From contig NIVC01001637.1 of assembly GCA_002269645.1 (NCBI GenBank), positions 62,001 through 126,000 on the forward strand: a stretch of 64,000 nucleotides of DNA. Reading direction: 5' to 3'. Position numbers and translations under genes: made by a program. Shown here piece by piece: positions 1-64,000 of the stretch. The notes beneath the pieces are model-generated. The model was given only the letters and a program-made list of their open reading frames with translations, ran no database searches and was not told where the DNA came from. The stretch comes from Macrostomum lignano. Lineage: Eukaryota. The stretch's first letter is position 1, and every line of letters starts with the position of its first letter.

Positions 1-3000
1 CTCGACTGCCTGGTTGAGATTGTCTGCCAGCTCGACCGCGAGTTCCAGCACACTTTGGGATCGAATTGCGTCGAACAGCCTAGCGGAACCAGCGCCGCTA
101 GAGCGCCAATTCACGAGCAACTCCTTCTATACTACTGTCAGCGACTGGCTGCTCCTCAATTCCGATTGCCTGCTTACGTGTTGGCTGCTTTTCACAGCTC
201 GCTGGCTAAGGCCGATTGGCGTCAGTTGCTACCCGGATTGCCAGCTATGCAGGTGATTGCGGATTTCTATCGCACCGCTGTGTCCGCGTCTCAGCAGTTT
301 CTGGCAGGCATTGTCAGCGAGATTGATTGGTCTAGCGAAGCGCTGACTGATCATCGGCAGATGCTATTCCACCTGGTGCTGTGTATGACCACTTCGCAGG
401 TGAGAACTTTATTGAGAATCTGGGATCTGGTCATTGAGGATTCTGGAATCTGGTCATTGAGGATTCTGGGATCTGGTCATTGAGGATTCTGGGATCTGGT
501 CATTGAGGATTCTGGGATCTGGTCATTGAGGATTCTGGGATCTGGTCATTGAGGATTCTGGGATATCGTCATTGAGGATTCTGGGATCTGGTCATTGAGG
601 ATTCTGGGATTTGGTTATGGAGGATTCTGGGATCTGGTCATTGATGATTCTGGAATCTGGTCATTGAGGATTCTGGGATCTGGTCATTGAGGATTCTGGG
701 ATCTGGTCATTAAGGATTCTGGGATCTGGTCATTGAGGATTCTGGGATCTGGTCATTGAGGATTCTGGGATCTGGTCATTGAGGATTCTGGGATCTGGTC
801 ATTGAGGATTCTGGGATCTGGTCATTGAGGATTCTGGGATCTGGTAATTGAGGATTCTGGGATCTGGTCATTGAGGATTCTGGGATCTGGTCATTGAGGA
901 TTCTGGGATCTGGTAATTGAGGATTCTGGGATCTGGTCATTGAGGATTCTGGGATCTGGTCATTGAGGATTCTGGGATCTGGTCATTGAGGATTCTGGGA
1001 TCTGGTCATTGGGGATTCTGGAATCTGGTCATTGAGGATTCTGGGATCTGGTCATTGCGGATTCTGGGATATGGTCATGGAGGACTCTGGGATCTACTGG
1101 ATGTGTTCATTGAGACCTGGCTATTAAGATTCTATTTGGGGATCACTGGGCTATAGAAGTCCCATTTTGGTATCGTTAGCCTATTGAAATCCCATTTGGG
1201 AATCACTGGGCTATTGGAATCTCATTTGGGAATCACTGGACTATTGAAATCCCATTTGGGGATCACTGGGCTATTGGAATCCCATTTGGGAATCATTGGG
1301 CTATTGAAATCCCATTTGGGGATCACTGGGCTATTGGAATCCCATTTGGGAATCACTGGACTATTGAAATCCCATTTGGGGATCACTGGGCTATTGAAAT
1401 CCCATTTGGGAATCATTGGGCTATTGGAATCCCCTTTGACATGGCATCCTATCCTATTTTCCCCAGGAGATTATCCGAATGCCCGAGTTCGCTCGCCTCT
1501 TGGACACCAGCGCTCGCCTAAATTGGCACTGTGTTCGATCCGACACCTACGAGTCCATGACAACCTGGCTAGCAACCAAATGGGATCCGATGTGCATGCT
1601 AAGGGAGCGAACTTCGGCCGCCTATTTAGCCGTGGCTTTCCTGCAGAAGTCGGCAGAGTTTTCGGCTCCACTGCAGCCAGACGATCGTAGCGGACTGATT
1701 AAGCAGTGCCTGTGCACCCGTATGTGCATTCAGCTGCTGTGCCAGTGCCTCTCTGCTGGGCAGACTGCTCTGTCCAAGGAGGAATTGGCTAGCAAATTTG
1801 CTACTGCCGTTAGCAACCTGCTCACTGAGGTTGAGTCCTGTCTGGTCTATGGTGAGTGCGAGTTTCTGGGTGTGCATTTCATTAGGAAGTAGGATAAGAG
1901 TAGTTTCGGCCATAGACTATAGAGCTGTACACAGTTAGGATAAAATTAGCTTAGGCCATAGACTATCGATGTACATAGTTAGGGTATAATGGGTTTTGAC
2001 CATAGACTATATATGTACACAGGATTGAATGGGCTTTGGCAATAGACTATAGATGTACACAGTTAGGATTGGGTGGCCTTAGGCCATAGACTATAGATGT
2101 ACATAGTTATGATTGAATGGGCTTTGACCATAGACTATAGATGTACACAGTTAGGATGAAATTAGCTTACGCCATGCACACAATAAAATAGGCTTCGGCC
2201 ATAGACTATAGATGTACACAGTTAGGATTGAATGGGCTTAGGCCATAGACATAGATGTACACAGTTAGGATTGAATTGGCTTAGGCCATAGACTATAGAT
2301 TTACACAGTTAGGATTGAATGGGCTTATGCCATAGACTATAGATGTACACAGTTAGGATTGAAATGGCTTTGGCCATAGACTATAGATGTACACAGGATA
2401 AAATGGGCTTTGGCCATAGACTATTCTTATACACAGTAAAATGAGCGGGACTACAAGACTTTTGTGACTTTCAACCATAGACTACGCAAGAACCTTCGTG
2501 TTGAACAACACTGCCTTCCCTCCCCTAAATCAGCTGCGCTACCAGACGACCAAAAGTTCGCTCACGGCTGCGCCCTCTGCCAGGAGGTGCTGAACCTGTT
2601 GCGAAATAACAGCCCAGCTGTGCAACGGGTCTGTCTATCCAGCCTGCAGGACTGGTGCGAGAACAGCGGCTCCGGCCCGCTGGTCCTGCCGCTTATTCGA
2701 TGCCTCACAGCAGCCCCTGCCAACACTGCGTCCACTGTGCGACTGCTCGAGACTCTCATGACCGCCTTTGTGGTTGCTATTGGTGAGCGATGGGAGCTTG
2801 CTATAGGGGCTTTGAGAGTTCTCACCATAGACACTGCTCAGTGATTGATGAGTTCTCACACCAGAGACACTGCTCAGTGATTGATGAGTTCTCACACTGC
2901 TCAGTGATTGATGAGTTCTCACACTGCTCAGTGATTGATGAGTTCTCACACTGCTCAGTGATTGATGAGTTCTCTCTCCTTCCCTCTCTGTGCAGCCTCC

Positions 3001-3448
3001 AACGAGTCAACGCCCCAGTCGGTGCTGTCCCACCTGTTAGCAGTGTTCCAGCTGCCCAGCAGCACTTTGGAACCGTTTCTGTCCGAGTGCGTCACAGCGG
3101 AGAGCCTGCTCACTCTGCTGCTCTGTCTGCATATCCAGCTCGGTCTGTCCTCGGTAGCCAATCAGCGTAGAGCTCTGCTAGCCAGATGCTGCGATTGGCT
3201 GCGCTCGGTGAAGGTCAGCGTGGACGGTGAGGTTCGGTACCTGGCCCTGCTAGATCGCTGCTTTGATGCACTGGTTATGCACTTGACTCCTGAGGATGAT
3301 CAGTGGCTGAATAGGCAGCTGCACCAGCTGCTGCCCTGTCTGCTCACCCTGTCGGAGGATAAATCTTCGGCTGGGTTTCTGGGAGCTATCGGACTGGGAC
3401 GGCGCTCAGCGATGTCTGCTGAGTGAGTGATGATGGGTCTGTGGATGG

Positions 3449-3484
<36 letters not shown>

Positions 3485-3489
3485 CAGAC

Positions 3490-3553
<64 letters not shown>

Positions 3554-4191
3554 GGATAGATAGATAGATAGATAGATGGATGTCTGCTAGTCTAGAGATA
3601 GACTAGCAGATAAATCGTTAGATAGATCTAGTACTCGTAGATAGACTGGCAGCTAAATCGGCAGATAGATCTAGTAGATGGACTGGCAGATAGACAGGTA
3701 GATAGACTGGCAGATAGACTGGCAGATAGACAGGTAGATAGACTGGTAGATAGACTGGCAGATAGACTGGTAGATAGATTGGCAGATATACTGGTAGATA
3801 GACTGGTAGATAGACTGGTAGATAGATTTCTACCCTCTACTCTGTCCGACCCCATCGCAGGTTCCGCTTCACGGCCAGAGCCGCGGCCAGCCTGGTGCAG
3901 GTGAAGCTGGACGGCTGGCAGGGCGCCCGCACTCAGCAGGTGGTCGCCGGCCTGCGCGCCGCTCGCGCCAACCGCGCCTACACTGGCGCCATCAGCGAGG
4001 CCACCATCGACCAGGTGCTGGCATTCGTGGACACGTTCGGTTCGCCAGGCGCAGCCAGACCGAGGCTCGCCGACATCTGTCGAGTTTTACGATTTACGAC
4101 GCATCGAGCTTATCCCAGTAGCGGCCTGCCCGCTTGCAAATGCCTGCTGCCTACGGAGAGCGAACTTCTGCCGCTGGGTGGCGCCAACTGA
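1..4191 (+). CDS. EPG5: EPG5 (ectopic P-granules autophagy protein 5) homolog, last five coding exons; gene starts upstream of window
   Basis: Exons 1-399, 1467-1851, 2534-2782, 2996-3422, 3861-4191 join through GT-AG introns with consistent phases (0,1,1,2) and no stops. The peptide [38 protein letters not shown] matches the EPG5 C-terminal motif [35 protein letters not shown] as recalled; [12 protein letters not shown]...IVSEIDW resembles WKDLHPDQMLM...VLCEVNW. Confidence 0.85.
412..1095. repeat. 23-bp minisatellite (GGATCTGGTCATTGAGGATTCTG) in EPG5 intron
   Basis: Direct tandem periodicity of 23. Confidence 0.95.
1135..1435. repeat. 30-bp minisatellite (CCCATTTGGGAATCACTGGGCTATTGAAAT)
   Basis: Tandem periodicity of 30; explains spurious ORFs 1184-1690 and 1222-1416. 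Confidence 0.95.
1905..2425. repeat. ~44-bp minisatellite (GCCATAGACTATAGATGTACACAGTTAGGATTGAATGGGCTTA...)
   Basis: About 12 degenerate tandem copies in an EPG5 intron. Confidence 0.9.
2815..2972. repeat. 27-bp minisatellite (CTGCTCAGTGATTGATGAGTTCTCACA)
   Basis: Tandem copies filling the short EPG5 intron. Confidence 0.9.
3449..3830. repeat. (GATA)n microsatellite grading into a 12-bp GATAGACTGGYA derivative
   Basis: Direct sequence. Confidence 0.9.
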
Positions 4192-4317
4192 GAACTGATT
4201 GAAACTGCTGGTTCTGGAATTTCTTCATTCGTGTGTTTATTATTCAGTGTTTATGACTATAGCTGGGTCGATTGAACTATATGTGGGAATTTAACCTAGG
4301 GAGATCATCTTTATTAG

Positions 4318-5915
4318 GCTACCTGAGAGATAATCTCCTTTAAGCTACCTGAGAGATAATCCCCTTTAAGCTACCTGAGAGATAATCCCCTATAAGCTAC
4401 CTGAGAGATAATCCCCTATAAGCTACCTGAAAGATAATCCCCTATAAGCTACCTGAGAGATAATCCTCTATAAGCTACCTGAGAGATAATCCCCTATAAG
4501 CTACCTGATAGATAATCCCCTATAAGCTACCTGAGAGATAATCCCCTATAAGCTACCTGAGAGATAATCCCCTATAAGCTACCTGAGAGATAATCCCCTA
4601 TAAGCTACCTGAGAGATAATCTCCTTTAAGCAACCTGAGAGATAATCCCCTATAAGCTACCTGAGAGATAATCCCCTATAAGCTACCTGAGAGATAATCT
4701 CCTTTAAGCAACCTGAGAGATAATCCCCTATAAGCTACCTGAGAGATAATCCCCTTTAAGCTACCTGATAGATAATCCCCTTTAAGCAACCTGAGAGATA
4801 ATCCCCTATAAGCTACCTGAGAGATAATCCCCTTTAAGCTACCTGATAGATAATCCCCTTTAAGCTATCTGAGAGATAATCCCCTATAAGCTACCTGAGA
4901 GATAATCCCCTTTAAGCTATCTGAGAGATAATCCCCTATAAGCTACCTGAGAGATAATCCCCTATAAGCTACCTGAGATAATCCCTATAAGCTACCTGAG
5001 AGATAATCCCCTATAAGCTACCTGAGAGATAATCCCCTATAAGCTACCTGAGAGATAATCCCCTATAAGCTACCTGAGAGTTAATCCCCTATAAGCTACC
5101 TGAGAGATAATCCCCTATAAGCTACCTGAGAGATAATCCCCTATAAGCTACCTGAGAGATAATCCTCTATAAGCTACCTGAGAGATAATCCTCTATGAGC
5201 TATTTGAGAGATAATCCCCTATAAGCTATCTGAGAGATAATCTTCTATAAGCTACCTGAGAGATAATCCCCTATAAGCTACCTAAGAGATAATCCCCTAT
5301 AAGCTACCTGAGAGTTAATCCCCTTTAAGCTACCTGAGAGATAATCCCCTATAAGCTACCTAAGAGATAATCCCCTATAAGCTACCTGAGAGATAATCCC
5401 CTATAAGCTACCTGAGAGATAATCCCCTTTAAGCTACCTGAGAGATAATCCTCTATAAGCTACCTGAGAGATAATTCTCTATAAGCTACCTAAGAGATAA
5501 TCCTCTATAAGCTACCTGAGATAATCCCCTATAAGCTACCTGAGAGTTAATCCCCTATAGGCTACCTGAGAGATAATCCCCTTTAAGCTACCTGAGAGAT
5601 AATCCCCTATAAGCTTCCTGAGAGATAATCCCCTTTAAGCTACCTGAGAGATAATCCCCTTTAAGCTACCTGAAAGATAATCCCCTATAAGCTACCTGAG
5701 AGATAATCCCCTATAAGCTACCTGAGAGATAATCCCCTTTAAGCTACCTGAGAGATAATCCTCTATAAGCTACCTGAGAGATAATCCCCTATAAGCAACC
5801 TGAGAGATAATCCCCTATAAGCAACCTGAGAGATGATCCCCTTTAAGCTACCTGAGAGATAATCCCCTATTAGCTACCTGAGAGATGATCCCCTATAAGC
5901 TACCTAGGGGATAAT
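4318..5915. repeat. 26-bp minisatellite (TAAGCTACCTGAGAGATAATCCCCTA), about 60 copies
   Basis: Tandem periodicity of 26, head-to-tail with no spacers. Confidence 0.97.
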
Positions 5916-6757
5916 CTCTAAGCTACGTGAGGTGATCAGTGCTAAAAAAACGCGTCATTCCAAATGTTCTCGTATTTTCGCAACCTCTACTAACAGTAGT
6001 TTCAATGCGTATTTTCAGATTGATTCTCCTGCGTGTAAATAAAATGCCAATAAATACATTATTAGTATTGCATGCGCAGTGTGTATCAATAATGTATTTT
6101 ACTTGACTCCCAGTAATTATTGATTTTACAATCGATTGTACATCATTCATTAATAATAATTCACCTCCTGCTTTCTCTGCGTTGGTCTTTCTTGTAATTA
6201 AACAAACCAAAAACAAAGGAAAATTATATGAAAATTGAAAACTTCATTTTTTGTCACAATTTGATTCTCACTTGGGTTTGCATCTGAGTTTGTTTGATCA
6301 TAAAAAATGTTGCTATTTTCTTAAACAGATTATTTTTGGTACTTTTAACCCTAAATTACGAGCAACCAATTCATTCTAGCATGCGTATTATTTATTAATT
6401 ATTTAATTGTTTAATTGTGTTTCATTTTCAGTTGGAATCTTAACTCGAATTTCTTCATCACGTAGGGTTCAATTTTTCTTTTGTCCTGGCCTGCGTTTTT
6501 TGAGGAACCTTGAAGATTTTATAATATATAATTACGGTAATAAAACTGTTAACAACAGTAATTATGCGTTTGTTTATCCAGATTTTAAAAAAATTGGCTT
6601 CCGCTTAATAAAGTGCATGCTGTACTTGGTGTTGACTTTGGTGTTCGTTTAGTTGTTTTAAATAAACATCTTAGGCCAGACTGAATTTTTCTACATGTCT
6701 ACATGTCTACATGTCTAAATCTACATGTACATGTGTAATTGAGACCAAGAGAATATT

Positions 6758-7400
6758 TAAACTGATGGCGCCAAACTCAAACTGATGGCGCCAAACTCAA
6801 ACTGATGGTGCTAAACTCAAACTGATGGCGCCAAACTCCATATACTCGTAGTAGCGCCAGAAACTCAATATATTGGCGCCAAACTGAAACTGATGGTGCC
6901 AAACTCAAACTGATGGCGCCAAACTGAAACTGATGGCGCCAAACTCAAACTGATGGCGCCAAACTGAAGCTGATGGCGCCAAACTCAAACTGATGGTGCC
7001 AAACTGAAACTGATGGCGCCAAACTGAAACTGATGGCGCCAAACTCAAACTGATGGCGCCAAACTGAAACTGATGGCGCCAAACTAAAACTGATGGCGCC
7101 AAACTCAAACTGATGGCGCCAAACTCAAACTGATGGCGCTAGGCGCTAAACTCAATACAGTGGCGCCAAATTTAATACAGTGGCGCTAAACTCAATACAG
7201 TGGCGCCAAATTCAATACAGTGGCGCTAAACTCAATACAGTGGCGCCAAACTCAATACTACAGTTGCGCCAAACTCAATACAGTGGCGCCAAACTCAATA
7301 CAGTGGCGCTAAACTCAATACAGTAGCGCCAAACTCAATACAATGGCGCCAAACTCAAAACAGTAGCGCCAAACTCAAACTGATGGTGCCAAAAACTCAA
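6758..7400. repeat. 20-bp GGCGCC-core minisatellite (AAACTGATGGCGCCAAACTC, then AATACAGTGGCGCCAAACTC)
   Basis: Tandem periodicity of 20 with two unit variants. Confidence 0.92.
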
Positions 7401-8083
7401 TACAGCCCGACCGAAAATAATCGTTCTTTCAAAAACAGTAAAAAAAGTGTGTCAGTTGTGCCACAAATATGCCCTTTGACAGAGATGTAACTGTCTTTGT
7501 ACTTTTTGGCATACTTGTTGCTACAATTGTACCAATTGTGCCATAGCTATGCCATTTGGCACAGGAATTGTAAATGTCTTTGTGTGCCCTTTTTGGCACA
7601 CCTGGAGCAAATAACGTTTTTATTGCTAACGAAACTGTTTGACACACACCCGGTGCAACTTGCACGGAGGCTGGCAGGCGGTCATTAACAACATGATCTG
7701 TTCAGACGCTCTAAAATGGCACAACCGCGTTTGATTGACGCCATTGCAAAAAAATCGAACTAAAAGCAAATCAAGCAGCATATCTCGCTGTCCGTCTAGA
7801 TCAGCTCGTGGACCCAGCTGTCACAGTTGACGACATGAATCGACATCTCAGCCAATATGAAAGCGGTTGAAAAGGCCTACGTCCGGTGCTCCATCCAGGG
7901 ACAACTAAAACCCTCGGGACGCGAAACGAGCCAATTCATGGCAAAAAATCTGAGGGGCTCGCTTAAAAGTATTGTTCTATGGCTTTTTCAAGTCTTCTCT
8001 GCTATCAGGCAAATTAAGCTGCGGCCAGCAGTGAAGCTAAGCTGAACTATATCAAGAGAAGCATTTTTTATTCACTTGATGAA

Positions 8084-10956
8084 ATGCCAAGAAAGTGCAG
8101 CGTATTTCCGTGCTCGTCAAATTACAACTCTGAAGCCGTTCGAACACGGACATTTGCGTTTCCCAGAGATCCACAGGAGCGAGAGCGATGGAGAAAGGCG
8201 CTGCCAAATATTCTCCAGGTAAGAAACCAGATCATTTGCTGTCATTTCTGCTGCATAATTCCGCTTCAATTCTGCATGCCAGTCTCGTCCAAACAACTTG
8301 AAACCCAAAATTTATTATTTTAGAGAGTGACTGACAATATGGGCGTGTGCGAAAAGCATTGGCCAAGCGATGCTCCAATGGTCAAGAAAAACTCTACCGA
8401 AAGGCCAATTAATCCTCCTTCTGTTTTTAATGGAGTTCCTAGCTCGTGTTTTGTTCAGAACCAAGGTACGTAACTTAAAGATTGCTCAACACTTAGCGTC
8501 TATATCGATTTTGCCGCTCACAATTATCTTACTTTTATTTTTACCCTTATTTTAGACCAGGACCGACAGGCCGAAAAGCGCGGTGTTCTTTCTGACGCGA
8601 GGTGCGGCGACATCGATGAGATGGACGCTTTTCAGCTGCTTGATTTTTTGCCGGCATGGGAAAGTTTTCGAGCTGAGGTGAAAAATTCGGATGTCGTATC
8701 TCGACATGCACTGAACACAGCTATTCTGAACGAAGATGTTTACTTGTTTACGTTAGATAAAGATGGAGACCTGTCTGTTCGAATTTTTGTCTCACCCAAC
8801 TTTCTGATTCGTGCATTCAAACTGCATACACCGATTTCGGTTCGAGACTTGTTGGGATTTCAACCGACACTCAAGCGCTGGTCGCAACTGGATGCTGTTG
8901 TCGTGCGGTGCAAAAATTCCGACGCCAATCCCCAACGTGAAGTCGAAGCGTTTGTTAGTAGAATCAGTGATGATATAGATTCTGACTCTGATTTGGATCC
9001 GTCGCTTCAGTTTTTGATTCGACAACTTAGCCTTACATTAGTAAATCGGAACAATCGCCGCTATGACATTTTACTAGTGCGACAGTCAGCATTGCTCTAC
9101 TTGATCAGTAGTTCGGCTTACTCTTACCTACGGAAGCTATTGCCATTGCCTCATCCCGAACGCTGCAGCTGCAACTAGCAGGTACAGGAGAAGTTGGCAC
9201 AGAAACCGACGCAGCCGATGTGATCCAGTCAGTTTTTGCTAGTCTATCAGGAGCTCAGCGAAACTGCGTAATTATGTTTGACGAAATGTACATACAACCG
9301 TCCGTTCGATATCGATGCCGTCACCTTCTGGGTCGAGCCGTCGACGATCCGGACCAGGTTGCTAGGACAATTTTGGCTATAATGGTAAAGCCATTACTTG
9401 GTGGAAAACCGTTTGTAGTCCGACTATTGCCGACATACATTTTGTCTGCGGAGTTTCTGCGAAAATGCGTCAGCCAATGCATTAAAGCAATTAACAACAA
9501 CGGTGGCCGTGTCGTTGCTCTCGTCAGCGACAATCACCCTACCAACCGCAAGTGTTTTGCTTTATTTAGCGATGGAAGAGAGAAGCCATGGATTGGAACG
9601 GATGCTGCACAGGAGTCGGAATTCTTCATGCTTTTCGATTTCGTTCACATTATCAAATGCATTCGCAACAATTGGCAAATGGAAGCGAATGGAATTCTGA
9701 GAATTCAACCTCCTGGCGCTGACAGACAGATATCCGCTAAATGGTCAGACGTGGTACGCCTGTACCAAATGGAGAAAGACCACGTAGTCAAGCGCACATG
9801 TCTAACTCATGAGGCCTGTTATCCCACAAGCATTCAGAAAACTAAAGTCAGTCTCGCTCTCCAAGTTCTCGATGAAAGGGTTGCCGCTGCACTGAAGTGT
9901 GATGGATACTCAGACACTGCGGAATTTATCAAAACCATAGTGAGATTCTGGAAAATTGTCAATTGTAAAAATCCTGATCTACACGCACGACTACGGGATC
10001 CGGACAGGCGACCAGTCTATTCCGTTCAAGATGAAAGCATACAATTTCTTAGCGCGCTCGCGGATTCGTTTGATTCGACACATTGTGGAAAAGGCCGAGC
10101 TCGCCATCATTCATTGACGCCCGAGACCAAGTCAGCGCTAGTAAACTCACTGCGCGGAGCCTGTGAGATGTGTGAGGTTCTTTTGTCCGACCCACGAATC
10201 AGCTACGTTCTGCTGGCTGACTTTCACAGTGATCCACTTGAGGCTGAGTTTGGCGTGTATCGCCAAATGAGCGGCGGCAACTACTATGTATCTGTGGAGC
10301 AAGTGCTGCTCAGTGCTCGACTCCGACGAATGAAGTTATTCGCATCCCTTGAATTAGCAGACTACAAGCACGATCGGAGCAAATGTTGCAATGAACAGCT
10401 GAATGAAATTGAACTGGCGACCATTGATAATTGTGCTGCTAAATCAGAGGAGCTTTCCATTTCGGAGATGGCTTCGCTCTACTATATCGCAGGTAAGCTG
10501 GATATTAATTAAAATTTAATTCACAACGAGGTTTTACACAATCTCATAAAAACAATTGAAACCGTGCTTTATTGGAAATTGACAGGTTATACAGCGACTA
10601 AAGAAGGCATCAAAGGAACAGATTTGATATCAGAGACGAGCATTCCAGCCAGCGAATTCACTGAAGAGTTATCTTGCGGAAAGCTTTGTCATCCTCCACA
10701 ATGGCTGTTAGACTTATCCTGTCTCTGCTACAGCAGTTTTATTCTGCACTCTCCTACGTGCGCAACTCGCGTGCAGAAGCTGTTTTATGTTATTAAGGAC
10801 TTTTACTTTCCAACTAAGACACAGTTCAGCATGGACAGTGTGTCTCGTCGGCTAGCCAACGTTTTTTTCAAAGGACTAGTAAGACGCTCGTCAAAACTCC
10901 CACCAATACCGACGACATCCCATGATAGAAAGCTTCGGAAGTTAGATGCTCAGTAG
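8084..10956 (+). CDS. P-element (THAP9-like) transposase, 4 exons, about 861 aa if one frameshift is restored
   Basis: Exons 8084-8218, 8324-8465, 8556-10492, 10586-10956. THAP zinc finger CSVFPC...FP...W...CEKH...PSVF. RNase H-like motifs FDEMYI, VSDNHPTN, FDFVH and SDPLEAEFG, plus YYIAGY across the last intron. One missing base at about 9158-9160 (CCCGAACGCTG; GAA-ACG expected) shifts the frame. Confidence 0.9.
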
Positions 10957-11035
10957 GTGAAGTTCCAGCGTTTTCTTTATGTACGAGCTACTGACTGTTT
11001 GTGTCGTCTTGTCCTTGGAGTACCGTATTTGCTTC

Positions 11036-11140
11036 TATCTTCTTGCCGTTGGAGTTTCATCTTCGCTTTCATCCTTTATCTTCTTGCCGTTGGAGTTTCA
11101 TCTTCGCTTTCATCTTTTATCTTCTTGCCGTTGGAGTTTT
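11036..11140. repeat. 41-bp tandem repeat (about 2.6 copies) in the P1 3' region
   Basis: TCTTGCCGTTGGAG recurs at 11041, 11082 and 11123. Confidence 0.85.
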
Positions 11141-11196
11141 TTGTTGATATGGCGGTTACTTTATTGTAAATACATTGTAATTATATCACTGGTTCC

Positions 11197-12583
11197 CACA
11201 GAAGATAGACAGAATGGCCGATCAGCCCTCTCGCAGAAAAATCTGCCGCAAAAAGTATTTGCATATTTAGCTACTTTTGTGGTGAAGGAAGACAGTAGTC
11301 ACTTATACTTACTCGTATGCGGCTCGGAAAGGTTCTGCCATAGACGACTGAGACTGCGAGTAGCAGCAGCCGATGCCATAGAATATACAGTATATTCCGT
11401 GGCAGCGGCTGCTGCTATTGACATTAATAAGGCAGTGATTGGCAGCAACGAAGGCATTAACAGAGACAACTGTAACATTATGACAGCATCAAGAAGGCAA
11501 TGCGCTGCTTATGGCTGCCAGAATTACGCAAACAAATGTCCTGCACAAACGAGATTCCCAGCAAACCGTGAAAGGTATGTTCATGTACATGCGTGACTTG
11601 CCTGCTATTGCCACACAGTCATTCACTGAAACCTAACTACTGTAGGTGTGAAGATTGGGCTCGGCGCATTTTCCGATCAGACCTCTTGGGCAAGAAAAAC
11701 GAAGCGAGGTGGAAGAACGCTGTCGTGTGCAGCCACCATTTTCCCGACAGCATGTACGTGTGTCCTGACCAGAGACATGAGCCTGGGGTCAGACTGATGC
11801 CCACTGTGAGAACTGTCGCTGCGACCTCACTTCAGCCTCCGTGGAAGGCAAGACTTTTATTCACCTGAAAAGCTACGAAGAAGCCAGCCTAGTAGTGCCC
11901 AGTGATGCAGTGGTGGCGGCTGTTGCAGAAATGGAAGCGAGCTTTCAGGAAGCGCCGTCAGATAAATTCCACGAGCCGCGTGTTAGGGCCAGTGTTAGAG
12001 CTGCGTTTCTCAGTTCAGCTCGAAGTCTCATACGAACTCATTCTGATGAGCACAGCGAACGCTGTACTATTGGTTTAGCAACGCTGTACACCAATCTGAG
12101 ACTCCACCATTGGTGCAACAGTCAGCGAATTCTGGCGCAAAAGAGGAAAAGCGGAAGAGGGACTGCACTTGTACCAGTGCAGAGAAAGCTGAGGCGACTG
12201 AACGCTGATTGAGGAATTTAATTGATTGGGGAAAGTGTACAATGTAATCTGAACTGGAGCAGCGAATACAAATTGGAGTAAATTGGTGAATTGTATTGTT
12301 AATAATAATAATTAAAATGTTTCAAATATGTTATTTCTTTCAAATAAATGATTGGTGACAACGTCTACGGTTTTATTCCAATTTGGGCACTGCCAAACCT
12401 GTTATTTTTTAATTCTGAAGCAGTATCTAAGTTTATAGAATCATACGCAGAGTCTACATATATTATATATGCATATCGAATTTTCATAACTACTGCTCCG
12501 CTTCACCACAAAAGTAGTTTGTTTGCATATTAATTTCCAAATATCCCGCGACAGCCGATCGGGCATTCTGTCTATATTCTGTG
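11197..12583 (+). mobile_element. Non-autonomous, internally deleted P element (P2), 1387 bp, nested in P1
   Basis: 30-bp TIRs CACAGAAGATAGACAGAATGGCCGATCAGC versus CACAGAATATAGACAGAATGCCCGATCGGC (3 mismatches). 8-bp TSD CTGGTTCC at 11189-11196 and 12584-12591. Confidence 0.95.
11480..12212 (+). pseudogene. Deleted P transposase: intact spliced THAP domain (11480-11574 + 11646-11868, about 105 aa) fused out of frame to the transposase C-terminal tail
   Basis: MTASRRQCAAYGC...RFP...W...CSHHF...RLMPT is a THAP domain. From about 11800 another frame reads HCENCRCDL...FIHLKSY...LVVPS...LYTNLRLHH...RKLRRL, typical of P transposase C-termini. The catalytic core is absent. Confidence 0.8.
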
Positions 12584-13554
12584 CTGGTTCCTATTCTTTA
12601 AATTAAATACTCGACATTGCCTCGCTTTACTATTTAATCTAACCGTTAATGCCTGATAGCAGAGAAGACTTGAAAAAGCCATAGAACAATACTTTTAAGC
12701 GAGCCCCTCAGATTTTTTGCCATGAATTGGCTCGTTTCGCGTCCCGAGGGTTTTAGTTGTCCCTGGCTCCATCATCGTCAGCAGTCGACGTGAAAAGCGG
12801 TCCGGACGTTTGTCTGTCAAGAAACGTCGTCAAGGAGCGGCTGCCGGTGTCACTGACACTGTGCAGTCGGAGGCGAATATTGCACCTCGCGAGGACTGAG
12901 CGCGGGATGTCTGCTGTTACTTCAAATCTATTAATACCAAACTTGTTTGGCAGATGCCGGAGCCGTCTAGCTTGGCCTTATATCCCCCCCCACGTTTCTA
13001 GTTTTGCTTAATTCTAGCATTGTATATGCAGACATGCCTGGTTTGGTGCCTTGATAGAGATATCACGATGTTGGGGGTGCCAGCTCGTCAGGGCCGCGTG
13101 GTAACTAGCACTCCGTTGTTGAAGGTCCCGAAGGTCGCCTGTATGTCTACAGGTCAGCCTAGAGGGTCGCCATCGTCCATTTCATTCACCGATTATGTCT
13201 AATGACTGAATGCTGCATGTTTGAAAAGGATTAATTCTTCCATTTCTGCAGTTTTGGAAACGCAGCGTCTCTGAGATGCCGATCGGGTGCTTTAGTTGAA
13301 GGTCCCGACGGTCGCCGCCGATGCTCCAGACGGTGATGAAGAGGACCATTATGGTTCCTGGGATGCTGAGAGCCAAAGTCGCTGCGACTGATATGCATAG
13401 TTTGTTGAGCCGACGTGGTTTCATGTTGACATTTTGTGAGCAGAAACATTTTGTCAATTTTGGGGGATATTGACACCGGGCACCACGAGGAGAATCGTTG
13501 AATATGTCGACGACGCCGATATTTTGTGATTCTCAAAGTTGCTTCATCGAATAA

Positions 13555-13650
13555 AGCGGAAAATTTTAGCCCGTGTTCTGGATTTTCATGGCAATTCATG
13601 GTTGAATATTTTTGGAGATCCAGACAAAGGAAACAAAGGAAAAATGTGTG
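13555..13650 (+). repeat. About 90-bp dispersed repeat, also at 35103-35187
   Basis: Shared CTGGATTTTCATGGCAATT...GGTTGAATATTTT...CCAGACAAAGGAAA...ATGTGTG. Confidence 0.7.
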
Positions 13651-14554
13651 TATTTGAAATACACCCTCATGGTCTTTCTACTGTTACGGACATGCCATTT
13701 TTTTCTCAAATGCACACGGGGACCAGAAGTCAAAGATTCTCAAGCAAACCTCCGTTTTTTTGGAAGCTGGGACACCCGGAAGCGCGTTTGAGTCTCCAGG
13801 GGAGACCGCGGAAACCCGAAAACCCTAAGGTATAAAGCCGGTTGGCATCCAGCTGTCGGATTTCCATCCTCCAAACATTTGTATATTTCTGTTTTGCAAT
13901 TCAGACTTGTACTTTTGAGATAGCTCGCATTATTAGATTATCGTCTATTCGACACCAGCATTTTTAACTTGGATATGAAATTTCTGGCTCGACCCGCCAT
14001 CGAACCTCAATAACTCTTTTTTGTAGAAATTAAAAGCTTTGTAGTATAGGCAAGACTTCAGACTTGAGTTTAGCATACCTGACACTCAACACCGGTCTAC
14101 TTTCGCTATGCTGGATATTTCTAGAATTTATGTTTCCGAAACAGAGCCTGAAAAACTTTGGATGCCATCCGCATCACTTTGACTTAGTGGTAAATATTCA
14201 AAAGCGAAAAGGCAGGCAGAGAGACAGACGCACAATCAGCCACTAATACGAGCCGTACCACGTAAAGCTGCTAATAATGCTCTGAAAAAACCGCTCTGCA
14301 AATAAATGAACACTTTACTGGCCTCCTAACTAAAACTGGTAACTGGCATCAGACTGCTACTTTAAGTAGCAAAGCAGCAGCTACGATAGCAATTATTCTG
14401 TAGCCAAGCCGAACCGCACCCAAACCTCATTTATTTCTATTGGCCTGGGCAGCGCTGCCAATGGCAGGCAATTGTGACACAAATAAGCAAAAACAGTTAA
14501 GTTCCAGCAAAATGCGGCGCTTTCCGCATTCCACAGCACCGATAACAAGCCGAA

Positions 14555-16698
14555 ATGGAAGCTCTTTGGAGAATCCTTACAGCGATTTCAGCCGTTCTGA
14601 AGCAGACCTTCGGCAGGTCCGCAGGCCAAAGCGAGGGCCTTGATGGCACAGAGCAGGAGATCCTGGAAGCCGTTATGTTCGAAAATGAAACAAAAATTTC
14701 ACAATACCTGCAGAAACCTTCTAACGTTGATAGGCTCTTCAGCATCAATGAGATGACATTCTCACCGCTTCACCTTGCGTGTGAAGTGGGAAAAGACAAA
14801 ATTTTCGAAATGTTCATTCGAGCCCACGCTAACGTCAATCTTCAAGGAAACACTGGCTCGTCACCTCTCTTCATTGCATCACTTTTTGGTCACCACCAAG
14901 TTGTGAGCTCACTCATCAAAGCACAAGCTGACGTCAATCTTCAAGAAGTCGATGGCTGCTCACCTCTCTACATTGCATCACAGACTGGTCACCACCAAGT
15001 TGTGAGCTCACTCATCAAAGCACAAGCTGACGTCAATCTTCAACGAAACACTGGCGAGTCACCTCTCTACATTGCATCACTTTTTGGTCACCACCAAGTT
15101 GTGAGATCACTCATCAAAGCACAAGCTGACGTCAATCTTCAAGAAGTCGATGGCTGCTCACCTCTCTACATTGCATCACAGCAAGGTCACCACCAAGTTG
15201 TGAGCTTACTCATCAAAGCACAAGCTGACGTCAATCTTCAACGAAACACTGGTGGGTCACCTCTCCACATTGCATCAAAGAATGGTCACCACCAAGTCGT
15301 GAGCTCACTCATCAAAGCACAAGCTGACGTCAATCTACAACGAAACACTGGCGAGTCACCTCTCTACATTGCATCAAATTTTGGTCACCACCAAGTTGTG
15401 AGCTCACTCATCAAAGCACAAGCTGACGTCAATCTTCAACGAAACACTGGCGAGTCACCTCTCTACATTGCATCACAGACTGGTCACCACCAAGTTGTGA
15501 GCTCACTCATCAAAGCACAAGCTGACGTCAATCTTCAACGAAACACTGGCGAGTCACCTCTCTACATTGCATCAAATTTTGGTCACCACCAAGTTGTGAG
15601 CTCACTCATCAAAGCACAAGCTGACGTCAATCTTCAAGTAAACACTGGCGAGTCACCTCTCTACATTGCATCACAGAATGGTCACCACCAAGTTGTGAGC
15701 TCACTCATCAAAGCACAAGCTGACGTCAATCTTCAACGAAACACTGGCTCGTCACCTCTCTACATTGCATCACAGAATGGTCACCACCAAGTTGTGAGCT
15801 CACTCACAAAAGCACAAGCTGACGTCAATCTTCAACGAAACACTGGCTCGTCACCTCTCTACATTGCATCACAGAATGGTCACCACCAAGTTGTGAGCTC
15901 ACTCATCAAAGCACAAGCTGACGTCAATCTTCAAGTAAACACTGGCGAGTCACCTCTCTACATTGCATCACAGAATGGTCACCACCAAGTTGTGAGCTCA
16001 CTCATCAAGGCACAAGCTGACGTCAATCTTCAACGAGTCGATGGCTGCTCACCTCTCTACATTGCATCACAGCAAGGTCACCACCAAGTTGTGAGCTTAC
16101 TCATCAAAGCACAAGCTGACGTCAATCTACAACGAAACACTGGCGAGTCACCTCTCTACATTGCATCACATTTTGGTCACCACCAAGTTGTGAGCTCACT
16201 CATCAAAGCACAAGCTGACGTCAATCTACAACGAAACACTGGCGAATCACCTCTCTACATTGCATCACAGAATGGTGACCACCAAGTTGTGAGCTCACTC
16301 ACAAAAGCACAAGCTGACGTCAATCTTCAACGAAACACTGGCTCGTCACCTCTCTACATTGCATCACAGAATGGTCACCACCAAGTTGTGAGCTCACTCA
16401 TCAAAGCACAAGCTGACGTCAATCTTCAACGAAACACTGGCGAGTCACCTCTCTACATTGCATCACTTTTTGGTCACCACCAAGTTGTGAGATCACTCAT
16501 CAAAGCACAAGCTGACGTCAATCTTCAAGAAGTCGATGGCTGCTCACCTCTCTATATTGCATCACAGCAAGGTCACCACCAAGTTGTGAGCTTACTCATC
16601 AAAGCACAAGCTGACGCCAATTTTGAGAATATTCGCAGTCAAGAAGTGACTAAAATGTCATCTGCCTTGGAAAAACCGCTAAAGGAGTCAGATTTTGG
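14555..16698 (+). CDS. Ankyrin-repeat exon (19 repeats; 18 near-identical 99-bp units) of an ANK-cGAS-like (Mab-21) receptor gene
   Basis: 33-aa repeats G-x-SPLYIAS-xx-GHHQVVSSLIKAQADVNLQ-xxx. A phase-2 donor GG/GTAGGC at 16699 precedes the ORF stop and matches the phase of the acceptor at 17344. Confidence 0.9.
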
Positions 16699-17344
16699 GT
16701 AGGCTTCTCTTTTACCTTTTGCTTGATTTTTAACAGTAGGAACACCAAGCCAGCTGAGTTAAGATGGTTTTGGCATTGCTGATTTAAGCACACTGGTACG
16801 AAAAATGCTGACTTCTACACTTTGCTGACTAGCCATTTGTCGAGGGGGAGTCCGCTATCTCGCCACTCAATCACGTAACTTTCCGTTTTACTCAAACCGC
16901 TCAGACCAAGACCGCTCCCCAAATAAATTTGAACCAACCATACTACAGACACTGCATGGACATTCAGTCGAAATGGGACATCCAAAAATTTTGTTCCGGA
17001 CACTATCTGAATCCTATAGACACTTTCCCTTGGGTCATGGACACTCAGCCAGGAGGCAATACGCTCGTACGCTCATCCAATGGACCCACCTCCAGCCTGC
17101 CAGACTTTACCTCCATTACTCTGAAACTAAAATCTTAAGTCCTCGTCCCTAAGTCAATCCTTTTCCTCTTACTCGCACAAGTTAGATAATTTCTGCACTG
17201 ATAGTTTTAGCTAACTTACCGCATTTTTGATCAACTGCTTACAATCAATTCATGCACCGTTCGGGACTGCTGCCCATGCTGCACAAATTAGTCAATTAAC
17301 CTTTCTAGAAGCACATGTTTCTTCACAAAAAACTCACATTTTAG

Positions 17345-17688
17345 ATGCTGTCCCAGTGACTCCGAGCTGAGCCATCAGCTGCACTCAGCACTGGAGCAGT
17401 CAGGCTTCACCGAATCCCGAGCCGCATTGCAGAGCGCGGCTGCCGATGTCCTGCAGCAGATTCTGAGAAGTCGACTGAGCAACCATCCATTTTTTGTGGT
17501 CGGCAGCTACTCAGAAGGCTGGGGCAACAGCCTGACGACACTGGACGGCAGAACTGACGCCAATTCCGACATTGATGTCATGGATTTGATTCCCGGCCGA
17601 GAATACCACCAGAGAGGTCTGTGCGAGTGCGATGGAGCTCCGGAGCAGCACGAGTTGTTGAACGGGCACATTCAGTGTCCAGGATTCG
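17345..17688 (+). CDS. ANK-cGLR exon 2: nucleotidyltransferase catalytic motif
   Basis: Acceptor TTTTAG at 17344. VVGSYSEG...SDIDVM is the hG[GS]...DhDh motif of Pol-beta-superfamily NTases (cGAS/Mab-21/OAS). Phase-1 donor G/GTGAG at 17689. Confidence 0.88.
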
Positions 17689-18140
17689 GTGAGTTCTCTC
17701 TTGGGGAGTGAAATGATCTGTTAGTGCTGTTAGTGATTGCTGGAGATTCTGGCAGTGCAGACGTTTGCTTTTTGTGTGCAAAGCATTGGTGCAGAAAATG
17801 GTCTGTATGCGACAGCTGAGCTCAGTAAGCAGATCTGAACAAGAGCCTGACTGTCATCTTTCAGTCTGGATTAATTCCAACGCACATATGCATGCGCATT
17901 TAAATATGTAAATGTATTGAATTTGCTAGGTGTTAAGTAGCTATGCTGTACCCACAAAATAGAAAACTGTATTAACAACATGCATTTAGTCTATATCTTA
18001 TTTAGTAGCTTATAGAACATGGGCAACAAAAATTAATTTTCATCATTATTACTCGTTTCCCAATCAGCCCAAAGCATCACTGCAAAGACTCAAACCTTAA
18101 GTCAAATTTTGCCCAATCGGGAACCGAATCGTTTTTACAG

Positions 18141-19585
18141 CCTCCAATCCTGCCCAGCGGACACCCGGATGCACGCTGAGGCCAGCGCTGGACAGTGTCT
18201 CTGCATGCCGTCTCTGCCACTACCCGCCCATCGCGCCGCTGCTGCCAAACCGCGTCTCCAACATCCCCCATCAGGTGCTGGAGGCACTCCGGAAGGTTCT
18301 CACCTCCGCCTCATCGCCCTGTCACGTGGTGCACGCAGCCTCTCCTGACCGAGGAGGCGAAGAGCTCCGCGTGAGCACCAGCTTCCTGGAGAACCGGATG
18401 CTGCGAAGTCTCACTACCCTGCAAGGTCAACTGTTCGTCACACTCAAATACCTGGTCAAGAAGGTCATCTGTCACAAGAATGGCTTCAATCAGCAAGGCT
18501 TGAAGTCCTACCACGTGAAGACCATCACCTTCCGAATGGTGGATGAGACGCCGGTCGAGCAGTGGAAGAAGGAGAACCTCGTGAGTCTCACGAGACAGTC
18601 GCTGCAGATGCTGCTCGACTGTGTGGAGAAGAGCCGAGAGCAGGACAGACAAACACCTGACACACCTGACCGATCTCGGGGTCGCATCATGAACCATTTC
18701 TTTCTCAGCGATGCGGCCATCTACCTCAAGGGTGCGGACAAGGAGAGAGCGGACCAGCATTTGGACGGCATCATGAGCACACTGAGAACAGTAATCGATC
18801 GGCTGCCCCAACTGCTGCAGCAGTTCATCGGCAGTCTCAGACCTGTGAGCGACTCAGGCACATTCTACTTCCACCCGTTCCAAATTCTGCCGGATCTGAG
18901 GCCGATGTCCCTCACGAAATCTAGTGCTCTCAATTACTATCAGATCTTCGACGTGGTGAGAGAGTGTCTGGTGCGTCTCTCGCGCAGTGACTGCAGCCAG
19001 CGATCTCAGGAGTCGCTCACAGAGCTGATTGCCAGACTGCCAGACTGCGCCCTCTCAGCACGAGAGGCTCTCAGAGCGCTGGCTTGCCTGAAGTTCGGCT
19101 ACCGAGAAACTGCAGAGAGAGTCGTGAGCTCGTGCTCAGGTCACTCGGTGAGCAGAGGCATCGCTTGGTCACGTGAGAAGTCGGCGACTGAAGCGACTGT
19201 GGAGTTCGTGATGCGGCATCTGAGCAGCCGCGACTCGGCGTGGAAGTTTTGCTTTGAGTTCGACCAGCGACCGAAACTCGAGTTCTTGACAGGAGCTCTG
19301 AGGGAGTGCTTTCCCCTCCGGTTGTCAGGCAGTGCTGACCATTTCTACATGAACTTTGATGCTCTGCTGTGGGCTCTGCGGCTCGAGCTGCGGACTGATC
19401 GAGAAGCGCGCGCTCAGGACTGGATCCGGGATGTGGCTGAGAGAGAGGACTCGGATGAGCAGGAGCTGCTGGTTGCCGCTTTGAATTCTTTAAATCCGGA
19501 GCAGTTTCAGGAAATAGTAAAGAAGCTGAAGATGATGAGAGCAGATCTTCACAACTGGCTGAAGGCATATCAGAAGCACATGTAA
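18141..19585 (+). CDS. ANK-cGLR exon 3: remainder of NTase core, Mab-21 C-terminal helical domain and helical tail
   Basis: Phase-1 acceptor TTTTTACAG at 18140. ALDSVSACR probably carries the third acidic residue. LKYLVKK...LKSYHVKTITFRMVDE...W...L...L..LLDC...MNHFFL matches the Mab-21 C-lobe pattern (SYHLKT...W...HYF). The joined ORF is 3933 nt, or 1310 aa. Confidence 0.9.
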
Positions 19586-21180
19586 GCGCAGAAAGAAGCA
19601 GAGGAAAAAGTGGCATTTTTGGGCTGCAAGAAGTGGTTTTAGTGCATATAAACATGTTTTGCTCCAGATGAGCTGCTAATAATATATTATTTTGAAACTT
19701 TAAACTTCATTCCTGACTTTCATTTTTGCTGTTTTCAATTTGCTGTTAAATTCACTGAATTACAACTTGGGGTGCAGAACATCAGCTAGGAGTACAATAT
19801 AAAGCCAGTGAAAATTTGCTAGGCAAAATCTGCAGCAAAACATCTGCTCCCATTTGAGAGGCAACATAATACTTGACTCGCTACTTGCTTAATCCTCAAT
19901 ACTCGTAAATCACTCTTGGAAAAAATTTCAGCAAAAAATTCAAATAAAAAGGTTCTCAGATGTCTTGCACGGTTCCTATGAAACGCACGAGTCTCATTGC
20001 AAATCCGGAAAAAATTTCTGGGCCAAAACTCCAAAACTCCCAGTTTCCCCACAGTCACACGCATAATCCTATACCGTGGGTTGAGCTGGTCTGTCCCTCC
20101 ATTAAGTTTGACTTCTACAGCAAAACCAATGAGTAGCCGCGGCAATCGAATAATGTTTGATTTTCCCGCAGCTCTCCAACGCATGCTAGAAAGACTGCAG
20201 TTCTGTGTTCATGCAGCTGCTGTAGTGCCATTAATCATGAGCTGGGCTGGGAGACCAACTGCTCACTTCCCTCTGCCTGCACACACACAGCTCCCCACAC
20301 ACTCCTGTTGCAGCCCCCCATCCCAGGGGGCCGTAGCCCAGCGGTAGCGCAGCTGCTCTGGTGTGCCAGCAACCCAGGCTCGATTCCAAGTGCAGTCACA
20401 TTAATTTGGGGCTGAATTGGAATCTCGGCTCGGCTCTGCTCGTGCAATTAACGGCCTTGAGAGCCAACCCCCAAGGCGCAGAGAAGTGTACATGCCTAAC
20501 GATAAAATAAAGTTAGGGCCGCTGTACACTCCTGTGTGTGTGTATGCCTGCGTACGTATCCGCGCGCTTGTATGCCTGCTCAGGGGAGTCGGCGGAATGG
20601 GCAGTAATGCCTCTCGCCGGTTGTGGGCCTATGTCGCTTAAAGTGCGCCAGGGTGCACACAACCCCTGCCTCTAATAAAAAAGCCCCCCCCCAACAGACC
20701 CTCCCACAATACGCTGAGCTGGAAGAAAAGCTTGCAAACTTCTGGCCGCCTCTTAATCTTCGACCAGCTGTTTCATTTTTCTCCCCCCCCACAGAAGTAG
20801 TAAGCATTTTTTGGATGCATAGCTCGTTTTTATATGGCGAAATCAGTATGAAGTTCCAAGCACTATTTCAATGGGGGGATACACGCATAGCCTGTTTTTG
20901 CATAGCAAATCCATTAGGAAGTCCCAGCCACTAGACGATGAATTTCTATCCTACCCAGGCGCGTTTACCAAATCTCGTCCCCGTCATGTTCTTTCTAGCC
21001 ACACTCTTTCTTCTACATACGTGGTAGTACAATGCTGCGACCGTTTGTGTCACAGCAAATAAGAAAGGCACATACACACGCATCGCTTTATTGCCACAAT
21101 GTTTTTGTGAATCAGTTCGTTTGTAGACGAAAGCTTTTATATTTTTTGTCTGGATAAAAAACTATCAGGTCAAGCTTGCA

Positions 21181-21774
21181 TTAAAACCGGCGGCGCAGTA
21201 GGGGTTGAAGAACATGCTTGAGAAAAAGGCTCAGAGAGGAAAACGCGCGCGAGAAAGGGCTGCTGCGAGCCCGACCATGGCGTCGCATCACCCAGTGGAT
21301 GAACGAATTCAGATCCTTTCCACTAGCAAGTTTAAAAAACAGATAGAACAGAATCCAGGCTCCACAGTGGGCGGTACGGGGATCCTGCACCGCATAGCGC
21401 GTGTAACGCCAGTTTTTGGATCTCCATAATTTCGGCTCATCCAGTGGGAGATTTCAGGCAGCGGGTGCAAACCTAGCGGATCAAAGTATTCGCCTATCCT
21501 AGCTGGTCTAACAGCGCCAATAGGGCCTGCACAGACCCAGACAGCAACCCAGTGTTTTCCGGGCAAATTGCTAGGGTCGTGTTTACGATGAAAAAATAGT
21601 TACGCGTGTCTTTAAAGTACGGACTCGTGTTTAGATTAGGGATCGTTGGTAGAGAATCGCTTGGGTAAACTTCCATAAAAATGCATCAGGATAAATGCGC
21701 AATAGGTTTAGGCAGACCGAGCGCAAAAACACATTAGTTACGCTTGATAGAATAGTAGTGTTATCTACTTCCAT
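21181..21774 (-). pseudogene. Adenain-like cysteine protease (Polinton PRO), frameshifted
   Basis: Segments VYPSDSLP, FIVNT, PGKHWVAVW, GEYFDPLG and QDPRTAHCGAWILFYL give the His-Asp-Cys triad plus oxyanion Gln, spread over several frames. Confidence 0.88.
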
Positions 21775-23089
21775 ACAGATCCAGGTACCACGTCGCGGAA
21801 CTCCGTCAGATGCAGTTGCTTGTCGAATAGTCCGCCCACGATCACGTTGTAGACTTTGTCCGTGGCTGTCGCGAAGCGTAGTTCCAATCGTACATTGCCC
21901 TCTTTATATAGCTGTGCGCCTGCTCCGACACCCACCTCACTACCCAGTCCGAAGGCGTAGATAGTGTAGCCGGCTTTGTACTCTGTCATCGTGAACACCA
22001 AGTCGCGGTTACGCAGATGCAACCCCAGCTGTTGCAAAAACCACCCGTACTCCAAAACGCAGTCGCCACTATCGCTGTAGTCGGTTTCGAGGGGTCTTGT
22101 TGGCACCGGCTCCCCATTGACAAACACCCCCAAACTGCTCAGGTTGGCGTGTTCGAATCTAAACGGGTTTGTGTCCACACTCCCATTGAACGCTTTGTTG
22201 CTCACAAAGGCCAGAAGTAGAAGTTTCGGAACGCCGCTTGGGAAGAGATTCTCACGCGTGTAGCTAGACGTACCACTCGTAAAAGTAAACGTCCTCATCT
22301 GTAGCTGATTTATTGGATAGATGGCATTGTGCTGTTTCAACCCCGCAGCGTGCGCAGCGAGTACACTCGGCGAGGGGGTTACGTAGCGTACACGGAGCTT
22401 GGCCTTTAGCAACTCTATCTCGTAGCTCTTTAGCGGGTTTTCACCTATCGCACCGACCATGAGGGCGAAGGCAGCGGAAGACGGAATCAATTTTATTCGC
22501 ACAGGAGTTTTAGACAACAGAAACCGCGGCTGGCGGCACATGTCCAAGAACAAGGGCCCCGATAAGCGGTATTCTCGACCCCCTGCTATCAATGCGCGTC
22601 GGCGCCAAAGTTCGCGTCGCCGGCTGAATGCATTTGTCCAGCCGTGTCTTTGTAGAAACCCCAGGGCGTTAGACCACAGGTTTGAGCATCCGATCCATAT
22701 TCTAAAAGCGTCAGTAGCATGGCCTTGTAGGGGTACATGAAGGTTCCGCCTTCGACAACAGTGTCTCCAATAGTTAGTTGTACATCGCGGAACAGGCTCG
22801 CGATAGGTAAATTAATCAGCGCTACGTTGTTCTTCGTCGCATCAGCGGCTACTCCGTCCGTGTCTCGTACACGTATGGCCAGATTTAGAATCGTCTCTTG
22901 CAGATCCAGGTAGAGTGCATCCCCTGCGAAGACGACTTCGAACTCGATTGGGGCACCTTTAGAGAGTCCGTGTTGCGGCTGAATGTGGGTATACTGGCTG
23001 TCCACTACACTGCACTGTACAGCAGCCGCATCAAAAAGGGCCAACTCGCTTTTTAGTACTACACTGTCGGGGCCAAGCAACTGGTTCAT
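21765..23089 (-). pseudogene. Polinton major capsid protein (double jelly-roll), one frameshift near 22590
   Basis: KSELALF...PIEF...YLDLQET...SLFRDVQL...YPYKAML...FYKDTAG, then RIKL...AFNGS..TNPFRF...NGEPVP...YKAGYTIYAF...GNVRLELRFA; 166+275 aa. Confidence 0.9.
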
Positions 23090-23539
23090 TTTCGGTTTTC
23101 CAGGAGACTAAACAGCGATTTAGCAGCAACGGCCTTGCGATTCCGCTTTTTCTTCACCCTTCGCCGTTTCTTCTTGGTTAGACCCGTTCCTCGCTGGGTT
23201 TTTGCTGGTTTTCCACGGGTGCGAGCTTTCTTATCCCGTTTGCTTATAGTCTTCTGGGGGCGTTTTTTCGGCTGCGTATTTTGGGAACAGCTGCGCTCGC
23301 CATCTTGTAACCGCCTCCCGTGTGCTTTCGTTTGCGATTAGCGTTTGTTGTCTCGTTGCTAGTGCCTGATAGGTATTCCAAGCCCCGTGCCGAAAGATCC
23401 TTTCCCGCACTCCGCAAAACCGGGATCAACACTCGATTAGAGAGGTTGGAAAGGAATCCATAGCCTTCGTAGATCGGAATCGCTCGGGCGGAGGATCCTC
23501 CCCCGCTTTGAGTGGGTCCAGAATAGAAACTGGATCCAT
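23086..23539 (-). pseudogene. Basic core protein (adenovirus pVII-like) with QxGxG motifs, frameshifted
   Basis: Reads ...YSGPTQSGGGSS...YEGYGFLSNL..RVLIPVLRSAGKDL...HTGGG...QRGTGLTKKKRRRVKKKR. Its stop overlaps the MCP ATG (ATGA). Confidence 0.6.
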
Positions 23540-23576
23540 CAAGCGTTTAATTTCTATTATGTTCCAATTTCACAGT

Positions 23577-24829
23577 TTACTTATAAATGCGCCGAAAAAG
23601 CCGTCGAGTTCGCTCATCCAACTCGGCTTCTTTTAACCACTGATTCCTAAAGGCCTCAACTCCTTGACATTTCACTAAATACCGCCGCTGACCGTCTGAG
23701 CCTTGTTCGTAAGCGTCTACACGCTCGATGACTGACGGCTCCGTATTTTCTTTTGCTACACGCTGTAGTTCTCCCTCATTGAAGTAACCCTCTAGTGCGC
23801 TATTTCCGTCTTCCGGATTCTCTAGTTTCTACGACGCTGCTCGGCGAGGATTCGTAGCACGGATCCGAAACACAGTGTTGCTCCACACTGTCGAATAGCC
23901 CTTGTCGTGCGATTATTACCCAGTCTCCTACCTTTAGTGTTGATAGAGGCTGCTGCAAGGCATCATTCTCTATAATCTCAGACCCGATGATTCCCTGTAG
24001 ACGCGGATCCACCGCCGTGTTGTAAAGACTCTGACCAAACAGCGCCCGGTGAGGGCTTGAGTTCAAATTTCGTTCCATTTGGGGTAGAATGTCATACCAG
24101 CGTTCCAGGTTTCGAGCCCAAAAATAACGGCTGAGTCGCTCTTTCAGAGTACGGATTAACCTTTCAGCGATCGCAGCCTTGTAATAGCTTTGGCTAACAA
24201 AAAAGCGTACACCCGCCCGTTTTAGTACAGCTTGAGTTTCACGCCCTAGGAACTCCTTTCCCGCGTTGCCCTGAAGATAGAGAGGTCGGAAGCCTTCAAG
24301 AAACAGATTTTCAAGTTCGGCGCCCACCTCTTTATCAGTTTTCGTTCGTAGAGGTCGCAGACGTACTTCGCAAGTGAAACAATCAATCAAAACGAGGATG
24401 TAGCGGTATCCCTTGTTTTTTTGACTTGTATTGAGGGAGATCCGCCAGGTCGATTTGGAATTGAAAACTAGGGATATGTGGTACACCAATTCTGCGGGTT
24501 TTGAATATTCGTTTAGTTTTGCGAAACAGGTTATATTCTTTGGTCTCCCGGGCCCATTCGTCTACGATTTCTGCCGCTCGTTTAGATGCTAGTGACGGAA
24601 ACTGGGTTTTAACATGTCTTAATAGCTGTTGCTTGCTTCCTGCAAAAGCAGTAGGGCGGTCCAAATCGTAAAATTGTCTGTCTAAGAAGTTCTTGACATC
24701 TAGCGAGTTGTTATTTCTAGTCCGTTCTTTTGCGTTTTCGGACAGCTGATGGCTCTCGTGTTTCGCCTTTCGCATGGGAGGTCTCTTTTTCAGTGCCATC
24801 GGTTTTTGTATCGGTGATTCCTCCCACAC
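23577..24829 (-). pseudogene. Retroviral-like (rve) integrase with C-terminal chromo-like domain; frameshifted, catalytic Asp replaced by Asn
   Basis: FYDLDRPTAFAG...FQIDLADL, KGYRYILVLIDCFT, LQGNAGKEF (Asp expected; AAC at 24265-24267), KAAIAERLIRTLK, WYDIL. The tail reads EGYFNEGELQRV...YLVKCQG...NQWLKEAEL. Confidence 0.9.
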
Positions 24830-25019
24830 TGCTGCTCTGTGGCAAGTTATTAGTTGATGCAGAACGCGTCACCGTCATGCAGCACCTAATAATGTTCTGT
24901 ATGGTGATATCGCCCGCGTCGGGAGTGTCCTCGTTATGGTGGAGCGCCCCGCCTAAGCAGCCTTGCAAAAGTCTCACAACCAAATGAAAAACAAAGCGTA
25001 AAATTTCGCGTAGTTCCAT
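24717..25019 (-). CDS. Small hypothetical Polinton ORF (100 aa)
   Basis: ATG-initiated ORF co-oriented between Polinton genes; no recognised motif. Confidence 0.4.
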   Translation of the reverse strand: MELREILRFVFHLVVRLLQGCLGGALHHNEDTPDAGDITIQNIIRCCMTVTRSASTNNLPQSSSVGGITDTKTDGTEKETSHAKGETREPSAVRKRKRTD

Positions 25020-25122
25020 TATCAGAATGTGTTGACACTCAATCCGCGATGCGCCGACCAGTAAGCTTATAGCTGCTACAATATTTAACTACAAACTTAG
25101 CTTGTCAATGTCTCGTAATTTT

Positions 25123-25808
25123 CTAGGAAATCCATTTCTTCGTCCCGCGTTTCTTTGTCGTCGGTAAAGGTGGGTGGAAACTCTTTCTCTGCTGCAGCTG
25201 ACAATTCCGTTCAAAATTGTTTTCCGACAAGCTGAGGATCCGCTTTTCGTTGACGCAGAAAACTCAAAAAGTTTTCCAGCCCACCTGGCAGGTGCCCCTC
25301 ATGCCTCTTCGGGGGTTTGTCGCGAACAACGTAGTCCATCAAATCGCGCATCTCCGTTTCGGTTAGTTTGGTCCCGTTTGCCGCCAGATTTGCTTTCTCA
25401 TTTTCGATGAAAGTTTTAAGACGTCGCCAGCGAGCCTGAAGTGCTTTTGGAATTCGTATTGTTTCGTTCTCTTCCTCCGCACTATTGACTAACGGCTCGC
25501 TCTTCACTCGCTTGAGGGTTATCATCTGGCTTCAAAAACTTCTCGCGTGTTTGTAGAAGCTAGCTTTCCATTCTGTTTCGTGCCAGACGAGCAGTCGAAT
25601 TTGGGCTAGATTGATCCGTAGCAATAATCTCGTCTAACCCATCGATTTTCTGTTTCATCCGCACGAGTTCTTGTCCCATCGTGTCACTTGGCATCTCCAA
25701 AACCTTTGCTCGTTCGTCAGCGCACTTGTTTTGCGCGACCAGCTGCGAATATTGTGAGATGGGAATAACAACCATCTTTTGCAGTGCCTCGGGTGAGCGA
25801 GTTCCCAT
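25123..25808 (-). pseudogene. Polinton protein of unknown function, split by frameshifts
   Basis: KMVVIPISQY...RIPKALQARW...PGGLENFLSFL...PQLVG(N)...KKW resembles the uncharacterised ORF usually next to pX in Polintons; pieces 25560-25808 and 25211-25525 plus tail. Confidence 0.5.
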
Positions 25809-25812
25809 GCTT

Positions 25813-26265
25813 TCAGTTTCGTTTGTTCTGTATGCTGCGCACGAGACTAGCAGTACCCGCAGCTGTACCTGCAATGCCGGAGGTGATTCCAAGAGCCGTG
25901 GTGATGGATGGTAATGCTGCCGTTACTGCGGCCACAATCGGCGCGAGGAACGGCAGAAAACCTCCGTGTTGTACAATGATTCTTTTTTTCTCAGTCAGAG
26001 AATGACCACCCGAAACGAGCTTCTGAATAGGCCGACAATGTTTTTCTAATCTTTTCCGGTCCGCGTGGCGGAGTGGCACTCGCTGCCGCACGATATTGAT
26101 CAGGAACTCGACTATACAACGCACTTCCGCTAGACTGAGAGTCTTAAGGAAATCTCGTCTGGTTTTTCTATCACGCAATCGAGCAACAATGTGCAGAATT
26201 TCCGCGCTGTTTGTGATCGAAGATGCACTCTTTCTCGCTTTATGCGTTAATCGTCGTGCGGCCAT
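25813..26265 (-). CDS. Polinton pX-like (adenovirus protein X/mu-like) protein
   Basis: Basic N-terminal half, then QHGGFLPFLAPIVAAVTAALPSITTALG, similar to adenovirus pX GGFLPALIPIIAAAIGAIPGIA. Confidence 0.7.
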   Translation of the reverse strand: MAARRLTHKARKSASSITNSAEILHIVARLRDRKTRRDFLKTLSLAEVRCIVEFLINIVRQRVPLRHADRKRLEKHCRPIQKLVSGGHSLTEKKRIIVQHGGFLPFLAPIVAAVTAALPSITTALGITSGIAGTAAGTASLVRSIQNKRN

Positions 26266-26316
26266 ATCCTACTCTCCTCACTCTATATTTAATGATGTGC
26301 TTGTTTGCTTATAAAT

Positions 26317-27187
26317 CTAGTCGGTTTTTGGGCGGAAATGCAGCACCACTACGCAATGTGCATCCGGCTGGAAAGTGAGAGGATTTCCCTGTTCGTACCC
26401 TAACCGAATGGTGATTTCGTCGATGTTTTGTCGATTCGTTGGCAAATAGTAGGGATTTGGGATCATACCGTCTTGGGGCTGAAGTTGGCCCCCTGTTTGA
26501 GGGTGCAACGGCATAATCCGCAGAAGGGGCACAAGGAGACTGCCAACCGCTTGGTATTCAATTATATCAGTGTAGCAGTGCATGTAGACAGTCTTTCCCC
26601 GAACGCTTTTTTCGCTGGGTGATGTTGGCGCTATGGCTCTAATCATCCAGGTTCTTCTGCCAATACTTATCTAGCGCTCGGTCCCCCTCGCTCTTCCCAG
26701 GCGCCTGTCCCATTATTACTTCCGTACTACCAATAAGAGCTACAGCTTCGCTTGGTCTCAGACGGAAATCGAAATCAAGGTCGGCTATGTATTCAGTTGA
26801 GCTTTTCGCTGTCTCGTAATAGCTGCTATAGCTTCCTTCCTCACCAATGAGTGGACTCCGAGTAAGAGATTCAATGCTTAGGAAATCACTATCCTTCCCG
26901 CGCATTCTTTTCCACTGATCGAAGCCATAGACACGCATGAAATGTGAAGGTAAACGGATCGCTAATTGACTCGCGCCACAGTTTCGGACATACCACAGGT
27001 ACTGGCGCTCTTCCGGGCGACAAAGCAAATAAGCTTCCAGGTCGCCTCCCTGCCAAATTCTTGTCAAAGCAGCCAAAGCATTTAAAAGCAGGAAGACTGT
27101 TGCCACGAGTCTAGCAAGAAAGCGAATACCTAGAAAGGGTGAGATTTGGAAATTAAGGGACATGCAGGACACGCGCTGGGGCAACAC
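26317..27187 (-). pseudogene. Penton / minor capsid protein, frameshift near 26645, apparently 5'-truncated
   Basis: C-terminal motif CYTDIIEYQAVG...VPLLRI...PNPYYLP...IDEITIRL...GNPLTF...VVLHFR is typical of the Polinton penton. The usual N-terminal TLPSN motif was not found. Confidence 0.8.
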
Positions 27188-27974
27188 GGTCTGAATCGAC
27201 TAGTGGTTGGTATTGGGGCTTTAGCGTGGAGGCAAACATAGCTGATGCAGGCTGGGAGTGACTACTCCCTATACCAGATTGCTTCTGAAGTTGCGCATGA
27301 GAGTGGCCGCGAGCCTAGCAAGAAAATGGAGGGGACGAGATTTGGTAACCGTGCCTGGGCAGGAAAGAAATTCATCGTCTAGTGGCTGGGACTTCCTAGT
27401 GGTATCGCCATGCCAAAAAACAAGCTATGCGTGTATCCCCATTGAACTAGTGCTTGGAACTTCATATTGATTTCGCGCTGTAAAAACGAGCTATGCATCC
27501 AAAAAATACTTACTACTCACAGAGCTTCCTTCAACTGTCTCAGAGAGCTGTGGCGGTGATCGCAGGATAAGTCGCAGTACGAAAGCTTGGGATTGGAGTG
27601 GGAGCAGGGAGGCGTGGAAGGAAAAAGCAGGAGAGTCGAAGTTTCTACAGCTGTCTGTCTTATGAATCCTGAAATTTACTGTGTCTACGTATTTCTAGGA
27701 GTATATATCATTTCAAATTGTTATACTGCATCTAATGAATTTTATTATAATCCTGCGTACTCGTAGCTACTGTCGCATTAATAACTCACTAAATTTGTTT
27801 TGCGTTTTATCATACTAATACATGCTTCATCAAGTCATTGAAAATTCGTGTAGAAATATAAGAGAGCAAAGAAAGAAAGTAAGAGAGAAGAAGAGATTTT
27901 TACAGCTTTCTGTGTTTTTCATCTGATTCAGCCAAACCAGGGGTACATGCGGGTCGTGAAGCCTCTCTATCCTG

Positions 27975-28375
27975 CCCTCGGGCCTCAGAAATAAATCAAT
28001 TAGAGTCCTGCCCCCCCCCCACTCCTGTCAGATGGTCAGCCCCATGGTAGCTTGATCGTGTGGCCAGCAGTCTAGGTCCTATAGCTAAGAGAGGGACAGC
28101 GAGAGACAAGCAGGGAGAATTTTGAAGGTAGAAATTAGTTAATCCGCAGATTAGCTAACTCGCTGCCACCAGCCCGTACGTCCTGGCTCACCACACCGGG
28201 ACTCTCGAAATCGGGCTTCCGACTAGAAGGGGCTTTGCACTTACCTGTCAACTAGTGTCTTTTTGCTGTCAATCTCGAAGTCATAGCCGATGATAAGGGA
28301 CACTGCTGGGACTAGATCGAATTGGCCATGCAGGTACAGAGGGGACTTGTGCAGGGGATTCTTGCAGTGGCGCGA
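27975..28375 (+). repeat. About 400-bp diverged direct repeat, copy 1 (copy 2 at about 29041-29445)
   Basis: Shared blocks CACTCCTGTCAGATGGTCAGCCCCATG, GACAGCGAGAGACAAGCAGGGAGAATTT, AATCTCGAAGTCATAGCCGA; roughly 80% identity by eye. Confidence 0.85.
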
Positions 28376-28939
28376 CTATGGGGCAGCTACATGTACGGAT
28401 TGTACTTTTGGCCTTCAACGCGCCAACCAGCCTCTCCTAGCGCTATCATTCGCATCCCCTCAGACCATCTGGCGCCAGCTTCAGCACTGAGTGAAGCCCA
28501 GGCGACTGTCAGACCAGCTTCACAAGGGATGATTTATGACCTAAAAAGCTGCGCCTATGTTATTATGACTACTAGTATGACCAAACCATATATCTAGTAA
28601 AAATTCCATGATAATTCACATAAAAAGGATAAAAAATTCCCATAGCCTGCTGTTAGTAGGCTAGTAAGTTTAGAGCCTATGTGCTAGCGCGAGATTAGGA
28701 AAAAAGTGCGTCCTCATCATTAAATTGTAGAGGGGATGACCGTCATGTCATGCAAACGGTTTGGATGTTAGAGAGAGCGGAGAAAGACAGAATCAAATAT
28801 TGTAAATTTTGATGTGTTTTCTTATTAAATCACGCTTCATCAGATCATTTGATTTCAGCAAAGTTACATGTACAGTCGCTGTCATCAGTCATCGTTAGTC
28901 ATTACTCCATGCTGTTGCAACCAGAGAGTTTTAAGTGCC

Positions 28940-29040
28940 TGATTTGTATTCGGGACTTTAATTTCTACTTGGATCCAAAACTTTTGCATGCAACTGAGTT
29001 CATTCCATCTTATGATGGGTTCGGCCTTTTTAAGCCTATA
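28940..29040 (+). mobile_element. Possible degraded CR1/L2-type LINE endonuclease fragment
   Basis: CLICIRDFNFYLD...ATEF...DGFGL resembles the APE motif IIGDFNIHVD...F...FGL. Confidence 0.35.
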
Positions 29041-29445
29041 GCTTCGGGCCTCAGAACTCAGAAATGAATCACTGGGAGCTCTGGCCTCTCACTCCTGTCA
29101 GATGGTCAGCCCCATGTTAGCTAGATTTTGGGCGAGCAGCAAGGTCCTATAACTAAGAGAAGACAGCGAGAGACAAGCAGGGAGAATTTGAAAGGTAGAG
29201 ATTAGCTAATCCGCATATCAACTAACTCGCTGCCACCAGTCCGTGCGCCCTGGCTCACCAAACCGGAGCTATCGAAATCGGACTTCCGACTAGAGGGGCA
29301 CTGCACTTACCTGCCATCTAGTGTCTTTTAGCTGTCTAAATCTCGAAGTCATAGCCGAATAGAAGGGACGCTGCTGGGACTAAGATCGCATTGGCCATGC
29401 AGGGACAGAGAGGACTTCTGCAGGGGGTTCTTGCGCTGGCGAGCC
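29041..29445 (+). repeat. About 400-bp diverged direct repeat, copy 2
   Basis: See copy 1 at 27975-28375. Confidence 0.85.
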
Positions 29446-30348
29446 TCTATACACTACTGAATGCACTATTTCATTACCAAATTCTCAGAAGTACATATAT
29501 CAGTACACGTAACAGCACGCTTTTGGCACTAAATGTGTTAACACGTCGACAGATAGCGATGATGTAGATGCATTGTCACTTTCGGAGATCTTTAGACTAA
29601 TATTTAACTTACTTTAGCCGCTTAACTGCCTGTGACCGCGCCAAAGCGCCAGTCTGGCACTTAATTCGGATGCTTAACATAATGATTTGTTAGATCGACT
29701 GATTGACTGGGAACTGTGGCGCTTCCGGTCCACCGTGACCTCTGCCTCTAGATTTAGCCACTCATCTCAGCTGGCATTGCGAAAAAGAAAGAAAACGCTA
29801 AGTCTTTAACTTACAGATTTAACTCTCTCACTTAATCCGCAATCCTAAACACTTTAGTTTGAGTTAGAGCGAATGGCGACTTTTAATATTAACTGACACT
29901 TCTGCCTCGCGATTGGCACACAAAAACAAGTAAGCAAAAGTGCAAATCCTATCAGACTACCTAGGAAGGGGTCAGACAAAGGGTGCACCCAGTTAAGCAG
30001 GTCAAGAAAGCCTCTCACCAAACCAATCGGACCTATCTGCCGGTGGCCAAGGAATCCACAGAGACCAAAGCGCTCAGATGGGATGCTGTTGCCGGTCTTG
30101 ACTGACGATTGCCGCCGCTGCTCTTCGCTTGCCGAAAGTCGTTGCTGCTCTTAGATCACTGCCGGAAGATATTGATGATGCTTCTCAGGGGGACCTTAGC
30201 TGTTGAAGCCGAAACTGCCGGGGAAAGGGGGATCAGGCAGGACCAGAAGAGGACGTCCCAGAGCAGGGCAAACTCTCCAAACCTCCAAAAGCGCTAGAAG
30301 CGCTAGAGCGCAAAACACCGGGGGGCCGAGCGCGGGTCGAGTTGCCGC

Positions 30349-30483
30349 CTTTTATAGCTCTCACGCGCCCGATTTGTTATAACGCACGCCGAATTTTCCG
30401 ATTGGCTGAGAGCTTTTGTTAAAATAGGCGCCGAATTTTCTGATTGGCTGAGCCGGAGGCAGTCAGGTCGACTCTGATTGGCT
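30349..30483 (-). promoter_or_regulatory. TATA box plus three CCAAT boxes (Pol II promoter or LTR U3-like)
   Basis: Minus-strand CTATAAAAG at 30349-30357; AGCCAATC at about 30400, 30442 and 30476; duplicated CGCCGAATTTTCYGATTGGCTGAG. Confidence 0.6.
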
Positions 30484-31980
30484 TGAGCTCAAGACTCCAA
30501 AACCCACCCCACCAGGTGGCCTTCGGACCCCGGGGGAGTTGACAGGTGCGGTCATAAATCATGAACAAAACGCAATAAAAGCCCCTTGTCTAGACATTCT
30601 GGCGCCAAAAGTGACAGCAAAACGCCCATAAATCAAAGGAGAAAGTAACAGAGTGAGTAGGGAGAAAGCTGGAAAGACCTCTTTGACCCAGACAGGCTGG
30701 CGCCAAAAGTGACAGCTAGACGGCCATAAATCACGGGAAACAGTGAGAAATCCACAAATCAGGGGGGGTTAGAAAACACTTCTCCCAGACTTAGTGTCGC
30801 CTGTCTAGACTGTTGAAGGTCAATCCGTCTCGAACCCAGACAGTCTGACCTTCAAAGGTGCGTAAACAATCCAAAATTAGGATACTAAGCGAAGTACATT
30901 AAGTTCCTAGGAAAATTAATAGTAAAGGCATAAATTAGTATAGAACTTAGACTAGATGAGAGAATGGAGAGAAATCCCTAAGCTAGCCTACTGACAGTAG
31001 AGGAAAAGCGTATCGGAGCAAAATGTGCGGTTCCAAGATTGAAAAAGGTGCGTCCTCATCACTTGCACTGGTCATTGGATTTGTTATCAGCCTCGAGCTG
31101 TTATAATTGGAGCTGGCTGAGACAACAGAGTACATTTTCTATGGTACGTAAATGCATTTTCTATTGTCAATTGAGCCAAAGCATGGATTAATGGCTGGTG
31201 TCTCACTCAGTAGGTTACTCAGTACTCGTATGATGAAAATCGAATAATATTACGATATAGAACGCAAGAAATGAATCATAATTACCATTTACAGCGCCAC
31301 TAATGAACCAACGACCCCAAATATGGTAAACGGTGTCCTCACCTTATTGTATTAGCACAAATTCTATTCTGTTGTCAAAAGGCGTTTCACCTCATCAAAC
31401 TAAACCGGAAAAACCGGTTTCCATGAAATTTGTGTAAAAACCTCAGACTCGGAGCAGTCCCAAAGAATCTGGAGGCAATTAGACATCATAGGGACTAGTC
31501 ATCTCTGAGAGGAAATCTGTACCGTTTGGTAAGCTGTGGAGATGTCTTTGATTATTTGCTTTTGAAAGCTGAGTTATTATATTATAGGCGTTTGTTTATC
31601 AATTATTTTTTGTTGAACTACGAGTTTAGAGGCCTCCCTGTTCCTAAAGGATTGAATAGGACGTTCACTGACTTTGGTACCTTAAAGTAACAGATGGAGC
31701 ATACGACTGCGATTCCGTTATTTCTAGAAGAAGACGCCCTTTCTGGAGGACCTCATCGTTATTGATTTGATTTTATACTATTAAGGCGCATTTCTGATAT
31801 TGATTATCGAGCTCAAGGAATGAATCAACGCCGACAATTCGAATTGATACGCTTATTACAAGTGGCTCTCTTATACGGTTAGAATCGACGAGACAAACTC
31901 CGGAGAAGATTAGGACAAGTACCGCGCGCTACACGCCCGGATCGACAAAGAAGAGGAGCCCGCACTAGTAATTGATCACT

Positions 31981-32720
31981 CAGGGGCGTCGCCAACGGGG
32001 GGACAGGGGGGACATGTCCCTCCAGTAAAAGACCTGGGGGACATGCCAATGCTTTGTCCTCCCACCCCCACTTTGTGGCCCGTTTTGAAAATCAATAATT
32101 TTTGCTGCATGGCAACAAAATAGCGCATGAGGCGCTGAACTGAGTGCCTGCGGCGCTAAAATGAGTGCCTGCGGCGCTAAAATGAGTGCCTGCGGCGCTA
32201 AAATGAGTGCCTGCGGCGCTAAAATGAGTGCCTGCGGCGCTAAAATGAGTGCCTGCGGCGCTAAAATGAGTGCCTGCGGCGCTAAAATGAGTGCCTGCGG
32301 CGCTAAAATGAGTGCCTGCGGCGCTAAAATGAGTGCCTGTGGCGACAAAATGAGTGCCTGCGGCCCTAAAATGAGTCACTGCTGCGCTAAAATGAGTGCC
32401 TGTGGCGCTAAAATGAGTGCCTGTGGCGCTAAAATGAGTGCCTGCGGCCCTAAAATGAGTGAATGTGGCGCTAAAATGAGTCACTGCTGCGCTAAAATGA
32501 GTGCCTGTGGCGCTAAAATGAGTGCTTGCGGCGCTAAAATGAGTGCCTGCGGCGCTAACATGAGTGGCTGCGGCTCTAAAATGAGTGCCTGCGGCGCTAA
32601 AGTGACTGCTGACAATTCTTAAAGTAATGTACATGTAGGAATTTCGTCGTGTACATGTACATGTAGAATTCTTGGCTTTGTCCTCCTCCCCACCATAAAA
32701 TCCATGGCGACGCCCAGCTG
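31981..32720. mobile_element. Non-autonomous hAT-like element (MITE), 740 bp, carrying a minisatellite
   Basis: Ends CAGGGGCGTCGCCA and TGGCGACGCCCAGCTG (imperfect TIR, CAG...CTG). Exact 8-bp TSD TGATCACT at 31973-31980 and 32721-32728. Confidence 0.85.
32135..32605. repeat. 21-bp minisatellite (ATGAGTGCCTGCGGCGCTAAA) inside the MITE
   Basis: Periodicity of 21; produces spurious 7-aa repeat ORFs. Confidence 0.95.
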
Positions 32721-33784
32721 TGATCACTTAAAATTGTTCCAAGGCTTGAGGTCTGGAAGTTGGAGTTTTTGAGTGACTGATCACCACTCCTTAACCCTTG
32801 GCTTCACCCTTGCAATTGGCTTGCCTGTCCAAACCAAAACCCTGATCTCTGAGGCACACAAGCCAACCGCTCTTTTGATAACAACTGCAGCCAATACTAC
32901 CAATTTAAGATGTTCAACAAGTGAGACGAGAGCCAGTGCAACAGCCCAAGCTCTGCTAGCTCTGACTGACCTGCTGGAGAAGCAGCGCAGCGCCTCTGCT
33001 TGATAATCTGGTGCAGCGAGATCAGCCGGAGAGCGCCCACGGCACCGCCATCCGAAAAGCCCAAGCCCCGGCTACTTGGCAGACTCTGAAAGGTCACGAG
33101 AGAAGAAGAGAATGTCGGCTGCGCAGGCTCCAATGCCGAGCCCTACAGTCGCTCATCAAGTGACGTGGAGTGCGGAGGTTTCGTAGACGCCTCCAATAAT
33201 CAAAAAATCCATGCGCGTGAGGCCGATCCATATCTCACAGGCCGAGTAGCGAATTCCAAGAGGTCCCCTTCCTGCTTGACGGCGAAGAACGGAAGAACGG
33301 AAGAACTTCCATGGTTCGTCAACCTGGGCCGCTATTAGACGACAATTATGTAAAAATTCTGTCATCAAGGTTTTTAAGTGTGCGCATTTAATCTTCCCGA
33401 TCTTATGGCCCCGAGCAAATATCAGAGAAATCATAAAGACAGGCAAGGCAGTGCGATGCATTTCAAGAGCACACTTTGAGAACAGCCATAAATGCAGACA
33501 GAATGCACTTACTATGTTGTGTAACATAGCTAAATATAATTTTGAGCCTAAACAGATGATTATTATAGTGAGATTTACATGTATTGCGAGCATTAACAAT
33601 TTATTAACAGTTTTAATGCATTAATGCAAGTATAGTCCATGCACACTACTCTTGTAGTAAAGATTTCAGTAGGCAAGTAACGAATATTAATTTCTAGATT
33701 AGTTTGTATTGTAAAATCGCTGGGGTTTTAATGGGAGGGGCCCCGCAACCCCGAGGGGCGTCAATATTTAGTCGCCTGGTGGGC

Positions 33785-34495
33785 GCTGATCCTGTCTCTT
33801 GGTGGGTGCCCCTGTCTCTTGGTGGCCGCCCCTTGTCTCTTGGTGGCCGCCCCTTGTCTCTTGGTGGCCGCCCCCTTGTCTCTCGGTGGCCGCCCCCTTG
33901 TCTCTCGGTGGCCGCCCCCTTGTCTCTTGGTGGCCGACCCCTTGTCTCTCGGTGGCCGCCCCCTTGTCTCTTGGTGGCCGCCCCCTTGTCTCTTGGTGGC
34001 CGCCCCCTTGTCTCTTGGTGGGTGCCCCTGTCTCTTGGTGACCGCCCCCTTGTCTCTTGGTGGGTGCCCCTGTCTCTTGGTGGGTGCCCCTGTCTCTTGG
34101 TGGGTGCCCCTGTCTCTTGGTGGGTGCCCCTGTCTCTTGGTGGGTGCCCCTGTCTCTTGGTGGGTGCCCCTGTCTCTTGGTGACCGCCCCCTTGTCTCTT
34201 GGTGGGTGCCCCTGTCTCTTGGTGACCACCCCCTTGTCTCTTGGTGGGTGCCCCTGTCTCTTGGTGACCACCCCCTTGTCTCTTGGTGGTGCCCCTGTCT
34301 CTTGGTGGGTGCCCCTGTCTCTTGGTGGGTGCCCCTGTCTCTTGGTGGGTGCCCTTGTCTCTTGGTGACCACCCCCTTGTCTCTTGGTGGTGCCCCTGTC
34401 TCTTGGTGGGTGCCCCTGTCTCTTGGTGGGTGCCCCCTTGTCTCTTGGTGGCCGCCCCCCTTGTCTCTTGGTGGCCGCCCCCCTGTCTCTTAGTG
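33785..34495. repeat. 19-22-bp GC-rich minisatellite (GGTGGGTGCCCCTGTCTCTT / GGTGGCCGCCCCCTTGTCTCTT)
   Basis: Tandem variants; all six-frame ORFs here are repeat artefacts. Confidence 0.95.
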
Positions 34496-35829
34496 GGCGT
34501 CCCTACCACTATCCCCTGTGCAGGTGAATGTCAGGTACAAGGGGTGTCAAAAGTTGAGGTCCTGTCATTGTTAAGCTTGGTCATCTCAATTCTTCATTGA
34601 TAATAATTTGATAGCAATTTTGTGAGGCGCGACTATAAAAGAGCAATTCAAGCCAAAATTAACAGAAACCAGCAAGATGTGCATGCGACCTTATTTAAAT
34701 GCTTTTAATTCAGTGCAGATGCACTTGCTGCAGCTCCTTCACTTCACAATCTCGAGATTGTCAAAAAGCCCTTATGGTTACTTTCCAAAATCGTTCAAAA
34801 CTCAAACGTGAGTCAGTGACTTCAAACTTCATTCATGATTTTGCAATGTCAGTCAGTGAGTAGCTATTAAAAATATTGCATGACTGACTGCTGCAGTGTT
34901 GCGTGGGAAATTGCACAGCACTTTGTGTCTGCGGTTGCTTTGGGTCGTCATGAGCAGCCATATCGATGAGACATCAAACTCCACACGACACGGATGTATT
35001 GAGGACTAAAATTCAAGCAAAAATTGTGTCATCAAGGATATTTATGTAATTCAGTGCCATGCAAAAAATGGCAATGGCAATGCGGTGAGGAAAAGGTAAA
35101 AAAGCGGGAAATTTTAAGCCCGTTTTCTGGATTTTCATGGCAATTGGTTGAATATTTTGGGAGGTCCAGACAAAGGAAAAATGTGTGGAGTATTACATGT
35201 ACGTTGTTTTTGTCTCCTCTGTGTGTATGTTTCTTTCTGTTATAGCTTCCACTTATGCATTTTTAATTCGGCAGACTTCGCTTTCCTGTTTTACACATTT
35301 TTTGTCCCATTTGCTACTTCCCATCAAATATACACTATGCAACATTGCTTTTTCCAAACTGTTCTAATCTGTTTATGTTCGCGCTCGACATTATTTGAAA
35401 AGTTTAATTTACATTGACAACTCTTTGCAACTTGTCTTCCCTCATTTAAACATGTACTCGTTAACGTTACTGCTCGCAAAATGTTGGCTACTTCATATAC
35501 ATTCACTTCATAACTCGTAGCTGACGTCAACTACTGTATAACAGCATCAGGTAGCACATTATGCGCCTAGTTTAACTGCTTTAAACTGCAATTTACTCGT
35601 CTGATGCCAAATGGTACATTTATGGCACAGTTGTGTACAATTACAATTATAAGCATTCAAAAATAGCTTCAATTGATTCTTAATTGTCACATGTGCCACC
35701 AATTGTCGATTCTCACGAATTCTAACGAAAGAATCAATCTATCGGCGCCAAACTCAATCTGATGACGCTAATTTACTGCATGTAAGCGTACTAACAATAC
35801 ACTGTATGCATATTTACTGTATGCTTGTC

Positions 35830-36450
35830 ACATTCTCCCCTCTCCTTGTCACCCTCTCCCTTCTCCTTGTCACCTCCCCTCTCCTTGTCACCCTCTCCCC
35901 TCTCCTTGTCACCCTCTCCCTTCTCCTTGTCACCTCCCCTCTCCTTGTCACCCTCTCCCTTCTCCTTGTCACCTCCCCTCTCCTTGTCACCCTCTCCCTT
36001 CTCCTTGTCACCCTCTCCCTTCTCCTTGTCACCTCCCCTCTCCTTGTCACCCTCTCCCCTCTCCTTGTCACCTCCCCTCTCCTTGTCACCCTCTCCCTTC
36101 TCCTTGTCACCTCCCCTCTCCTTGTCACCCTCTCCCTTCTCCTTGTCACCTCCCCTCTCCTTGTCACCCTCTCCCCTCTCCTTGTCACCTCCCCTCTCCT
36201 TGTCACCCTCTCCCTTCTCCTTGTCACCCTCTCCCTTCTCCTTGTCACCTCCCCTCTCCTTGTCACCCTCTCCCTTCTCCTTGTCACCTCCCCTCTCCTT
36301 GTCACCCTCTCCCCTCTCCTTGTCACCCTCTCCCTTCTCCTTGTCACCTCCCTTCTCCTTGTCACCCTCTCCCTTCTCCTTGTCACCTCCCCTCTCCTTG
36401 TCACCCTCTCCCCTCTCCTTGTCACCTCCCCTCTCCTTGTCACCCTCTCC
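35830..36450. repeat. 18/21-bp polypyrimidine minisatellite (CTCCTTGTCACCCTCTCCCCT)
   Basis: Tandem periodicity. Confidence 0.95.
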
Positions 36451-37059
36451 CAAAAAATTAACAAATACCGAAACAAAAGACAAAGAGTTTACATTTTCAC
36501 CCGCAAATGTTTTTAGTTGTCAAATAGTTGTTATTACAACTTCGAAAACTGACTAAAATAGTACATGGATAAAGCATATATAGAGAAATACAATAGTAAA
36601 AACAGGTTATATAAAACAGTACATATTCGGTATTTACAAGCAAGCAGAATTAATTTTAATAACTTTTATACAAGTAAATTGTATAAATTGCTACTGGCAC
36701 GGAAAGTCAAAGTTTATCAAGCAATGAGCTGCATTATAAGTAGATGAATGCAAAATTAATTTGTTTAACGACTAAATATTCAATATTTAAGCAATTAGCA
36801 GCTAAAAGTGTAAGGTATTAGTGTAAGTATAAGGTATTAGTTTATAAGTGTAAGGTATATAAAGGTATCAGGTGTCTGCACTACTGCAGGCTTATCTACT
36901 GTACCAGCTTCCCTGTTCTTCTCATCATATTCTCTCTACTCTCCATCTCCCTTTTCTCACTCGTATCATCTCTCGACCTCTTCTTTAATCTTACTCTCTT
37001 CTCTCCTCTCCCCCCCCTCTCTCCCTTCTCTCCCCCTCACCCTCTCCCATCTCCTCACC

Positions 37060-38365
37060 CTCTCCTCTCCTTGTCACCTTCTCCCCTCTCCTTGTCACAT
37101 TCTCCCCTCTCCTTGTCACCCTCTCCCCTCTCCTTGTCACATTCTCCCCTCTCCTTGTCACATTCTCCCCTCTCCTTGTCACATTCTCCCCTCTCTTTGT
37201 CATCCTCTCCCCTCTCCTTGTCACCTTCTCCCCTCTCCTTGTCACCTTCTCCCCTCTCCTTGTCACCTTCTCCCCTCTCCTTGTCACATTCTCCCCTCTC
37301 TTTGTCATCCTCTCCCCTCTCTTTGTCATCCTCTCCCCTCTCCTTGTCACCTTCTCCCCTCTTTTTGTCACATTCTCCCCTCTCTTTGTCATCCTCTCCC
37401 CTCTCCTTGTCACATTCTCCCCTCTCTTTGTAACATTCTCCCCTCTCCTTGTCACCTTCTCCCCTCTCCTTGTCACATTCTCCCCTCTCCTTGACACCTT
37501 CTCCCCTCTCTTTGTCACCCTCTCCCCTCTCCTTGTCACATTCTCCCCTCTCCTTGTCACATTCTCCCCTCTCCTTGTCACCCTCTCCCCTCTCCTTGTC
37601 ACATTCTCCCCTCTCCTTGTCACTTTCTCCCTTCTCCTTGTCACATTCTCCCCTCTCCTTGTCACCTTCTCCCCTCTCCTTGTCACCTTCTCCCCTCTCC
37701 TTGTCACCTTCTCCCCTCTCCTTGTCACCTTCTCCCCTCTCCTTGTCACCTTCTCCCCTCTCCTTGTCACCTTCTCCCCTCTCCTTGTCACCTTCTCCCC
37801 TCTCCTTGTCACCTTCTCCCCTCTCCTTGTCACCTTCTCCCCTTTCCTTGTCACATTCTCCCCTCTCCTTGACACCTTCTCCCCTCTCTTTGTCATATTC
37901 TCCCCTCTCCTTGTCACATTCTCCCCCCTCCTTGACACCTTCTCCCCTCTCCTTGTCACCTCCCCTCTCCTTGTCACCTTCTCCCCTCTCCTTGTCACCT
38001 TCTCCCCTCTCTTTGTCACATTCTCCCCTCTCCTTGTCACATTCTCCCCCCTCCTTGACACCTTCTCCCCTCTCCCCGTCACATTCTCCCCTATCCTTGT
38101 CACCCTCTCCCCTCTCCTTGTCACCTTCTCCCCTCTCCCCGTCACATTCTCCCCTATCCTTGTCACCCTCTCCCCTCTCCTTGTCACCTTCTCCCCTCTC
38201 CCCGTCACATTCTCCCCTATCATTGTCACCCTCTCCCCTCTCCTTGTCACCTTCTCCCCTCTCCCCGTCACATTCTCCCCTATCCTTGTCACCCTCTCCC
38301 CACTCCTTGTCACCTTCTCCCCTCTCCCCGTCACATTCTCCCCTATCCTTGTCACCCTCTCCCCT
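37060..38365. repeat. 21-bp polypyrimidine minisatellite of the same family (CTCCTTGTCACMTTCTCCCCT)
   Basis: Tandem periodicity of 21. Confidence 0.95.
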
Positions 38366-38525
38366 CCACTTCTCAATGGCATGACATCGCAAAGAAACTT
38401 ATAGCTAACACGAAAAATGCATTTCATTTCATAATCAACTACACACTAATAAAAAACCGCACACAGAGACAGACAGCAAACAATTCAACATCCCAGTTAG
38501 CAGCTGATGTCCGATCAAGATCTCT

Positions 38526-41272
38526 TCATTTCCCCTTTTTCTTAGCGGCCGCGGCTCTGGCACGGGTGGTGACGCCACCGCTGCTGCTGCTGCTGCTGCT
38601 GCTGCTGTCTCCGCTGCGGCGCTTTCCCCAGGCCTCATCAACCAGCAAGTTAACAGCTGTGGCCAGGAAACCAAAAAATCGGAATCCGTGGAAAGCCAGA
38701 GCTGGGCGAAGGTCCACAGCAGGTGCTGGCGGAGGCGGCTTTCCGGCGGCTGGTGATGGGAAGGATGCGATTTGAGAATTGAGATAACTATTTTCTGGGA
38801 TTCTGATCCCTAATTTAGTGATTTTTATCCCTACTTACTTCTATGATTTTATCCCTATTTCTGGGGATTTTGATCCCTGCTTATGGGATTTTGATCCCTT
38901 TTTCTGCGAAGTTGATCCCTGCTTATGGGATTTTGATCCCTTTTTCTGCAAAGTTGATCCCTACTTATGGGATTTTGGTCCCTTTTTCTGGGGATTTTGA
39001 TCCCTGCTGATGGGATTTTGATCATTTTTTCTGCGAAGTTGATCCCTGCTTATGGGATTTTGATCCCTATTTCTTGGATTTTGATCCCATATTTCTGGGA
39101 TTTTGATCCCTATTTCTTGGATTTTGATCCCATATTTCTGGGATTTTTATCTCTATTTCTGGGGATTTTAATCACTGTTTCTGGGATTTTGATCCCTATT
39201 TCTGGGATTTGGATCCCTATTTCTGGGATTTTGATCCCTATTTCTAAGGCTTGATCCCTATTTCTAAGGTTTGATCCCTATTTCTGGGATTTTAATGCCT
39301 ATTTCTGGGATTTTGATCCCTAATTCTAAGGTTTGATCCCTGTTTCTGGGATTTTGATCCCTATTTCTGGGATTCGGATCCCTGTTTCTGGGATTTTGAT
39401 CCCTATTTCTAAGGTTTGATCCCTATTTCTAAGGTTTGATCCCTATTTCTAAGGTTTGATCCCTATTTCTGGGATTTTACTGCCTATTTCTAAGGTTTCG
39501 ATCCCGACTTCTGGATTTTTATCCCGATATCTGGGATTTTGATCCCTGCTTATGGGATATTGATCCCTATTTCTAAGATTTCGATCGCCACCAGGAATTT
39601 TGATCCCTAATTCTGGGATTTTTATCTAAGCTAATACACGTTCTGATTAAAATTCTAACTCACCGCCAGCAGAAGCAGCAGGGCAGATTTTTTCCGTGGC
39701 CCAATAATGGAGCAGGATCTGTAGATCCAAAACCGCTGCGCAAGCGGCCAGCAGCATTAGCGGGCAACGGAAAGTCGGACGGCCACCTAGATTAATTGGC
39801 GATTTTTTTAAATTTAGTACTGCTTTTCTTTCTACTAACAGTAGAAAAACAAGTAGCTGATTTAACTGATTTTTTGTCATCAATTTTACTAACCTTTTAA
39901 CACGGAGGGCAACATGTAGACAAGAGCCGGAGTTGTTAGTACGGCCAGGGCGGCGCTGACTCTAACCCAAACCGGTGGCGAAGAAGTGAGGCAGTCGCCT
40001 GTGCTGTCAACATACATTCGTAGCACCCGGAGAGGCTGGATAGTCAATAGTTTCAAATAGATTTAATTCGATTGATTAATTAATTCATTCTTAATATTGT
40101 TGCCTTCGCCAAGATACCCCTGTACATAGCTTTGCCTTTAGTCTGGTTTGGTTTTTGGAAAATGGTGGCATGAGGCATATGCCACGCCACGCCACGCCAC
40201 GCCCAAGTTCCAAGCCTTGGGTCTTGACTCTTATCTTGGTTCAGCTAAGTTCACTAATTCACTCAATGAAGTTCAGTTCAATTCAGTTCGCGCCATAAAA
40301 TTTTGGGCCGGCCCGAGCCGGAGGAATCGGGGTGAAAGAGGGGCAGAAAACTAAAGGTGAACTGGGCTCCCAGAGGAGGGCCCCAAATTTGCTGAGTCAT
40401 AAAACCTTACGCCTATAGGCGCCAGCACGCGGGGACTCTGTCGCTGGAGGGAGGGGGGTTGGGGGTTGTTTTGGGCCCCAAGGCCGAAAAATAAAATCAA
40501 TTCTCTCTACAGTGTACATCTTGGCTATGTACATTCCTTTAGTTTTAAAGCTGTGGGTCGGCGGGGGGACGGGGGGTTGACCCCAAGGCCCAAGGGCAGA
40601 GGAATGAAGGGAGGGGGAAAGGACTGTGGGAGAGAGAAGTAGAGAGAAGGCCCTATGGGCTGCCGAACCGCAAGGGCTCGGTCCAAAACTGACTGCGAAC
40701 AAAGACAAGGAAGGTAAAGGGAACCAAAACTGACTGACAATGACAAGGGGGAACCCGAGCGGCCTAAACTAAACCGACCGACACAAGAAGCGATGATAGT
40801 GATAGATTAGATGAAGCCACTTCCAGACTCTCAGTGCGTTGAAAATCCTAAATATTCATTTTTTCCAACAGACTACCATTTTTAATGAAATTTAATATGC
40901 AATATACAAAACCTTATAAGCTACTGTAGTAGTTATGCAATACGCGCATAAAATACAATAACTATACCTATAGTTTACACAAATATTATTTTCTTATTTA
41001 GACATTCTACTTTTCATGGCTGCAAATTTTTGCTTCTTTCTAATATCAAACGGTTTTGTAATGACGATGAACTCGAATCGAACTTTCAAAGAATCAAAAT
41101 CAAACGCTTCTTTAGTTAACTTTGAACGCATTGAAATTAGACTCAATTTAAAGATTAGTTACAAAGCGAGAATGCAAAACAAGAGATAAGATAACTCACC
41201 AGTTCACTGGGATAATGTGCTTTAATGCCATCTGGCAGCGCTATATGTAATTCCATAAGTAGGACGGATACG
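38526..41272 (-). CDS. Hypothetical multi-pass membrane protein, four spliced exons (about 181 aa from MELHIAL)
   Basis: Minus-strand exons 41272-41200, 40035-39894, 39786-39664 and 38749-38526 join with consistent phases (0,1,1), canonical GT-AG and no stops. Hydrophobic segments VRVSAALAVLTTPALVYML, LMLLAACAAVLDLQILL and ALAFHGFRFFGFLATAVNLLV; C-terminal KKKGK. Family not recognised. Confidence 0.65.
38790..39630. repeat. 21-bp minisatellite (GGGATTTTGATCCCTATTTCT)
   Basis: Periodicity of 21; intronic. Confidence 0.92.
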
Positions 41273-41694
41273 CTATGTACAAAAATAGTGAAACTCGTTA
41301 AGTAGTTTAGTAGCATTGTTGTGCTTATAACGGTTATCTAAGAAGCTAATTAACAAATAAAGCAAGAAATTAGCTGTGTTTATTATTATAATTAAAGAAT
41401 CCTAATTAAAGGTAAGGACTAAGGAGACTGCTAGCAACTGCGTCTGCAAGGACGATTGAGGCAAAAAGAAAACGGGGAGGATTTCATACGGGCCTGGCCT
41501 CCCATGCATGGCCTTATAGCATCAGCCTGCCCTCCCAAACAGACCCCACCTCCCCGACAGCCGAAATGAACGCATGGAGTGGGGTGGGTGCCCGGTAGCC
41601 AATAAGAGCATGGAAAAAAGCCTCGCGTGGCCTTGGCTATCCCATCTCTCTGTGCTACTACTAGTAGGCAATAAAGCCTAAAAATAGGCTAATA

Positions 41695-42420
41695 GTCAGC
41701 GGCGCAGATTTCAAATTCAGTGGCGCCAATCTAAAATTCAGTGGCGCCTAATGTAAAATTGAGTGGCGCCAATCTAAAATTCAGTGGCGCCTAATGTAAA
41801 GTTGAGTGGCGCCAGTCTAAAATTCAGTGGCGCCTAATATAAAATTCAGTGGCGCCTAATGTAAAATTGAGTGGCGCCAATCTAAAATTGAGTGGCGCCT
41901 AATGTAAAATTGAGTGGCGCCAATCTAAAATTCAGTGGCGCCTAATGTAAAATTGAGTGGCGCCAACCTGAAATTCAATGGCGCCTAATGTAAAATTGAG
42001 TGGCGCCAGTCTAAAATTCAGTGGCGCCTAATGTAAAATTGAGTGGCGCCAGTCTAAAATTCAGTGGCGCCTAATATAAAATTGAGTGGCGCCAATCTAA
42101 AATTGAGTGGCGCCTAATATAAAATTGAGTGGCGCCAACCTGAAATTCAGTGGCACCTAATGTAAAATTGAGTGGCGCCAATCTAAAATTGAGTGGCGCC
42201 TAATGTAAAATTGAGTGGCGCCAATCTAAAATTCAGTGGCGCCTAATGTAAAATTGAGTGGCGCCAACCTGAAATTCAGTGGCACCTAATGTAAAATTGA
42301 GTGGCGCCAATCTAAAATTCAATGGCGCCTAATGTAAAATTGAGTGGCGCCAGTCTAAAATTCAGTGGCGCCAATTAAAAATCCAGCGGCGCCAATTAAA
42401 ATTCTGTGGTGCCGATCTTT
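41695..42420. repeat. 21/22-bp GGCGCC-core minisatellite (AAAATTGAGTGGCGCCAATCT / AAAATTCAGTGGCGCCTAATGT)
   Basis: Alternating dimeric units. Confidence 0.93.
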
Positions 42421-42979
42421 GTGTGGCCTTTGTGTGGCCTTAATATACTGGTGTCGCCAGTTTGAAATTCAGCTGTGAAAATTAATCAATGCAAACGCGT
42501 CCTATAACTATATACTACTGTTGCGTCAAGTAGTAAGTCAAAACTATAGTTAGACAATTAAAATACTCAAACAGCTTCTACTTGGCTGGACAGAAAAGAA
42601 ACTGCATAATTCGACAAAAATGCTAAGGTTGTATGCTCTGTGAGAGATCGAGAGGGAGGGAGAGAAGGAGAGAGAGGTAGAGAGAAGAGAGCCTTAATGA
42701 GAGATTATAGTGAGAATATAAATGTACACCAAAAAATATGTATGGAGAAGGGGGTTCCTGCTGGCCTTAGTGTATTTGCCTGTCTGTATGTCCCTCACTC
42801 AGTGTCTCATACAGACAACTATAACTTTAACCTTCTCACCCCAGTCTTAACCTACCTTCGCCTCTCGAGTTGCTTTGCTACATTCGGTGTTCAAAGCAAC
42901 GTACACTCATCCATTCGCCTGTACAGTACTCGCGTTTTCCAAGCTCGAACTCTCTCCCTCCCCTGCGTCTGCCAAGCAA

Positions 42980-42993
42980 TTCACCATGGCAAC
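42980..42993. promoter_or_regulatory. RFX X-box-like motif TTCACCATGGCAAC
   Basis: Perfect CCATGGCAAC half-site, about 120 bp upstream of ATG 43115. Confidence 0.55.
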
Positions 42994-43114
42994 GGCTTAG
43001 TAGCGAGTCTTTCGCATAGAAATATACGGCATTTAAAGCCTAAAATCTTCGAAAAGCAACGGGGCGCTGTTTTTTGTTGATTAAAAAGCAAAAATCAAAT
43101 CTCAGGTACTGCAG

Positions 43115-43191
43115 ATGCCGCCAAAGAAGTCTGCAGAAGATCGGCATAAAAGTGGCAGAAGCGGCTCGCCTGGAAAGAAGGGCAAAGATGG
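43115..43191 (+). CDS. Candidate ADGB alternative first exon A (MPPKKSAEDRHKSGRSGSPGKKGKDG)
   Basis: ATG with an upstream in-frame stop; strong phase-2 donor GG/GTGAGA compatible with the acceptor at 50970. Confidence 0.55.
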
Positions 43192-43259
43192 GTGAGAGAG
43201 CCTTTTATTGTTGGAATCATCATATCGTGTTTCTACAGGTAATGAGCAGCTTTGACGTC

Positions 43260-44600
43260 TTGCATTCCTCTAATTTGGCGCCATGGATTTCTATAACTTG
43301 GCGCCGTAATTTCCTCTAATGTGGCGCCATGGATTTCTCTAATTTGGCTTCATGAATTCCCTTAGTTTTGCGCCATGAACTCCTCTCATTTGGCGCAATG
43401 GATTCCTCTAATTTGGCGCCAGAATTTCTTATAAGTTGGCGCCATGAATTTTCCAAATTTGGCGACATGAATTCCCCGAATTTGGCGCCATGGATTCCTC
43501 TAATTTGGCGCCAAAATTTCCTTTAATTTGGCGCCATGGATTAGTCTAATTTGGCGCCATGGATTTGTCTAATTTGGCGCCATGGATTTGTCTAATTTGG
43601 CGCCATGGATTTCTCTAATCTGGCGCCAAGGATTTCAATATTTTGGCGCCAATGATTCTTCTACTGGTAATTTGGCGCCGTAGTTTCCTCTAATTTGTCG
43701 CAATGGATTCCTCTAAGTTGGCGCCATCGATTCTTTTAATTTGGCGCCATGGATTTCTCTAATCTGACGCCAAGGATTTCAATAATTTGGCCCATAATTT
43801 CCGTTAATTTGGCGCCATATATTTGTCTAATTTGGCGCCATGGATTTGTCTAATCTGGCGCCAATGATTCTTCTAATTTGGCGCCGTAGTTTCCTCTAAT
43901 TTGGCGCCGTAGTTTCCTCTAATTTGGCGCCGTAGTTTTCTATAATTTGGCGCCGTAGATTCCTCCAATTTGGCGCGGTAGTTTTATATAATTTGGCGCC
44001 ATCGATTTTTCTAATTTGGCGCCACAGTTTCCTCTAATTTGGCGCCGTAGTTTCCTCTAATTTGGCGCCCTAGATTCCTCTAATTTGGCGCCATAGTTTC
44101 CTCTAATTTGGCGCAGTAGTTTCCTCTAATTTGGCGCCGTAGTTTCCTCTAATTTGGCGCCGCAGTTTCCTCTAATTTGGCACCGTAGTTTTCTATAATT
44201 TGGCGCCGTATATTCCTCCAATTTGGCGCGGTAGTTTTCTATAATTTGGCGCCATCGATTTTTCTAATTTGGCGCCATAGTTTCCTCTAATTTGGCGCCG
44301 CAGTTTCCTCTAATTTGGCACCGTAGTTTTCTATAATTTGGCGCCGTATATTCCTCCAATTTGGCGCGGTAGTTTTCTATAATTTGGCGCCATCGATTTT
44401 TCTAATTTGGCGCCATAGTTTCCTCTAATTTGGCGCCGTAGTTTCCTCTAATTTGGCGCCGTAGATTCCTCTAATTTGGCGCCGTAGTTTTCTAAAATTT
44501 GGCGCCGTAGATTCCTCCAATTTGGCGCCGTAGTTTTTTATAATTTGGCGCCATGGATTTTTCTAATTTGGCGCCATGAATTCCCTAATTTGGTGCCTTA
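43260..44600. repeat. 23-bp AATTTGGCGCC-core minisatellite
   Basis: Periodicity of 23 (AATTTGGCGCCGTAGTTTCCTCT). Confidence 0.95.
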
Positions 44601-44762
44601 AGATTCTGTTATCATTATTCCCAAATCTGTCTGTTCTCTTCATTCTTCTCTACCTTCACGTCTTCCCCACTTTTTTACCCGCGTGTGAGCACATTTTGTA
44701 ATTTTCGTACCTTGGATTTTTACTCAAAATTTTCTGGACGAAAAGAGAGAGAATTTTCTAAA

Positions 44763-44799
44763 GCGACCATGACAACGGCAAAGTCTTTCCCATAGCAAC
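44763..44799. promoter_or_regulatory. Tandem RFX X-box-like motifs GCGACCATGACAAC and TTTCCCATAGCAAC
   Basis: Two 14-mers resembling GTNRCCATRGYAAC, 9 bp apart. Confidence 0.55.
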
Positions 44800-45088
44800 A
44801 GAGAGCATGGAGGGGTGAGAGGAGGTAAGGGAGAGAGCCGGTGGCCTGTTGAGACAAGGCGAGACCAAGCGCTCAGGAAATGTACATCAATTGTAGCAGG
44901 AGGAAATTTCTGTTCCAGCCCAGAATTGCAGCAAAGCAGGTGATAGAATTTTGCTTTTTTTCGCGGTCTTCCCTCTCTCTGTGCTCTCCTCTCTCCTGCC
45001 CGGGGAGGGGATGTTGGTAGGCAGGAATGGCTTTTATTTTAGCGTAAGGCTTGAGTACCAATGCTAACTTTGGGAGGCTGTTGTAGCC

Positions 45089-45249
45089 ATGAAGCAGAAA
45101 GGCGCTACAGCCGGGACCAGCTCCAGAGCCAGCTCCAGGACCGGTTCCAGAAATGTGTCCTTCCGGGAGCAGAAATCGCCCAGCGGCCAGCATCCGCCAT
45201 CGTCGAATGACGGTTCGTGGAGTGCTCGGTCTCAGGACGACCGGAGAAG
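45089..45249 (+). CDS. Candidate ADGB alternative first exon B (MKQKGATAGTSSRASSRTGSRNVSF...DDRRR)
   Basis: ATG with an in-frame stop 24 nt upstream; phase-2 donor AG/GTGAGG. Confidence 0.55.
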
Positions 45250-45309
45250 GTGAGGGACGAAGCTGACAGTGCTCTAGGGCTGTGTAGCAACCGGACACTG
45301 AGGTGCAGC

Positions 45310-46110
45310 TTCTATCAGGGGCAGATTCTATCAGGGGCAGATTCTATCAGGGGCAGATTCTATCAGGGGTAGATTCTATCAGGGGCAGATTCTATCAGGG
45401 GTAGATTCTATCAGGGGCAGATTCTATCAGGGGCAGATTCTATCAGAGGCAGATTCTATCAGGGGCAGATTCTATCAGGGGCAGATTCAATCAATGGCAG
45501 ATTCTATCAAGGGTAGATTCTATCAGGGGTAGATTCTATCAGGGGCAGATTCTATCAGGGGCAGATTCTATCAGGGGTAGATTCTATCAGGGGTAGATTC
45601 TATCAGGGGCAGATTCTATCAGGGGTAGATTCTATCAGGGGCAGATTCTATCAGGGGTAGATTCTATCAGGGGCAGATTCTATCAGGGGTAGATTCTATC
45701 AGGGGTAGATTCTATCAGGGGCAGATTCTATCAGGGGTAGATTCTATCAGGGGTAGATTCTATCAGGGGCAGATTCTATCAGGGGTAGATTCTATCAGGG
45801 GTAGATTCTATCAGGGGTAGATTCTATCAGGGGCAGATTCTATCAGGGGCAGACTCTATCAGGGGCAGATTCTATCAGGGGTAGATTCTATCAGGGGTAG
45901 ATTCTATCAGGGGCAGATTCTATCAGGGGTAGATTCTATCAGGGGTAGATTCTATCAGGGGTAGATTCTATCAGGGGTAGATTCTATCAGGGGTAGATTC
46001 TATCAGGGGCAGATTCTATCAGGGGTAGATTCTATCAGGGGTAGATTCTATCAGGGGTAGATTCTATCAGGGGTAGATTCTATCAGGGGCAGATTCTATC
46101 AGGGGTAGGT
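45310..46110. repeat. 16-bp minisatellite (YAGATTCTATCAGGGG), about 50 copies
   Basis: Periodicity of 16. Confidence 0.97.
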
Positions 46111-46436
46111 TCTGTTTTAAATGGCCGATTCAACGTGGTACTTGGGGGAAAAGCAGATTTCTCTACCTGTGCAGATTTCCTCACAGGAAACTGTAGTGGA
46201 GCACAAAGGCCCAGCAATTGAAGCCAGGAAACCCTCATTCAGAATTTTCCCACTTTCATACACTTCTCGATACTCCTCCAACTCTGCCATTGACATTCTC
46301 TTCCGCCCCTCGGGCAATGGACAGAATAGAAATGTAGAAACGGCTTCTTCTACTGGGGGCCTTTAGGGTTATAAAAGCCAGCGATTCTGCTTTTAGAAGA
46401 GCTGACAGGGGCTTTAGCAGCAAAATTAAGCATTAA

Positions 46437-46588
46437 ATGGACTCAACCAGAGCCAGCAGCCGGGCCACCACAGCTCGGAGTGTTGCAAGCAAGGTTGGTA
46501 GTCGGAGGAAGTCGGTGATTAATCCAAATGCCGCTTTCACTGCAGCTTCTAGCCGACTCGAACTGGCGCTGCAGCCTGAGACTGAGTC
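46437..46588 (+). CDS. Candidate ADGB alternative first exon C (MDSTRASSRATTARSVASK...PETES)
   Basis: TAA immediately before the ATG; TATAAAAG at 46370; phase-2 donor TC/GTGAGT. Confidence 0.55.
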
Positions 46589-46664
46589 GTGAGTTCGAAT
46601 CCCGAAAGATAACACCTCGATTCTCCCCAGGTCTCATTGGAGAGTCTCCATGTAGATTCTCCTA

Positions 46665-47475
46665 AGTTTACACTCTAAACACCCCTCAGTCTACTCTCTA
46701 AACACCCCTCAGTCTACTCTCTAAACACCCCTCAGTCTACTCTCTAAACACCTCTCAGTCTACTCTCTAAACACTCCTCAAGTCTATTCTCTAAACACCT
46801 CCCAGTCTGCACTCTAAACACCTCCCAAACTACACTGTATAAACCTCTCAGTCTACTCTCTAAACACCTCCCAGTCTGCACTCTAAACACCTCCCAAACT
46901 ACACTGTATAAACCTCTCAGTCTACTCTCTAAACACCTCTCAGTCTACTCTCTAAAAACCTCCCAGTCTACTCTCTAAACACCTCCCAGTCTGCACTCTA
47001 AACACCTCCCAAACTACACTGTATAAACCTCTCAGTCTACTCTCTAAACACCTCCCAGTCTGCACTCTAAACACCCTTCAGTCTACTCTCTAAACACCCC
47101 TCAGTCTACTCTCTAAACACCCCTCAGTCTACTCTCTAAACACCCCTCAGTCTGCACTCTAAACACCCCTCAGTCTACTCTCTAAACACCCCTCAGTCTA
47201 CTCTCTAAACACCCCTCAGTCTACTCTCTAAACACCCCTCAGTCTACTCTCTAAACACCCCTCAGTTTGCACTCTAAACACCCCTCAGTCTGCACTCTAA
47301 ACACCCCTCAGTCTGCACTCTAAACACCTCTCAGTCTACTACTCTCTAAACACCTCTCAGTCTACACTCTAAACCTCCCTTAATCTACACTCTAAACACC
47401 TCTCAGTCTACTCTCTAAACCTCCCTTAATCTACACTCTAAACACCTCTCAGTCTACTCTCTAAACACTCAGTCT
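46665..47475. repeat. 23-bp minisatellite (CTCTAAACACCCCTCAGTCTACT)
   Basis: Periodicity of 23. Confidence 0.93.
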
Positions 47476-47838
47476 AATTATTACACTGCCTCCACCCCAC
47501 AGGATCACCCTCCCCACTAAAAGCAGATTCAGCAAGCATCGATCTCTCATGCTCCCAAAATTGCTTTTAATAGCATCTGCCATTAACGGGCACTGAATTT
47601 GCATGCAGCCTCATTTTCTTCATCCAGCAGCTGCGCAAGCTTCCTTTCTAGCAAAAACATCCTCAACCTCTCTAGATATAGTCAGCCTTGATATGTGTTC
47701 GTCTTTTTTTTAATCCCGGATGTTAAATCCATTATTCCCTAGTAACAATAAATGCATACAATGGGCCGCGGTTTAGTATAAATCCAAGATCAAAGTCTGG
47801 GAGCAGAAATTGGGTGTCCCGGACACAACGATCCTGAC

Positions 47839-48089
47839 ATGGACATCACTTCGGATGTCACCAAGAAGTTGCAGTCGAAAGCTGCCGCTGCAAGAAGTTC
47901 AGCAGCTGTGGCTGTCACCTCTGCGACATCGGGAAGTCTGAAAGATCGGCTGAGGAAGAATGGAGAGCTGCTGCCGCTGCTGCTGGCTGCTACCAACGGT
48001 GGTGGTGGAGCGTCAGCCAGTCACCACAGCGGGTCGCGAGCTCCTTCGTTGCACTCCACCGCGGAGGAGGCCGCGATGACTTCGGCTGG
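47839..48089 (+). CDS. Candidate ADGB alternative first exon D (MDITSDVTKKLQSK...AMTSAG)
   Basis: ATG ORF with a weaker phase-2 donor GG/GTTGGT; X-box-like TATTCCCTAGTAAC at 47733-47746. Confidence 0.4.
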
Positions 48090-48139
48090 GTTGGTAGCTA
48101 AGAACGATTCATTATTCATTAGTTAGGAATAGTGAAACA

Positions 48140-49320
48140 TGTAGATTTGTGAAGAGAATGGTAGATTTGGGAAGACGGTAGATTTGGGAAGACGGTAGAT
48201 TTGGGAAGACGGTAGATTTGGGAAGACGGTAGATTTGGGAAGACGGTAGATTTGGGAAGACGGTAGATTTGGGAAGACGGTAGATTTGGGAAGACGGTAG
48301 ATTTGGGAAGACGGTAGATTTGGGAAGACGGTAGATTTGGGAAGACGGTAGATTTGGGAAGACGGTAGATTTGGGAAGACGGTAGATTTGGGAAGACGGT
48401 AGATTTGGGAAGACGGTAGATTTGGGAAGACGGTAGATTTGGGAAGACGGTAGATTTGGGAAGACGGTAGATTTGGGAAGACGGTAGATTTGGGAAGACG
48501 GTAGATTTGGGAAGACGGTAGATTTGGGAAGACGGTAGATTTGGGAAGACGGTAGATTTGGGAAGACGGTAGATTTGGGAAGACGGTAGATTTGGGAAGA
48601 CGGTAGATTTGGGAAGACGGTAGATTTGGGAAGACGGTAGATTTGGGAAGACGGTAGATTTGGGAAGACGGTAGATTTGGGAAGACGGTAGATTTGGGAA
48701 GACGGTAGATTTGGGAAGACGGTAGATTTGGGAAGACGGTAGATTTGGGAAGACGGTAGATTTGGGAAGACGGTAGATTTGGGAAGACGGTAGATTTGGG
48801 AAGACGGTAGATTTGGGAAGACGGTAGATTTGGGAAGACGGTAGATTTGGGAAGACGGTAGATTTGGGAAGACGGTAGATTTGGGAAGACGGTAGATTTG
48901 GGAAGACGGTAGATTTTTGAAGACGGTAGATTTGGGATGACGGTAGATTTGGGAAGACGGTAGATTTGGGAAGACGGTAGATTTGGGAAGACGGTAGATT
49001 TGGGAAGACGGTAGATTTGGGAAGACGGTAGATTTGGGAATAAAATGGTAGATTTTGGAAGAGAATGGCAGAGTTGGGAAGAGAATGGCAGGGTTGGGAA
49101 GAGAATGGCAGAGTTGGGAAGAGAATGGTAGAGTTGGGAAGAGAATGGTAGATTTGGGAATAAAATGGTAGATTTGGGCAGTGAATGGTAGAGTTGGGAA
49201 GAGAATGGCAGAGTTGGGAAGAGAATGGTAGAGTTGGGAAGAGAATGGTAGATTTGGGAATAAAATGGTAGATTTGGGCAGTGAATGGTAGAGTTGGGAA
49301 GAGAATGGCAGAGTTGGGAT
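48140..49320. repeat. 17-bp minisatellite (ACGGTAGATTTGGGAAG), about 50 almost identical copies, flanked by 20-bp variants
   Basis: Periodicity of 17; explains the 405/412-aa pseudo-ORFs. Confidence 0.97.
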
Positions 49321-49623
49321 GATAAACTCCCTCTCTTCAATCAACATCATCCTTCAGCGCAATTCAGTTTCCCACCGCTGACCCCAGTCGCCTCACAGAC
49401 CTCAATCCTTCCATCGCACAGTGTCTCCTTTCACATCCCTTTTGTGCTCAATCCGTTACCATTGACAACGAGGTGAGTCTAAATATCTTAGTACACCTTT
49501 CCCACTGTACTCTCAAATCTGAGCACATCCGCCTGTACACTTGAGCCCTCATTATAGCGTTTCGACCCCTTCTAGCGAGGTATTTTATCCCCAGCTCCCA
49601 GAGATCTAAACCTTGCCAAACTA

Positions 49624-49760
49624 ATGAGTAAAGAAATGAGCTCTCAGTCGCAACACAGCAGTCAGCAGCCAGGTCAGGCGCCGGCTCCATCGGGTCAGAA
49701 ACGCAATCACCGACCGAACCTGCCGCTGCCGGCATCGCCTCAGCCGTCTGAACCCATCGA
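49624..49760 (+). CDS. Candidate ADGB alternative first exon E (MSKEMSSQSQHSSQQPG...SEPIE)
   Basis: ATG ORF with a phase-2 donor GA/GTGCGG; near-consensus X-box GTTACCATTGACAAC at 49455-49469. Confidence 0.45.
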
Positions 49761-49834
49761 GTGCGGAATTTTGGCTTCATCAATTTTGTATACTTGCTTA
49801 TCAAATTTTTTCACCCAGCCAAAAACTAACCCTG

Positions 49835-50640
49835 TTCCAAAACTGGCGCCTTCCAGTTCTAAACTGGCGCCATCCTAATCTCAACTGGCGCCTTCCGATT
49901 CTAAACTGGCGCCATCCTAATCTAAACTGGCGCCTTCCGATTCTAAACTGGCGCCTTCCGATTCTAAACTGGCGCCATCCTAATCTAAACTGGCGCCTTC
50001 CGATTCTAAACTGGCGCCATCCTAATCAAAACTGGCGCCTTCCAGTTCTAAACTGGCGCCATCCTAATCTCAACTGGCGCCTTCCGATTCTAAACTGGCG
50101 CCATCCTAATCTAAACTGGCGCCTTCCGATTCTAAACTGGCGCCTTCCGATTCTAAACTGGCGCCATCCTAATCTAAACTGGTGCCTTCCAGTTCTAAAC
50201 TGGCGCCTTCCAATTTCAAACTGACGCCACTTTATTCTTTACTGGCGCCTTCAAATTCCAAACTGGCGCCTTCCGATTTCAAACTGGCGCCACTTTATTC
50301 TTAACTGGCGCCTTCAAATTCCAAACTGGTGCCTTCCTAATATAAACTGGCGCCTTCCTAATATACACTGGCACCTTCCTAATATAAACTGGCGCCTTCC
50401 TAATATACACTGGCACCTTCCTAATATAAACTGGCGCCTTCCAATTCTGAACTTGCGCCTTCCACTTCTAAACTGGGGCCTTTTTATTCTTAACTGGCGT
50501 CTTCCAATTCCAAACTGGCGCCTTCCTAATATAAACTGGCACCTTACAATTTTAAACTGGCGCCATCCAGTTCTAAACTGGCGCCTTCAAATTCTGAACT
50601 AGCGCTTTCCTAAAAAACGGCGCCATCTTAAACTGGCCTC
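49835..50640. repeat. 21-bp AAACTGGCGCC-core minisatellite
   Basis: Periodicity of about 21. Confidence 0.92.
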
Positions 50641-50970
50641 ATTTTTAACACGTTTTCTGCTCAATTAAAAAAGTTGCCTACTAACAAGTAGTAAGTAGCC
50701 CGAGGCCTAAAAATAATAGCCATGTCCCTCTCTGCTGCAGAACGGGGTCTGACGCTAGTAATATTTTTCGCCCGAACTCAAAAAACACCACTAAGCCCTT
50801 ACAATTATAGATAAGATAAATTAATGTCAATTGACTGACTGCTAGGTCGGTCCGTTATCTCAAAACCTTGGCTGCGACGCCTCACACGACACTGCGACTG
50901 TCTCTAATCTCGATTTACTCATTGCATTGCAACAACCTGCCGGCCAACCAAACCGATTTCTTCATTGCAG

Positions 50971-53900
50971 AGGTCAGGGCGCCAATTCGCCGCAAGAGCC
51001 GAAAAAGCCGAAATTGTTGATTTGGCCTGAGTTCTCCGAGACTGAGATTAACAATGAGAAATGGGTGAGGCATTCTATATGTTAATTTGATGGGGTCTGT
51101 AGTCTGAATTTTCTAATGTGGCGCCCTTTGAATTCCTAATTTGGCGCATTAAGATTTCTAATTTGGCGCCCTTTTAATTCCTTATTTGGCGCCCTTTGAA
51201 TTCCGAATTTGGCGCATTAAGATTCCTAATTTGGAGCTTTTTGAATTCCTAATTTGGTGCCCTTTGAATTCCTAATTTGGTGCCCTTTGAATTCCTAATT
51301 TGGTGCCCTTTGAATTCCTAATTTGGCGCCCTTTGAATTCCTGATTTGGCGTATTAAGATTCCTAATTTGGCGCCATTAAGATTCCTAATTTGGAGCTTT
51401 TTGAATTCCTAATTTGGTGCCCTTTGAATTCCTAATTTGGTGCCCTTTGAATTCCTAATTTGGTGCCCTTTGAATTCCTAATTTGGTGCCCTTTGAATTC
51501 CTAATTTGGCGCCCTTTGAATTCCTGATTTGGCGTATTAAGATTCCTAATTTGGCGCCATTAAGATTCCTAATTTGGAGCTTTTTGAATTCCTAATTTGG
51601 CGCCATTAGGATTTCTAATGTGGCGCCCTTTGAATTCCTAATTTGGTGCCCTTTGAATTCCTAATTTGGAGCCCTTTGAATTCCTAATTTGGCGCCATTA
51701 GGATTTCTAATGTGGCGCCCTTTGAATTCCTAATTTGGTGCCCTTTGAATTCCTAATTTGGTGCCCTTTGAATTCCTAATTTGGCGCCCTTTGAATTCCT
51801 AATTTGGCGCATTAAGATTTATAATTTGGCGCCCTTTTAATTCCTTATTTGGCGCCCTTTGAATTCCGAATTTGGCGCATTAAGATTTCTAATTTGGCGC
51901 CATTAAGATTCCTAATTTGGCGCCCTTTGAATTTCTTATTTTGCGCTCCTTTGAATTCCTAATTTGGCGCCCTTTGAATTCCTAATTTTGGCGCCCTTAA
52001 AATTCAAATTTAGCGCCCTTTGAATTTCTTATTTGGCGCCCTTTGAATTCCTTATTTGACGCATTAAGATTCATGATTTGGCGCCATTAGGATTCCTAAT
52101 TTGGAGTTTTTTGAATTCCTAATTTGGCGCCTTTCGAATTCTTAATCTGGCGCCCTAAAACTCCACAATTATTCATAACTTGCCCGTAATTTCTAATAGA
52201 CCGATTCATATATAGGTCTATTTTACAAATTGTATATCAATTGTGTACCATTGCAACATTCAACCCACCCCCTTAAGAGGCGATATGTTGCGAAACGAGA
52301 ATCAATTTTACAACCTGTATTCTCGTATTTCTGAAAGTTCTCCAACCGATTAAAACGTATCATATTGTTAAATCAGATAACAGGTTGGCCAGTAAGCTAG
52401 ACAGTTTAACATAGTCAGGCAGCACAGGGTTTATGCTTATAGAATTTATACTTTAACCAATATGCTCATTTCTCATAACTGTGTTTGATGTTTGGTTACA
52501 TGCAGCCTATTTACTACATTATGTATATATGCACATAATCTTGGTTTCTTGTTAGTTCTTAAGTGCGCGTGCATAGCGAGACTATAAAAAGCAGCAGGCA
52601 CGGGTTCCATGTTCTCACGGGGAATCTCACCGTACTCAATATGATCTTGAGATAGCATGGTCCTAAAGATTACCCCTGAGTCAGCGCCTCTGAGTCAGCG
52701 CCCCTAAGACAGCGCCATTAAGACAGCGCCCCTAAGACAGCGCCATTAAGACAGCGCCATTAAGACAGCACCCCTAAGACAGCGCCCCTAAGACAGCGCT
52801 TCTGAGACTGCGCTCCTGAGACAGCGCCTCTGAGACAGCGCCATTAAGACAGCGCCCCTAAGACAACGCCCCTAAGACAGCGCCATTAAGACAGCGCCCC
52901 TAAGACAACGCCTCTAAGACAGCGTCATTAAGACAGCGCCCCTAAGACAGCGTCATTAAGACAACGCCCCTAAGACAGCGTCATTAAGACAGCGCCCCTA
53001 AGACAGCGTCATTAAGACAGCGCCCCTAAGACAACGCCCCTAAGACAACGCCCCTAAGACAGCGCCATTAAGACAGCGCCCCTAAGACAACGCCCCTAAG
53101 ACAGCGCCATTAAGACAGCGCCCCTAAGACAACGCCTCTAAGACAGCGTCATTAAGACAGCGCCCCTAAGACAGCGTCATTAAGACAACGCCCCTAAGAC
53201 AGCGTCATTAAGACAGCGCCCCTAAGACAGCGTCATTAAGACAGCGCCCCTAAGACAACGCCCCTAAGACAGCGCCATTAAGACAGCGCCCCTAAGACAA
53301 CGCCCCTAAGACAGCGCCATTAAGACAGCGCCCCTAAGACAACGCCTCTAAGACAGCGTCATTAAGACAGCGCCCCTAAGACAGCGTCATTAAGACAACG
53401 CCCCTAAGACAGCGTCATTAAGACAGCGCCCCTAAGACAGCGCCCCTAAGACAGCGTCATTAAGACAACGCCCCTAAGACAGCGTCATTAAGACAGCGCC
53501 CCTAAGACAACGCCCCTAAGACAGCGTCATTAAGACAACGCCCCTAGGACAGCGTCATTAAGACAGCGCCCCTAAGACAGCGTCATTAAGACAGCGCCCC
53601 TAAGACAACGCCCCTAAGACAGCGTCATTAAGACAACGCCCCTAAGACAGTGTCATTAAGACAGCGCCCCTAAGACAGCGTCATTAAGACAGCGCCCCTA
53701 AGACAGCGCCCCTAAGACAGCGCCCCTAAGACAGCGCCCCTAAGACAGCGCCATTAAGACAGCGCCCCTAAGCCAGCGTCATTAAGACAACGCCCCTAAG
53801 ACAGGGCCCCTAAGACAGCGCCCCTAAGACAGCGCCCCTAAGACAGGGCCCCTAAGACAGCGCCCCTAAGACAACGCCCCTAAGACAGCGCCCATAAGAC

Positions 53901-56900
53901 AGCGCCCTAATACAGCGCCCCTAAGACAGCGCCCCTAAGACAACGCCCCTAAGACAGCGCCCCTAAGACAGCGCCCATAAGACAGCGCCCTAATACAGCG
54001 CCCCTAAGACAGCGCCCCTAAGACAGCGCCCCTAAGACAGCGCCCCTAAGACAGCGCCCGAAGACAGCGCCATTCATTTCAACTTCCCACCCCACAAAAA
54101 CTTATCGTCTTCTCTTTTCTCACTAATAAAACTATTTACTGCTTCAGAGATTCTTAAAGTAATTTCGATGGCAATTAGTTCCATCTGCCCGAACGCAGTG
54201 GGAAATATTGTCGCTTGTAAAACAACCAAAGAGAGTTTCTGTTCACAGCTGACTCAAAGAGAAAAATTATAAAACCTGCGGAGCATACTATTAGGCCATG
54301 GCAACTGGCCTGCAGCAAACTTGATACAACACACTCCATTTAACAAAGTCTTTGTTGCTATTCAAAACATGCCCTATCCTGCTGCCCGCTAGTCTCAATA
54401 GAAAAGAAATTGCAAGACATAGAAAGAGCCGGTTCAGATTCGGTTGCAGATTCTGGCTTTCTGCTTCTAAAAGACCAGGCGGCTCAAAAAGAGACAGAGC
54501 AGAAACCAAAAAAAATATAATTGATTGTTGCGAACACAAAAGGCAGGCAGACGGGCCGGGGCAGACAGAAGACGCGCTAGAACAGCCAGACTTCACCGGT
54601 CAATATGATTCCTAAAATGGGAGGGTGAAGGGGTTGGTTTGGTGCCTGCGTGCTCGTGTGCTTAGCAAGGACTCGGGAGGTGCGGGGGCTCACTGTCACA
54701 ATAACTCCCTTCCCAGTTCCCACCCTTAGCCTTCCCAACAATGCCCACCCTCGCGCACTCACAGCCACGTGGCTGACTCAGCCAAATCCTAGCCCTCACA
54801 GTTCCCCCCTTCAACTCCAAGCAGTTGCTTCTATATATTTATTGTTCCCAACCCGACATTTATAACAAGCTACGCGTTCTAATACTGGGACAGGGATTTC
54901 AGATAATTAGTATCTGGACTGAGACAAGCTTTTTTAGCTTTAGCAACCGACGATACCCAATATTACACCCCTGGATTACCCGATTCGGCGCCCCTAGATT
55001 ACCCAATTTGGCGCCCCTAGATGACCAATTTGGCGCCCATAGACTATCCAATTTGGCGCCCATAGACTATCCAATTTGGCGCCCATAGACTACCCAATTA
55101 GGCGCCCTAGATTAACCGAATTCGCGTCCCTAGATTAGCCGATTTGGCACCTCTAGATTGCCCAATTTAGCGCCTATGGACTATTTAACCTGGCGCCCCT
55201 AGCCTGCCCGATTTGGCGCCCGTAGATTATCTTATTTGACGCCCCTAGATTCTCCAATTTGACGCCCCTAGGTTCTTTAAATTGGCGCCCCTAGATTCTT
55301 CAATTTGGCGCCCGTAGATTATCTTATTTGGCGCCCCTAGATTCTCCAATTTGGTGCCCCTAGATTACCAAATTTGGCGCCCCTAGATTCTTCAGTCTGG
55401 CGCCCCTAGATTCTTCAATTTGGCGCCCCTAGATTCTTCAATTTGGCGCCCCTAGATTACCAAATTTGGCGCCCCTAGATTACCAAATTTGGCGCCCCTA
55501 GATTACCCATGTTGGCGCCCGTAGATTATCTAAATTGGCGCAGATTACCCAATTCGGCGCCTATAGATTATCTAATTTTGCGCCTCAAGATTGTCAATCT
55601 GGCGCCCCTTAGGAGAACGGCGCCTTTACCTATGCCTTTCAATCCAGATCACAGCACAAAATCCAAAAAAACACCAGACCCTGTCCACTCTGCTCTGACA
55701 TTTTTTTCTGACATTGGCATGTGGAGGACGGGATAACAGCAGCACGGTGTTATCGCATTAGACTGGGTTGAGGAGTGAGACCAACGTGCTGAGTCCGTCC
55801 GCCCATGCTACTGTCTTCCTCTGTTCTCCAAGCTGCCCAGTTCCTGGTATTGTGCTGTACCGGAGGCCCAGCATGCCTTTGTGACATCCAGATCTACACC
55901 TCCCCCCCCCCCTACCTCGTGCGTACACACGGGGTGTGGTGGGTTGCGGACTTGGGCTCAGGCGCGTGTTTTTTTCCTTCTACGCAGCTGCGAATCTGCA
56001 GGAGGGGGGGGGTTGAGTGAATGGGGGTGGGTGCGCAGGACAGGGAGAGCGGAGGGGGGGGGTTGGTTGGGGGCGCCGTGAGTCTCCAGTTGCTGTGTAA
56101 AGGTGAGGCCATGCATGGCAGGGCGATTGTGTTCTGGAGGCGTTGCCCCGGTTTGGAGCGCATGTTGGCTGGGGTTGGGGGGGGGGGGACCGTAGCTCCG
56201 GTCTGCCCCTCTCCGCAGCAAAACGGGTGAGCTTATAAAAGCTTAACCAGCTCGCTGGTCCGCTATCGATTCAAGTCTGGAGTCATTTGTTTGAGTCAAA
56301 GAAATACGGATTAGGCGACTGTAGAACCGAGGCTTTGAGAAGCCCCCCTGCGGGGCCAGGGGGGGTCTAGGTGGGGGCCTGCCCTCCCCCCTCTGACCCC
56401 TCATCTTTGTCAATTAATCTACTAGACAAAAAACATTTCAGGACTCAGCCCATGGCGGCAAGGCCAAGGCGCCCGAGAAGGGCAAAGCACCTGTTGCTGT
56501 AAGTGCATGCGAATTTGCTTTGTTGACTTGACTCTTTTACTCCCTTCACTCTGCTCCCTGCACTATGCTCCCTTCACTCTGCTCCCTTCACTCTACTCCC
56601 TTCACTCTGCTCCCTTCACTCTGCTCCCTTCACTCTGCTCCCTTCACTCTACTCCCTTCACTCTGCTCCCTTCATTCCGCTCCCTTCACTCTGCTCCCTT
56701 CACTCTGCTCCCTTCACTCTGCTCCCTTCACTCTGCTCCCTTCACTCTGCTCCCTTCACTCTGCTCCCTTCACTCTGCTCCCTTCACTCTGCTCCCTTCA
56801 CTCTGCTCCCTTCACTCTGCTCCCTTCACTCTGCTCCCTTCACTCTGCTCCCTTCACTCTGCTCCCTTCACTCTGCTCCCTTCACTCTGCTCCCTTCACT

Positions 56901-59900
56901 CTGCTCCCTTCACTCTGCTCCCTTCACCCTGCTCCCTTCACCCTGCTCCCTTCACTCTGCTCCCTTCACCCTGCTCCCTTCACTCTGCTCCCTTCACTCT
57001 CCCCCCTTCAATTGGCTCCCTTCTCTCTCTCTCTCTCTCTCTTCCATCTCATTGAATCTCCCTACAATCTCATCCCTTCAATCCCTAAATCTCCCCCCTC
57101 TCTCTTCAGGCCGCTCCTCAATACTTTGACGACCCGGACGGCCCCCTGCCGCTGCCCAGCTCGCTGCGGCCAGAGAAATGGAAACGACCCCAGGAATACT
57201 TCGGCGAAGGCCGGCCAGTCGTGGTGGTGGACGGCGAGAACAATGGCTACTTCGGATTCGATCTGATGGGCGCTAATGAGCACATCCTGCACTGCGAGGT
57301 GAGCGCGCGGTTAACTTGAGACTTAGGGGAGGTTGGGGCGATAGCTTAATGAGAAAGCTTCAATTCAAACGCAAACAAAGGAGGATGGGGTTGCGCACAC
57401 CTGTATTCTGTGGTATGACGTCATCACATCTCTTATAACCGGATTTCTTGCATACGTCGCCTTGAAATAGAATACCCTATATTCGTATATTGAATATGCT
57501 AATAAAGTGAAGTTTGCAAAGCCTTTAGAGCCCGACTCTCAAGTCAGCTTGCCGCTGCGGTTTCTTTTGCATAGAGAAAGCCGTGAATTCAGAAAGGTAG
57601 AGGGGGGGGGGGTGGTTCGTTACCTGAGCTGCCGGAAGTTCCAAGGTAAGGCAAAGGGTTGGCCTTAGTGTTTTTTTTCTAAGCTCTCTCTCTCTTTTTT
57701 CTCGCTTTTAAAAGGGAATGTTTACTGAGGCGCAGTTTGTAGCGAGACTTGGCCCCAGCTCGGGGTCGTTGGGTTGACTTTATTTTTGTTAATTATCTCG
57801 CTTTAGTTGAGCTTTCTTAGAAGAGAGATCTGGCTACTCTGAGATTGGACTGCTGTAGCAATTTTTAAGTGGCAGAGTTTTTTAACTCAAATTTTAGTCA
57901 CCGGAACTGACCCTGCCTCACTGACTCTTTTCATCGATACACTCCCTTCACTCTCCTCCCTTCACTCTCATCCCTTCATTCTCATCCCTTCATTCTCATC
58001 CCTTCATTCTCATCCCTTCACTCTCATCCCTTCATTCTAATCCCTTCACTCTCATCCCTTCACTCTCATCCCTTCACTCTCCTCCCTTCACTTTCCTCCC
58101 TTCACTATCATCCCTTGACTCTCCTCCCTTCACTTTCCTCCCTTCACTTTCCTCCCTTCACTCTCATCCCTTGACTCTCCTCCCTTCACTTTCCTCCCTT
58201 CACTCTCATCCCTTCACTCTCCTCCCTTCACTTTCCTCCCTTCACTCTCATCCCTTCACTCTCATCCCTTCACTCTCCTCCCTTCACTTTCCTCCCTTCA
58301 CTCTCATCCCTTGACTCTCCTCCCTTCACTTTCCTCCCTTCACTCTCATCCCTTCATTCTCATCCCTTGACTCTCCTCCCTTCACTCTCATCCCTTCACT
58401 CTCATCCCTTGACTCTCCTCCCTTGACTCTCCTCCCTTCACTCTCCTCCCTTCACTCTCCTCCCTTCACTCTCCTCCCTTCACTCTCCTCCCTTCACTCT
58501 GCTCCCTTCACTCTACTCCCTTCACTCTCATCCCTTCACTCTCATCCCTTCACTCTCATCCTTTCATTCTCATCCCTTCACTCTCATCCCTTCACTCTCA
58601 TCACTTCATTACCCTCCCTTCACTCTCCTCCCTTCACTCTTATTCCTCCACTCTCATCCCTTCACTCTCATCCCTTCACCCCTATAAATTCACTCTCATC
58701 CCTTCACCCCTATAAATTCACTCTCATCCTTTCATTCTCATCCCTTCACTCTCATCCCTTCACTCTCATCCCTTCACTCCTATCAATTCACTCTCTTTCT
58801 TCCCTTTTTTCTCTTTTCACATCTCTTCGCTAAATTCTCCCTATATTCTCCTAGGAAGGGGAATCACACACCAATAGTGCAGTCCCAACCCTCCCTACAA
58901 AATCACTGAAACCAACGTCACGCCCGCAGCTGGTCCGGTGGATCATCACCCAGGTGGACGCTCTGTTCAAGATGCACGCCAGCAAAGCCACGGGCACGGA
59001 GCCAGCGGAGGTGCTGGTGTCACCGGACGGCATGGTGTACAGCTTCCGTCCGTGGGAGCACATCTATGCCATCAACAAAGTGGTCAAAGGTCCGAATATC
59101 CCAGCTTTCAATCCGTATGGAAAATATGTTGTGCGACTGTTCTGGCTAGTAAGTGCATGCATGTATTTAAAATTTTCTGTGCGTTTTATTCTGTGCTACT
59201 TATAGTAGAGTAGTTGAAATTTGTTGAGTTTTTTCATATTTTGCCGGGAGATTCATTAAAAGATTTTAAAATCTACAGAGCCAAGATTTCCAAATTTGGC
59301 GCCCTCTGGACTAACCAATTTGGCGCCCCTAGATGATCAAATTTAGCGCACCTACGCTCGTAGATCACCCAATTGGGCGCCTGTAGATTACCCAATTTAC
59401 GCTCGTAGTTCCCCTAGATTACCCAATTGGGCGCCTGTAGATTACCCAATTAAGTTCACCTAGATTACCCAATTAGGCACCCCTAGATTACTCAATTTGG
59501 CGCCCATACATTACCAAATTTGGTGCCCCTAGATTACTCAATTTGATGTCCCTGGATTACCCAATTTGGCGCCCCTAGATTACTCAATTTGGCGCCCCCG
59601 ATTATCCAATTTGGCGCCCCTAGAATACCAAATTTGGTGCCCCTAGAATACCCAATTTGGCGCCTCTAGATTACTCAATTTGGCGCCCTCGATTACCCAA
59701 TTTGGCGCCCTCGATTACCCAATCTGGCGCCCCTACATTACCTAATTTGGCACCACTAGATTCAATTTCGCGCTCCCAGATTCTTAAATTCCCTAATTTG
59801 GTTGGTTGAAATTTAAGTACAAAATCCCATCGTCATTTATACAAAAATACCAAATGAAATTTTTGCGCAGGGCCAATGGCGCAAGATCTACGTCGATGAC

Positions 59901-62900
59901 AGCTTGCCTCTTGACGAGAACGACAACATTTTGCTGCCAATGACAGCCAGACAGAACGAACTGTGGCCCATGCTGCTCACTAAGGCCCTCATCAAAGTGG
60001 CTGCACTCGAGTGAGTTTAAAAATCCAATTGATTTGACTTATGACGATATGTATCGAAGTTAAAATAATTCATGGCGTTTAGAGCTATATTTAAAATTGA
60101 TATAAATTTTGATCTAGAATCGTCAAATTTACTCAACGAAGAATAAGCTACTATAATATTAAAATTATATAATTTGTGTCTTTTTTCTAACACCGGAAAA
60201 AATTAAGGACGATTAAAATGTAAAAACACAACATATCGGCGGAAATTCTTTTTTTTACAGTTACGGAGGCGGCAGCGGCACCCAGGAGTTTGGCGACTTT
60301 TCACCGATTCACTGCCTCACTGGCTGGCTGCCACAGACCATTATGGTCAGGTGAGCTGAGGTGTGATTTTTTATTATATTAGGCCCCCTAGTGGTCGGAT
60401 GTTCGATTCGAGACCCACTCGGAACAATTTGTGTCCTTGAGCAAGACACTGAACTCTGCATTGATTCAGTTCAAACAGCTTTAAAATGGGTGCCAGCAGT
60501 AGCTGGGGTAAATGAGGGTGTGTGGCGACCCCCCAGTCCTTGGACTGAACAGCCGTACGCAGCCTTCAGATGCGCCACGCAATAGCTGCGGCTGAGCTGT
60601 CGGTTGCACATCTGGCCATTAGGGGAATCAATTATACAATTTGTGTTTTTATTTATAAAAATTATTTAGGAAATAATCAGCTTTTTAACTACTGGTCTAG
60701 ATTAAAAATGTAAGTAGTATGTAATCATTTAAAAAATACGGTTTCTGTAATTTTTTCACACCTAATCAGGAAGGAGAGCTCGGAGAAGCTGTGGAAGATG
60801 TTGCAGAAATTGCTTCCGGAGTGGAAGCTGCCGGAGCCGGCGGAGAAGGATCCAACAGCCGAGGGGACGGAAGAGGCTCCGGCTGGAACCGTGAGTGCAG
60901 TTTTTACCATAGACACTTTGAACTAAAATTTGAATTGGAAGCTACTGAATTAACGCGCGTGTTTTTGTCTGGCTTGTTCAATTTGAAAGATTCAAAAAAT
61001 CACTAATAATATTTTTACACCTTACCGAATGTCATCGAAAAATCAAGGGTCAGATTGCTCCAGCCTCTAAGAGCAATCTTCATCAACAGCATCAACAACA
61101 GCAACAGCAGGCTCAGCAGCCGCAAGCTGCAGTCCCAGCAGACGGGCAGTCCTCCGGAGCCCATTTAAACTTGAGCTCCTCAGCCTCCACAGTCAGGCTG
61201 GGCCAGGCCCCCAAAATGACGGTTGGTAAAACTCGAACAAAAAAATTGTCGAGTGGCCAAACAATACCTTCCGCTGAGCATTCGCGATGTAGATTCCTGC
61301 TCTTGAAACCTCGCTGATTTATCTGATTTGTTTTGCTAAGCTATGAAATCTTTCGTTTCTAAGAAACCATCGGAATTTTTTCATTTTATCGACTGATTTC
61401 GTGTTTTTTCTTAGAAATCTTTTAGACATTACGCTGTTTTTCTTAGAAAATTTCGATAAAAAAATTAAATTTGCAGAAAATCTTTTTAGTTTTTATTTTC
61501 GCAGCCAAATTTCTATTTATTTAATTTATTTACTTCCTAAATTGTTCTATCGTTCAAGAAAATATTTTGTTAATCTGCAGACGCCGGACGTTGAGAAGCA
61601 GCCGGAGCAGCCGCAAGGCAAAGGCAAACCGCCGGGACCCGCTGACAAAGGCAAAGGTAAAACTGCTAATTGGTTTTTCCTAATAGTCAAGTTTAACCGC
61701 CAAAGATTCGAATTCAAAATTTGGAATAACACCTGCAATTTTGCAATTTTCGTGTCAATTTCAGGAAAAGAAGATAAAAAAGAGGCGAAAGCTTCCAAAG
61801 GAGACAAAGCCAGTAAGTGCATTTTGTAGTTTTGGCCATAGACACCTGTTTGGCAACTATATGACGATAATTAGACACTCATTAGACATTCAAATAGGCA
61901 CCCATTAGATACCCAATGGACACTACATAGACACATATTAGATACCTTTTACACACCCACTATATATACATACTAGATATCCAGAGACCCATATAAGTCA
62001 ATCAATAGATACCAATTAGATGTCCATTAGAGACTCATTAGACACCCATTAGATACTCAATAAATACCGATTGAATATCAATAGGACAGCCATTAGATAA
62101 CCAATAAACACCAATTTAGACACCTATTAAACATCTATTAGATACCAGTTAAACACCCATTAGACACCCATTACACACCTATTAGATACCAATCAAGCAC
62201 CTATTAGACACCCATTAGACAACCATTAGACACCTATTAAACATCTATTAGATACCAATAAGACACCAATTAAACACCCATTAGACACCCAATAGATCCC
62301 AAATAGACAACCGTTAGATACCAATTAGACACCCATTGGATACCAATTAGACACCCATTGGATACCAATTAGACAACCATTGGATACCAATTAGACAACT
62401 ATTAGATACCAATTAGACAACCATTAGATACCAATTAGACACCCATTAGATATTATAATTAGACAACCATTAGATACCAATTAGACACCCATTAGATACC
62501 AATTAGACACCCATTAGATATTATAATTAGACAACCATTAGATACCAATTAGATACCCATTAGATATTATAATTAGACAACCATTAGATACCAATTAGAC
62601 ACCCATTAGATACTTATAAAACAGCCATTTAGGATCGGTTATTAAATGGCTAACCCATTAAACCTTGTGTTATGACGTGCAATAAGACCACAATAAACAT
62701 TAATTAGTTTGATTAGAATTCTATTAGTCAGCCATTAGGTGCTCATTAGCCGTCAAATTAGTGTGAAGATCCTCTTCACCCAGTACAACCCAACCCCAAC
62801 ACAGAGGAGGACACAGTCGTCTACGACAAGCCCGAAGTGGCAATTTTCGCATCCTACTACGATGCCACAAGGCGGCAGCCGCTGCAGGTGACCTCACTGG

Positions 62901-63184
62901 CTGACTGCGCCAACAAGAGCGAGCAGCTCAGGCAGAGAGGCTTCTCCTACCTGTACAGCCATCCGGTGCAGCTGACCAAGTTCCGTGTCTGCCCGTTGGA
63001 GCCGCCCAAGCCGCCGGAAGAGATTCCAGCCTGGAAGCTGATCAGGCCGAAGGTGAAACGGCCGCTGCCGAGAAGTGAAGCGCCCGACGCCTCAGCTTGC
63101 GGCGAAGTCGGCGACGCGGTCGGCGTGACGGAGGAGAAACCGATCTGTGCTATTGAAGTGGAATCGCCCTTTGTGAATTATAAG
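50971..63184 (+). CDS. ADGB: Androglobin (calpain-like globin), N-terminal calpain-like region; gene continues beyond the window
   Basis: Exons 50971-51064, 56442-56498, 57110-57298, 58930-59148, 59871-60010, 60261-60350, 60770-60890, (61048-61221 optional), 61581-61656, 61765-61812 and 62805-63184 have consistent phases. Peptides IWPEFSETEINNEKW, WKRPQE, FDLMGANEHIL, PWEHIY...FNPYGKYVVRLFW, WRKIYVDD.LP, ELWPMLLTKA, IHCLTGWLP, SHPV...CPL.PPKPP...WKLIR and SPFVNY match human ADGB as recalled. Confidence 0.93.
51105..52155. repeat. 23-bp AATTTGGCGCC-core minisatellite (AATTTGGCGCCCTTTGAATTCCT)
   Basis: Periodicity of 23. Confidence 0.95.
52675..54075. repeat. 14-bp minisatellite (TAAGACAGCGCCCC), about 100 copies
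   Basis: Periodicity of 14. Confidence 0.97.
54292..54305. promoter_or_regulatory. Intronic X-box-like motif TAGGCCATGGCAAC
   Basis: CCATGGCAAC half-site in a unique-sequence island between minisatellites. Confidence 0.35.
54965..55625. repeat. 23-bp AATTTGGCGCCCCTAGATT minisatellite
   Basis: Periodicity of about 23; same family as 59290-59790. Confidence 0.9.
56535..57005. repeat. 14-bp polypyrimidine minisatellite (CTCCCTTCACTCTG)
   Basis: Periodicity of 14. Confidence 0.95.
57945..58780. repeat. 14-bp polypyrimidine minisatellite (TCCCTTCACTCTCA/C), related to the previous array
   Basis: Periodicity of 14. Confidence 0.93.
59290..59790. repeat. 23-bp AATTTGGCGCCCCTAGATT minisatellite
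   Basis: Periodicity of about 23. Confidence 0.9.
60381..60590 (+). mobile_element. tRNA-derived CORE-type SINE remnant in an ADGB intron
   Basis: B-box-like GTTCGATTC at 60401, followed by GTGTCCTTGAGCAAGACACTGAACTC...TAAAATGGG, which resembles the CORE/MIR domain. Confidence 0.65.
61870..62620. repeat. 22-bp degenerate minisatellite (CCATTAGATACCAATTAGACAC)
   Basis: Periodicity of about 22. Confidence 0.85.
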
Positions 63185-63204
63185 GTGAGAGAGTGGGACA
63201 GGGC

Positions 63205-64000
63205 TGGGTGGACAGGTAGATAAGGACAGGTAGGATAGGGACAGGTAGATAGGGACAGGTAGATAAGGACATGTAGGATTAAAAGACAGGTACGACAAAG
63301 ACAGGTAGGATAAAGACAGGTACGACAAAGACAGGTAGGATAAAGACGGGTAGGATAAAGACGGGTAGGACAGACAGGTAGGATAGAGACAGGTAGGACA
63401 AAGACAGGTAGGATAAAGACGGGTAGGACAGACAGGTAGGATAGAGACAGGTAGGATAAAGACAGGCAAAAAAGGACAGATAGATGAGGACAGGTAGGAT
63501 AAAGACAGGTAGGACAAAGACAGGTAGGATAAAGACGGGTAGGACAGACAGGTAGGACAAAGACAGGTAGGATAAAGACAGGTAGGATAAAGACAGGTAG
63601 GATAAAGACGGGTAGGACAGACAGGTAGGATAAGGACAGGCAAAAAAAGGACAGGTAGATAAGGACAGGTAGATAAGGACAGGTAGATAAGGACAGGTAG
63701 ATAAGGACAGATAGATAAGGACAGGTAGGATAGGGACATGTAGATAAGGACAGATAGATAAGGACAGGTAGGATAGGGACAGGTAGATAAGGACAGGTAG
63801 ATAAGGACAGGTAGATAAGGACAGGTAGATAAGGACAGGTAGATAAGGACAGGTAGATAAGGACAGGTAGATAAGGACAGGTAGATAAGGACAGGTAGAT
63901 AAGGACAGGTAGATAAGTACAGGTAGATAAGGACAGGTAGATAAGGACAGGTAGATAAGGACAGGTAGATAAGGACAGGTAGATAAGGACAGGTAGGATA
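63205..64000. repeat. 14-16-bp purine-rich minisatellite (GGACAGGTAGATAA)
   Basis: Periodicity of 14 with variants; runs off the window end. Confidence 0.95.

What the first reader, a model, noticed from the sequence alone, without database searches (positions are those of the whole stretch)
20796..27517. 6.7-kb mini-Polinton: virion and integration genes with both termini, but no DNA polymerase or packaging ATPase
Seen: AGTAGT termini, TIRs and an exact 6-bp TSD enclose penton, pX-like, an unknown ORF, a small ORF, integrase, pVII-like, MCP and protease genes, tightly packed on one strand. Only about 130 bp separate the penton fragment from the right TIR, leaving no room for pPolB or ATPase. 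Known: canonical Polintons are about 15-20 kb and carry pPolB, integrase and usually ATPase. Inference: either a post-insertion deletion, or a helper-dependent satellite/defective family that keeps the capsid module and borrows replication and packaging in trans.
Basis: partly seen in the sequence, partly recalled or inferred. Interest (0 to 1): 0.72.

Follow-up and report, generated by a model that had tools for sequence, protein, structure and literature searches.

The report
Broken, internally deleted Polinton copy
This is a single old insertion of an 18-kb virus-like jumping element that has lost about 11 kb from its middle, likely after it landed, and whose remaining main genes are broken, so it is an ordinary genomic fossil rather than a spreading helper-dependent satellite.

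Summary
The anatomy is real: 6,722 bp, AGTAGT ends, 203-nt TIRs, CACAGA duplication, no polymerase or ATPase. The satellite reading is not supported. The same genome holds ~18-kb relatives, 95% identical over the first 6,279 bp, that carry ATPase, PLA2, dUTPase, pPolB, a nucleoside kinase and a TBP-like gene in the missing ~11 kb. The deletion cuts off the first ~83 codons of the penton gene, so the capsid module is not intact. The junction occurs twice in the assembly, but both copies share target duplication and flanks: one insertion on two haplotypes. MCP, integrase, penton and core genes are frameshifted or stopped, mostly differently in the two copies, with private changes not distinguishable from neutral. 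Independent runs bridge the junction, at single-locus depth in one: no misassembly. No polymerase-only partner shares its ends, unlike split Polintons the scan noted on other DNA of this genome. Side hint: the sister allele may be transcribed, with an A>G cluster in its TIR. Verdict: ordinary deleted Maverick fossil.

The parts
20790..20795 (.). left target-site duplication CACAGA
   Evidence: same in sister copy G000:C1203
20796..20998 (+). left TIR, starts AGTAGT; 9 A>G differences in 20920-20972 in one run's contig
21187..21740 (-). cysteine protease gene (adenain/S273R type), three 1-bp deletions (could be assembly errors)
   Evidence: tblastn with relative's frame; relative's frame hits ASFV S273R at E=0.018; indels
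21765..23089 (-). double jelly-roll major capsid protein gene, frameshifted by a 7-bp deletion near 22601
   Evidence: relative's frame folds at pLDDT 89.9 and matches Sputnik/PBCV-1/mavirus MCP, E 7.6e-16
23577..24799 (-). rve integrase with C-terminal chromodomain in relatives; +1 near 24416, -17 near 23902, and a stop at 23829-23831 shared by both copies
24717..25019 (-). small ORF of unknown function, open
   Evidence: (no Pfam hit)
25089..25808 (-). conserved unknown ORF, frameshifted (indels near 25298 and 25495)
   Evidence: no Pfam hit
25813..26265 (-). pX-like gene, open
   Evidence: Pfam Adeno_PX E=1.4e-4, 22.1 bits, below the curated cut-off of 25
26317..27074 (-). 5'-truncated penton (minor capsid) gene: ~253 of 336 codons kept, 5-bp deletion near 26650
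   Evidence: penton label rests on position, an atlas lead (Sputnik V18/19 cluster, 0.93, family on 26% of members) and recalled motifs; no homolog found
27074..27080 (.). deletion junction: ~11 kb (ATPase, PLA2, dUTPase, pPolB, dNK, TBP-like, others) missing; 5 intervening bases repeat 5 bases just upstream
   Evidence: bridged by contigs of runs X4, X1, X13
27080..27314 (.). family right-end subterminal DNA, with a further ~150-bp deletion near 27300; closest (94.6%) to solo right ends on C578/C1673
27315..27517 (-). right TIR, ends ACTACT
27518..27523 (.). right target-site duplication CACAGA
   Evidence: boundary spanned by contigs of X3 and X4

Best explanation
This is one insertion of an ~18-kb Maverick/Polinton family that lacks ~11 kb of its middle, likely lost through a host DNA-break repair after integration, and it is now decaying. 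Shown: TSD, TIRs, the deletion and its content, one insertion site, broken genes. Inferred: the parent, a slightly divergent lineage of the family with its own TIR tips, integrated with its rve integrase making the 6-bp duplication; one repair event joined the penton gene to right-end DNA; an integrase stop and a core-gene frameshift arose; the locus then split into two haplotypes that each gathered further lesions. It cannot make a capsid or copy itself, and nothing shows it was ever moved again.
For: Junction pattern: 2 matches in 764 Mb, control 0; both have the same TSD and flanks and the sister contig C1203 is collinear with the window from about base 1 to 63,500. Longer relatives are 94.6-95.1% identical over element bases 1-6279 and continue at the exact junction into the penton 5' end and ATPase (5 of 5 readable long copies show the same undeleted continuation). 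C209:394-18218 has its own matching TSD TATGTT. The missing part encodes A32-like ATPase (E 0.0025, below cut-off), PLA2 (3.7e-9), dUTPase (1.1e-33), pPolB PF03175 (1.3e-13) with EndoVII, dNK (4.1e-21), TBP-like (3.4e-4, below cut-off). Lesions: window MCP -7, integrase -17/+1, penton -5; sister copy MCP -8/-7 and two stops, integrase -86, penton +4; shared integrase stop and core -7. Private substitutions pN/pS 0.66 and 0.72, p=0.35 and 0.60 against neutral, versus 0.19 (p=0.001) on the long-copy branch. Another copy (C865) is cut at a different place with an inverted duplication, and two solo right ends exist. 96% of vertebrate Maverick loci are degraded (PMC8097293, passages).
Against: The timing is not shown: both haplotypes carry the deletion, no same-site full-length allele was found, and the test of whether the penton remnant was still under selection on the stem had too little data once polarised (92 codons; 0 synonymous, 2 nonsynonymous on the stem), although unpolarised it looked constrained (12/8). 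The stem as a whole shows partial purifying selection (pN/pS 0.45, p=0.0035; MCP 13 syn/8 nonsyn), and both TIR tips share a variant found nowhere else in the assembly (4 of 4 matches are these two copies): the lineage replicated on its own before integrating, which fits a full-length parent but also a short one. Window-specific lesions were not seen separately in short-read contigs (family alleles dominate).
Confidence: 0.8

Rival explanations
1. The deletion arose in a replicating or packaged genome (a defective-interfering form keeping both ends), which a helper copied and which then integrated once; it decayed afterwards.
For: Both ends and a clean TSD are kept; at the haplotype split MCP and protease had no shared frameshift; TIR tips are lineage-specific on both ends; the right end is of a different subtype (94.6% to C578/C1673, 84% to the long copies), showing recombination in the lineage.
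Against: One site only. Mismatched inner TIRs also occur in the long, TSD-bounded C209 copy (14 of 88 versus 13 of 90 here), so the mosaic ends are no sign of a special short form. One contig in run X3 matches the short copy's right-end type (1 difference in 176 bases, 27098-27273) and runs on for 268 unlike bases where the junction would be, hinting that this end type also exists undeleted; its sequence was not seen.
Confidence: 0.13
2. A mobilised helper-dependent satellite family that keeps the capsid module and borrows polymerase and ATPase in trans.
For: Helpers 95% identical with related TIRs exist in the same genome; the assembly may miss copies.
Against: No second insertion site (9 left ends at 91% or more, all accounted for); the capsid module is not kept whole, because the penton lacks its start and first ~83 codons; MCP and integrase are broken in both copies; junction depth in X4 (49) is like the single-locus boundary and flank (62, 36), not the family interior (340-395) (contig depth is a rough measure).
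Confidence: 0.03
3. The capsid-integrase half of a bipartite Polinton, as earlier scan notes propose for other elements of this genome.
For: Earlier notes e1-8580994 and e1-8581312 describe split Polintons on other DNA (unchecked).
Against: No element other than the two copies has these TIR tips; the family's polymerase DNA at 94% or more occurs on 6 contigs, 5 of which also carry the left module and the sixth is cut by its contig start; ATPase DNA occurs only contiguous with penton; the break lies inside a gene.
Confidence: 0.02
4. Misassembly collapsing the middle of a full-length element.
For: The assembly has errors in this family: many 1-bp indels in C209, and the C1680 copy has non-matching flanks, its right TSD pairing with C869's left end.
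Against: Two contigs 1.64% apart share the junction; contigs from three studies bridge it: X4 26950-27127 with 0 differences to the window, X1 4,322 bp with 7 differences and X13 315 bp with 0 differences to the sister copy.
Confidence: 0.01

Closest known systems
Animal Polintons/Mavericks, Alpha-class adintoviruses (OTU-pfam03175 PolB, PLA2-bearing virion module; PMC8502044, passages)
   Same: AGTAGT ends, TIRs, 6-bp TSD, rve integrase, cysteine protease, DJR MCP, pX-like gene; the long relatives have PF03175 PolB, ATPase and a PLA2 gene.
   Different: This copy has lost pPolB, ATPase and the penton start; in the family PLA2 and pX-like are separate frames rather than one PLA2X gene; the family adds dUTPase, dNK and a TBP-like gene.
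Degraded Maverick fossils of vertebrates (PMC8097293, passages) and partial Polinton remnants of C. elegans (10.1101/2024.01.15.575659, passages)
   Same: Single-site copies with lost genes, stops and frameshifts; the C. elegans paper leaves open the same question of partial insertion versus later deletion.
   Different: Here both TIRs and the TSD survive and the break is resolved to the base; the kept part is the capsid/integrase end, not the pPolB end.
Internally deleted non-autonomous DNA transposon families (e.g. hAT, Helitron in Anolis; PMC3014272, passages) and defective-interfering viral genomes (recalled)
   Same: Both ends kept, middle lost, potential helper in the same genome.
   Different: No amplification: one insertion site.

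Membership tests
Polinton/Maverick (intact element) | TIRs with (AGT)2 ends and 6-bp TSD | tested here: met
Polinton/Maverick (intact element) | rve integrase gene | tested here: met
   PF00665 E 9.1e-6 in window piece, 9e-9 in relative; broken in this copy
Polinton/Maverick (intact element) | protein-primed PolB | tested here: not met
   absent from window; present in 95%-identical relatives
Polinton/Maverick (intact element) | packaging ATPase | tested here: not met
   absent; relatives have an A32-like frame directly after the penton start
Polinton/Maverick (intact element) | double jelly-roll MCP | tested here: met
   relative's frame, 86-97% identical to the window pieces, folds as DJR; frameshifted here
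Polinton/Maverick (intact element) | minor capsid protein (penton) | tested here: inconclusive
   atlas lead only, no homolog; 5'-truncated here
Polinton/Maverick (intact element) | cysteine protease | tested here: met
   weak hit to ASFV S273R, E 0.018, with aligned His and Cys motifs
Non-autonomous mobilised family | same internal junction at several sites with different TSDs | tested here: not met
   2 of 2 matches share TSD and flanks
Helper-dependent satellite keeping a capsid module | intact, selected capsid genes | tested here: not met
   penton 5' end deleted; MCP broken in both copies; private pN/pS near neutral
Helper-dependent satellite keeping a capsid module | replication in trans as free DNA | not testable with these tools
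   only assembled contigs of runs were available
Bipartite Polinton segment | complementary segment with the same ends | tested here: not met

The most novel reading that the evidence does not exclude
A defective-interfering Polinton genome, shortened while replicating and carried by a helper, was caught by a single germline integration; one allele is now read through by the host against the direction of the viral genes, its two TIRs pair and are A-to-I edited, and it acts as a standing antisense/dsRNA source against its own 18-kb family.
Probability: 0.07. Interest if true: 0.6.

Novelty: new member of a known kind. Interest (0 to 1): 0.15.

Why it matters
As found, little: it adds one cleanly resolved deletion fossil to the many known degraded Mavericks. 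It would matter if the short form pre-dated integration, since that would be direct evidence for defective genomes replicating in trans in an animal Polinton, or if the transcribed allele silences the family. The parent family's TBP-like, kinase and dUTPase cargo may deserve a separate look.

Tried and rejected
Single-sequence fold of the relative's MCP was uninformative (pLDDT 33.6); repeated with a 58-row alignment. Homolog search for the penton: 0 of 2,499 candidates passed. Atlas searches for penton and core gave leads only. No RNA holder is listed on record; run types are guesses. Parts without contig cover are not used as evidence. Search for an empty-site allele with the left flank was swamped by a high-copy repeat (3,135 candidates, 40 scored; only the two known copies matched the unique part). 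CpG-biased decay: 9 of 98 private substitutions are CpG transitions while CpG bases are 848 of 6,329, no excess. Flank divergence between haplotypes (2.4, 3.8, 3.4% in three stretches) is higher than in the element (1.64%); unexplained, not used for dating. Paper searches for non-autonomous or helper-dependent Polintons listed no description of a capsid-keeping mini-Polinton; the library lacks the 2006 founding paper, which from recall names non-autonomous Polintons. No supplements were read. Earlier scan notes held nothing on this sequence.
Full report
Observation. The element spans 20796-27517 (6,722 bp), begins AGTAGT, ends ACTACT and is flanked by CACAGA on both sides; the TIRs align at 88.3% over 205 columns. 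All genes are on the minus strand. The window is G000:C1637:62001-126000 of a 764-Mb assembly; earlier scan notes call the host a flatworm, which I did not test. Searching the window with 16 unchanged reading frames of longer relatives gave hits only for protease, MCP, core, integrase, pX-like and penton, none for pPolB or ATPase.

Longer relatives. The right 618 bp matched end to end at one other place, C1203, and in pieces elsewhere; the left 1 kb matched 9 loci at 91% or more. Fetched stretches show elements of 18.3 kb (C1680) and 17.8 kb (C209, with matching TSD TATGTT) that are 94.6-95.1% identical to element bases 1-6279. Where the short copy stops, five readable long copies all continue into the 5' part of the penton frame and then an ATPase. 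The missing part encodes an A32-like ATPase (E 0.0025, below cut-off), a PLA2-like domain (3.7e-9), dUTPase (1.1e-33), pPolB of the PF03175 type with an EndoVII domain (1.3e-13, 9.5e-8), a deoxynucleoside kinase (4.1e-21) and a TBP-like frame (3.4e-4, below cut-off). By my arithmetic the loss is about 10.9-11.4 kb, plus about 150 bp near 27300. The break removes the start and about 83 of 336 penton codons. The relative's MCP folds confidently (pLDDT 89.9, 58 rows) and matches virophage and PBCV-1 double jelly-roll capsids (best E 7.6e-16); its protease hits ASFV S273R weakly (E 0.018). The penton label rests on position, an atlas lead and recalled motifs; 'pVII-like' was not verified.

One insertion, not a family. 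A 33-base junction pattern with up to 2 mismatches has 2 matches in the genome and none in the control. The second, on C1203, has the same TSD and flanks, and stretches of that contig are collinear with the window from about base 1 to 63,500 (8 stretches given, output cut in the middle). Other family insertion sites also appear on two or three contigs each, so the assembly holds redundant haplotypes or homeologs. The terminal 28-base variant is found 4 times, at the ends of these two copies only. Family polymerase DNA at 94% or more lies on 6 contigs, five with the left module and one cut by its contig start; ATPase DNA is always contiguous with penton. So there is no second site and no polymerase-only partner. 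I ran this last test because earlier notes propose split Polintons on other DNA of this genome; I did not check those notes.

The genes are dead. Against the longer copy, the window has a 7-bp deletion in MCP, a 17-bp deletion and a 1-bp insertion in integrase, a 5-bp deletion in penton and three 1-bp deletions in protease; the sister copy has other lesions (MCP -8, -7 and two stops; integrase -86; penton +4). Both share an integrase stop at 23829-23831 that cuts off the chromodomain and a 7-bp deletion near the core gene's start. Single-base indels may be assembly errors, which are frequent in C209. The two short copies differ by 1.64% and each by 3.8% from the long copy. With an outgroup over 1,069 codons, private changes have pN/pS 0.66 and 0.72 (p 0.35, 0.60 against neutral), the long-copy branch 0.19 (p 0.001) and the stem of the short copies 0.45 (p 0.0035), a mix of earlier selection and later decay (codons with gaps or complex patterns were dropped). 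Whether the penton remnant was still selected on the stem is unresolved: 12 synonymous to 8 nonsynonymous unpolarised over 249 codons, but 0 to 2 on the stem over the 92 codons an outgroup covered.

Not an artefact. Contigs of three studies bridge the junction: X4 (178 bp, 0 differences to the window, depth 49 against 62 and 36 at the boundary and flank and 340-395 in the family interior), X1 (4,322 bp, 7 differences to the sister copy) and X13 (315 bp, 0 differences to the sister copy) (7 of 24 listed runs were laid). The best DNA holders may include the assembly's own sample. X3 and X4 span the right boundary.

Mechanism. Shown: integration with a 6-bp TSD, a single internal deletion, later decay on two haplotypes. 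Inferred: the parent was a divergent lineage with its own TIR tips and a right end of the C578/C1673 subtype; inner-TIR mismatch is also seen in C209 (14 of 88 against 13 of 90), so it does not mark the short form. The five bases at the junction repeat five bases just upstream, as templated end-joining would leave (recalled), though they may be parental. Deletion after insertion is the simplest reading; deletion just before it cannot be excluded. One X3 contig carries the short copy's right-end type without, it seems, the junction.

A side hint. X1 and X13 are covered from integrase to junction by contigs of the sister short copy, unlike the genomic-looking runs, and X1 has 9 A>G differences in the left TIR with a neighbour pattern like ADAR's (recalled preference). 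A plus-strand host gene with a Mab-21 domain ends 1.2 kb upstream. Read-through with pairing of the two TIRs would explain this, but X1 is labelled 'DNA?', X13 'RNA?' by guess, contigs give no strand, no matched DNA was available, and no such sign was seen for the window allele.

Comparison. Polintons are typically 15-25 kb with pPolB, integrase, protease, ATPase and capsid genes (PMC6431247, passages); 96% of vertebrate loci are degraded (PMC8097293, passages); partial Polintons are described in C. elegans with the same open question on timing (10.1101/2024.01.15.575659, passages). The family fits Alpha-class adintoviruses by PF03175 PolB and PLA2 (PMC8502044, passages). PMC3014272 (passages) notes no non-autonomous Polintons in the anole. 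PMC11161782 and 10.1101/2023.08.22.554363 were searched by word only and added nothing. Searches listed no capsid-keeping mini-Polinton family, but this element does not qualify as one. Supplements were not read.

Verdict. Observation largely right, satellite reading not supported: a deleted, decaying single copy of an ordinary-sized Maverick family. Interest 0.15.

Noticed in passing
L013:5032-5628 (G000:C1680), also C209, C2285, C3805, C4060: The long family members encode a 198-aa frame with weak, consistent similarity to TATA-binding protein (Pfam TBP E 3.4e-4, below cut-off; 13 of 13 PDB hits are TBP, best E 0.098), next to a deoxynucleoside kinase. The phrase 'TATA-binding protein' had 0 occurrences in the 15 Polinton papers listed.
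   Followed up: partly
window 20920-20972 (L011:1855-1907): Run X1 shows 9 A>G differences in the left TIR (9 of 17 A in 20920-20998; by 5' neighbour A 4/4, T 3/5, C 1/5, G 1/3), absent from X2-X4 and, but for one site in one copy, from 5 genomic copies. Looks like A-to-I editing of a plus-strand RNA; one contig, run labelled 'DNA?', no matched DNA.
   Followed up: partly
L011:4000-8325 (sister copy on C1203): In X1 and X13 (two studies) the integrase-to-junction region is covered by contigs matching the sister short copy (0-7 differences), with family-type contigs mainly over protease-MCP, whereas X2-X4 are dominated by family alleles throughout. A hint that this allele is transcribed.
   Followed up: partly
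window 14546-16702 and 18101-19585 (+): A long ankyrin-repeat frame and a Mab-21 C-terminal-domain frame (PF20266 E 1.4e-5) end 1.2 kb upstream of the element; a possible source of read-through.
   Followed up: partly
window 7895-12766: P-element-like transposase (PF21787, PF21788, PF12017) in a ~4.9-kb stretch absent from the sister contig.
   Followed up: partly
G000:C1680:47041-65342 and C869:415536: C1680's two ends have different flanking hexamers and its right one matches C869's left one: assembly chimera or recombination between copies.
   Followed up: no
L040:817-2384 (G000:C64): A ~65-bp tandem array made from a piece of a related TIR, about 22 overlapping matches.
   Followed up: no
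L017:6470-7158 (G000:C865); L023, L024 (C2285, C3805): Other family copies are cut or rearranged in their own ways (inverted duplication, inversions, a second diverged Polinton adjacent).
   Followed up: no
window 20325-20682: High-copy ~360-bp interspersed repeat 113 bp left of the element (3,135 candidates, 97-98% identity).
   Followed up: no
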